DNA of 63,943 nucleotides, the filler included, from Squatina squatina (Eukaryota): the NCBI GenBank assembly GCA_031763465.1. It is 4 parts of 4 records of this genome, joined end to end, with 100 filler letters (N's around TTAATTAATTAA, not from the genome) between each part and the next. Parts side by side here need not be neighbours in the genome. Positions count along the whole stretch, not along the records: positions 46,431 to 63,943 come from JARFOE010000121.1; 3 more parts are not named here. One strand, written 5' to 3'. A program made the position numbers and the translations under genes. Each line of letters opens with the position of its first letter. Positions within the stretch are counted from its first letter, which is position 1. Below, piece by piece: positions 1 to 63,943 of the stretch. Below the pieces are notes generated by a model. That model made no database searches, was not told where the DNA came from, and saw nothing but the letters and a program-made list of their open reading frames with translations.

Positions 1-373
1 TTATCTTTCGTTCCAGCAATAACTGCTGGATAGTAATTTGGAGCAAGAACCTTGACTGATCTCCCCCTCCGCCTTCCTCCCCACCCGTCTTTAGTTCAAG
101 GATGCTGACATCAATTGTGGCATTCTCACGACTGCCCAGATTGAGATAAGCTGACTTGGGACAGTCCAGCACTTGAACCTGGTCAAATGTTGCTCAGTAG
201 CACACTGTGTTAGTTTAGTTTTTACAATAATCTCATCTTTCAAATTATAGGCTTCATCTCACGTGTAAGAGTAATTTCAGTTTTTTAGGAACAAATAGCA
301 AAACTTGTGACAAACCTATTTTAAAAAGCACTTTCTGATTTTTTTTGTGTGTTTTTTTTTTCCATCGCTGCAG

Positions 374-481
374 ATTGTAATTATTCAGTTTGGTGGAAAA
401 CCTTTCAGTTGTATTCCTCTGCAAATAGACCAGTGGTTGTGGTGCATCGTTCTAGGAGTGGGAGAGTTGCTATGGGGACAG
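374..481 (+). CDS. ATP2B2: Plasma-membrane Ca2+-ATPase 2 (PMCA2), internal exon (last TM segments)
   Basis: cag|...|gtaatc, 108 bp, phase 0/0; [36 protein letters not shown] is typical PMCA TM9-TM10. Confidence 0.93.
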
Positions 482-1668
482 GTAATCATCTATTATGAAT
501 TCATAAAGAAGTAATAAAGCTCTGTCCATCTTTTCCACAGCTTCATGGTTGTCAATGCCATCGATGTCAGTGTAAAGTGGGGACTACAAATCTGGTATCT
601 GAATGGTCGCTTCAAAATGTTTTGTAGCACAACTAGTAAGCAGGCAATATAGCACTTGGGAGCAGATGCCTTTCAAAATGTGGGTAGAGTTCTGTAAAGA
701 GATCCAAATAAGAGCTGTGTTGTGCATTTTAGTAAGTGATCATGAAGGCTTGTTTAAAACCCCAAAAAATCAAACAATTGGGAACCCAACAATTATTTCC
801 ATTTTCCCCTGATTTAAAAAAACATTTTTTTTAAATCTATTCTTGTGTGTGGGAGACGTGTTAGGGACTCTGCTACCTAACTGTCATAACATGCTACCAA
901 TGCACAGTTTATAAAGTAAAGTCTGTACAGTTACAAAACTTTAAATGATATGTTGTTTCCATATAGATTTCATATCACTCGTACAACTGACCTGAAAATA
1001 ATGAGATTACACTACGATGCAGGTCAGGGGCAATAACACTACAATTTGCACCTTTGCTGCAAAAGGTGGAAGGTGGGACGCTGTAAATGAAAAGTTACAG
1101 AGGATTACTTGTTGTCTGTTGATGCTTAGACCCAAGTGATCTGTACAGCAGGGAATAACAAACCATAATCCTGTATGTTAAACAATAGTTCATCACCAGT
1201 TACTCTACGGCCCTGAAATTGTGATCGGAGGCTTCCTGCGCGTGGAGGCCTCCGTTGGCAAAAATATTTACGTGCTTACCTGACAATCCTCGATTCACGC
1301 AACCTTGTGNNNNNNNNNNNNNNNNNNNNNNNNNNNNNNNNNNNNNNNNNNNNNNNNNNNNNNNNNNNNNNNNNNNNNNNNNNNNNNNNNNNNNNNNNNN
1401 NNNNNNNNNATTTTCCTAGTTTTAGAAAAGGCATGTCTCAGCAGTTCAGTAGAACGAGCAGCCATGCAGTGGCTTTCTAAGCAAACGGTATTGGCCAAAG
1501 TTTGTGAGATACATCAGTTCTTTGCCAAACACCAAAGTGAAGTGTATTGCACCAGCAGGGTGTTCTTTGGGGTAATAGCATACAGTAGGCAGAAGCCTCC
1601 TGACCTATAGCTCCGTGGGGACCTGATTTTTTTTTTAAAGCCACTTACCTTTTCAGATCTTACATGGT

Positions 1669-1883
1669 TATGGTTACCAATTCTGGTTGGACATATGCCT
1701 GGAGGTTTTTCACATGCCTCCAACTGCCCCACCCAGTTAAACAGCCTTTTCCCCCGTCTTTAATACTTTAATAATAAATAAACAAAAGAAGCACACAATT
1801 TCTTTTTATTATCCCTATGATTTTTCTACTGTGTTGCTCACAGCAGTGTCCAGGAGATTAATTCTGGAGGGTTGGCAAACCTA
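1669..1883. mobile_element. hAT-type non-autonomous DNA transposon (MITE)
   Basis: Imperfect TIRs tatggttaccaa / ttggcaaaccta, flanked by near-identical 8-bp direct repeats tacatggt (1661-1668) and cacatggt (1884-1891). Confidence 0.7.
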
Positions 1884-2320
1884 CACATGGTATTGTTTAC
1901 TACCCCTTACAGCTCCTTTGTTTTGAGAGGCCAGGTGAGTTGCAAGGCCTAATGTCTACTTCTTATGGGCACCTGCCTAGCTTTACTGCAGGAAAATGAG
2001 ACGGGACATCCCATCACACATCTCTCATCTCACATGGCTTTTTTCCCTTGAGCTTAACTGCTCTGCCTCTTCAGGAGTTCCCCAGGAAATTACTGGGCTT
2101 TGTAAAATGGGTGGAGCCTCAGCACAAATAGTCTTTGCCCTTTTTTCCTGTACTTCATACCTGGGATCTGAGTGTTCACCAGTTGTAAAGGAGATGAAAA
2201 TCAGTCTTTAGATTGTTTGCTGTTTCCTCATAGATATTTTCTTGCCTTCACGATGAAACCAATTGGAAAATGCTCAGAAGGGAGAGATTAACAGTCCATG
2301 TCCATTTACCCATTTCTCAG

Positions 2321-2503
2321 GTAATATCCTCCATTCCAACCAATCGATTGAAGTTTTTGAAGGAGGCAGGACATGGAACTCAGAAGGATGACCTCCCAGA
2401 AGAGGAACTTAATGACGATGCTGAAGAAATTGATCATGCAGAGAGAGAACTTAGGCGTGGGCAGATTCTTTGGTTCAGAGGTCTGAACAGGATCCAAACT
2501 CAG
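2321..2503 (+). CDS. ATP2B2: PMCA2 exon ending in the first half of the calmodulin-binding domain
   Basis: ctcag|...|gtatgc, 183 bp; [17 protein letters not shown]...[19 protein letters not shown]. Confidence 0.96.
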
Positions 2504-3249
2504 GTATGCTCAATGCCATGTCAGTGCTAAGACTGCAAACATTTGCAAAAACATATCCTACTGTCGTATTCATCCTTATATTATAATAAATAGATACAGT
2601 ATCAGATAGGTCATTTCCTAATTTTTGTAGTAAATAGGTACAATGGGCCGAATGGCCTCCTTCATTCTGTGTTAAATAGTTGCTTTTTCATGCAGCTTTT
2701 AAAAAAAATTAATATAGATGTATTTGTCGAAACAGATTTACACAAGATAGATTAATGTTCCCCTTTCTGTTTTTGTTTTAAATGCCTGTGTAGCTTTATT
2801 CCAGCTGGTAGGAAGAATAGATTGGTTTCTCCACCTTGTGATTTTCCTGTGAGAAGCAGTTACCCGCACCCAGCACCTTCCTCTCATGGNNNNNNNNNNC
2901 ACAATATTACACAATATGCTCCTATCAAGCTACAGGATAGCAGATATAGGCAAGGAACACATTGGGATAACGATGGAGGGAACAGTAGTGTGCACTAAAA
3001 AAACCCATATGATAACAACAAGGAGCAGATTCTGTTACAGCAAGCAGAGAAATAAATAAGGAAACATTGCCACATTTGAGACCAACTTCCAGATAAATAT
3101 AACTAAAGGTACAGCCACTCACATTTGTTAACATTTGAAATAGACGACCATCTAGTTCAGTGATTTTTAAGCATATGGAATAAGCCATGATCTAATTCAA
3201 TGATGAAAGAAGCTGAAGCAGCAGAATGGTTCCCAGTGTTTAATTAGAA

Positions 3250-3390
3250 GAAATTTTCGCTCTTCCAGTATTGGATGTCGGACAAGCAGACAACACAGAG
3301 GCATTGGAGGGGTCAAGAGAGGTGGTGGTGAGGTAGAGCTGAGTGTTGTGAGTGTACATGAGGAATCTGGCATTTTTTTGGATGATGTTG
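3250..3390 (-). mobile_element. Degenerate L2-like LINE RT fragment
   Basis: Minus-strand MYTHNTQLYLTTTSLDPS resembles a decayed YADDTQLY RT motif region. Confidence 0.55.
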
Positions 3391-3394
3391 CTGA

Positions 3395-3926
3395 TAGCCA
3401 ACCTTATTGAATTATTTGAAGAAGTAACAAAAAGAGTAGGCAAGGGCAATGCAGTGGATGTGGCATTAATGGACTTTCAAAAGGCCTTCAATAAGGTGCC
3501 ACATAAGAGGTTTTGTGACAAAGATCAGAGCATGCTGAGTTATGGGCCTGGTAACAAAATGGATTGAAAGATGACTGGAAAACAGAAAACAGAGGGTAGG
3601 AGTTAAGGGAAGTTTCTCTGGTTGGCAGAAAGTGGGAAGTGGTGTCCCGCAGATATCTGTGCTACAACTACTGTGCCATATTTATAAATTATTTAGGCTC
3701 AGGAGGTATGGAGTTGAAATTTACAGATGACAACAAATTGGGGGAATATCTAATAATGCGGTAGACAGCACCAAAATACAGGAAGACATTAACAGGCTTG
3801 CATAGTGGGCGGATAAATGGAAAATTAAATTCAATATAGCAAAGTGTGAGCAGGTTCATTTTGATGGGAGGAAAAAGGAGGCCACTTATTCCTTGGAAGG
3901 CAAGGAACTAAATGGGGTAGAAGAAC
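3395..3926 (+). mobile_element. CR1 LINE ORF2 (RT) fragment, decayed
   Basis: NLIELFEEVTKRVGKGNAVDVALMDFQKAFNKVPHKR, then KFTDDNKLG (FADD-like); frameshifted. Confidence 0.88.
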
Positions 3927-4705
3927 NNNNNNNNNNNNNNNNNNNNNNNNNNNNNNNNNNNNNNNNNNNNNNNNNNNNNNNNNNNNNNNNNNNNNNNNNN
4001 NNNNNNNNNNNNNNNNNNNNNNNNNNTCAGTGCAATTTGTGTGCTTTCAAAAACTTATTGTCTGCTGGCAAATGAGACATTGCTTGGCCAATTTATCTTT
4101 AACATATTCAAATTTGAGCTTCATTTTACCAATAAAAAAAAAATTAAGTTCAGTGTTACTGCTCAGTAATCTTGGTTTCCTTTAAGTGCCTAGTCTGCCA
4201 TGAATAAATAATGACATGTGGCCACAATACTGAAATGAGTTTTACCAAGCTGTGTTGATTAAAGCATTACATTTTTGTCATATTATTTGTCAAAAACTTA
4301 CATACGTTTTACTAACTTTTAATAAGCTTAAACTTTTAGAGTTAAATTATTACACTGAAAGTGATAACGTTGATTATTCCTGTCTGGTTCAAGTAATTTA
4401 TGTGACAACTGAAAATATATATTGTTTTAATATTGTGCAGGAGAACATCGGCTCGTTGTCATTAAATTGGTCTAATTATTTAATCTGTACGCTTGTTTAA
4501 AAACTGCAAGGTGCAAGACATTTCCATGTTGGCTAACTTTGGGTTTTTATTGATTAGTAAGAGTGCATTTATTTAAACTTATCATTATTTTACTGCAAAA
4601 TTATAAATTTTTGCTAATTGTATGTTTGTGTATTGGAGGTTCCCTAGCGCATTAATCTTGTATCTCCATCTTGAGCAAACTTTTTCATTCTCTCCTCCAT
4701 TGCAG

Positions 4706-4854
4706 ATCGAAGTAGTGAATACATTCAAGAGTGGCACTTCCTTTCAGGGGGCTCTAAGGCGGCAGTCATCCGTTACCAGCCAAAATCAAGATGTAACCAA
4801 TATTTCTAGCCCTACTCACGTATCGTTATCTACTCCCAATGCTCTTTCCTCTCC
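4706..4854 (+). CDS. ATP2B2: PMCA2 alternative splice-site-C exon (a-type), 3' end lost in gap
   Basis: ttgcag| IEVVNTFKSGTSFQGALRRQSSVTSQNQDVTNISSPTHVSLSTPNALSS matches the PMCA2a insert. Confidence 0.93.
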
Positions 4855-6849
4855 NNNNNNNNNNNNNNNNNNNNNNNNNNNNNNNNNNNNNNNNNNNNNN
4901 NNNNNNNNNNNNNNNNNNNNNNNNNNNNNNNNNNNNNNNNNNNNNNNNNNNNNNNNNNNNNNNNNNNNNNNNNNNNNNNNNNNNNNNNNNNNNNNNNNNN
5001 NNNNNNNNNNNNNNNNNNNNNNNNNNNNNNNNNNNNNNNNNNNNNNNNNNNNNNNNNNNNNNNNNNNNAGGGTCCAGCAGGAGGGAGTGAAATAAAGGTT
5101 GTGAGTCTGACCCGAGCCTGCAATGAATGTGAACTGCTTGGGCCTATGAGTCTAGATATTAGGCTTAAAAAGTGTGTGTAAACTTTCGAGTATAAGCCCA
5201 AAGAATGCCAAAAAACTTTTAATTTTACAGTGTGTCATCTGAACTATACGTAGTCTCTTGTTTTTTTTTCCCCCTCATGTGGCGACTGAGACCAGGCAAA
5301 CCCAAGAGCAAGACGATGAGCTTGATTTACTTAAACTATTTTTCCTTCCTTGCAAAATCTTAGACAAAGCCATTGTGGTATTCATTGCCAAGGACACTCC
5401 TGAGCCTCGCCTCATTTTCTGGGTGACTGAGAAGCAGAAGACAAGATGGCCCTGGAGAATAAGACCACCACATGAGAGTGTCATGAAGTCTTGTCCCAAA
5501 GTCTTTTGTCAAATTGCAGTACATTTTCTTGTTGTTCGTTTTTTTGTTCTGCCACAAAAAAGATTTTGCTCATTTTTGTCCTGCCTGTGCATTGTCAGTC
5601 GTTTTTCTTATATTCTATGTCCAGGGACACTGCCTAGTTTGTAATTTGCCATGACTACCTGGGCAGTTGTTTCCACATGGTTCCTCCACAGTCATCATCT
5701 AACGTGTTGGAAATATTTTGATATGACTAATTCTGAGTAAAGTGGCAACAGCTGATTATAAATTCTCACATTTTAGCCAAAATCTGAGGTTTGATATTCC
5801 ACACAATATTTATGTACAACAGAAACAATGGTTTTGTTTTTCTGAATGTTTGCAGATCTATGAAATGATGTGCTTCTGGCAAATTTCAGCGCATTGTCCA
5901 CGGTTTGTAAGGTTTCAGGCAGGAAACCATTCCTTCACAAAGGCTGGTCGCACTCGATTTAGAACTCTGAGCCCAAAAGACCCATCGCTCAAGTATGAAA
6001 TAGGCTGCAGCTGACATTCATAGACATTCCAACTTGGCTACGTTGAATGGGTTGGACTTTTACCAGTTCTTGGCTAGGCTGCTAGATGGAGCCCTTTGCT
6101 GTAGTGCAGGCCTCAGTGTTCAGGGCAGGAAGGAAAACCTGGCAAGGAGGATCACACACCCCTTACAGGATCTGCCTTAATTTGAATTGAAGAAAAATCA
6201 GCCGGTTTCTGTTACCGCCACATAATCCACCCCGCCAGATGTTCGTTTCTACCCTCCGCCCAGGCCGTGCTTAACACACAGGTGGTAAAGAGCAAAATCT
6301 ACCCTGAAGTGTGTAGGGACCCTAGAGTTGGGTGAAGGTGATATCAGCCAGCTTCCTACAGCTAAAAGCTGCGTAGTTATCCTTATTGGAAATGTGTGGG
6401 TGTGAATATCGGATGAGGACAGAATTGGGCTCAGCTCTGATGCCTTCCACAGCTGAATATCCTGCCAACGCTCGCTGTTAAGGTTCCCACTTAAGTAATG
6501 GACACATTGGTGTGGCACTGAAGAATGGCTGGCATCTGTAAACTGTAACTCAATGAGGGATTCCTTGCTGTCAGCAGAGGAGGGAGTCGAAAGATTGACA
6601 AACAAATTGAACAGAATTTTAAAATCTGATGTTGCAACTATGCCTGTCTCCACCAGGTGGGGCTCTCCACCATGGAGAATAAAGCTGCTGTGACTGCAGC
6701 GGAACCCTGCGACCGTTAGCCTGAAGGCATCTAAAATTAGCTGCTAACCTGGAGAAAACCAGACCAAAAAACAAAGAAAAGCAGAAGTTCGTGGAAATAT
6801 GTTTAAAGTCAAAATATAAAACGTAACACAGGTTTGGGACTGTTTGTGT

Positions 6850-7300
6850 CAGCCTTCGCCCAGTGTTCAACTCTTGCCTCGAAGTCAGAAGGTTGTGGGT
6901 TCAAACCTCTTTCTAAAGACTCGAGCCCATGATCTTGGCAGCTACTTCACTGAGGGAGTGCTGCACTGCCGGAAGTGCCAAATTTCGGATGAGACATTAA
7001 ACCAAGGTCTCATCTGCCCTCTCAGGTAGATATAAAAGATCCCACGGCACAATTTCGAAGAGCTGGGGAGTTCGCCCTGGTGTCCTGGCCAATATTCATC
7101 CCTCAATCATCAACACTAAAAGCAGATTCTCTGGTCATTATTTAATTGCTGTTTGTGGGAGCTTGCTGTGCGCAAATTGGCTGCCTGTTTCCTACATTCC
7201 AACAGTGACCACACTACAAAAAGTACTTCATTAGTTGTGAAGCGCTTTGGGAGGTCCTGAGGTTGTGAAAGGCGCTATAGAAATGCAAGTTCTTTCTTTC
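6850..7300 (+). mobile_element. tRNA-derived Deu-domain SINE (SacSINE1-like)
   Basis: B-box-like gggttcaaacc, central actgagggagtgctgcact...aaagatcccacggcac, tail aggcgctatagaaatgcaag; further copies in the window. Confidence 0.8.
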
Positions 7301-8932
7301 TTAAATTGTTCACTGGAATTTACATAGGATTCCTACCAGATCTCCTGTCACTGCAGAATTAATCCAGAAAGAATCAGCTTCTGGATGGTTGGATTGGAGA
7401 GATATTTGCAGGGCTCTGGGGAAAGAGCAGGGCAGTGGGACTAATTNNNNNNNNNNNNNNNNNNNNNNNNNNNNNNNNNNNNNNNNNNNNNNNNNNNNNN
7501 NNNNNNNNNNNNNNNNNNNNNNNNNNNNNNNNNNNNNNNNNNNNNNGGTTGATTTAATGACAGAGATGCAGGAGATGTAAACTCCCGGTACGCTTGACTA
7601 GATACGGGGAGTTAATCACCTGCCTCCAAGGCTGGATCTGAGAAGGAACAGTTAGAATAACACAGAACTGTTAGTTCCCGCCCACAGACTGAGTATGTGT
7701 CAGCTCAGAACTTGTTATAAATATACACTGCAGACTTTGTATTTTTGAGATTGGCTCTTGCACTATTCAAAGCCTCTTCTCCTTGAATTGCTTGAATAAA
7801 CCTTTGTCTTACGGAACTTTGCAAGCTCGAGTGGCGATTGTTGAAGTGCAAATAGACACACCACAACACACCTTTAAATCCCACTGTCACTACATTTGCT
7901 CATTTGCATATCTATTGGTGGAAGCATTGGTGTAAAATTGGTGTGAAACCTGTGCAAGCAACTGAACCAAAACAAAACATCTGTGTTGTCTTTTAAATTC
8001 AAATTTCTGCTTCAGCGTTCTTCTGTATTACTGGATGAACTTGGTGTATCTTTGTACTGTGACTAAACCAGCCTGCAGCCAACCAAAACTGTGGGGCACA
8101 TTCTAATACAGCAAATTTTGAGATTTTTCTCAATAATGTAGGTAGTGCTTAAATTCTAAATAGCACTGTAGATTCAAATTTAACCTGATCAGCACAACAG
8201 ACCTTAACCTCAACATTGGTAACAGAAACATAATGAGCAAACTACTGACCTAAAGTAACCTTGCGTTTCATAATCAAGGTACTTTTTATATTTATCTGCA
8301 TCTTTTCCCCCAAAGTAAATAAACCCTATAGCTTGTGACATGTTAATGGGACGGTGTTTGAACCAGCCCTTTCATTGAAATCTGCAGCGAGCTATAATTA
8401 CATTTTGGCCTTCAGTTGAAACTGTCCAACTCTGCAGCCAGGAGTTGATTCCAGACTGTCAAATTAACATACCACAAGGTAGTCTTTATCTTTTTGGAAA
8501 AGACTGGAATAAGGAAGGATTGTTTTGAGAAATCTTAACCTGTTACATTCCTAACATCAACAAAAGTCCAAAAATGGCCTAATGGAGATCAGAGATAGAA
8601 CACTGGGCCTATACTCGAACGTTTACCCCAATGTGCATGGGATTATGCTTGTTAATGTTTCACATTAACCAGGCTTCTGAATATGGCTGTCTCTATGTGC
8701 CAGATTTTTCCATCTACATTTGTCCTCCGTATTCTGTGGCATGATGTATATTTCTGGTGAGTCTAGCGATGTGCTTCCTGGCTGCTCCCATCGACATCAG
8801 CAAAACATCATTTCATCGTCCATTTTCCTGTTGTCAGCTCCCCTCATTCTGTTCAGTGTTCAACTTGTAATGAGCTGTCACTTTAATTGTGTAACCATGT
8901 AGTCTATGTTTTAATATGTTGGTCATACTGAA

Positions 8933-8961
8933 TATATAAATATATATATATATATATATAT
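8933..8961. repeat. (TA)n microsatellite
   Basis: Run of tatatata. Confidence 0.85.
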
Positions 8962-9359
8962 CTTAAAAATAAGATGTAAATAAATCTACTTTTCACTTTT
9001 TACCCTTTTACCTACTGCAAGACTTTCTCACATGCATGGATAGACATTGCATTAAATTTTCAAGTAACAAAATAACATGGCTTTTACTAGGTTATAGCAC
9101 ATTGGATCTTTGCTTATTTAACCAATGCTTTCCATGAGTTCTACAATTGCCTTTTTTCCAGTTTTATTGCAGTTCTCACCGACCCCACTATGCACGAAAC
9201 TGAGTCACTTGTGTATGCTTATAAAGTCCAGTGACTATGGACCTCGGCTCACCGCATTGCCTTAAACACATTCTGCCTCTTCATTGTTTTTAGAATTTCC
9301 CTACTGTTGCTGTCACTGGAGTCAACTGTTTACCTTTGCCCTCTCTTTTTCTATTCTAG

Positions 9360-9778
<419 letters not shown>

Positions 9779-12700
9779 CTGACCATTTCTGTGCAAAAAC
9801 AGAACAAACAAAAAAACCTGCTGGCTGATAAACTGTTCTGATCGTGCTCTTCTATGCTCTGTAGCAAGAAGGGAAATTGCTGGAAGGGTGATTTCTTGTT
9901 TGGCTGACCCTCCTCGAGGTAGAGATCCTGCATGAATGTACGTTTCCCAAATTTCACTGGAAGGACCACAACTGAGTGCATCTAAGGCAATGTATCCAAT
10001 CCACTGGTCTGTGACTTTTGAAGTGCTTGTGTGGCATGGACTTAATTGTATAGATTAATTTAAAACAAACTTTATTTTGGAAAAGTCCCAGAACATACCC
10101 AAACATTTTGTAGCCACAATTCCTCAATTTATAAGTTTATGTTGAATAAAATAACTGACTAATGTGGGAAAGCATGGCATGTCCTTTATCTTGTATCGTT
10201 ACATAGAGATAATTGTACTGTTTGATATTAAGTGAGTCCGATCATAACTTCCATTCTGTATAGTCAGCTTACTGTTGAATAAAGCAGGATTAAGAGCAGA
10301 GGCCACAAGGATTACTTAATGGTAAATTCAACACTTATACCAAAAGTACAGTCCCACCTAGCTGATGTGGCGAACACTCATTGTTCTCGGTTGTCCTCTA
10401 CCCAGAGCATTGCAACCAGAGCTAAAAATTCATATCAATCAAAATTGTGTAATCTGGGTTTTGGTGGAGAATTGATTTGGTTTTTCCTATTTTTGTCTGA
10501 TTTTTGAAACTTTAGATGTTGATGGAAAACTGGCAAAGGGTCTTCAAACAGAGCTAGCCANNNNNNNNNNNNNNNNNNNNNNNNNNNNNNNNNNNNNNNN
10601 NNNNNNNNNNNNNNNNNNNNNNNNNNNNNNNNNNNNNNNNNNNNNNNNNNNNNNNNNNNNNNNNNNNNNNNNNNNNNNNNNNNNNNNNNNNNNNNNNNNN
10701 NNNNNNNNNNNNNNNNNNNNNNNNNNNNNNNNNNNNNNNNNNNNNNNNNNNNNNNNNNNNNNNNNNNNNNNNNNNNNNNNNNNNNNNNNNNNNNNNNNNN
10801 NNNNNNNNNNNNNNNNNNNNNNNNNNNNNNNNNNNNNNNNNNNNNNNNNNNNNNNNNNNNNNNNNNNNNNNNNNNNNNNNNNNNNNGGGCTGAAAAAAAA
10901 AGCAAAACAATCTGGGTTGCTTTGTTTTTTTTTAATTTGATTTTTTTTTAACAATCTTCATATTCTGCACTCTCCAAATACGAATCAAACTTTCTGTGAT
11001 GTATTTAGATGTGCTTTGTGTGGTTTTATCAAGCTTGTCTTCCTGCAGACACCTACTAAAACACATTGTAGCATCTCAGCAGTATTGTTCAAATCTACTT
11101 AACTGTGCTTTCCTAAGGGGAAGCCATTAAAAGCTTGTCACAAGGGTGAGACAAAAGCGCTTCAAGATGGTAACAGCCCTATGTATTTTTTATCCGGGGA
11201 TTGAGGCTAAATATCTATGAAGCAGTGAGCATGAAGCAATCTCTGCATCATGGACAGTGAAAAAACTTTTTTTTAAACTTTCATTTTGATTCTACGACCT
11301 GTAGAAGTTCCAGTTGGATAGATTAAACTTTTAAGAACTGTCTGTGCCCTGCTAAAGAGGAACATGCCTTTTAGTTCTGAGTTCAGGCATCTCTGAATTT
11401 GCCAGTAAATCCTGTGTATATAGTAACACATTTAAAGTAAGATACATTTAAAGGTAAGATGCATATAAATCTGGGCTTCTGTGGGCATGTATGTATGACG
11501 NNNNNNNNNNNNNNNNNNNNNNNNNNNNNNNNNNNNNNNNNNNNNNNNNNNNNNNNNNNNNNNNNNNNNNNNNNNNNNNNNNNNNNNNNNNNNNNNNNNN
11601 NNNNNNNNNNNNNNNNNNNNNNNNNNNNNNNNNNNNNNNNNNNNNNNNNNNNNNNNNNNNNNNNNNNNNNNNNNNNNNNNNNNNNNNNNNNNNNNNNNNN
11701 NNNNNNNNNNNNNNNNNNNNNNNNNNNNNNNNNNNNNNNNNNNNNNNNNNNNNNNNNNNNNNNNNNNNNNNNNNNNNNNNNNNNNNNNNNNNNNNNNNNN
11801 NNNNNNNNNNNNNNNNNNNNNNNNNNNNNNNNNNNNNNNNNNNNNNNNNNNNNNNNNNNNNNNNNNNNNNNNNNNNNNNNNNNNNNNNNNNNNTATTCTC
11901 ATATTCTTACAAGTGTGTTGCTGGAATGTTTGTGGTTTAAGAAGTCAGTAAACCATGTGATGTAAATGATTTTATAGTTTGAAAACCATGAACGGGCTCT
12001 TGCTGCTTACTGTCAAATGATTAGATTATCTCGTGGCAGGAGCACAAGTGAAAACAAAACAAAAAAAATTTAATAAATTCACAGAGCAGCATGAATCATA
12101 CATGTCTTCACGTCACCATCCTTGCTTTGTGTCTTCTCTTCAAATATAGGGTGAGTATCATAACCAGCTTTATTAACCTAATTGGGGAATTAACTGTTCG
12201 AGTGCTGCTGGTACATGTTACTAACAGGGTTGATAGTATCTGAAGCAATGCAAGCTCCATAAATGTTTACAGCACAGAAGGAAGCCATGCATTTTGCCTT
12301 CCTGTTCTTATCACCCAGAAGGTAAATGTGTTGATATACAGTGTTCATATTTAAGAGATTATCAGAATACATATTTTTGAAGCAGCAATTTGATGACGCA
12401 ATGAAAAAGCACATATATCACACTTTACTGACTGCATGTTTGAATCCTGTTTAAACCAGGTTTAACCCAGCTGAATGGCAGGAGGTTCCACTGATGTTAA
12501 ACTAACAACTCCGGCAACAAGAGGAATTTCTTGCTGGCTAGCTGGCAACTGCATTGTTGTGGGACAATTAGCTTTAGAGTATTTGCCCCCAGTATTGACT
12601 AGGACAGGATTTCTGTGCGGGGCGGAGGAATTTTGTTTCGGAAATCCGGAAGATTGACAGGCTTGGCTGCATGCCTGATGGGGAACGGTTTGGAGGAGGC

Positions 12701-13888
12701 CACAGGAGCTGGTAGAGCGCCTGCAGCTGAGTTAGTGGAAGGGGGCATTGCTTGCTTTTCCAGGTGTGGGGTGATGGCGGGCAGGGAAGAAGGTAAGCTT
12801 GGGGGGCTGGAGGGAAGCACTCCTACTCCTGCTGCCCCACAAGCAGTGCTGCAAAAGCACTTACCTTTTCCACAGAGCAGTCCTCACCACCTTTTAACTG
12901 CCGGGTTTCCAGAGGCCCGGGTAAACTGGCCAACCAGGGTTTAACCTGGAAGACACTTAAATGTGAGGCATGCAGCTTTATCAAAATATTTAAATGACCA
13001 ACCCATCTCCTGGGAGCGGGTTGGTTGCCTGCATCCCCCCCGCAATTTGGCTTCCTTTAAAACTGGAAGTGGGCAGGTTGGGTTTGGGTTTGAAATTTTT
13101 AAAATTTTCACCGCACCTGTTTTTGGGTGTTAAAATTCCATGCTTTGTGTGAGGATTTAACAGTGGAAATGAAAGCCATCTTCCACAGGGATAGTAATAA
13201 TGTGACACCCTTGAGACAACTTTGGATAATTCACTTGTGAGATTGCCATAAATTATCGGGTCAGCTTCACTTGAGAAGAAATTAATGAAACGTGATGACT
13301 TAGGAGGGTTGATTTTTGTTTCCAGTGTAAACATCTGCTCCTCCCACCCAATAATGTTGGGGTGAGGCCCAATTCATCTTCATGGTCGGTCATCATTATC
13401 ATTGAAGAGGTGATCTATCAGTGCTAATAACTCTGCTTACAGACAGCTCGCCAGGTAGGGGAATCTCGTAGGTTTTGCAGCAGTGCCTGTAGGGTAGGGT
13501 CCATAGATTATCTTATTTCAGCATTGTTGAAATTTGAAGANNNNNNNNNNNNNNNNNNNNNNNNNNNNNNNNNNNNNNNNNNNNNNNNNNNNNNNNNNNN
13601 NNNNNNNNNNNNNNNNNNNNNNNNNNNNNNNNNNNNNNNNACTTCTATTTTGCAATTTTTATATGCTTATCAAAATTGACAGATGTGTGGTATGAGGCAT
13701 AGTTGTCATAGAATCATAGAAATTACAGCACAGAAGGATTGTGCAATTTGATGGTCATACACTCAGTATAAAAATGTAGGAAAGAGAGTTGAAGGAGACT
13801 GCTTTTAATGCATCATTTTAAACCAGGAAAATGTACAAATTATGTTGCAGGTTTGAAACAAAAATTAAAAGTTGTTTTCTTTTAACAG

Positions 13889-14060
13889 CAACTGGATCAA
13901 TGGATTCCTGTGTCATGATCTGGAATTTGAAACCACAGATGAGGGCCTATCGATTTGTAGGTCACAAAGATGCAGTCCTCTCAGTCCAGTTCTCGCCCTC
14001 TGGTCACTTAGTGGCTTCTGCGTCCCGAGATAAAACAGTCCGCCTCTGGGTTCCCAGTGT
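13889..14060 (+). CDS. POC1A: POC1 centriolar protein A, WD40 exon
   Basis: aacag|...|gtaagg, 172 bp; [29 protein letters not shown]...[13 protein letters not shown]; SMDSC fits POC1A rather than POC1B. Confidence 0.92.
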
Positions 14061-16933
14061 GTAAGGAAATATTTTTTTCTACTTGTGTGATGTGGTAAGG
14101 GACATGAATAAGTTGATACCTATTGCTGCTCTTGGGCTGTGGATTTTGATTCCGCTTAGTCCCTTTTTTTATTGTATCTGTCAATTTTTATCCTGTCCTC
14201 CTCTCTTCTCATGAAGTCATCGACTCTTTGCTGGGGTACGGTACCATGGACACTTTCGTATAGGCACTTAGCCTTCTGGACTCAACATAGAGTTCAACAA
14301 TTTCAAACCATAACCTCAGCTCCTTTTCGTTTTTTATTTATTTAGTTAAGTTCTGGGTTTTGTTTCCCCCATGGCAGTTGTTGATTCCCAACTAAACGCA
14401 TCTTTTATTTCTTATCTTGCCCATCATTATNNNNNNNNNNNNNNNNNNNNNNNNNNNNNNNNNNNNNNNNNNNNNNNNNNNNNNNNNNNNNNNNNNNNNN
14501 NNNNNNNNNNNNNNNNNNNNNNNNNNNNNNGAACCACGTTCCCAGTTCTTCCTGATCCCAGAACCTCCTGCAATGCTCCCACAATATGAGACTACCCTCC
14601 CCAATGCTCACGGATTAAAGGACCTGCTCCAATATTCTTGGACCTTCCTTCTCCAGTGCTATGGGAATCCTGGGAGTTCCTGCAGTGCTCTTCGGCCCTG
14701 AGGCTGATTCCAGCACTGCCAATTTCTGAGCCTCCTTCCAAGTGTTCCCAGATCCCAGGGCTAACCCCAATGTAAATAAATTATTTCCGTAGTAGAACTG
14801 CTTGGCATAAAATCTCTGTTCTTAGAAAATCGCAAAATCGCCAACTCGCCATGAGCCACTGGAACTCTGCTAAAGCATAGTTATAATTAGTACCCTTTAG
14901 TTCATGTATCACTAATAGTATTTGGTAAGTGAAAGTTTTTTTTTCTAATTTCTTTGGTAAATGGCAAGTAACCATTTAACATTGTATATACGGTGCAGCC
15001 TCAATTATATGTGTACTTGAGTATCTATGATCATTTTCACAGATAATGGAAGACCTGTGGGAGCTGGGGCTGCCTGAATTTTCTCTTGCTTTTACTTACC
15101 TTTTGTGTTCTGCTTCTGCTGGCAAGATCAGCTGGGGCTGGAAGGACTATTCTTTTCAAATTGATTGAACTATTTTTGAGCTAATCAAAGATTTGAAAAT
15201 ATGAGTGTAAGTAGTGCCAAATAGAAGAACTTGCTTTGCTCCCCTAAGCACCTGATCAGTGCACTTCTCTCATTAATCCCCAGGAATCTGAGCCAGCTGC
15301 TACCACTGCTATCTGATCCCTTGTACAAGTTGTTCTTGCCTGCCGTCTCTTTTCAAATCTGTTATGCACTTGTAAATAACTTGGTGAAAGATTTGAAAAG
15401 GAATTGTGTGCAAGAGGCTCCTCCATTACCCACACCAGTGTAGTTCTCACACTTGGTCCCCTATGCAGCAGTCTGCCAGATCACCTGACTCTTGTGAAAA
15501 TAGTCCTGGGTAATGTGATGATTTGAGATTCCTTCTNNNNNNNNNNGGAAATTCATTGCAAAAATACAGATGGTTGAGGAGAAAAAACAGACACAATCAC
15601 AGTATGGCTATCTTCCTGCCACTCCATCAGTAGCTACACTATCGATAGTATTAACTCCATGTGTATTAATGGCACATGAATATGATGGACTACTAACTTT
15701 GTTTAAAAGTTGAGCCAATGGGTAAAAGCTTTTATGTTACAGTTTTATTTGGATAATATCATTTTTGTGTTTGCATTGAATCATAGTATGTAGGTTGTAA
15801 TCTATAGAAGTATTTCATGTTCTAAAAGAATTCTTCGCAATTACATCACACACTCATTAAAATTCCGCAAAGGTGTTTGGTGAGCATGTCCTGATTCACT
15901 GCTCAAGTCTACAGCATGTAACAAAGATTAATAGACAAGAAGGATATTAAAAGAACTATTGAACAAAGTGGAAAAGTGCCTCGTGTGACTGACTCATTGT
16001 CACGATCTGGCCAGAGGCATTTAATTATTCCTCAATACGGCAACCTATATGAAACATTTTAAAATTTAAACCATAAACCATTATTTTTTGAAATTGGAAA
16101 CGTGAACTTCGCAAGTGTGTTTCCGGATTGAAGTTTGATTTCTGTGTCTGAATTCAAGGAGTTATCTTCCAGTTTACCTCCGCTATGCGCNNNNNNNNNN
16201 NNNNNNNNNNNNNNNNNNNNNNNNNNNNNNNNNNNNNNNNNNNNNNNNNNNNNNNNNNNNNNNNNNNNNNNNNNNNNNNNNNNNNNNNNNNNNNNNNNNN
16301 NNNNNNNNNNNNNNNNNNNNNNNNNNNNNNNNNNNNNNNNNNNNNNNNNNNNNNNNNNNNNNNNNNNNNNNNNNNNNNNNNNNNNNNNNNNNNNNNNNNN
16401 NNNNNNNNNNNNNNNNNNNNNNNNNNNNNNNNNNNNNNNNNNNNNNNNNNNNNNNNNNNNNNNNNNNNNNNNNNNNNNNNNNNNNNNNNNNNNNNNNNNN
16501 NNNNNNNNNNNNNNNNNNNNNNNNNNNNNNNNNNNNNNNNNNNNNNNNNNNNNNNNNNNNNNNNNNNNNNNNNNNNNNNNNNNNNNNNNNNNNNNNNNNN
16601 NNNNNNNNNNNNNNNNNNNNNNNNNNNNNNNNNNNNNNNNNNNNNNNNNNNNNNNNNNNNNNNNNNNNNNNNNNNNNNNNNNNNNNNNNNNNNNNNNNNN
16701 NNNNNNNNNNNNNNNNNNNNNNNNNNNNNNNNNNNNNNNNNNNNNNNNNNNNNNNNNNNNNNNNNNNNNNNNNNNNNNNNNNNNNNNNNNNNNNNNNNNN
16801 NNNNNNNNNNNNNNNNNNNNNNNNNNNNNNNNNNNNNNNNNNNNNNNNNNNNNNNNNNNNNNNNNNNNNNNNNNNNNNNNNNNNNNNNNNNNNNNNNNNN
16901 NNNNNNNNNNNNNNNNNNNNNNNNNNNNNNNNN

Positions 16934-17099
16934 CAGTGTTAAAAGCTCACACAGGAACCATACGAAGTGTTCAGTTCTCTCGTGATGGCCAATCATTGGT
17001 TACAGCATCTGATGACAAAACCATCAAAGTTTGGACAGTTCATCGGCAGAAGTTTCTTTTTTCTCTGAGCCAGCACATAAATTGGGTTCGCTGTGCCAA
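16934..17099 (+). CDS. POC1A: POC1A WD40 exon (5' end in gap)
   Basis: [55 protein letters not shown]|gtaagt. Confidence 0.93.
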
Positions 17100-17444
17100 G
17101 TAAGTACTTAAATGGTAGTAATCAAACTGTTCTAGAGGGGAGGTGGGAAATGGTCAGGTTGGTATTCCACTACATGGTGCACATCTTTTGATGCGTAGGT
17201 TAGTTTTTGTGTGACTACTGACATTTTAACGTAGTTCTATAACGTTGAAACATGTATTTTAAAGCAATTTGACAGAAATTCTGTCCTCTGTACCAATGCT
17301 CCTAGTGAGGGTGGGGTGATCTGAGTTTTACTTCACTTCAGTAATACTCCCAATGATGATATACATTTTAATAATGTGGAAAGTTATCCTCCCTGTTTAG
17401 TTTCTTCTGTTTTTCTGCATGTTGCAAATTTCTTCTCTTCCCTT

Positions 17445-17594
17445 TGCAGGAGGAGCAGGGCAACTTGACAGTAACTTCCTGATTTCCACATTTAACTGCA
17501 TATGTGTGATCGCCAGAAGTTGCTGTTTGATTTACTCTTTAATAATGGTGAGCGCTGATGGCCTCACCGTTATTATAACCACAAAATCCGGGCC
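17445..17594. repeat. Dispersed repeat (terminus of a non-autonomous DNA transposon-like element)
   Basis: Aligns by eye with 32925-33071; both end in aaa(t)tccgggcc. Confidence 0.7.
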
Positions 17595-17722
17595 AATATG
17601 TCTGAGGGAGGTTTATTTTTGTAATTTCAGTCTGCACCTCTATTCAGATTTAGCACTGGTTAGGAATTAGGTCCTTCCTCATTTTTTATAACTTAACTGT
17701 ATTTTTTGTTTCTAAATTCTAG

Positions 17723-17830
17723 ATTTTCTCCCGATGGACGGCTCATTGTTTCAGCCAGTGATGATAAAACTATTAAAATTTGGGATAAAACTACGAGAGA
17801 ATGTATACATTCATTTTATGAACATGGAGG
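17723..17830 (+). CDS. POC1A: POC1A WD40 exon (not in ORF track)
   Basis: ttctag|...|gtgaga, 108 bp; [36 protein letters not shown]. Confidence 0.93.
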
Positions 17831-18062
17831 GTGAGATTTTTAATGACACATGTTTGCAAATAATAAATATTTGGTGTATTGAATGTTGAATAATTGCTAC
17901 CTCGTATTGCGTGCACCGTCGCACAGTGCAGTGGAGTGGTGTGATGTAGGTTTGCACCCATGATTTCTCTCATTGATGAATTAGTAATGGTGTTATAGGG
18001 AGCCTGGGCACTTCTCAGCAGGAGACAGGAAAGTCCGTCCTGAACAGTGCCTCTCCTACCAC

Positions 18063-18410
18063 ATCAAAATCATGAAGGGTTTTGATAAAGTAAACAAATA
18101 GGGAGAAACTGTTTACAGTGACAGAATGGTTGGGAACCAGAGGTTGGTGATTGGCAGAAGTAGCAGAGGCAACACAAGGAATTGCTTTTTTATAGTCAAT
18201 TGTGATCTGGAATACACTGCCTGAGAGGTTGGTGGAAGCAGATTCAATAGTAATGTTCAAAAGGGAATTTTATAAATACTTGAAAAGGGAAAAATTAGAG
18301 CTATGAGGAAAGAGCAGGGGAGTGGGACAAATTGGCTAGCTGTTTCAAAGTGCTGGCACAGGCAAGATGGACTGAATGGTCTCTTTCTGTGCTATAATCA
18401 TTATATGAAC
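18063..18410 (+). mobile_element. CR1 LINE 3' end fragment
   Basis: KIMKGFDKVN.EKLF... and WNTLPERLVEA motif followed by the CR1 3' UTR. Confidence 0.82.
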
Positions 18411-18482
18411 TGTTCTGTTTATTTGTACATTGAAAACGCACATTTCTTTTCTTTTAATGTGTTCTTTGTTTACTTTTTCAAG

Positions 18483-18715
18483 ATGTATGTTGTGCAGATG
18501 TCATGGAAGTAGCTAAAGAAGCCAGAAAAAGAAACCTGGGACCTCTGCACCCTTCCTTCAACCTGGTCAAAATAATGAGAAATGGACTTTTCAGGAATCT
18601 TCCAGAAAATGCACACCAGCTAGCCACGGGCAGACTCTGCATTTCTCTTACCCGGGTACCTGATGGTGAGAATGTGCTGGTGTCGGAGTTCAACTCCAAG
18701 GAAGAACTTATCCAG
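18483..18715 (+). CDS. Patatin-like phospholipase (PNPLA2/PNPLA3/ATGL-family) exon
   Basis: ttttcaag|...|gtaaga, 233 bp, phase 1/0; [35 protein letters not shown]...[29 protein letters not shown]; exact paralog not resolved. Confidence 0.9.
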
Positions 18716-19274
18716 GTAAGACTAGAAAACTCCTCTTAAGGGGTTGTTGTCCTTTACAGTGAGATACCTGCTTTATTTAGGCTGCTCGATTGAAAGTCAT
18801 CTCACTCTGTTGGGACTGTACAAGGGAAAGTTGCAGGAATGTAACTAAGGCAGATAGTCTGTGAATTGTTGAAGTCCTCAGCACAAGGGGGAAAATGGAT
18901 AGCTGAATGGTGACAAATTTTAAGTGTTCTTTTAGGTGTGAAAGTTTCTGGCACCTAACACATTGTTGGAAGTTGCGTTGGAACTCTGGTGAGCTGCTTT
19001 TGTTTTAAGGATGATTAGTTCTAATATAAACACATTTAACAACATTAAAAGTGCTTAAATGTATTTGAATGTCAATTTCATGTGGAAATTGTAATGTTCA
19101 AAAATGTTGTGGGGAACAAAAAGTAACTTTAAAAAAAAAAATCAGAATTTGAGTCTGTTCGACCATTCTGCTGATTGCTGTCTCATTGGTCGGGTGCCCT
19201 TCCTCACCCCAATGGCTGCCCATCGGAATGAGGATTGGTTGTGTCCAAATGGTCAACTCAAAGAATGCTGCACA

Positions 19275-19374
19275 NNNNNNNNNNNNNNNNNNNNNNNNNN
19301 NNNNNNNNNNNNNNNNNNTTAATTAATTAANNNNNNNNNNNNNNNNNNNNNNNNNNNNNNNNNNNNNNNNNNNN
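19275..19374. other. Artificial concatenation linker N-TTAATTAATTAA-N
   Basis: 100-bp N block with a six-frame stop linker at 19319-19330; gene neighbourhood changes across it. Confidence 0.95.
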
Positions 19375-19557
19375 TTCTTCATAAGAAAGTCCTGCCATCC
19401 CAGGGATCAATCTCGTGAACCTTCTCTGTACTCCCTCTATGGCAAGAATGTCTTTCCAAAGTCACCTTTTTCCTCCCAAACATGCCTCACTTACCAATTC
19501 ATGCCTTAAGTTGCTCTTCTACTGTATCCCAAGGGAAATCTAACTAGTTGGCATTTC

Positions 19558-20299
19558 CAAGGGGCCGAAATTCCATTTTTTTTTCAGCCCGTTAGTACCT
19601 CCAAGGGGTACTAAGGGGGCAATAAATGCATTTTTGCCAGGGCAGGGCGGCGATCTCACCTCCCGGGAAACTGGGAGACTGAGGAAGTGCAAGGGCCTTG
19701 GCACCACGCCCCCACAAATTTTGGCCTGGGTCATCAAAGGGCGCGCTGACCCCTTTGTGCACCGCGGCAACCCTTTTGCACTCCGCAGGGGAAATTACCC
19801 CGCGGGCCATGAGGATCGTTGCCGGCGATGGCACCGACAGCTTTGCAGGGAGTGAAGCCTTAAAGGGGAGGGTCTTTGCACCGCCAGCCGCCATGTTTTT
19901 CTGTCGGCTGACTCTTGGGTCAGCCAACCGATGGTGGCTCGCGCCTCAACCAGGCCGCCATCTGTTGGCTCGACATGCCAACTAGCGTGCCCGGTCTAAA
20001 GCATCCCTGGTGGCCAAGTGGTGCTGTTCTTTCAGAGCGGGGGCCCTCCCCTTTAACTGAAAGGACGGGGCCTTGTCTGACGTCAGCGCTCAGTGGATCA
20101 TCCATGGAGTGCTGGGTCCGAAGCTGCTTGCAAGCGCCCCATTACCACCCCGGAAGTGAGACGACAGAGCTCCGCCTCATTTCCGGAGCGGTAATGCCAA
20201 TATCGCGGGGGAGGTGGAACATCTGGGCCGGGCAATAAAAGTCCCTGCCCAGGAGTGTCACCGCCCCCGATTGGTGCGCAAGTCAATTTCCGCCCCTTG
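19558..20299. mobile_element. GC-rich non-autonomous DNA transposon with terminal inverted repeats
   Basis: caaggggccgaaatt ... aatttccgccccttg TIRs; interior similar to 27088-27705 and 34159-34560. Confidence 0.75.
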
Positions 20300-20497
20300 T
20301 TTTTCAAATGATTTTAATGAGTATGAATAAACATTCCAAACATCACTGTTGCTAACTATTTACATTTCAACAGATAAAGTCACGTTAAAAAAAAAAACTA
20401 TGGCCTATTAAGTTTGATTAAATCTCATCAGTTCAATTTTTAATTTTAATATCGCTTACACTTTTACAGAAATTACTCATAGTTTAAGGATACTTAC

Positions 20498-20746
20498 TGA
20501 GCCAGTGAGCAGCTCCAAGCCTGTGAAAGTGAGATTGTTGGTACCGAGAGCAAAGAATTGTGGGATGGCAATGAAGCTGAAGTTAATCAGGAAGGAGAAG
20601 ATGTTGAACATAAGCAGCCATTTGAGGAAGGTGAAATAGGAAAGAACACTTGTTCCAAACTTGCCACCAATGATTTTCAGGGATCTTTGCCAGGGGTGAA
20701 CTGATTGGAAACATATAAACATATTCTCACGAAAGCGTCGAAGGGA
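20498..20746 (-). CDS. TMC5: Transmembrane channel-like 5 exon
   Basis: ttcag|...|gtaagt on minus, 249 bp; PWQRSLKIIGGKFGTSVLSYFTFLKWLLMFNIFSFLINFSFIAIPQF...FTGLELLTGS. Confidence 0.88.
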
Positions 20747-21991
20747 CTGAAAGAGAACGAGAAAAAGAAACATATTTGCATGTAAAATGACACTCCTTTT
20801 GTGAGTTTTTTGATAATCCTATACTGAAAGAGGTCCATTATAAAAGCACTTTTCTCTCGTTTTGAATTTCTTTATTCCAGTCTATATATTTGAATTATTT
20901 TGATTTTGCAATTTGAGAGATTTTATGACAAGATCCTTTACGGTAAGTTGATAAACATTTTTTGCCTTGTCCTCTATAATTTTTTGGCTTTTACCTGTAT
21001 TTCCTGAACTGAAGTTGGCTAATTCGTAACGTTTCTATAATGTTAACATTAAGACAGTGGATCTGAAACTAGGCTGGTAATTTGAGGTGTTAAGCTATAA
21101 GCAAAAACAGTTTTCACTCAATGTTGCTATCTAGCTACTCTGGTTTAATTGAATTGTTGTTTCTCTACAGTTTGTAGGGTGGGTCCAACTTGGAGCCATT
21201 GATTTCAAAGAAAATGAAAATCGAGCACAGGAAATGGTCAGATATCACGGTGAAAACTGTCTACTTTCATTCATGTATTTTGCACAAAATCAGCTTTTTT
21301 GGATTGCAGCTGTGCTTTCTCGCGATAGAGTGCTCTTCAATCTAGTAAAGAAAGGAAAATGCATGTTGTTACATGTGCAATATTACAGGAGCCAGTATAC
21401 ACAGCAAGAGTTCTCTATTACTATTCTCAGATCATGCCATTATTTAACCCATCATGCCCTGTCTCTCCAATGCACAGCACACTGGAGCTCTAAAGAAATA
21501 TCTGCCCCTGTGAGGCCGAATAAAAGACTTGTAATAACAATACAGAATGGATGGAGATCTGCTGAAATAATAGAAAGAATGAGATCCTAAACAATCATTA
21601 TTCTGCTATTATTAATTACACTTGTGCAGAACCAAGAGAAAGATTATAAGGGAATAAAGAAAACACAAAGTGAAGGCGTAAATCAGTTAGATAGCATTTG
21701 CAATCATCATATACTTAATTCTTGAGAATATAAACAAAAAATTCTGGAAAAACTCAGCAGGTCAGGCAGCATCTGCGGAGNNNNNNNNNNNNNNNNNNNN
21801 NNNNNNNNNNNNNNNNNNNNNNNNNNNNNNNNNNNNNNNNNNNNNNNNNNNNNNNNNNNNNNNNNNNNNNNNNNNNNNNNAGCATTCCTACTAATACACG
21901 TGATCATTCAATTTTATTTTGAGACCATCGAATAATGCATTTTAACAAAGGGATGCACTGTATTATAATGTATTTTTTTTTTGTTTTTCAG

Positions 21992-22175
21992 GTTAGTTGT
22001 AACCTATTGCTCTGGTCCACCTTTCAAGTGGTTGGGTCAACAGCAGTTTGGTGTTCCTCAAAATGTATTAGAAATTGTATATGGTCAGACTATCTGTTGG
22101 ATAGGAACATTTTATTCACCATTGCTCCCTGGAATAGCAACCATCAAATACATCCTCATATTTTATATCAAAAAG
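21992..22175 (+). CDS. TMC7: Transmembrane channel-like 7 exon (TMC domain)
   Basis: ttttcag|...|gtaaat, 184 bp; LVVTYCS...[47 protein letters not shown]. Confidence 0.9.
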
Positions 22176-23269
22176 GTAAATTATTTTACAAAATAATTTT
22201 TTTTCCCCCAACAGTAAAAGCAACCAGATAATTGAATTAACTTTCTTGAATTTTTACTTAGTTACTCCTGACTAATTAATATTGTGATTGATCAGAAATG
22301 CCGCCATTAGATTAGCAATTGAAATATAGGTCAATTAGTTTTTCTGAGGTAGACTTAACTGAAATTTGAATTAGGGTTTCCACAATGGCCGAGAAAGTCT
22401 GTCCAGTTAGTAACTGAGCAATACAACAAAAACAGAAAATTGCCTTTATATAGCACCTTTAACATGCAGAATGTTCTATGGCATTTTACACAGTAGAGAA
22501 AAACACAAATAAGAGTAGATAAGGGAACAGATCGGGAAGGTCCCAGGTTTAATTCTCTGCTTGAGGTGAATTAGCTAATCTCAGTTTAGGTGGTGCTCCG
22601 GGTGCTACAATTTGCTTCCATACCCATGGGTTATGGAAAATAAATGTGATAAGCTCCCTGTCCTGAATGCTGTCCAGCAACCACTGTTGTAAGTGTGGAC
22701 ATTGGGTTTGGCTTTGATGGAATATCATGTCAGGGTTCAAGAAAGTAATGGTCGCTTGCACGAGGTATCAAAGGGTATCTGTGGTAAACAATCAGCACCA
22801 GAGGTGGGGTGGAAAATAAATGGGAAGGGTGTGGTTGTGGAATTACGACTAGTAAAAGCCAAATGTTTTCTGAACATTACAGATATCCTTGATGAACAAC
22901 TGTCGCCCTTCCACCAGACCTTTTCGGGCATCAAGTTCTAACTTTTTCTTCCTGGCAGTTCTGTTAATTGGGCTTCCATTAGCCTGTGCTCCCATCCTCT
23001 TCAGTATTGCAATGTGAGTATTGAATATTGTTATCCAATTGCCCTAGACTAAAAGACCCTTAGCCCATCATGAATGAGTTACTCGTCCAGGTGTACTCCT
23101 CCGCTGTGTGAAATTGCCAAGTTCATTCCTTTGTTAACAATTCTTACTATTTTGAAGTTAAAAAAAACAGTTTTCTCAGTTGCATCTATGCAGCCATGTC
23201 AATCACTCTTCTAGCATTCAATTCCTGGGAAATAGGAGTTCCTAACTTTGCGGGAAGTCTTGGTTTCTT

Positions 23270-23678
23270 CTTCCTACGCAGTCACTCGGGGTCGAGGATG
23301 ACTTGCTACCACTCTGGAGTTGTGGGTTCTGAGGTGGCTAAAAAGTCCGATACAGGATCCGCAAACTCTATCACAGATGGGGCGAGTGGATGGGATGCTT
23401 GTGTTTCTGCTCGCTCCTTCCGCTGCCTGTGCTTGGTCTCCATGTGCTCCCGCCAGAGAAACTCGAAGTGGTTGGTGCCTTCACGGATGCTTCTCCTGCA
23501 TTGCGAGTGGTCTTGGGCCATTAATTCCCATGAGTCGGTGGGGATGTTGCACTTTTCAATGAGGCTTTGAGGACATCCTTGAAGCGTTTTTTCTGCCCTC
23601 TTCGGAGACATTGCCATGACGGAGCTCGGAATATAGTGCTTGTTTCAGGAGTCTTGAATCAGGCATGCGGACGATGTG
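23270..23678 (-). mobile_element. RTE-clade LINE 3' fragment
   Basis: Minus strand reads KRFKDVLKA.../KCNIPTDSWELMAQDHSQCRRSIREG, typical of the RTE ORF C-terminus; frameshifted. Confidence 0.75.
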
Positions 23679-26600
23679 NNNNNNNNNNNNNNNNNNNNNN
23701 NNNNNNNNNNNNNNNNNNNNNNNNNNNNNNNNNNNNNNNNNNNNNNNNNNNNNNNNNNNNNNNNNNNNNNNNNNNNNNGTGTAAGTGAATTTTTAAAGGT
23801 GTGATAAGTCTTAATTATTATCAAACAACCTCCCCGGCACTGAAAATTTACTTTTGCAAGTGTGGAGACTCATTCCTTCAGATTTTAACTATTTAAAAAA
23901 GTAATTAAAATAAAACATTTTTGTAGTTTTTCTTTCTGTCTCTTTTATCCAGGCCGATATCCTTCTCCTTTGTAAGGGCAAGATCCTGAATCTCATCAAT
24001 GTAGGATTCAGCTGCTGTGAGTTCCCACCTGTTCACAGCATAATCCTCTTTGCTCAGTGACTTAAAATCACTTTGTATATTTTTCTCTTTTAAAAAAAAA
24101 AGCCATTAAGGAAAAAAATACAAAGAAACAGAGTACTCCTGCTCCTCTGCCAATTCTGTCATTTCAAATATTATAAGTTAACAGCGTTATTAACCAAGCA
24201 ACCATCCCCTACCCCTAGCAGCTTGACCCTCTTTATTATAGCACTGCATGTTATGATGATGAATGCAATAGACTCATTAGCACACAAGTTATCACATCAA
24301 ACCAAATATGGTTTGACAGAATGTCAGAACTACTGATGTAAAAACCTTTTAGTAATGATTTTCTTTTTTTAAGGTCCTCCCGAAAAAGTGTCTGTCAAGT
24401 CTAATTTGGGACGCTGCAAATCTTTATTTAAAATAAGAAATAATATTGTTCTGTTTTAGTCTATAAATATCTCCAAGAAATTACTTTAAACTTTAGAAGC
24501 TCTTCATATAACTCATTTGACATGTAAAAGGACACTGACCTCATTTTACTATATGCTGAGAATGACTAATCACTGGAAGAATCTCCAACAACAAAAAGTG
24601 TTGATAGCTCTGCTGAAATGTGGCATTGCTGTGAGCCGCTGCACGCTTATATCAACTATCGAATATCAGCAGGTTGCATTATTTAGGAATGATACACCAG
24701 TCTGTGCAAGCTGTCAAAGAACATTTAACAGTCTGATGTATGAACAAGTTACTGTTTGTTCTTTGTAAGAGGTGGCCACACATTCTACACTTGGCTAATT
24801 TAAGCCATCAGGTATCAAAAAAAACAATACTTCAAAAGGTGAAACTATTTTATGCAATTGCTTCTGCAACAAGTGTATTTAATCTGAAATCAACTTAAAG
24901 GCTAGATACATTGTTAATGTTATTTTACGTTTTAATAAGACCATTTTGAAACAATTAATTTCAATTAGACTGTAGGGGAGCACTGCATATTCAACATTCA
25001 CTTCTGGTTGTTAAGGTCACATGTACCATCACAAGTACAAAAGAAACGAGAAAACCCTGAGATTTAACGTTATATTTTCTAGATGGAAGTGGTTCCCAAA
25101 CTGTTTTGGCAGAGCACCTCTTTGGAGATTCATATCCCACGTGTGTCTCTCCTTCCTCTTCCTAAGATACAATAGCCCTGAAATTACGGTGTCTTCGATG
25201 GCGTATGCTCAGCATATGCAGTCATAATCCTCTGAAAAGCCCTGCAACTTCCAGGTTTCCACGTGCGTTTGCATAAGCACAAAAACCCGGAACCTGCGAT
25301 CTGCCCATGCTTCGCTGGTCTTAGTTTGGCAGAAAGGTGCTGGAAACCCTGTCCACCCGTCTAAATCTGTGGACTCCTCTGGTCAGTGAGTTCTCATGAT
25401 ATAANNNNNNNNNNNNNNNNNNNNNNNNNNNNNNNNNNNNNNNNNNNNNNNNNNNNNNNNNNNNNNNNNNNNNNNNNNNNNNNNNNNNNNNNNNNNNNNN
25501 NNNNGAATGGACCGAATGGTGTACTCCTGCTCCTGCTCCTATTTCTTATGTTTTTATGAAGGAAAGTGCACATTGCTTAGCAAATCCTCACACTGGCAAT
25601 CAAATTCAGGATAATGGGGACACGAGACTAGTTTAACACATTATTGACTGAAGATGTTCCTGTCTTTACAATAGAGATAACCATATGGCTCAGAACAAAA
25701 TCGTAAAATTCCCATTTGCTTTGCTATTATTGAAGATGGTTTCTGTAAAACGGGTATCATAAGCTGCATACTTCTCCAACGCAAAGCTTACCTGACTGAC
25801 TAACTTGGGTAAAGGCTGGATATGTTGGGTAAATTATCCGTTCAGATTGGCAAGAAGCCAGTAGCACAGTGGACTAGAGTAGATGATTACCACAGGCAAC
25901 ACACAGCTACTAATAGGACTTTTGAGAATAACTCCTCACATAATTCACCAAATGACTGCTTGCTTGGGCAATATCTATGCAAGACCAGTATCTCCGACTG
26001 ATCTTGGAATGTTGTCCTTAGTTAATCTCCCTGGAGCAATGTACCATGCCTCTAGTAATATTCCTCCTTTCTTTTTTGCAGACTTTTGGAAGAAAAATGC
26101 CGTTCTCCATTTGACAAAGTGTATATTATGAATACATGTACCTTCAGATGGTTTTCGAGTAAGTTAAATGGTTGTAATCCATTTACACACTTGTGTGATT
26201 TGTTCAAATTATATATTCTGAAAACTGCACATAGGAGAAGATGTAACCCATTTGTGGGATAACAGCTTCGATTTTGTGAGAAAAGTGGAAAAGATAATGT
26301 AACTGNNNNNNNNNNCCCAGTTGAATTGTTAAATGAACAAAATCATTTTTGTAGCTTTTTGATTTTTTTTGAAAGGAGTTTTGACAATGAAACTCATTCT
26401 ACAAAAAAAAAATCACTGTGTGAAATTGAAAATGCAAATCAAAGACTACTTACAGTGGCAACTATTACTTTAGATGCTGAGGAAATTAATCGAAGTACTT
26501 CACTCCTTGAGATACGAGGGGGTGGAACTTGACGCAAAACTTTGGGGAAATGGTGAATCCGGTTCCTGAATTCACCAAAATAATAAAGTACAATACTTGC

Positions 26601-27087
26601 GGTTAACATTACACTAATATGAAAATAAAATCTTCTAACTCACAAAAGCCTATAAAATAAAGGAAAATAGACTTACTCAACATGGGCAAATGCCAAAAAT
26701 TTGTTATATTATTTGACTGTCTTAATGTTGCATGATTTTAATGTTGTTGATCCATATGAAGTTATCCCACTATTAATGTTGCCAAACTTTTAATTATTTA
26801 GATAATTAATTACTGCTCAATGACAAAATATATGAACCAACTTAAAGTCCAATGCATTTAATCTCCTCTGTATATTTTTTAATGCACTGGTTAACATGTT
26901 TTCATTAACATGCCGTCTGTATTATTTTAATGCATGATTTTTTTTTAGATGTGTTAACAAGTGCATTTGCACAACTGAGACAGAAAGTTTATGCAAAGGC
27001 ATTTTGTGCTAAAAAGTCACTCTGTGCTACAAACAATGCACAAGAGGGAATGAAACCTTTAGCTAACTAATTTGATGGTAAGTACCA

Positions 27088-27705
27088 GGGGGCTGAAATT
27101 GGCCTCCTGTAACGTCTCATTAGCACCTCCGAGGGGCGCTAATGGGACGTTTTAAAAATGGCATCACGAGGCGGCCATCTCGCCTCCCTCGAAATTCAGC
27201 TGGGGCACAAAGGCTTTTGTGTCTGCCCAGCTGAATTTCGCGGCAGGTCGGCATGTGATGTCATCAAAATTTGCGCTGACCTGCAGCCACAACGCCCTCG
27301 GCACTCTGTTTGCGACCCGTGGGCGAAATTCACCCGCAGGAGTCAGCCGCAGCACAGGGCAGTTGCAGAGACAGGAAAACCTGAAACAGGGCCCTTAAAG
27401 GGGAAGGCGTCTGCGCCTCTGGCCGCCATCTTTATTTATTGGCTGACTTCATAGTCGGCCAATAAATGGCGGTCCCTCAGCCGGATCAGTCCACCATTGC
27501 CTTGCAGTCGGTGTGCCAGGTTGGTGGCCCGGTTGTCGGCATCCTTGGTGGCCCAGGGTAGCTTGTTCAGGATGACCAGCGGCCCTCCCCTTTAAGGGAG
27601 GCCTGGCTGTCCTGCTGACATCAGCGCGGCGGTGTTTCGGACGCTGATGACATGGCGCTGAAGCCACGCCACCGGCGTCCAAGCCCTGCTGCCCCAGGAG
27701 TGTTC
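27088..27705. mobile_element. GC-rich TIR element, same family as 19558-20299, truncated by gap
   Basis: Begins gggggctgaaatt; shares ttaaagggga..gccgccat.ttt and gcatcc.tggtggcc blocks. Confidence 0.72.
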
Positions 27706-28596
27706 NNNNNNNNNNNNNNNNNNNNNNNNNNNNNNNNNNNNNNNNNNNNNNNNNNNNNNNNNNNNNNNNNNNNNNNNNNNNNNNNNNNNNNNNNNNNNNN
27801 NNNNNTAGAGATGTAACAGATTTTAAGCAAGTGCAAAGGCAGGAAAGTGGGGGAGGGAAGGAAAGAACAAAAGGGAAGGTCAGTGTTGGGATGGAAGGCA
27901 GAAAAGATTAAATGACAAAAGGGATGATGATGCAAGGCAAAAGAGGGTGGTGATGGGACAAGTAAAGAAATTAAAGATGTGTCTGGAGAAGCTCTAAATG
28001 GCCACAGCAGAATTATTATCAGCACCTGTCTTCTGAAAAAATGGGAGTAGTGGTTATAATAATTCTTTATTCCCCTTGGTTTGTTACCCAGTTCAGATGC
28101 AGTACTGACAATAGATTATTGATCAGTATAACTAGGCCACAGAACACGCATGTGATCAGACCCAACAATATCTGTGATTAGAGCTGTTTTAGCAGGGGTT
28201 CCACATTGCTGCAGCTTGAATCATTTTTTTCTGTTTGATCCACAACACACTTGGGGAAGAAAATCTCTAGCAACACGTCGGGAGCATTAAAGCAGGTTTT
28301 TTAGCGCCGGCCCTGAACCTATCGCTCCCGNNNNNNNNNNNNNNNNNNNNNNNNNNNNNNNNNNNNNNNNNNNNNNNNNNNNNNNNNNNNNNNNNNNNNN
28401 NNNNNNNNNNNNNNNNNNNNNNNNNNNNNNTGCATAGATGTGTATCAAGATGCAGTATTCACAATAGAGACACAAAAAATAGAGTTTGCTGAGGAAAAGC
28501 TGCATTGTCAAAGTGGTTTAATCACACTAACACTGCAGCCTGAAAAAGACAGCTTGAGATTCCCTGCATGAGGAGGGAATGTTACTCTGCTTTGAA

Positions 28597-29325
28597 TCAT
28601 AGAATAGTGCAGTCTGCACCTGCTCTTTCAAAGAGCAATCCAGTTAGTCCCACTCCCCGGCTCTTTCCCAATATCCCTACAATATTTTCTTCTTCAAGTA
28701 TTTATCCAAATCCCTTTTGAAGGCTATTATTGAATCTGTTTCCACCACCCTATCGGGCAATGCATTCCAAATCCTAACCATTCATTGCATAAAAAAGTTA
28801 TTCCTCATGTCGCCTCTGGTTCTTTTGCCAATCACCTTAAATCTGTGCCCTTTGGTCCTCGATCCTTCAGCCATTGAAAACAGTTTCTCTTTATTTACTC
28901 TATCTAAATCCTTCATGATTTTATATACCTCTATTAAATCTCCTCTTGGCCTTCTGCACTCTAAGGAAGACAACCCCAGCTTCTCTAGTCTATCCACATA
29001 ACTGTGGACCATTCTAGTAAATCTGTTCGGTACCCTCTCCAAAGCCTTCATGCCCTTCTTAAAGTGTGGTGCCAGAATTGGACAGAATAATCCAGTTGGG
29101 ACCGAGCTAGTGATTCATGTAAATTTAGCATAGCTTTTGTATTCTATGCCTTTATTTATAAAGCCCAGCATCCCATATACTTTATTAACTGCTTTGTTAA
29201 CCTGTCCTGCCACCTTCAAAGATTTGTGCACTAGCACTCCCAGGTCTCTCTGTTGCACCCCCATTAAAGTTGTACCATTTAGTGTGTATGGTCTCGCATT
29301 CTCCCGAGCAAGATGTATCACCTCT
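28597..29325 (-). mobile_element. CR1 LINE 3' portion
   Basis: ALERVPNRFTRMV...RLEKLGLSSLECRRPRGDLIEVYKIMK and RDLGVLVHKSLKVAGQV. Confidence 0.92.
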
Positions 29326-29481
29326 TTGTAGGATGCTTACTGGGGAACAGTGGGATACATATAGGATATGCACATCTACATGATTCTGGGAGCACTGGGT
29401 TATGTACAAGGATAGTCACTGGGGGAAAAGTGGGCTATAGGAAGATAAGAAAGTCTGGAGCAAATTTGATCCATTAAGATA

Positions 29482-29639
29482 CACTAGGGACCCAGTATAA
29501 CGCGGTCCACAGGGTCCAGATAGCAGGACCGTGTTATAGCGGGTCATTTCAAAGTGCTACTTTAACGCAGGTCCAAGGCGGACCAGTGTTAAACCGAGTT
29601 CCATGCTATAGCGGGCCACGCTATAATGGGGTCCCAGTG
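29482..29639. mobile_element. Tc1/mariner-type MITE (158 bp)
   Basis: TIRs cactagggacccagtataacgcgg / ccacgctataatggggtcccagtg, flanked by TA on both sides; internal subrepeats. Confidence 0.75.
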
Positions 29640-29758
29640 TATAAATTTGTAGTCTTTAGCATTGAAACTACTGTTACACATTGTATGCAATAAAGAGTAG
29701 TTTTGTCTCAATAATGGTTTTATAGTGCTGTGGAGGAATAAACATACTTTTATTTCAG

Positions 29759-29827
29759 ATATTAAAGAAATTCAGAGATGAAGAAATGGAGCATCATGAC
29801 ACAGGATTAGCACATGATGCGGAAATG
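29759..29827 (+). CDS. COQ7: Coenzyme Q7 hydroxylase exon (di-iron ExxH motif); not in ORF track
   Basis: ttcag|...|gtaggc, 69 bp; ILKKFRDEEMEHHDTGLAHDAEM; TMC7-COQ7 synteny. Confidence 0.92.
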
Positions 29828-32028
29828 GTAGGCTGTTGGCTCACAGACATTTTCTGCTGTTTATTATATGGAAGAATAATGAATTTAAGCATATTTTTAA
29901 AACAACGTTCTTACACTTAATCTTGGGCTGTACGTTTTGTTATTTTGGTGGTTCCAGTGCGTCTGGTATCCGTGGTGGGTCCTGATCCCGCTGTACAGAA
30001 TGAACTTACCTTAATGGGGCCTATTAAGCCCACCCAGCGTGTTACCCAGCCCAATTAGATGGAGCAGGTCTGGTGACGTCACTCATGATCCGTTTTAAGC
30101 CCGGATCCTTAAAGGGACTGTGGCTGCTTTAAATTTTAAGTTCAATCTTACATATTGCGTGTTGAATCTCTGCTGTACAATAACATAAGTTATATATGAA
30201 TGACAAAGGAATATTTAAATTATCATTAAGTAATATGACTCCATCTACAAATACGATCAGGAACATAATTTAAAGAACATAATTTAAAAAGTACATTAAT
30301 TGGGAAGTTATTGGTGCTTCAGTCACAAATCGATANNNNNNNNNNNNNNNNNNNNNNNNNNNNNNNNNNNNNNNNNNNNNNNNNNNNNNNNNNNNNNNNN
30401 NNNNNNNNNNNNNNNNNNNNNNNNNNNNNNNNNNNAGGGAAAGTATTATCACAGTATAGATACTGATAGAAATAATCTGAAACTTGCACTTTTGAGTTGA
30501 TCATTTGAAACAACAAGCAAAAGATTTTCTCATTAGTTCTTGTTACATAACTTATTTTATATGTATGCATCTTTATATCCAGGATAAAGGAGAGATTAGT
30601 TATACACAGTTAATAAAAGCATACTATACCTATAAAAGATTCAGGCGAAGAATCTAGTTTTAGATCTATTGGTATAGTATTTGGTTGCTCCTAATTTAAT
30701 TTTGGATAATTTGATTATATCGATTTGGATTTATTACTTATTTCTCTACTGTTCTTTTAATCCATATTTGCAAGCTGACTCATATTCTTATTATATTTGA
30801 CTGCAAATGAAAGTTAAATGTACCATAAATCACAAAACATGTTTTACAAGGTATGTAAGCAATCATTCTTACAAAAAGCAAAATACACAGCTGTTCAATG
30901 AGTAACATTGTTCCAGGATGATATCAGACTATGGCTTTTGTCCAGCCCCTTGCTGCCAATGGTTTCAGTACGATGAACCAAGGAACAGTTGTACCATTGG
31001 CTTTAACTTTTAGTTCTACTGAAGATTTGAATGTACATACAGTGGAATTACAAAAAAAATCAGATGTTATTTTGTAAATGATAAGAGATCCAGGTAAGTG
31101 TTAGAAGCCTTATGAACTATATTCTGCCTAACTTATATTCAGTATACCAATAGGTGGTTGCTATCGCAAATAAATGCCATAGAAAGTGGTTAAGATGTCA
31201 AAATTAAACAGCATCCCATATGCTAAAATAAAAAGTTTGTGCATTATTAATGTTCATGCCATTAGATGTCGCAAGCACTTTATAAACATGATATCCTATC
31301 ATATTTATAAAATATATAGCTATGCACAGAACATCATTATTATCTCAACTTTTTGCAGGGGAGGGGAGAAGTTTTGTTCCTTTCGCTATTTATAAAGAAA
31401 AATATAAATTTATGTGTACAATTTACAATTTTGCCACAATAGGAAACTAAGGCTAAATGGACTTCTATTTCTAAACCCTAGTTCTAACAACGCTGACAAT
31501 AATAAATAAAGAATAATAATTTTTGCAACAGTCGTGTAAACTGGAGCTAAATATTTGCTTGGCTCTGGCTTAGTCCCATCCGTCTGAACTGGATTTGAAC
31601 CCACAGGTGAAACCATCCACTGTACAACCTAGGATCATTTTTAGACTGTTTGGTTTTAAATATTAAGGGGGTGCAATTGGCTAGCACCTCCGCAGAGGTG
31701 CTAAGCAAAAAGTTTAAGAGAGATTAGCGCCTCCAGTCGGAGGCGCAATAACGTTGTGAAATTGGCCACTTTTGTTCCGGGAGGCGAGATCGGGAGGTGC
31801 AAAGTGTCCACTTTAGGCTCTGAGAGACACCGCTGGCCCCGGGGGCGCTACGCAACCGTGACATTGCATGAGCCTTATATCGATTGATAAAGACGACCTC
31901 CGAAAGAAGAAAGGAATGCCGAGTGCAGNNNNNNNNNNNNNNNNNNNNNNNNNNNNNNNNNNNNNNNNNNNNNNNNNNNNNNNNNNNNNNNNNNNNNNNN
32001 NNNNNNNNNNNNNNNNNNNNNNNNNNNN

Positions 32029-32860
32029 CCAGTACTGGATGAGCAGAAAAGTTCTCCAATTAAATATTGGGAAGACCGACACCATTGTTTTTGGCCCCCG
32101 CCACAAACTCGGTTCCCTAGCCACTGACTCCATCCCTCTCCCTAACATCTGTCTGAGGCTGAACCACACTGTTCCTAACCTTGGTGTCATATTTGACCCT
32201 GAAATGAACTTCTGATCATATATCCGCAGCATAACTAAGGCCGCCTATTTCCACCTCTGTAACCTCACCTGTCCCTGCCCTTGCCTCGGCTCATCCCTGG
32301 CTGAAACCCTCATCCATGCCTTTGTTACCTCTAGACTTGACTATTTCCACTCGCTCCTGGCTGGCCTCCCGCATTCTACCCTACGTAAGCTTGAGATCAT
32401 CCAAAATTTGACTGCCCGTGTCCTAACTCGCACCAAGTCCTGTTCACCTATCACCCCTGTGCTGGCGGACCTACATTGGCTCCCGGTTAAGCAACGCCTC
32501 GATTTTAGAATTCTCATCCTTGTCTTCAAATCCCTCCATGACCTCGCCTCTCCCTATCTCTGTAATCTCCTCCAGCCCCCCAAGATATATGCGCTCCTCT
32601 AATTCTACCCTCTTGAGCAACCCTGATTATAATTGCTCAACCATTGGTGGCTGTGCCTTTGTTGCCTAGGCCCTAAGCTTTGGAATTCCCTGCCTAAACC
32701 TCTCTGCCACTCTACCTCTCTTTCCTCCTTTAAAATCAAGCTTTTGGCCCCAGTTTCTCCTTATGTGGCTCAGTGTCAATTTTTTTTGTCTCATAATACT
32801 CCTGTGAGGCCCCTTGGGACATTTTGCTACATTAGAGGTGATATATAAATATAAGTTGTT
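32029..32860 (+). mobile_element. L2 LINE 3' portion
   Basis: WMSRKVLQLNIGKT, NLGVIFD, LIHAFVTSRLDY, ITPVLADLHWLPVKQRLDF, KLWNSLP motifs. Confidence 0.92.
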
Positions 32861-33553
32861 TTTGTTGTTGCTCCATGTGTTTCAATGCCAAGTCTCTGGG
32901 TGAGATACATTTATAGTGAAGCTTCTGGAGGAGCAGGGCAATTCAGACAGCGAATTCCTGATTTCCGTGTTTAACTGAACATATGCGGTCGCCAGAATTG
33001 CTGTCCAATTTACACTTTAATAGCGGTGGCACTGAGAGCTTCGCCGTTATTTTTACTGTAAATTCCGGGCCATTACTTTTTTAGAAGCTCTGGATGATTG
33101 CTGATCTGTTATTGATGACTGCCATATTTTTGGTCCCCTTGTGCGAAGGTCAAAATCGTGAACTGTCCAATGATAAGTTAGTGCCCAACACCTTCTGGAA
33201 TTTGTCATGTTGTAATGGAAGTTGAAATCAGGCGCTGTGACTTTGCTTTCTAGTTATTGCCTTTAGAAAAGCAGAGTCTGTGGTTTTATAACCTACAAAT
33301 GCCTTGCAGTCTTTAGTGGTGAGAGTTTCCACTGATATATATATATATATACGTTGGTGTCCTTTTGTCTAAGAGTGAAGATAAAGCACTGGACTGTGCA
33401 CGCTCATCAAATAACTGACATTAGCCTTTGACTCTTACATTGCAAAGGTTATGAGCTAACTGGCTTTGATTGTAGGCCATAAAGAGTTAATAAACAATTA
33501 TCCTGTTTAGCTTTTAACAGCAATGTTTTTTGTGATATGGAATGAAGTACAGT

Positions 33554-33653
33554 NNNNNNNNNNNNNNNNNNNNNNNNNNNNNNNNNNNNNNNNNNNNTTA
33601 ATTAATTAANNNNNNNNNNNNNNNNNNNNNNNNNNNNNNNNNNNNNNNNNNNN
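33554..33653. other. Artificial concatenation linker
   Basis: TTAATTAATTAA at 33598-33609 inside Ns. Confidence 0.95.
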
Positions 33654-33861
33654 CGTCTTGTAGAAGAAATTGGCCAGGTCGTCCTGTGTATTAAAACTGA
33701 CTACTGCTATTGGTACAGAGAGAAATCGATTTTTTTTTGAATGGAGCAGTCTACATCATAGACTGTTTCATTCTGTGCTAAATAAGTCAACCTTCAGAGG
33801 GAGCAAAGATGTAGGGGATGGAAGCTTCTTGATGTGAAATGTTTCCCTCTATTTTCTGCAG

Positions 33862-33916
33862 GTACAAGAAAAACATGAAGGCATTTTACTTTGTACATCC
33901 AACATTTCGGTCTAAG
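33862..33916 (+). CDS. GDAP2: GDAP2 CRAL-TRIO domain exon; not in ORF track
   Basis: ctgcag|...|gtatgg, 55 bp; YKKNMKAFYFVHPTFRSK; GDAP2 neighbours TENT5C in vertebrates. Confidence 0.85.
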
Positions 33917-34158
33917 GTATGGGTTTTTGTGTAATGGACTTGCCTGTGATACTATACTGGGAGGTGTGACAAATTAGAGAACACCTATGGTAGAATCCAA
34001 AATTAGGAAAACTGAAGTTACAAAATGAGCAGTAGCACAGTTTTATTTACTGCATTTGTTTTGCAAGACATCAATTTTAATATACAATGCACTGTCGACA
34101 AAAATCTCAAGCTATATTCTTATTTAGGCGTTGATAACTCTTAGACATTTCAAACTTA

Positions 34159-34560
34159 TGGGGGGTGAAATTTGGTATCTCCCCTTTTGGCCTCTCCGCG
34201 TAGCGCTGACGCGAGCACAGGGCCCTCCCCTTCCGCTAAAGGGGACGGCACGCTGTGAGCTCTGTAGTGAAGCGAGGGTTCTCTACTGGGCCACCGGGGA
34301 TGCGGGATGCCTTGGCCGCATCCCGGCACAGACGCGGAGTGCCGGGATGCACCGTCGCGGCATGGACCGCGTGAAATAGACAACGAAAGGCCAGACCGGT
34401 AGGCCGGTGGTGAAAAGGAAATGGCGCCGCGCATCTCCCCTTTACTTCTCGCCCCGCGAGCAGCGTTTGGCCCCTGCGGGGCTGGCGCTGACATCGCCCG
34501 CGATGGCGTCACGGGGGTGGTGCCCAATTTCTGCTGCAGGGCGAAAATGGGTCGCTGCGC
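34159..34560. mobile_element. GC-rich TIR-family repeat
   Basis: Starts gggggtgaaatt; carries the inverted counterpart of the 27540-27600 block. Confidence 0.62.
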
Positions 34561-35989
34561 ACGGCAATGCTGTCATCAACGCCGATGCCGCAGCCCGGAG
34601 CACCACCGGTGGGACCGAGTGCTGTCAGGTTTGCATCTCCACTCACTTGCGCAGACTTTTGCAGGAGCGCCCACCCACCCAGGTGAGAAATCACTTGAAC
34701 CTGNNNNNNNNNNGCAAGTTTTTCCCCCTGTGAGTTTTGAGATTGGGGGAGGAAGTAGCAAAGGAAGGTTCAAGCTGGAAAAAATATTACATTTGGGTTA
34801 ATTAAGGAGTTTGTTTGAATACAGGACACATTTACAGGGCTATAGAGAAAGAGCAAGGGGAGTGGGACTAGTTGGATAGCTCTACCAACAAGTCAGCACA
34901 GGTATGATGGGCCGAACAGCCTCCTTCTGTGCTGTATGATTCTATGATTCTACNNNNNNNNNNNNNNNNNNNNNNNNNNNNNNNNNNNNNNNNNNNNNNN
35001 NNNNNNNNNNNNNNNNNNNNNNNNNNNNNNNNNNNNNNNNNNNNNNNNNNNNNTAAAATTTATTTTGAAATGCTTGTGGTGTTTTTTGTATCTCTTATTC
35101 ATACTTCTACTGACCTCCGTGGAGATCAGCAGAGGTATGAATGGGAGATACCCCTACCTGATTAGTTGGGGCCTCCCACGTGATCCCACCAGTGTATGCG
35201 GACCACCTACATTCCTGTGGAGGCCCAGGAACAGAAGTTTTCGCAAACCCCCGACCACCAGGTACTTGCATAGAAATATTTCTGGTCGGAGGCCTTCGCA
35301 CGCAGGAAGCCTCCGACCGGAATTTTCGGGCCATCATAAATAGTGAATATTTGAAATCTGGATTTGAGACATTAATGAGCAAACGTGTGCGAGAAGCATA
35401 GAGAATGAGGGCAGACAAACAAAGAAAAGGAGAAAGAGGGAATTAGATGAGCAGAGAGAGAGTCACAGGAGAGCAATGCAAATTTTTTGTCTGAACACCA
35501 CCATGGAAGATCAACATAAAATTACAAATTATTGTGGTGGTCCTGACCAACTAGGAGGCATTATTTTGCAGTGTCACAAGCAGGTGTCAGATCACTGAGA
35601 TCTGATTTATAGAAATCATAGTATGTGATACAACATAGAAAAAAGCCATTTGGCCGATAAGGCTGCAGCAATGTCAAATATACCAGTTAATTCTAATTTT
35701 CCTTAAAGTTTATACAAAAACTGCTGTAACTATCATTTGCCGTCATAGAATAGGGCTTTCTGTATATATCTTTGAAGGGACAAAGTTGTTGACATGTATT
35801 GATTAGGACAGATTGCAGGAAGGATACTTGTTTATGTTTGGAAATAGGACAACTAAGTTAAAGGTGAATGGAAATATCAAACAGCTATTGTGAATAGAAC
35901 TATGTCTAAATTGCCAACCCCAGATAATGCATATTTACACTGCTTAATAATGGCACTAGTAGGGTGCCTGTTCCACAGAGTGAACTGAA

Positions 35990-36402
35990 TTGTGGAGCCT
36001 TACCTTGCTGCTCAGTTGGTGGAGCTGCTGCTGTATGCTTGCACTGACAGCAGAGGGGGTGTTGTTCCCAGCCTCAGGCCGTCAGGTTGGCTTTCAGCCC
36101 ACAGGGCTGACGAAACTGTCTCCATGGCGATAAGTTTACGTACGGATCACGGAGAGGATTGGAGCCGAGATCCCATTTATACAGACTGCTTCGGAGAGAC
36201 CGATCACATTTATAGTTGGACGAGAAGCGCACAGACTGAGAAAGATTCTCAAAGTTACTCAACAAGGACTTCACGTGGGACTGAATCCAGGACATTTTTT
36301 TAAAATTCTGAAACCAACATCATGCTTTATTTCACTTACGAAGCTTTGGCTGTGACTTTCTGAGCACCAATAAGTCTGGTCAGCATTGCACTATTTGCAG
36401 GG
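35990..36402 (+). other. Probable non-coding first exon / promoter region of TENT5C
   Basis: CpG-richer stretch ending in the donor gg|gtgagt at 36403, upstream of the TENT5C acceptor at 38355. Confidence 0.4.
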
Positions 36403-38379
36403 GTGAGTAACACCGCAGAGCTCGTTGCGTCTCCGTGTGTGTGCTGTCACATTTCATTGCAGGCAACGCCACATTAATACGCTGAATCAGCAAATACTAT
36501 TTTTATACATTGACAGATAAGGACACTAACACCTAATTTATGCATCCAGAGACTTGTATCTATATATAATGGATAAGCTTAAATAAGGTAAGGTTAATTA
36601 GCAACTTCCAGCAGAACTGCTAGCTATTACTTAGCGCTTTGGAAAGCATATGTAGCGTCGTGTATCTTGTTAGACAGCTCCTATTTCAACTTGACAGAAT
36701 GAATAGAAATTGTTCCTAGACTATGGATAAATATAATTATCTTATAAGTGCATAAGTCATGGCATTGGGAGGACGAAGAGCCGGTAAGACCGAGCTGTGA
36801 TTCAGTTGCAGTTCACTTTCAGTACAATACTAATAAATGTTGTGACCGGTAAAGATGAGCGGTACAGTATCCAGTGCGTCTGCTAAGGACTGTAATCCAA
36901 CTGAAATATTTATTTTTCTGCAAGACACGTTTATTAAGCCGAAATATGTAAAGCGGATACCAAGTTTTAAAACTTGACTTCCGTACGAAGTTGTTATAAA
37001 ATTATTTTGTGGAGATGTGAGTCAGCACGCTCTTAAAAAAACTAAGCAAAATACATAATATATTCTGTATATATCAGTTATTAGATGTTTTAATTGTAGG
37101 GTTACATACATTACCGGCATAAGAGCGAACGCTGCTGATTAATACTTGAACGCCACTTTTAAAGATTTATGATGTGCAAATTGATATCTGGTGAAAAGAA
37201 CACATCGTTCTGCAAAATGTTAACAACAAAGTGAAATTAAAGAACATGTCTGGGGTCCGTTCCTGATACCGCACCTTGGACTGCGAGCAAATCGAGTCCT
37301 CATTTAAACTAGTGCTTGGGTCTGGATGATATGAGAATGTAACATAAATCTTTCAAAGGAACCTGGAGTTACAGTTTGGTTCTTGTAAGAAGGTGCTAAG
37401 AGAACTTGGGCTTGTGTGTGTGCACGACTACTTACTTGACTCCTTAAGGACCGAAAGATTTTTCTTCAAAGATATATACAATATTAATCAAAGACTCGGT
37501 CTGAAAGTGGGGAACAGCAACTGTTCGGACCGACATACTGATACAGAGCTCATTGTGAATGATGCCTGTATTCGTGGAACAGTCACTCGCTGATTATAGT
37601 CTGCTTTCCACACCTGGCCCTTAAAACTACTTTCAAGCAAATAATTCGTGAAATCCACGTGCATATACGTCAAACAGTAAAAAAACGAGGAAAATTGAAA
37701 TTTNNNNNNNNNNNNNNNNNNNNNNNNNNNNNNNNNNNNNNNNNNNNNNNNNNNNNNNNNNNNNNNNNNNNNNNNNNNNNNNNNNNNNNNNNNNNNNNNN
37801 NNNGGAGGAGTACTGATTCATCAGCTGAGGGAGGGCGGTAGGTGGTAATCAACAGGACGTCTCCTTGCCTACGCTTGACCTGATGCCATGAGAATTTATA
37901 CAGAATAAGTTTACAACTTCACTGAGAATATCAAAGAGAGAAATCTTCAGCCCTGATCATCTCCCACCAATCCCGAGCAAGTATCCTCCATTATGAATCT
38001 ACCATTCATAGTTGGATTGTAAATCTGCATGTGTTGTGAAACGTCACCTGAGGGCCACCTGCACAAGACACTGCAAAAATAAAAAATGCTCTTGCATTAC
38101 AGCTTTCCCACCTGCCCCGTCTGAGTATGCAACCAATTTACAACGAAGTTGTAACTTCATTCTGATAGTTAGAACAAATACTCCAATATCCATTATCTTG
38201 ATTGCAGAACGTGACACACAAGAATTTTAAAATCTGTATTAGCGCACCTACTCTTCTAAAATAAACCAGGCTTCAACAGTATGAATCTTTCAAAAGAGAT
38301 GCCAATTTAGTAGTAAAAGTAGGTGCGATGTAATGTACATTTTTTTTCTTTCCAGCTGATTGAAGTCCAAAGACTCGAC

Positions 38380-39534
38380 ATGGCAGAAAGTAAAGCCACT
38401 AGTGTGCTGAGCTGGGATCAAGTGAGCAGTCTAAATGATGTCCTTACTGAGGTGGTCCTTATTCACGGCCGTGGAAATTTTCCAACATTAGAGGTCAGAC
38501 TGAAAGATGTGATTAAGACTGTAAGGACCAGGCTCTTTGAACGTGGAATTCTAGTACGGGATATCCGTCTGAATGGGTCAGCAGCCAGCCATGTCCTTGT
38601 AAAGGATAATGGCTTAAACTACAAAGATTTGGACTTAATTTTTGGGNNNNNNNNNNNNNNNNNNNNNNNNNNNNNNNNNNNNNNNNNNNNNNNNNNNNNN
38701 NNNNNNNNNNNNNNNNNNNNNNNNNNNNNNNNNNNNNNNNNNNNNNNNNNNNNNNNNNNNNNNNNNNNNNNNNNNNNNNNNNNNNNNNNNNNNNNNNNNN
38801 NNNNNNNNNNNNNNNNNNNNNNNNNNNNNNNNNNNNNNNNNNNNNNNNNNNNNNNNNNNNNNNNNNNNNNNNNNNNNNNNNNNNNNNNNNNNNNNNNNNN
38901 NNNNNNNNNNNNNNNNNNNNNNNNNNNNNNNNNNNNNNNNNNNNNNNNNNNNNNNNNNNNNNNNNNNNNNNNNNNNNNNNNNNNNNNNNNNNNNNNNNNN
39001 NNNNNNNNNNNNNNNNNNNNNNNNNNNNNNNNNNNNNNNNNNNNNNNNNNNNNNNNNNNNNNNNNNNNNNNNNNNNNNNNNNNNNNNNNNNNCAAGTACT
39101 GCAACCTGCTGGTCCGGGGCTTCAGGGCGGCCTCCGAGAGCGAGATGAAAGCCCTGCAGAGGTACATGTGCTCCAGGTTCTTCATTGACTTCTCCGACAT
39201 CGGCGAGCAGCAGCGGAAGCTGGAGTCCTACCTGCAGAACCACTTCATGGGGCTGGAGGACCGTAAGTACGACTACCTGATGACCCTGCAGAGGGTGGTG
39301 AACGAGAGCACCGTCTGCCTGATGGGACACGAGAGGCGACAGACCTTGAACCTCATCACCATGCTGGCCCTCCGTGTCCTGGCCGAGCAGAACATCATCC
39401 CCAATGTCACCAATGTCACTTGCTATTACCAGCCTGCTCCATATGTCAGTGATGCAAATTTTAGCAACTACTATGTAGCGCACAATGCCACCTCATACCA
39501 ACAATCGTATCCTACCTGGCTTCCCTGCAACTAA
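38380..39534 (+). CDS. TENT5C: Terminal nucleotidyltransferase 5C (FAM46C); single coding exon with an internal gap
   Basis: Acceptor ttccag at 38355, ATG at 38380; [34 protein letters not shown]...[16 protein letters not shown]; C-terminus YPTWLPCN*. Confidence 0.88.
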
Positions 39535-40440
39535 TAAGTAATGCTATGTTCACAGTTGACTAGTGTGCAAATTGACGTAGCTCAGCTCACCTTTAATGGC
39601 TTCTTCATTCACATTAGCTGAGAAGGGAGCACACCCTATGGCTGTTGTACAAGTTGCATGTATTAAACTGCAATCCGAATACAAGGATAATATGCACACA
39701 TTAATTTTTGCTATAGGGAAGATCCAAAAAAAGAAATGGCACTATGTTGGGTGGAGCACAAATTTAGGAAGGGAGACTCAACACCAGCAAGAGTCCTGAT
39801 AGTACACTGTGTCATTAGCGTTCTGGAAATGTAACTTTCACTTTCTATAAAGGCAATCCAAAATGGATATCTATCTTCCTTGCACTGTGTACTAGTAATT
39901 AATTTGTTAATTTTTAGAGCAAAAATGCAAATGAGCAGTTCACAATAGTTCAGCACTAAAGAGAAACAAACTGGTCTAATGGTGACAATTACCAAACTAG
40001 ATGTAGGCATTGCACAATGGTGAGCAGTGGTTCCTCAATAACCTTTTTTTTTGAATGCTAGACCACAAACCTAGAAATTTGTAGTTTATAGCTCACCTTT
40101 CAGGCAAATGTTAAGTGGTTCTTGTAGTGGCTCATGGGGAGGGTGGGTTGGAAGAGAAAAGAGAATTGGTGTGCTGGTGGTATAAAGCTGCAAAGCTCCA
40201 GTGCAAACCAAATTGTATAGACAGGCAGGTGATTATTTCGATTGGCTCATTATTTATATCTTACCAGGATGGGCCATTGGTATACTAAGGAATGAGTAAT
40301 GAAAATTTCAACTTCCTGAATAAATGATTAAATTACTTGACAATAATTGAAAAGTTTGAGGGTAAATAAAATGAAGAAAGTTCTTTGTTGCAAAAAAAAA
40401 CATTTGCTGAACTTTGCAGCTGCCGTAGTGCGAGACTAAT

Positions 40441-40868
40441 CTAGCGAGGTGTTTTCCAAGAAGTCAGCCTTACCCAGTAGCTTAGTATCTGTTTTGCGTT
40501 TCTTTCAAACTCTACGTTGAACTCGATCATGTTATGATTGCTATTGGGTAAATGTTCATGCACAGTTAGGCTGTTAACTATTAGGCTGTTAACTAAATCT
40601 GGCTCATTATTCATTACTAAATCTAATATGGCTTGCCCCCTTGTTGCCTTCAGCACATAGAAAACTATCCTGGAAGCATTCAAGAGATTCACTCCCTTTC
40701 TGACAGGTGCTTTTTTGCTTGTCCCAATCTCTATGGAAGTTAAAATCCCCCATGAAAACAATGCTGTCTTTACTACATGCTTGTCTAATTTCTGTATTTA
40801 TACAATCGAACACTTCAAAGCTGCTATACACAACTCCCACTACAGTCTTAAATCCTTTCCTATTTCTT
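40441..40868 (-). mobile_element. CR1 LINE endonuclease-region fragment
   Basis: MGDFNFHRDW and ATRGQAILDLVMNNEPDLV...SNHNMIEF motifs. Confidence 0.82.
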
Positions 40869-43800
40869 NNNNNNNNNNNNNNNNNNNNNNNNNNNNNNNN
40901 NNNNNNNNNNNNNNNNNNNNNNNNNNNNNNNNNNNNNNNNNNNNNNNNNNNNNNNNNNNNNNNNNNNNTTTGATGCAGTGAGGTTGCAGAATTTTCCTCT
41001 AATTGATAGATGAAGTGATATCAATTCCCGATGTTAGTGTCCAAACACTCAACAACTTTGTATGATATTCATTTTGTCTACTATTTTAATGCAGGCATTG
41101 ATCCATATTTTAAATAAGTTAACACTTCAGTTAAAAGGCAGACAAAAGAAGGCCGTACAAATGTGTTAAGCACTGGTCAACTAACAGTTATTTCTAGGCT
41201 ATAATTACATTTTCTCAGCTGATTGCACTGTGAGAGTAGCTGTGACAACAGTTCAATAATTAGTTGTAAATGATGCAAGCAGTGTCACCACAGATGAAGA
41301 GTGTGATGCTAACATAAATATGGAAAAACAAATGCAGTCAAATTTTGTGTGAAATGTCTTTGAAAGGTGCTGAATATAGAAACTCAGGGCCTTGAGTAGA
41401 TGATAAACAAAGATTCAAAGTAACAGCTGTCCTGTGGGCTGGTGCTCAGGGCTGTCCAGCATCCCAATTTAAACAAAGACAGTATCAGTTTCAAAAATGC
41501 ATTTAGACTTATGCAAATATATTGCGCCACAAACTGGATGATTAACTTTTAGGTTACCTTTGCAGCCTTCAGTATAAATAATATTAGCAAAAACAATTTT
41601 TCATGCATTTTTAATTGTCAATACAGCACTGATATATATACTTAGTAAATCTATATATCGTTAAAGCATAAACATACATACATAGTACATAAAGTTTACA
41701 TAATTTTGCAAATAACTCAGCAAACACAGTGACATGTTAAATTCACAAGAATAATTAAACTTTAGCTCTGTAAAATTCACACTTATGGTGGCTACAATGC
41801 AGTTATAGAAACTGGAGAACTCAGATTCTTCTACAACACTGGCTTCAATTTTTCTGTGTGAGGAATCCCCGAAAATATTAACAGACACCACAGGAACCTT
41901 TGTTCTAACTTCCAGACACAGAGTGNNNNNNNNNNNNNNNNNNNNNNNNNNNNNNNNNNNNNNNNNNNNNNNNNNNNNNNNNNNNNNNNNNNNNNNNNNN
42001 NNNNNNNNNNNNNNNNNNNNNNNNNTGGCAAGACGAGTTCTTGTACTCTAGGTGACCTCCTGAGATCACACACAGGGTTTTCATCAATTTAAAGCATAAC
42101 ACATTCAGCTGATGGAACAAAATCTCTGAACTGCAAACATTGCTGCCAAAAATTAACAGCAATCTCAAGATTTTTACCATCTGGGGATCTGGTTTTATTT
42201 ATATGGCCAACAGTTGTCCAAAGTCTATGGCAGAAACACAATAATGTGATTATGATACCTTCAATACATTATGGAGATTGATGTCTTACTCGAAAAAAGT
42301 AGCATCCGTCTGCAAACATGAATCCCAGAGACACAAAGATATGAAATTCAAGTCATGACTGGTTTCTTTCTCAGTAAACCAACAGTTTTGTGTTGTGTAT
42401 CCATATATTTCAAACGTACCATTATCCTTTCAAAGTTTCTCATGTTTAAAATAAATACAGAACACCTTTGAAGTAAGAACTTAATGAAAAGCCACCCTTT
42501 AACAGACTATGGGTGCAGCTGGCCACATAAGAGTACGATGACCAACATGCATTTTCTTCAAAATTAACAACGTGGCTTACGTAAAATATGTCTCTTTCAC
42601 AAACATATGCGATAGAAATAAGATTAAACAGGCTTGGCAAAAATAAGCGGATCTTTAGGCTTTGAGTACGTGTAATGCCATTCTGTGATTTCCTTTCCAA
42701 TAAGCTACTTGAGCTGCGTCCAGTATCTGTAACATATTGGCCCTGAAATTGCGATTGGAGGCTTCCTGCGTGCGGCTGCCTCCAAACACAAAAAAGTTAC
42801 GTACTTACCTAAAGGTCCTNNNNNNNNNNNNNNNNNNNNNNNNNNNNNNNNNNNNNNNNNNNNNNNNNNNNNNNNNNNNNNNNNNNNNNNNNNNNNNNNN
42901 NNNNNNNNNNNNNNNNNNNATACACTGACATCCAAGATAAACACACGCAACACTTTACTAAAACCATGCTTCTCCTGGGTGGCTACACCTGCCTTTCACT
43001 CACCAGTTCTCGTGCTTCTTCTAGGCGCAACCTGAGGAACAGTATTATGGGATGTGGTTGGCTGCTCACGCTCTACAAAACCGCATGGTACTGAGGTGGT
43101 CCTCCTCTCATGTCAGCTTGCTCCTAGAATCATGATCATGTGCCATAAGTGTAGCTGAAGGTCCATGGAAAACCTGGAGAAACAATGCCTATGTCTTTTC
43201 TCTGGAGGTTCCATAGAAGATCTTCTGCCAAAGTCACAGCTGGCAATCGGGGAGGACCTCGGCGGAAATTTAACCCCCACAAGCGACAGTCCAGATCCCA
43301 GCAACACCATTAGATACTTGCTAGCTTGTATATGCTTTTGTATAGGGTAAACTATGTAACACAACCTGTAAATAAATAAAATCTGAATGTATCCAATTAT
43401 AACCATTGAAAGCTCTGAGAAACTCTAGCTGATACTCTAATTGCTTAGAGCCTGTGTAGTGATCATGATGAAATAGGACTGCCCTCCATCAAATTAGAAA
43501 ATGTACATGAAAGTTGACTAGCATTACAAAGCTTAAAACTGTATTTTTCAAAAATCCGATCCGCTTATAATTTTGTGGTATTGAGAATCCTCAGATTCCT
43601 AAGATTGCTGATCTGTTTCCTATGTATAACATTGACACTATAGAGTGGGGTGGATTACTTAACCTCAGAAGGCTTCTGTGAAATAAAGGGCTATTCTGAT
43701 ATGGTCATTAGTTTCTGCCATGAACACATATGCTGTCATACAGCAATGCGAAAAATATAACCAATCTAAATAAATTCTGCTAGAATACATAAATATTTGA

Positions 43801-44443
43801 TTACAGAATGCACACTATTCTCTTTTCACATGAAAGTAAACTGTTTCATGTGGGCTGAAAATTGAAACCACTTGAGATTTTAGGCAACATGCCCGTCATT
43901 GAGGTTAATTTATAATCTATTTCAGAACATTTTGTGACTGCATTAATCTGGATTTAATTCAGTTCTTCTCCCNNNNNNNNNNNNNNNNNNNNNNNNNNNN
44001 NNNNNNNNNNNNNNNNNNNNNNNNNNNNNNNNNNNNNNNNNNNNNNNNNNNNNNNNNNNNNNNNNNNNNNNNAAGCCAGTCCGATCCTGTCCTTGCTTAG
44101 CATCCACACACAAGCACCTTCAAGCGGGTTGTCACTGAGTGGTGATCAGGAGCTGTCTTGTCCGCTCCGTATCCCATGGGACACTAAGACCATTTGTTGC
44201 CTCACAGATGTCCCGCCTAGTTGAGATCAGCACAGACCAGGGATCAAGTCACGAACCTTCCTGGGTTGTATGGCTCAGCAGAGCTAAATGAATACATGAC
44301 TTTTTTCTAAAAATTGGATAGTAAGATCCCTTCTGTTTTTCCTCATGTTCCATCACTCTTTGAATGCTCAGTGTAATAATGGAATGTTTGGGATGATTTC
44401 TGCAAAGAAGATGTATTAGAAAGGCTGGCTGTANNNNNNNNNN

Positions 44444-44688
44444 CCTCCATAGATACGGGGGTGGTGCCAGAAGACTGGAGAATTGCAAATATTACACCAT
44501 TGTTCAAAAAATGGTGTAAAGATAAACCCGACAACTGCAGGCCAGTCAGTTTAACCTCGGTAGTGAAACAGTAATCAGGGACAAAACTTGGATAGCGTGG
44601 ATTAATTAAGGCAAGCCAGCACGGATTTTGATAAAGGCAAATCGTGTTTAACAACTTGATCGCGGTTTTTGATGAGGTAACAGAAGAA
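44444..44688 (+). mobile_element. CR1 LINE RT fragment
   Basis: VVPEDWRIANITPLFKK...NCRPVSLTSV; SCL.NLIAVFDEVT. Confidence 0.85.
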
Positions 44689-44842
44689 NNNNNNNNNNNN
44701 NNNNNNNNNNNNNNNNNNNNNNNNNNNNNNNNNNNNNNNNNNNNNNNNNNNNNNNNNNNNNNNNNNNNNNNNNNNNNNNNNNNNNNNNTTCCATCAAACT
44801 CAAGTTGTCCAATTCTGAAAGAGCAAAAATGAAACATAATTT

Positions 44843-45197
44843 GTACTGAGGGAGTGCTGCACTGCCGGAGGTCCTGTCCTTTGAATGTGATGTTCATCTG
44901 AGGCCCTGTCTGCTCTCTCAGGTGGTTGTAAAGGATCTCATGACACGATTTCAAAGTAGAGCAGGGGAGTTATCTCTGGTGTCCTGGCCAATATTTATTC
45001 CTCCACCAACATCACAAAAAAAAAAATTATCTGGTCACTGTCACATTGCTGTGTGTGGGAGCTTGCTGTGCACAAATTGGCTGCCACATTTCCTACATTA
45101 CAACAGTGACTACACTTCAAAAGTACTTCATTGGCTGTAAATCGCTTTGGGACATCCGGTGGTCGTGAAAGATGCTATATAAATGTAAGTCTTTCTT
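44843..45197 (+). mobile_element. Deu-domain SINE copy
   Basis: Collinear with 6945-7300. Confidence 0.82.
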
Positions 45198-46330
45198 TGT
45201 TTTTTTCTTTCACAAACCCGGAGATCCCTCCACATTATTATTCTTGTTGCAGTACACCACAAGGCTTTGGGAGCAGGGCAGTTAAATGTGAATTTTCTCA
45301 GGGTCATATCTGGGCAAATCCACCCATCTTGGGGCTGGAGTTAGGGTTACAATCTAATGTAAATTCTTCAGCCCTGGGTTCCCATCCAGCAAGGCTCCAT
45401 GCTGGGTGCAGCGGCCTACTGAATATACCCAATTTAGTACAATTGTTGAAGCCGGGTTGACAGCTGGCTCTGATCACAGATCATAATGTGCTAATTAAAT
45501 CCTTTGCCATTAAATATGAAACACCGTGAGAAGTAAGTTATTCAAGAAATCAGATCGGGCAAAATGCCACAAGTCTCTTCAAACAATCAATCAGCACATG
45601 CATTGAGAAAGAAAGCAATAAGCCGAAGATGATTTCTTTGGAGGCAATTAATATCAAAAACCAGTCTTTTAAGTTGTACCACATTTAGAATTTGCATCTA
45701 TTTATCATAGACCTGTCTATAGGCCTCTCATTGCATGCACATGCTACTTAAGCGCTTCACTTCAAAGCCATGCTCTCATGCAGCCAATGAAGCTTCCTAA
45801 CTCAAACCAATTTTCATGAATCCTAGACTAGACCAACCTGTCTGATGGTGGAAAGGATATATTCTCCTCATATATATCTCCTTCTAACCCCAGACTGCTC
45901 CAGCTACTGCTGTTGCCATTACTGCCAGAAAGGAAAAGAAAGGCAGTGGACATTGAGTAACTGACCATATTTTCTCATTCCCTTCCCATCACCATTGTTT
46001 GGTCAAACTACACACATACAGCAATTCTAGAACACAGAGATGGTGCATTTCCTGTTGCTGACCCTGTACCCACATGCAATTCACCAGGTTTCTTCTGCAT
46101 CAAACAGTCAAAAAACAAATACTTGCAACATCTTTTCCGAACAGACTGGTATCTTTGGCTATTTTTGACATCCAAGGGCCAAAATGGCGAGGCTTCACTG
46201 CCGGTGTGTAGCCTCACTCAGAGCGAGGGCTGGAGGTCGGGTGGGAGCACGCTGGCTCTGATTCACCATTTGCATTCACCAGCAGCTGAGCCTCCTGAAT
46301 CCTGTGTTCTGGTGCCAGGGCACGAAATTT

Positions 46331-46430
46331 NNNNNNNNNNNNNNNNNNNNNNNNNNNNNNNNNNNNNNNNNNNNTTAATTAATTAANNNNNNNNNNNNNN
46401 NNNNNNNNNNNNNNNNNNNNNNNNNNNNNN
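46331..46430. other. Artificial concatenation linker
   Basis: TTAATTAATTAA at 46375-46386 inside Ns. Confidence 0.95.
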
Positions 46431-46862
46431 TATTGAATGGCGGTGCAGGCTCGAAGGGCCTAATGGCCTACTCCTGCACCTATTTTCTATGTTTCTATGT
46501 TTCCATGATTGTCATTAAAAACCCATCTGGTTCAATAAAGTCCTTTAGGGAAGGAAATCTGCTGTTCTAACATGGTCTGGCCTATATGTGACTCCGGGAC
46601 CCACAGCAATTACCTGCCCTCTGAAGTGGCGGCTCGAAACCACCTTCTCAAGGTCAATCAGGGATGGGCAATAAATGTCGGCCAGCAATACCCACAACCA
46701 TAAAAAAAAATTAGGATAAACATAGTTTTCTCATTTGTAATTAACTGCTTACTTTTATGCATTGTTGCATTTTCTAGTGAATATACTTATCATTAATAGC
46801 TACAGTTGAGTTTTACAGCTCAGTACTGACGATGATTTTTGTACTGCCCATTCCTTCCATAG

Positions 46863-47025
46863 GACTACTCCACAGAAAGGCTAAAGACTACCAATGAGAT
46901 CTTGAAGGGCATCAAACTTTTGAAGCTTTATGCCTGGGAGCACATTTTCTGCAACAATGTGGAAAAAACTAGAATGCAGGAGTTAACCAGTCTGAAGAGC
47001 TTTGCACTTTACACATCCTTATCCA
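46863..47025 (+). CDS. ABCC9: Sulfonylurea receptor 2 exon (TMD1); not in ORF track
   Basis: ccatag|...|gtatgt, 163 bp; [54 protein letters not shown]. Confidence 0.93.
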
Positions 47026-48219
47026 GTATGTATTGACCAGAACTAGTGTGTTGCCTTAGAGATAATGAACGTACCGCCTACATTTTCGGAAAATAAAGCT
47101 TGTAGAGGCGGAATTTCCTCTTTCCCGCAATGTTGATGAATCTTCGGGAGGTCGGGATTTTCACTGAGCATGGTCCCACCATGGTTTCCCAGGTCCGTAA
47201 TTTGGATATGGGCGTAGGATCCAGTGACATCACTGCCCATTGCCTTCACTAGGTTAACGTTATTGCGTTAAAGGTGCTATATTATCGCAAGTTGTTGTTA
47301 CCTGCATTGTATGGAGGGAGGGGGAAATTGAAGTCATCAGTTGCTCTCGGCGAATTAGCCCCTTTAAAATTTAATCCCCCCAAACCCTTGTGTCACATAG
47401 TAACACTNNNNNNNNNNNNNNNNNNNNNNNNNNNNNNNNNNNNNNNNNNNNNNNNNNNNNNNNNNNNNNNNNNNNNNNNNNNNNNNNNNNNNNNNNNNNN
47501 NNNNNNNTCATGGATAGCAAGGGGCTTATTCACAAGGATATTCTGGAGGGAGATGCAGGCAGGGGGGATGATTATTGAACCGCAGGCAGAGTCCACGGGA
47601 TCAGCGGTGGAAGGGGAGGGAGATGAGCAAGATTAGCCCCCAAAAGCCGCGCTGCATGGGGAGGTTGGCGAGAGAGTGGGATGGGGTCATTGGGATTGTT
47701 GCTCGTAAGGAGATAGCGATGAGTGTCTCGATGGGCCCTTTGGAGAAAGAGACACAGAGGGAAGCTGTGTCTTCTCCAAGAGGGAGTCAAGTCCTTTGGA
47801 AGTAGGAAAGTAGGAAAGTACCGGACTAGTGAAGGGTTGTAATAGGGCTTTGGGTGTTGGGGGGAAGCACCAGAGAGAGGAGAAATCAAAACAGGCCTGA
47901 CTGGGTAACAGGAAGGGGAGGAAAGGCCCAAGAGGGGCAAAGAAAAGAGATCTAAAAAAGGAGGTAGAACTAATGGGCTTGAATATGGAACAGCTCACGC
48001 GAATGGACACAGTAAAACTCAGGTTTCGTGGGCATGGCAAAGATAAGGATAGATCTGTCCTGGTTGTACATGGAGAACAGGCAGGAAACAATAAGCGAGA
48101 GCACAAAGTTAAAGTCAGAGGTCCTATGGTGAGATGAAGTTCACTTAAAAAAGTGAACTAAATTAGCCTTGAGTCGGTATAATTGTATTAAAATGTTCCT
48201 TTTTTTATTTACAATACAG

Positions 48220-48330
48220 CACACTAAGGCCTTCAACAGGAGACAACCCCTAAAGGGCCAGTTGGAAGGTTATGAACAGCCACTGAGGAGGTACATTCGG
48301 TCCAGGGAGACAGAAGATGTGTCAGTCAAG
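48220..48330 (+). CDS. ABCC9: SUR2 exon preceding NBD1 (the exon alternatively skipped in mammals)
   Basis: atacag|, 111 bp, phase 0/0; HTKAFNRRQPLKGQLEGYEQPLRRYIRSRETEDVSVK resembles human ...YEQSTRRLRPAETEDIAIK. Confidence 0.78.
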
Positions 48331-48834
48331 GTCACTAACTTGTAATTGTTTCCTACTGTACAGCTGTGGTTCTCATGCGACTATTCCCTGTCTTTCTGTG
48401 CACACGAGAACAAAAGGGAAAGAGCAATCCATACTGTGGCTCGCGAAGTATAAACGAGGAGGAGCTAGCCTTTCCCACACTCAGGGCAGAAGTCAGATTA
48501 TGTAAGAGTATTCATTTCCTGCTTTTAATCACTGCAGTAAAATTATAATTCAAACAAAGACAAACATTTTCATTGGATATTCACTCGCTATTATCTTAAA
48601 AGGCACCAAGATAAAAGTGCTCACGTCCGATCAAATGCTCCCGATTAGGAAGCCGTAATTTTCCATTTTCAGTCCCGACTACTTACGCCATCTGCGTTTA
48701 TCCCTGACATCTGCCTGTATCGGGCAAATGGAGCNNNNNNNNNNNNNNNNNNNNNNNNNNNNNNNNNNNNNNNNNNNNNNNNNNNNNNNNNNNNNNNNNN
48801 NNNNNNNNNNNNNNNNNNNNNNNNNNNNNNNNNN

Positions 48835-49052
48835 AAGAAGATAACATGTCAACAGTAATGAGGCTTAGAACAAAAATGCCTTGGAGAGCTTTCTGGAGAT
48901 ATCTGACCTCAGGAGGGTTCCTTCTGCTATTTTTGCTGATCATCTCCAAGTTGCTAAAACATTCTGTCATGGTGGCCATTGACTATTGGTTGGCAAAGTG
49001 GACAACTGAGAGCCAAATACCGACACACAACAACTTCACAATGACTGACAAG
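48835..49052 (+). CDS. ABCC9: SUR2 exon (start of TMD2), 5' end in gap
   Basis: [56 protein letters not shown]...|gtagga. Confidence 0.93.
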
Positions 49053-49534
49053 GTAGGAAACTGACTGAATATCTGGAAATCTTTCCCCCAAAAAGCTGTG
49101 TTGAGGCTGCGTCAATTGAAAATTTATCAACTGAGATTGATAGATTTCTGTTAGGTAAGGGTGTTAATGGACATGGAACCATGGCGGGTGAATGGAGTTG
49201 AGATACAAATCAGCCATGATCTAATTGAAAGGCAGAACAGGCTCAAGGACACCTGATCCGAATAATAAAGTATGGTAAGTATGACTCAATCAGTGCACTT
49301 TACATGGGGAATTAGGAGGGTGGGCTCGACATAAATAGCCATGAGCCGAAATTAGCATTCACCCCAAATGAAAATATTAACGATAACTACTTGTTGCACT
49401 AAGGGGATTAAGGGATATGGGATCAGGATGAAAANNNNNNNNNNNNNNNNNNNNNNNNNNNNNNNNNNNNNNNNNNNNNNNNNNNNNNNNNNNNNNNNNN
49501 NNNNNNNNNNNNNNNNNNNNNNNNNNNNNNNNNN

Positions 49535-49775
49535 CTCCAAGTTCCCCTCCAAGTCACACACCATCCTGACTTGGAAATATATCGGCCGGTCCTTCATCGT
49601 TGCTGGGTCAAAATCCTGGAACTCCCTCCCTAACAGCGCCATGGGAGCACCTTCACCACACAGACTGCAGGGGTTCAAAGAAGGTGGCTCACCACCAGCT
49701 TCTCAGGGGCAATTAGGGATGGGCGATAAATGCTGGCCTTGTTAGTGACTCTGATATCCAGAGAATGAATTAAAA
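49535..49775 (+). mobile_element. LINE 3' end; its tail is shared with 46600-46700 and 51262-51430
   Basis: KSWNSLP motif and a caccacc..ctcaagggcaa.taggg atgggc.ataaatg tail repeated three times. Confidence 0.7.
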
Positions 49776-50006
49776 AATACTTTTAATATTATAAAATATT
49801 AAGATTTTTCAAGATAAAGAGTTGCAGGGCGAGTTGCCGTGATACACGGGATGCTTTTGGTGGCTTTGGTTTATGCAGCCACAATTAACCTGCATCTTCT
49901 GGACTGCACTCTGCTTTATGATCGGCCTAGTCAGTTCATCATTCGATGTACAAACCCATTCTGCCCCCACCCCTGCCATTACTCACTCTGCTGTTTCTCC
50001 TTCCAG

Positions 50007-50144
50007 CATCGTGTGACTTCCATTCTGGATGCAGACCTAGTGTTAGTCTTTTGCGAGGGTATTTTAGTGGAGTGTGGTGCTTCCTCAAAATTGCTCTCCC
50101 AGGAGGAGAGCATCTTTGCCTCTCTGGTGAAGTTCAACAAGTAG
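50007..50144 (+). CDS. ABCC9: SUR2A-type terminal exon
   Basis: ttccag| HRVTSILDADLVLVFCEGILVECGASSKLLSQEESIFASLVKFNK*; F.EGILVEC and ..NK* are SUR2A-like, not SUR2B (MKRGNIL...RADM). Confidence 0.9.
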   Translation, partial: HRVTSILDADLVLVFCEGILVECGASSKLLSQEESIFASLVKFNK

Positions 50145-50736
50145 AGGAGTCCAGTGCACTCTATTGGCACAGAGTCCAGCTCTTGGGTTGGTAGACTTGA
50201 TGGTTATTGGCAACGGCCATGGCAGCTTTAATCGTGTTTGTTTTTTCTGCTGGAGTCTTCATGCAAACACGCAAGCTTACTGTGCCTCGAGTACAAAAGT
50301 TGATGTGCTGGCGTTGTGTGGCTTCTGTACTTTGAGATCTGTGCGATTTGGTAGTTCAAGATCTAGGTTAATGCCTTGTAAAAAAAAATGTGCTTTTACC
50401 AACACTGTGCATAATTGGAAATCAACTTATTTCATTGTGTGAGATTTTTGTCAAAAGTAACAAAAAATCTGCAACCATTTCATAATGTGCTAATGTTCTG
50501 TTATAATATATATTTTGTTAAGAATTGAAAGAGAAATAATATTTTTGTAACTAAAGTCTGGCTGCTAGCTTATTTACTTCAACAATCCAAAAATTAATCA
50601 AACTTTGCTAAGAAGGCTGGAACTCCCTCACATCATCCCTATATAGCGAGTCCTGATTTCAGACTGTTATCCATATAGCGAGATGCAGATTCAACAAACT
50701 GGAGTTAAACAACAACAACTTGCATTTATACAAGAG

Positions 50737-51161
50737 CATAAGAAATAGGAGCAAGAGTAGACCATTCGGCCCCTCAAGCCTGCTCCGCCATTCAATAAGA
50801 TGGCGTTGAGGCAGCCATAATCTTGTTGAACAGCGGAGCAGGCTCGAGAAGCCGAATGGCCTACTCCTGCTCCTAGTTTTTATGTCCTTATGTAAGATCA
50901 TGGCTGATCTCCTACCTCAACTCCACTTTCCTGCATGATGCCCATATCCTTTGATTACCTTAATATCCAAAAATCCATCGATTTCTGTCTTGAATGTACT
51001 CAATGACTGAGCATCCACAGCCCTCTGGGGTAGAGAATTCCAAGGATTCACCACCAAATGCCTCCTCATCTCAGTCCTAAATTGCTGACCTCTTATTCTA
51101 AGTCTGTGAACCCTGGTTCGAGACTCCTCAGCCAGAGGAAACATCCTCCCTGCATCTACCC
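50737..51161 (-). mobile_element. CR1 3' end with a nested inverted CR1 tail
   Basis: Minus-strand FPLAEESRTRVHRLRIRG...WNSLPQRAVDA; inverted arm at 50802-50892. Confidence 0.85.
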
Positions 51162-51436
51162 NNNNNNNNNNNNNNNNNNNNNNNNNNNNNNNNNNNNNNN
51201 NNNNNNNNNNNNNNNNNNNNNNNNNNNNNNNNNNNNNNNNNNNNNNNNNNNNNNNNNNNNNTGTGGTTGACTCTTAGCTGCCCTCTGAATTGGCCCAGCA
51301 AGCCACTCAGTTATAAACAACCACAACTGCAGCAGTTCAAGAAAGCAGCTCATCACCACTTTCTCAAGGGCAACTAGGAATGAGCAATAACTGCTGGCTT
51401 TGCCAGCATTGCCACATCTCAGAAATGAATAAAACA

Positions 51437-51688
51437 AGTGATGTTGGTTGAGGATGAATGTTGGCCTGGAGAAAACTCTTTTTTTCAAAATAGTTGGGAT
51501 TTTTTACATCCACTTGACAGGGCATCAGTTTTAACGTCTCGTCCACAAGACGGCACCTCCGACGTTGCAGCACTCCCTCAGTAGTGCACTGGAGTGCCAA
51601 CCTAAATGTTTTACCTGAGTTTTTGGAGTGTGACTTGAACCCACAACATTTTTGACTTCACGGTAAGAGTGCCACCAAGGCTGACACC
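51437..51688 (-). mobile_element. Deu-domain SINE copy (inverted)
   Basis: gcagcactccctcagta and acttgaacccacaac are reverse complements of the 6850-7100 SINE. Confidence 0.75.
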
Positions 51689-51964
51689 AGCATATTAAAT
51701 CTTGTTGGACAAGAATGGGGCTGTGCTTTTAACAGGAATGGGGCTGGGATTTTCCCCTTCAGCACACCAGGAGGACACATTGGGGAAATTCCACACCCTC
51801 CTCCCTTGCTCATAGTTTTCTACTCAACTAATTGTGTTTCCACTCTAAAGAGGAATGGCCTATTAGAACTGTGCGGATTGTGGTTGAATTGCTTTATTGA
51901 GTCATGCCATTGTGTTGCATTTGCTCCAATTGTAAACAGTTTGAAATTCGAAGCACTCCTATAG

Positions 51965-52234
<270 letters not shown>

Positions 52235-53060
52235 TGAGTTTAACCTAACCGTCCAGGCAGAAATCGGGCGGGTGGGCAGTTGAAACCAAGCAGGTTAGTT
52301 ACCCGCTTGGAACTCATGCCCTCGCCAGCTGAGGGCTCTCTGCAGCCTCAGTCTTCCCTGCCTCCCCCCCCCCACCCCATGCGTGTCCCTCTTGTGAGAC
52401 CCTCCCAGTGTCCCCTCCCCACAAGTTGCTTGCTGGTGAGTTGTCCTTTCGGTGCCAGCAGGCCTCTTCACACATCCTCTACAACCCACCATCCACCTGC
52501 CCGTTTCGGGCGGGCAGTTGACCAAAGGAGTCATGTCTGGGGGTTAAACCCTCCCCGCTCCGGCCTCAAAATTTAGGCCAACAAGTACATTTTGCACTTG
52601 CCCTGCCCAGTCCACCCAAAACCCGCTTGGGGTTAAAATTGACCGTGTGGCTTTAATGCCATTTAATATGATTATTATATGAATTTAATTTTTATGGAGC
52701 TTAAGAGTCAATTTGTCAATGCTGTAAAACAGTTTGTTTGCTGTTGAGCTTTGTTTGGTGCAAGACATGGCTCTTTAATGAGTAGTTCCTTATTGTTAAC
52801 TATGTATCTTCATTTACTGACCAAACACTTCAGATGTTTGAGTTGGAGGCAACATGTGATATACAAACTACCATTTCCATGAAGCTATTAACTCAAAGGG
52901 AAGTGTATCGGTGAATGTGACGTACAAAATGTACTATTATACTTTTAACGCGTGACACAGAATTATCTGCCACATGCTGCAATTAAGTGGCACTTTGCCA
53001 GTGGATCTCTGGAGCGACATCACAAGAACTGTCTACATTCAGCTGCTTTACATTTTGCAG

Positions 53061-53121
53061 TTCCCATTTGGAGTGGTGTCAATGTAGCAGGAGTTGGACT
53101 GCAGCAGCTGAACCCTGATAT
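53061..53121 (+). CDS. LDHB: LDHB next exon (3' end in gap)
   Basis: ttgcag| PIWSGVNVAGVGLQQLNPDI. Confidence 0.9.
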
Positions 53122-53292
53122 NNNNNNNNNNNNNNNNNNNNNNNNNNNNNNNNNNNNNNNNNNNNNNNNNNNNNNNNNNNNNNNNNNNNNNNNNNNNNNN
53201 NNNNNNNNNNNNNNNNNNNNNTTGCTGTTGACATTAGAGTTCCTTCAATACGCACGCCTATTAAAATTGCGAATTGATCCAATTCCACTACC

Positions 53293-53298
53293 TTTATT
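53293..53298 (-). terminator. Candidate polyadenylation signal of KISS2
   Basis: AATAAA on the minus strand about 220 nt after the kiss2 stop. Confidence 0.55.
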
Positions 53299-53516
53299 TT
53301 GTGTGTAGAGAGCGTTTACTTGCTTCACATGATATTATACATGTCATACAAAAACGATGCAATTCTGCTGAATTTATCATGGGAACAGAACAGATAACAG
53401 CGAGTCACTGTTGGTCTCCATGTGTGCTGTAGTCTTACACCGCGTTAAATCGAACCGCAAGTACACTGAACATTTCAACAAGCCTCTAATACAAAATCTA
53501 GCGCGGAACAACGCGT

Positions 53517-53833
53517 TCAGCAGCCGCTTTGAGAATTCTGGCACCTCGGGATCTTGTGTTTCCAAAGGTAAGGCAGCTTGTTCCCGTTCACGATCAGAGT
53601 CTTCCAGTTGATCGAGCCGGCGTCGTCTCTCTTCCCGAAGCGCAGTCCAAACGGGTTGAAGTTAAATTTACTCCTGGTGAAGCGGAGTTTGCAGGAAATC
53701 TGACTCTCCAGGTCGCTCTCCTGCATGAAGTAGCACATGCTCGACTGCTCCGATGAGTTCTGGGCATCTAAATTCCGAGCCAAGACATGGGAGTTCCGGG
53801 GGAATTGAGACTCGCGGGCCGGGTACATTGAAT
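53517..53833 (-). CDS. KISS2: Kisspeptin-2 precursor, coding exon 2 (contains FNFNPFGLRF-G-KR at 53666-53628)
   Basis: cctcag| acceptor, phase 1; ...SMCYFMQESDLESQISCKLRFTRSKFNFNPFGLRFGKRDD...; lies between LDHB and GYS2. Confidence 0.96.
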
Positions 53834-55034
53834 CTGAGGCCAGGATTTAAAATATATCAGTACAATAAAACACTCCTGAATTCAAAGAGCCATTATACAT
53901 TGCACTTGCATCCAGGGCTAATTCTATATAATCCCAAAGTTGCTAGGTGACAGGCAAATAATTGCAACTACACCCCTTCACATTCGCACTGATGTATTAG
54001 AATACGAAATGTTAATACCAGAATTAAAATTAAGCTGTAGAGAAACGAAGCCAGGGTAGTTAGATTATGAAGAACCCACTGTTGAAGTACAGTTTTTCGC
54101 CCAATTAAATATTTTTAAATTCGAAATCCAAGTCGAGTCAATAAACAATAATGTTCCTGAGATGATATACTTCACTGTATTTTGCTCCTGGGCCAAAAAA
54201 GTCGAGTCAGCGAATCAACATTTGCTTCAGACCGGTATTAACAAGGATTTCAAATGGGGATATAGGAACAGGAGGAGGCCATTCAGCCCCTCGAGCCTGC
54301 TACACCATTCAATTAGATCATGACTGATCTGTACCTCAACTCCATCTACATGCCTTTGCTTTGGCTCCGTATCCCTGGAGACCCTTACCCAAAAAAAATC
54401 TATGGATCTCAGTCTTCAATTGACCCACCATCCCCAGACTTGGGGGGCGGGGGCAAGTTCCACATTTCTACTGCCCTTTGTGTGAAAAAGCCATTCATGA
54501 TTTCACTCCTGAATTGTCAGGCTCTCGTTTTAAGATTGTGCCTGTTGTCTGGATTCTGGAAGTCGCGTATATGTACTTACCCTATCGAATCATTGTTTCA
54601 TTAACACAATCGATTGAATAGGACTCTGATACCGTTTTCACCACAGGCAGAGGATGTTACAGTAACCATTCGGAACTGTTCCAACGCCAACGTTAGGGTT
54701 TGCAAAAAAACAGACACTGTAACACCATTACATGAAACAATAGCCCGTCTATACTCCACACTTACTAACCGGCGTATTACTAAATCGTCCTCGCCCAGTA
54801 ACCAGGCTTTTTTGGACTGTAAATATATCTTCAGACAGGCATTGAAGATTCAAGAATGTGTTATGTAGCTACATTCTATGACACGTGTGAATGTTGAACT
54901 CTCTTGGCGGTACGAAATAACTGTGCAAATCACAGTGCTAAGATATTACAATGCGCTATTGGATTACATTTTCCCCCCGCACTCACCCTTTATAATTTGT
55001 CAACCTTGATGTAAAAACAGGTTGCAGCACTTAC

Positions 55035-55128
55035 CCAGGGAGACCAATTTCTCACTGGAGACCGGTTTCCCCAAGAATCCATTCTGGTAATTTACTATAA
55101 CAACCACGAACAGCAGCAGCCTGGTCAT
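55035..55128 (-). CDS. KISS2: Kisspeptin-2 precursor, coding exon 1 (signal peptide); not in ORF track
   Basis: ctgcag|atacgtgacATG; MTRLLLFVVVIVNYQNGFLGKPVSSEKLVSL g|gtaagt; 94 nt, phase 1 matches exon 2, giving a 136-aa precursor. Confidence 0.9.
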
Positions 55129-55419
55129 GTCACGTATCTGCAGAGAGAGGATAAGGCACACTGAGATCTTCCCTGCTCACCAGGCAGCTGATTTCCCTAA
55201 CTCGTTGGCATTTCTAGATTGATGACAGAACACATAAAGGTAAGCTTCTCCCAATATTGAAGTGCTTCAACTAACTGATTCGTGCGACGCATTCCCTGGT
55301 TAATTGCGCTCCACATTCTAATTTGAAGATGAAGCCCATTTTAAGAGCTTCGTGTTTGGGAATAATTAGCAGTCTTCCCAAACTGTCCAACTATGGAACG
55401 AATCTATAGTTTCTCTTAC

Positions 55420-55600
55420 CTGCATCATAGCACCGACTGTTTATTAGAAGAGAGCAATGCCAGGCTCCAAGCGAAATGGAAAATAGTCCCCACACATCTA
55501 AGGAGAGGCGGACTCAGGCAGTGTGAGCGCTGTCCCCTTGAGAGAGGTGCTGAACGGGAGTTCCACACCATCAGGAGTACTCGGAGATAGTCCATCCCAG
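55420..55600 (-). other. Candidate 5' non-coding exon of KISS2
   Basis: Minus-strand donor gatgcag|gtaaga at 55420/55419 upstream of the acceptor at 55138; 5' boundary approximate. Confidence 0.5.
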
Positions 55601-56000
55601 TCACCGAGCTCAGGTCTAAAGACAAGACTGCTGTTTTGTTCCCTCTCTGTTCGGAGACTCGGTTGTGTTATCTCCCACCTTCTGGTGTGCATTTGTTTAA
55701 ATTTTACTCGCGATTTTTTTTTGAAAGCCTGAACGCGAGATTTTAAATTCTAACGTTTGTTAAGAACACTTAAAAGTGACCTTTTTTTTGCTTTGCTGGA
55801 CCCATGTGTTTTGGGAATATTATTTACATATTACAGAATGCCATCTATTGAACGGCAGGTAAACTAGATGAAGTAACAGGTATTGTCATTGAAGNNNNNN
55901 NNNNNNNNNNNNNNNNNNNNNNNNNNNNNNNNNNNNNNNNNNNNNNNNNNNNNNNNNNNNNNNNNNNNNNNNNNNNNNNNNNNNNNNNNNNNNNAAACAG

Positions 56001-56145
56001 TTCAATGTTGATAAGGAAGCGGGGGAAAGGCAGATATACCACCGCTATTGCATGGAGCGAGCCAGTACGCACTGCGCGCACGTGTTTACGACTGTCTCCG
56101 CCATCACCGCTGTCGAAGCAGAGCACATGATAAAGAGAAAACCAG
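56001..56145 (+). CDS. GYS2: Liver glycogen synthase exon; not in ORF track
   Basis: aaacag| [48 protein letters not shown] g|gcaagg, 145 bp, GC donor. Confidence 0.93.
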
Positions 56146-57329
56146 GCAAGGTTTGCATTGGCCTAAGCAAATGGCTCCGCTAGCTGTGCGTCTCAATAAA
56201 CCGACCCAGTTTCAATGATTGCTGCTGTTCATCCTGCCGCTATGGAATAAGCGGCCATCATTCACCTAACACAATCAGCTTAAAACTATAGTTTTTGTAT
56301 TCGTACTAGTCTGTTATTGTTTTACAGTTTACTAAAAGCAAAGTAGGTTACTTCTGAAATTCCTGCAAAATTTAAGAACCAACAGGAAATGTATACGTGA
56401 GTTGAGAAACACCCCCAACAGATCTTGATTTAAGGAGGTGGGGGGCGGGGGAGTGGAAGTCTGATGTACCTGCTGATTGGAGTAAATCTGTGCCCATAGG
56501 AACACCAGAAGAGAATTCCATCAACTCCAAGTACATCAGTTGCGAACCAGCGAGAAATGTTACTCCTTGAATTTCCCCTCCTCACACTAATAGATTTTCT
56601 ACCTTCACTCAGCTCCATTTCCCAAACATCAGCCGTACAGCGAGTGCTATAAGATCAGTCCTGGAATCATCAACTCTGATTGGGCACATTCCTGGAGGTT
56701 ACAACACATGACCTCCCACCATCTGCCNNNNNNNNNNNNNNNNNNNNNNNNNNNNNNNNNNNNNNNNNNNNNNNNNNNNNNNNNNNNNNNNNNNNNNNNN
56801 NNNNNNNNNNNNNNNNNNNNNNNNNNNATTATCCATAGTCTGTGATCGACAGTACATTTTAAAACTCGGGAGTGCTTTAGATGAAATTGCCCTTTTGGAC
56901 ATGTAGTACAAATGAGCAGAGTAAAGCTGGGGCACGTTGTATTGAACCATTTTACATTACAGAAACTGGCTATCTAATTTTACTTGAAGTCTGTGCTATT
57001 GTCAGACTTGCACAAGCTTCTGTTATGTAGGGGAAAACAGGGATTTGATCATGTTAACAGATAGATACTTGTACCCACCTAGAAGTGCCCTTTTAAGTGA
57101 TTTATTTGCTCTAAAGATTCTGTTCTGCAGTAAGGTTCTGTGAAACTTGTAAAAGGATATGGCCCACTACTAAGAGGTGCTTTAATGGTTTGCAAAGAAA
57201 GCAGACTAAGCTCAAGGCATAAGCTTTGGTAGCTTTGTGCCAAGTTGCACCAACCACCTAAGAATTGATTTGACCTATTCCATTTCTTTCATGATTTAAT
57301 ACTCTCCCAATTATCCTGTATATTTGCAG

Positions 57330-57408
57330 AGGGGAAACTCCAGATATGAACAAGTTCCTTGATCGCGATGACTTGACCATAATGAAAAGAGCCATCTATG
57401 CAACTCAG
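57330..57408 (+). CDS. GYS2: Liver glycogen synthase exon; not in ORF track
   Basis: ttgcag|...|gtatac, 79 bp; [26 protein letters not shown]. Confidence 0.9.
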
Positions 57409-60400
57409 GTATACTTGGGAATGCAATAATCTTTACATTTTTTTTTTAAAGTTATCCATTGGCTGTAAAGCGCTTTTAGACATCTTGAGGTCATGAAAGA
57501 TGCTATATAAATNNNNNNNNNNNNNNNNNNNNNNNNNNNNNNNNNNNNNNNNNNNNNNNNNNNNNNNNNNNNNNNNNNNNNNNNNNNNNNNNNNNNNNNN
57601 NNNNNNNNNNNNCTGACAAAATATTTTGATACAAAGAATGTTATCAAGTATTGTGTTCCTACACAGGTAACTCAGTAAAATATAAATTTAGAAATGTTTG
57701 CCTTAGGTGAACCTTATAAATATATTATACAGTATACTTCTGTAGTAGTTGTCCATCCAGTTTCTGTTATACCATGCTGTTGCTTTCTCCAACTTTATCT
57801 ACAAACTGCAAAAATAAAGGAAATCTTAATTAACCAAAATATAACCAAGAGCTGTTATTACATGAGTTTTAATATTTAAAGACTTTGATTCAGTTGTCTT
57901 ACATCAGTGACACTTAAATTACACATCCAAAACACAAACTGCTCCACTGACTATTAAAGAACCAGTTCAATTAACTCACCTCCCAAATAAGAGTCATCTC
58001 TCCATGCACTGATCTAAAGAGCAGGGCCAATATCAAAACACATCCTTGAGCCTCATTGCTATAGGAATCATTTATATTAATGAAATTCTAATTTTTGAAG
58101 GAGCAATTTGATTTTTCTACATATTATACTAGAGCTGAACTTGGCAGACGTGTGCTTGTGATAATAACTTTAGCAGTTCTTCATACTTGTGATACAAACC
58201 AGTAACAACTACAGGTGCCCTCCTTTCTACATCAAAATAATTTCAAAACCAATTAGAAGGTTTCTGATAAGAGCAAGCTTTTTTTTAAAAAAAATATAAA
58301 AGGGGTTCTTTTCTCCCTTTCACCAGCTAGGTCTCTCAATGCTATACACCATCCCTTGCAACCTGCTCCCAGCTCTAAAATCAGCTATCAGTATGGCTAG
58401 GAGCAGCCCATGGTACCACTATTACTGCTACTAAATTCCCATCCGTCAGCTCAGCAGTGATGATGGGGCCGAGCAAGTTCACTCCATTATTGTTGGTAAT
58501 GGGACAAGTAAAGAAACCGAGCAGTGGTCATGATCTGAAATTGTTGAACTGCGTTGAGTCCGGAAGGTTGTAAAGTGTCACATAGCTAACTTTTTCCAGT
58601 TCTGATGAAAGGTTATCAATCTGAAAAGTTAACTCTGTTTCACGCTCCATAGATGCTGCCTGACCTGCTAAATGTTTCCAGNNNNNNNNNNNNNNNNNNN
58701 NNNNNNNNNNNNNNNNNNNNNNNNNNNNNNNNNNNNNNNNNNNNNNNNNNNNNNNNNNNNNNNNNNNNNNNNNNNNNNNNNNNNNNNNNNNNNNNNNNNN
58801 NNNNNNNNNNNNNNNNNNNNNNNNNNNNNNNNNNNNNNNNNNNNNNNNNNNNNNNNNNNNNNNNNNNNNNNNNNNNNNNNNNNNNNNNNNNNNNNNNNNN
58901 NNNNNNNNNNNNNNNNNNNNNNNNNNNNNNNNNNNNNNNNNNNNNNNNNNNNNNNNNNNNNNNNNNNNNNNNNNNNNNNNNNNNNNNNNNNNNNNNNNNN
59001 NNNNNNNNNNNNNNNNNNNNNNNNNNNNNNNNNNNNNNNNNNNNNNNNNNNNNNNNNNNNNNNNNNNNNNNNNNNNNNNNNNNNNNNNNNNNNNNNNNNN
59101 NNNNNNNNNNNNNNNNNNNNNNNNNNNNNNNNNNNNNNNNNNNNNNNNNNNNNNNNNNNNNNNNNNNNNNNNNNNNNNNNNNNNNNNNNNNNNNNNNNNN
59201 NNNNNNNNNNNNNNNNNNNNNNNNNNNNNNNNNNNNNNNNNNNNNNNNNNNNNNNNNNNNNNNNNNNNNNNNNNNNNNNNNNNNNNNNNNNNNNNNNNNN
59301 NNNNNNNNNNNNNNNNNNNNNNNNNNNNNNNNNNNNNNNNNNNNNNNNNNNNNNNNNNNNNNNNNNNNNNNNNNNNNNNNNNNNNNNNNNNNNNNNNNNN
59401 NNNNNNNNNNNNNNNNNNNNNNNNNNNNNNNNNNNNNNNNNNNNNNNNNNNNNNNNNNNNNNNNNNNNNNNNNNNNNNNNNNNNNNNNNNNNNNNNNNNN
59501 NNNNNNNNNNNNNNNNNNNNNNNNNNNNNNNNNNNNNNNNNNNNNNNNNNNNNNNNNNNNNNNNNNNNNNNNNNNNNNNNNNNNNNNNNNNNNNNNNNNN
59601 NNNNNNNNNNNNNNNNNNNNNNNNNNNNNNNNNNNGGACACTCCTGTGCTGTGTTCATAGTATAAATAGGGCCAAATTTTATCAGTGTCGTGCACAGCTT
59701 AGGGAAAGCCATTTCACATCAGATAAAAACAATACAGACCTCCTGAGACCAACTCTCTGAAGTATGATTGGATCTGTTTTTGTTAGAACGTTAAAAATAA
59801 AACTGTTTAAGAAATTGATCCCAATAGAAGAGTCAATGAAGCATGCCACGCAGCCCAAGGAACATTAGGGTCATGGTATTTCTACCCTATAGATCAGTTC
59901 TTTAACGCACTATGGGCTAAATTTCCCCATGACCCACACCACCTTTGGGGAGTCATATGCATTAAGTGGCTTATTGGGGAATTGTGGGTGTACTGCTGGT
60001 CATTTTCCACCCATTAATTTCAATGAATGAGATATTACGGGCAGCACACCCGTGATTTTCCAATAAGCTGCTCTTTGCATGGGAGTTCCGGCCAGCAGCA
60101 CAGGGTCTGGTTCAGTGCCCCATGTACCTCTTATTAGCTTGCAGTTTTTTAAAAATTAAGTTCACAACATATCTCCATAAAAAAGGTAATGCTAAATAAG
60201 ACTGCTGTAGGCAGTAGTCTTCCCTCCAGGTTATGCAAAAAATACCATTATGAAAATGTAACAAGGTACGTACTTCATGCTCAGCCTCCTTTATGATATC
60301 GTCAGCTTTAAAGATATTTAACGGAACAATTATTAACAAGTCGCATAGTACCAGCAAATTCATTATTCAAAGCGTTAGATGGCTTGATTATGTAAACATT

Positions 60401-61304
60401 TTGTTGCAGGTTCAATTAAAAAGGCAAAAATGAACAGAACACATACCAACAGATGATCTAAATGTAAAGGAGCGGTCACTTGGTAGTTTTGAGACTTTAA
60501 ACTTGTACTCTCAGAAACTGTTATCTTAGGAGGGATATCTGACACAAGCNNNNNNNNNNNNNNNNNNNNNNNNNNNNNNNNNNNNNNNNNNNNNNNNNNN
60601 NNNNNNNNNNNNNNNNNNNNNNNNNNNNNNNNNNNNNNNNNNNNNNNNNNNNNNNNNNNNNNNNNNNNNNNNNNNNNNNNNNNNNNNNNNNNNNNNNNNN
60701 NNNNNNNNNNNNNNNNNNNNNNNNNNNNNNNNNNNNNNNNNNNNNNNNNNNNNNNNNNNNNNNNNNNNNNNNNNNNNNNNNNNNNNNNNNNNNNNNNNNN
60801 NNNNNNNNNNNNNNNNNNNNNNNNNNNNNNNNNNNNNNNNNNNNNNNNNNNNNNNNNNNNNNNNNNNNNNNNNNNNNNNNNNNNNNNNNNNNNNNACAAG
60901 GTTCAGTGCGTAAACATAATGTGGATTAAGACATAATGGTAGAACACATCCATTTTAAAACAAGTTTAACTTGAGAGTCAGACACTCTTTGACTGCACAG
61001 ATACCAGAAACTCAAATAGACTCAATGTGTTACTGATCATCCCATGGCTGGGTGTTTTGGATTATGTCAATTTGAAAGGCCACTTTAAAAAAAAAAAATG
61101 TTTGTTGGAATGGCTGATTCTTCTACTTTTACTGGTAACACTTCAACCCTCTTCAGCGCATGACTAACATAACGCACAAAGTTGGTTACTGAGTTTCCAC
61201 ATAGAGATCATTCATAACAATTTTTCCTCACACCTCATGTATGAATGAGAATTCATAAAATGCAGAATGCTGAATATCATAAAGGGAGATGAAAACATTA
61301 CAGT

Positions 61305-61639
61305 ACAAGGAAGAAGTTGCAACTATAGCAGTTTATGCCTTCAGCATGTTCCAAAGCACTTCAATCAATGAATTACATTTGAAGTGCTGTCAGCGCTGCT
61401 GTTCTGTTGACAAATGCAGCAGTCAATTGTGCACAGGAAGGTACCAGAAGCAGTAAATTAGATGAATGACCAATTATCTGTTTATGGTGATGTTGGTTGA
61501 GACAGGAGTATTTGTCAGACACCAGGAGAACTCTCAGCTTTTTCAAATAGTGCCACGGATCTTTTATGTTTGGCACAACAGGATCTCGCTTTAACTGTCC
61601 TCTGATAGGCAATAGTTCTAACAATGCAACACTCCTCCA
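61305..61639 (-). mobile_element. Degenerate Deu-domain SINE copy (inverted)
   Basis: gacaccaggagaactc...tagtgccacggatctttta is the reverse complement of the SINE core. Confidence 0.7.
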
Positions 61640-63943
61640 NNNNNNNNNNNNNNNNNNNNNNNNNNNNNNNNNNNNNNNNNNNNNNNNNNNNNNNNNNNNN
61701 NNNNNNNNNNNNNNNNNNNNNNNNNNNNNNNNNNNNNNNNNNNNNNNNNNNNNNNNNNNNNNNNNNNNNNNNNNNNNNNNNNNNNNNNNNNNNNNNNNNN
61801 NNNNNNNNNNNNNNNNNNNNNNNNNNNNNNNNNNNNNNNNNNNNNNNNNNNNNNNNNNNNNNNNNNNNNNNNNNNNNNNNNNNNNNNNNNNNNNNNNNNN
61901 NNNNNNNNNNNNNNNNNNNNNNNNNNNNNNNNNNNNNNNNNNNNNNNNNNNNNNNNNNNNNNNNNNNNNNNNNNNNNNNNNNNNNNNNNNNNNNNNNNNN
62001 NNNNNNNNNNNNNNNNNNNNNNNNNNNNNNNNNNNNNNNNNNNNNNNNNNNNNNNNNNNNNNNNNNNNNNNNNNNNNNNNNNNNNNNNNNNNNNNNNNNN
62101 NNNNNNNNNNNNNNNNNNNNNNNNNNNNNNNNNNNNNNNNNNNNNNNNNNNNNNNNNNNNNNNNNNNNNNNNNNNNNNNNNNNNNNNNNNNNNNNNNNNN
62201 NNNNNNNNNNNNNNNNNNNNNNNNNNNNNNNNNNNNNNNNNNNNNNNNNNNNNNNNNNNNNNNNNNNNNNNNNNNNNNNNNNNNNNNNNNNNNNNNNNNN
62301 NNNNNNNNNNNNNNNNNNNNNNNNNNNNNNNNNNNNNNNNNNNNNNNNNNNNNNNNNNNNNNNNNNNNNNNNNNNNNNNNNNNNNNNNNNNNNNNNNNNN
62401 NNNNNNNNNNNNNNNNNNNNNNNNNNNNNNNNNNNNNNNNNNNNNNNNNNNNNNNNNNNNNNNNNNNNNNNNNNNNNNNNNNNNNNNNNNNNNNNNNNNN
62501 NNNNNNNNNNNNNNNNNNNNNNNNNNNNNNNNNNNNNNNNNNNNNNNNNNNNNNNNNNNNNCTATCGATTGCACCGGCTTGTCATTTCCATTTTCCCCAT
62601 CAACTAATATTCTGAGCTTTAATGCATAACCATTGGAAACTAGCCCTTGGTGGGGGCCACATCTGTGACTGCGCTTGTATGTTAATCTGCCCCTGGGTAC
62701 TAGGTGATGCAGAGCAAAGGTTTGCAAACTGTAGTCTTTGAACCCAAGTGAGTCTACAAGGTCAGATTTCTGTGGTCTTCTCGATTTGCTAAATTATTAG
62801 CTTGCTATTTCTACTGCTGTACATTAAAGAAAATTCTGTAATGAAAGCACCTTTAAAAAAAAAATGGAGAGCTGTTCAGCATGTGGCTTTTTTTAAAAAT
62901 TCATTGTTCATCAAATCAAGTAAAGCACTCGCCTGATTTTTGCACTACAATCCAAATGTACAGAAAACATAAATGAACGATCATTACCTATCTTTGGCAT
63001 GTCTTCCTCATTCTTCAACTGAAGTTCATCTTCGATATTCACTGAAATTCCTCCCCCTGTCCCATCCCTGTTGCTGATTTGGAGCAATTGGCACTTTTAA
63101 AAATTTGCGCTTTTTTTTTCCATAATTCCTCATTGTGCAGCCACTGTCCAGGCAGTCTCTCTGTTCCTTGTCTGAATCTGCCCACTTTTCTGCCTTTACA
63201 TAACAGATATGTTCAATAGAGTTGTAGAAGCAAACAAGACCTATGCTCGAATTAGGGTCTACAGGTTCTCCTATTAGTCGGGGAGGGCCCACTACACTTT
63301 AAAGAGAATAAAATGAAGTTGCATTTTAGTTAAAGGTTTTTATATCCTTCACATGCCTGAAAATATGACTATTATCCAAGCAATAGTTAACACTGAACTC
63401 TGTGCACAAGTGGACGAATGGCTTATCAAAGTTAATGATGTGGATCACAATGAACTGGGCGTTACTACTGCATAAGAAATGTTCCAGATTTGTGTGTTTT
63501 TTTTGCACTTTACTTATCAACCACTCAGATGTTGCCACGGTATGCACCATTCCTCGCTTGAAAGGAAAGGGAGTGACTTATTCTCCTAGACTTTTACTGA
63601 TACCACTCAAGACAGCAAGGAAGTTAGAAAAGCAAAATTCCATTAGATTGTTCACTTATTATCTCCTCCTGAAAATATGACTCGGATCCTCAAATAAGGA
63701 TTTGCGGCCATAATTTCTTTGATGCCTTCCCGAAATAATGAAGCGCCAGCACATCATTATTCAGCGATCTCATTAATACTTTAAAGAATGCTAAATCTCC
63801 AACACTAGTCAGCTTAAGTTAAAACAAACACTTCAAGAACATTGACTGATGCATCAAACCCAACTGACTGCCACACCACCATATTATCCAAGCACTAAGC
63901 AATTCTTTTAACTATATATGGCATATCCTCCTGTAAATCAAAC

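Follow-up and report, generated by a model that had tools for sequence, protein, structure and literature searches.

An intact kiss2 orthologue in the shark Squatina squatina, with a conserved cysteine pair near its predicted kisspeptin

The genome of the shark Squatina squatina (assembly GCA_031763465.1) contains a locus that, judged from its sequence, is an intact and ordinary shark orthologue of vertebrate kiss2, apart from a conserved cysteine pair near the peptide. It is located in a stretch of 63,943 nucleotides, fillers included, that was analyzed as a whole and is referred to here as the window. We consider it very probable that this intact kiss2 orthologue encodes a 136-residue precursor, whose predicted fate is secretion and cleavage to the amidated dodecapeptide SKFNFNPFGLRF-NH2, which would likely activate a kisspeptin receptor. 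The exon–intron structure, the open frame, and the peptide motif are read directly in the DNA, and orthology is supported by sequence and by neighboring genes. Beyond the original prediction, which was made from the DNA alone, the analysis adds a likely upstream exon and a conserved Cys65–Cys79 pair as a candidate disulfide loop.

The gene consists of two minus-strand coding exons with a combined length divisible by three. Exon A (55035–55128), 94 nt counted from the ATG, encodes residues 1–31, including a signal-peptide-like N-terminus; exon B (53517–53833), 317 nt including the stop, encodes the pro-region, the cysteine pair, the 12-residue kisspeptin (Kp-12), the amidation and cleavage site, and a C-terminal tail. 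The intervening phase-1 intron (53834–55034, minus strand; 1201 nt, no N) opens with GTAAGT and has a pyrimidine tract followed by CAG at its 3′ end, in agreement with the GT-AG rule. Splicing 55128–55035 to 53833–53517 reproduced the canonical two-exon structure and the 136-residue frame of the original prediction, and translation of the joined exons proceeds to the stop without an internal stop or frameshift. Interpretation of the locus as a pseudogene was rejected, as the frame is open and the splice sites are canonical. The entire gene is contained within one gap-free piece of 2.7 kb (53222–55894), in which a candidate polyadenylation signal, AATAAA (53293–53298, minus strand), lies approximately 220 nt past the stop; no other AATAAA or ATTAAA occurs before the following gap.

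The hydrophobic N-terminus and the peptide motif of the original prediction are likewise present. The most hydrophobic nine-residue window spans residues 4–12 (Kyte–Doolittle score 3.94, versus 0.80 for the best window elsewhere), and nine homologues likewise have a hydrophobic core. Residues 85–100 form the motif R/SKFNFNPFGLRF/G-KR, in which the predicted mature peptide, Kp2(12), corresponds to residues 86–97 (53637–53672, minus strand), with the putative processing sites Arg85 before it and Gly-Lys-Arg after it. The Kp-10 core, FNFNPFGLRF, is of the Kp2 type FN(F/Y)NPFGLRF, with Phe at position 3 and Pro at position 5; an Arg 13 residues ahead of the Phe that ends the core would give the 12-mer, and a Gly and a dibasic site follow the core. 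Scanning all six frames of the window for the pattern returned two matches, namely kiss2 and a plus-strand site at 33909 that lacks a dibasic site and was set aside as unrelated.

All 33 candidates from a protein search with exon B matched, and the top eight were chondrichthyan, led by "kisspeptin 2" of Heptranchias perlo (E 6.4e-60; 96 of 105 residues identical). Exon A is identical to the same protein at 26 of 31 residues (tblastn E 4e-12), and the match is thus not due to chance. Over the full frame, the Squatina and Heptranchias (XP_067860669.1) precursors have the same length of 136 residues and a common C-terminal cysteine pair, and are identical at 122 positions. Exon A carries five of the 14 substitutions in Squatina, among them the replacement of Cys14 by Tyr, and none fall within residues 49–100. 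The original prediction is thereby supported in its assignment to kiss2, and understated the distribution of the gene, which it described as reported in some chondrichthyans: 15 elasmobranch species have a protein named "kisspeptin 2" in public annotation, a count obtained through a cluster look-up of six exon B matches, plus Narcine from the exon B search itself. The same models overturn its claim that the signal exon is invisible to ORF-based annotation, since the signal region is present in 15 of 15 and is thus no obstacle.

In a tree of 32 Kiss2 sequences, the Squatina precursor nests with 16 chondrichthyan rows with support of 100/99. The tree combined the window sequence with these 16 rows and 15 bony vertebrates chosen from the matches, with a single named row for each species and no further isoforms; no Kiss1 or Kiss3 row was included. 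Both Arg85 and Gly98 are conserved in the other 31 precursors of the tree. Among 135 rows, FNFNPFGLRF is the commonest form of Kp-10 (66 rows), and RSK precedes Kp-10 in 119. The core and the following GKR are common to Squatina and to vertebrate Kiss2 from coelacanth, Xenopus, turtle, and bass, and the predicted 12-mer, SKFNFNPFGLRF, is identical letter for letter to bass Kiss2-12 (PMC8982144), in keeping with the predicted amidated dodecapeptide. Outside this region, similarity to bony-vertebrate Kiss2 precursors is low, at approximately 24% in the pro-region and 20% in the tail. According to PMC3530029, vertebrate Kiss2 has two coding exons with the signal in the first and resides in an ABCC9/LDHB/GYS2 region; the Squatina DNA shows the same layout, with a signal-peptide-like first exon and, at the scaffold level, these neighbors.

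Distinguishing Kiss2 from its paralogues rests on the decapeptide, because no Kiss1 or Kiss3 precursor was retrieved. Precursors of both types follow the same general plan as Squatina Kiss2, with an RF- or RY-amide decapeptide preceding Gly and a dibasic site (PMC3530029). None were found among the best 120 of 267 matches in a shared-word profile search, and in a full HMMER search with the Kiss2 profile, all 52 matches up to E 0.001 were Kiss2-like, again with neither a Kiss1 nor a Kiss3 precursor. Elephant shark is reported to have three Kiss genes, and the Kp-10 of Kiss1 and Kiss3 in coelacanth and elephant shark is given as YNWNTFGLRY, FNWNSFGLRF, or YNLNSFGLKF (PMC3530029). The Squatina decapeptide matches coelacanth Kp2(10) exactly but not the Kp1(10) and Kp3(10) in that paper, having neither the Trp or Leu at position 3 nor the Ser or Thr at position 5 of the Kiss1/Kiss3 type. 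In a language-model feature look-up, a Kisspeptin 2 cluster scored highest (0.91), with KiSS-1 in fourth place (0.88); on the scale of that tool the preference is weak, and recognition fell below threshold. Pfam assigned no family to exon B and is uninformative for Kiss2, as four known Kiss2 precursors were also blank (five of five). A PDB profile search with Kiss2 gave no matches, and a PDB search with exon B gave no relative, the one hit being a chance antibody match (E 0.68).

The original prediction called the gene complete. This holds for the coding sequence reported above; however, an additional upstream exon probably exists. Nine nucleotides (55129–55137, minus strand), reading Ile-Arg-Asp in frame, separate the ATG of exon A from a splice acceptor composed of a pyrimidine tract and CAG (55140–55138). 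The 3′ end of the candidate exon (55420–55428, minus strand) reads ATG ATG CAG, in frame with exon A, and is followed by the donor GTAAGA; in-frame stops occur just upstream. The resulting candidate intron would be 282 nt in length with GT-AG ends. Gene models from Chiloscyllium, Scyliorhinus, and Cetorhinus have differing N-termini that converge just before x-Arg-Asp/Ala, supporting an acceptor near the ATG. Moreover, four of 16 chondrichthyan rows start with MQIRD, MQIRE, or MQVRD, as splicing from the GTAAGA donor would yield, and the N-terminus would resemble the MQIRD of Mobula Kiss2 (P0129). The ray N-termini could also stem from a local ATG, because unspliced reading across the acceptor gives Leu-Gln-Ile-Arg-Asp. 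On balance, these sequence features lead us to favor the existence of the exon, which as a third exon may add a few coding residues, whereas every Kiss coding sequence is placed on two exons in PMC3530029.

The neighboring genes are those of the published Kiss2 region, and all are on the plus strand. They comprise one exon of ABCC9 (SUR2), a further marker of the region (46863–47024; 89.7 bits for ABCC9 versus 69.3 for ABCC8); one LDH exon (~51986–52160), located with Pfam, whose best solved relative is LDHB by a narrow margin (115.5 bits versus 111.9 for LDHA); and two GYS2 exons on separate pieces (55998–56153 and 57322–57408), assigned through Pfam and identity to the liver-type synthase. 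The second GYS2 exon shares 83–90% identity with three shark proteins, of which two are named liver type, versus 69% with three muscle-type proteins. Pfam was applied to 132 stop-free frames of at least 28 residues on both strands from 55200 onward and, within 39700–53500, to 150 of 154 plus-strand frames; four short frames and the minus strand of that interval were left out. The order ABCC9, LDHB, kiss2, GYS2 fits the Kiss2 region described in PMC3530029 and PMC4015844. The predicted position between LDHB and GYS2 is thus upheld as an order of exons. However, both flanking genes lie on separate pieces reached only across 100-N gaps, and kiss2 synteny therefore holds at the scaffold level only.

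Distances within this scaffold carry no meaning. The window consists of 48 pieces with a median length of 1038 bases, and 28 of its 47 gaps are exactly 100 N. Only 81 of 703 GYS2 residues are present, and the first 226 would have to fit into the single 100-N gap before 55998; likewise, the LDH exons after residue 197 would have to sit within a 100-N gap. The gaps are thus unsized, and the apparent distances from kiss2 to LDHB and GYS2 were rejected as real, since gaps hide most of the flanking genes. The order of the pieces may have been taken from a reference. Large genes are represented here by one or a few exons each, and closely packed genes, absent exons, or short spacers between genes in the window are consequently artefacts of a compressed assembly. 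Support for the neighborhood comes from other sharks: Kiss2 (chiPu_0012202) and glycogen synthase (chiPu_0012203) of Chiloscyllium punctatum carry consecutive locus tags and are on contigs that are both 1,571,334 long, and in Carcharodon and Mustelus, Kiss2 and the liver synthase are on contigs equal in size.

Several further features were observed elsewhere in the window. A plus-strand frame at 38323–39531 encodes a nucleotidyltransferase of the TENT5/FAM46 family (Pfam NTP_transf_7; best solved match TENT5B, E 1.1e-61); it is broken by a run of 446 N, the size of which fits the absent part of the domain. At the scaffold level, this frame falls between ABCC9 and a set of WD40 exons (13822–17100, plus strand), themselves preceded by 3′ exons of a plasma-membrane calcium ATPase (2234–4855, plus strand; Pfam ATP_Ca_trans_C). 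The latter two are presumably POC1B and ATP2B1, respectively, which are neighbors in human. Broken frames at 28785–29336 (minus strand) and 3352–3727 (plus strand) resemble, by eye, remnants of a CR1-type LINE reverse transcriptase; Pfam gave no match to them at E 0.01.

The feature that stands out in the precursor is the Cys65–Cys79 pair, which delimits a 15-residue loop (53691–53735, minus strand, computed from residue numbers), predicted to form a β-hairpin; Cys79 lies six residues before Arg85. Two cysteines precede Kp-10 in 133 of 135 rows (the query and isoforms included), with 13 residues between them in 125 of those 133; one cysteine is missing in the bullfrog and smelt rows. Representatives clustered at 50% identity gave a similar picture: once two of 52 had been dropped for a variant core, 49 of the 50 anchored sequences retained two cysteines, 39 of them with the 13-residue spacing. 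Both sets of counts lean high, because the searches favor sequences in which the segment around the pair is retained. That segment, residues 63–85, shows mean identities of 94% with the 16 chondrichthyan and 66% with the 15 bony-vertebrate precursors, as opposed to 70% and 24% for residues 21–62 of the pro-region, and 66% and 20% for the tail. AlphaFold modeling with 121 sequences was poor overall (mean pLDDT 58, pTM 0.23), and its best part was a pair of strands at residues 32–37 and 43–48 of the modeled sequence (P0001), with block pLDDT values of 75 and 72. In this model, a tight hairpin of two strands would put Cys33 opposite Cys47 (P0001 numbering).

Short disulfide loops near processing sites aid the granule sorting of other prohormones, and four of the five loops assayed raised the granule localization of a reporter (PMC8807871). 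As in Kiss2, these CC loops, found in POMC, calcitonin, amylin, prorenin, and vasopressin, are short Cys–Cys loops near a processing site; the candidate Kiss2 loop, at 15 residues, is intermediate in size between those of POMC (13) and chromogranin B (22). The likeness is one of loop position and size, and the Kiss2 disulfide is a predicted one. Kisspeptin is absent from the loop table of that paper and from its main text. By analogy, Cys65–Cys79 would most likely form a disulfide loop that stays in the pro-region and assists the packing or processing of the precursor; granule sorting or processing would be the likeliest use of the pair. The literature searched, as represented by titles and the starts of abstracts, contained no description of the pair, which figures, supplementary alignments, or subscription-only isolation papers may mention; the word "cysteine" had no matches in the main texts of PMC5766898, PMC8982144, and PMC4015844. 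As a tentative proposal that we regard as possible but doubtful, Kiss2 precursors across a range that extends from sharks to reptiles and perch-like fish would contain an overlooked disulfide-closed β-hairpin directly before the kisspeptin, which would either direct granule sorting or processing or be released as a second peptide.

Neuropeptide maturation depends on prohormone convertases, carboxypeptidase E, and PAM. By comparison with the family, the hydrophobic N-terminus would take the Kiss2 precursor into the secretory pathway, where a prohormone convertase would cut after Lys-Arg (99–100) and after the single Arg85. A carboxypeptidase would then trim the basic residues, and PAM would convert Gly98 to the amide. 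The amidated 12-mer would act on KISS1R/GPR54-type receptors, raising calcium, and would modulate the GnRH/gonadotropin axis, with further roles in the brain perhaps as well. Peptides tested in other species behave accordingly: eel Kp2(12) activates rat KissR-1 with an EC50 of 134.7 nM and raises calcium through it (PMC5766898), and in vivo, bass Kiss2-12 changes the expression of LH and GnRH (PMC8982144). Zebrafish and medaka kiss and kissr knockouts breed normally (PMC8982144), and a key reproductive role of kiss2 therefore cannot be assumed. No functional study of a shark kisspeptin appeared in the literature searched, as judged by its listings; we infer the function of Squatina Kiss2 as a kisspeptin-receptor ligand from these relatives.

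The gene might be kiss2 and nevertheless yield a different main product in sharks, namely a longer peptide carrying the disulfide-closed hairpin on its RF-amide core, or the hairpin might be released as a second active peptide. The contrast in conservation between residues 63–85 (94% chondrichthyan, 66% bony) and the pro-region before them (70% and 24%) is in line with such a product, Arg85 is a single basic site, and a figure legend of PMC5766898 lists a predicted Kp2 of 51 residues for eel. However, the searches reward residues 63–85 and so inflate their conservation, Arg85 is invariant, as expected for a cleavage site in use, and the isolated Kiss2 peptides cited in PMC5766898 contain 12 residues in Xenopus and turtle and 13 in salmon. 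We thus regard a longer or additional peptide as unlikely, and the 12-mer as the preferred product.

A recent loss of function or expression, with the frame still open, is considerably less likely than that. Such losses have precedent: crocodilians and birds have a decayed Kiss2 (PMC4015844), as does human, where a Kiss2-like gene lacks the amidation signal (PMC5766898), and only Kiss1 is kept in eutherians (PMC3530029), in agreement with the loss or pseudogenization in placental mammals cited in the original prediction; on primate kiss2 pseudogenes, the literature searched yielded nothing. The Squatina gene also has one unusual change in its signal region. Codon 14 (55089–55087, minus strand) encodes Tyr, while Cys occupies this position in 13 of 16 chondrichthyan rows; Tyr14 may shift signal cleavage, but is probably tolerated, because two catsharks have Phe and four tetrapods have Tyr here. 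Against decay, the gene has no stop or frameshift, its splice sites are canonical, a candidate poly(A) signal is in place, and not one of the 14 differences from Heptranchias touches residues 49–100, which contain the cysteine pair and the peptide. Most improbable of all is that another paralogue (Kiss1, Kiss3, or the missing Kiss4) was put into the kiss2 region by scaffolding. The 48 short pieces of the window, the order of which may derive from a reference, and a tree without paralogue rows leave it a slight opening; yet identity to a named Kiss2 reaches 90% over the whole length, every one of the 52 profile matches up to E 0.001 is Kiss2-like, and Kp-10 has the Asn-Pro of Kp2 rather than the Asn-Ser/Thr of Kp1 and Kp3 (PMC3530029). 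An intact kiss2 orthologue is thus the reading we retain.

A second pair of cysteines (129 and 136) closes the precursor (53541–53517, minus strand). Heptranchias, most rays, chimaera, coelacanth, Polypterus, sturgeon, and tetrapods retain this terminal pair; the rows compared from galeomorph sharks and teleosts lack it. Unlike Squatina Kiss2, the galeomorph models (Carcharodon, Cetorhinus, Scyliorhinus, Mustelus, Chiloscyllium, and Hemiscyllium) stop before it, and its presence in Squatina would fit a squalomorph shark. Its absence from both groups suggests separate losses of the tail in galeomorph sharks and in teleosts.

For specialists, Squatina squatina extends, without surprise, by one species a gene with existing annotation in no fewer than 15 sharks and rays, and its predicted mature peptide is already known, being identical to one used in fish experiments. 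A practical use is that the existing synthetic peptide could be tried on shark receptors. The cysteine pair is a different matter: if the proposal is true, a conserved disulfide loop would explain the constraint on the Kiss2 pro-region and would provide a new case for the disulfide-loop model of hormone sorting, in which event this lead would matter more than the gene itself.
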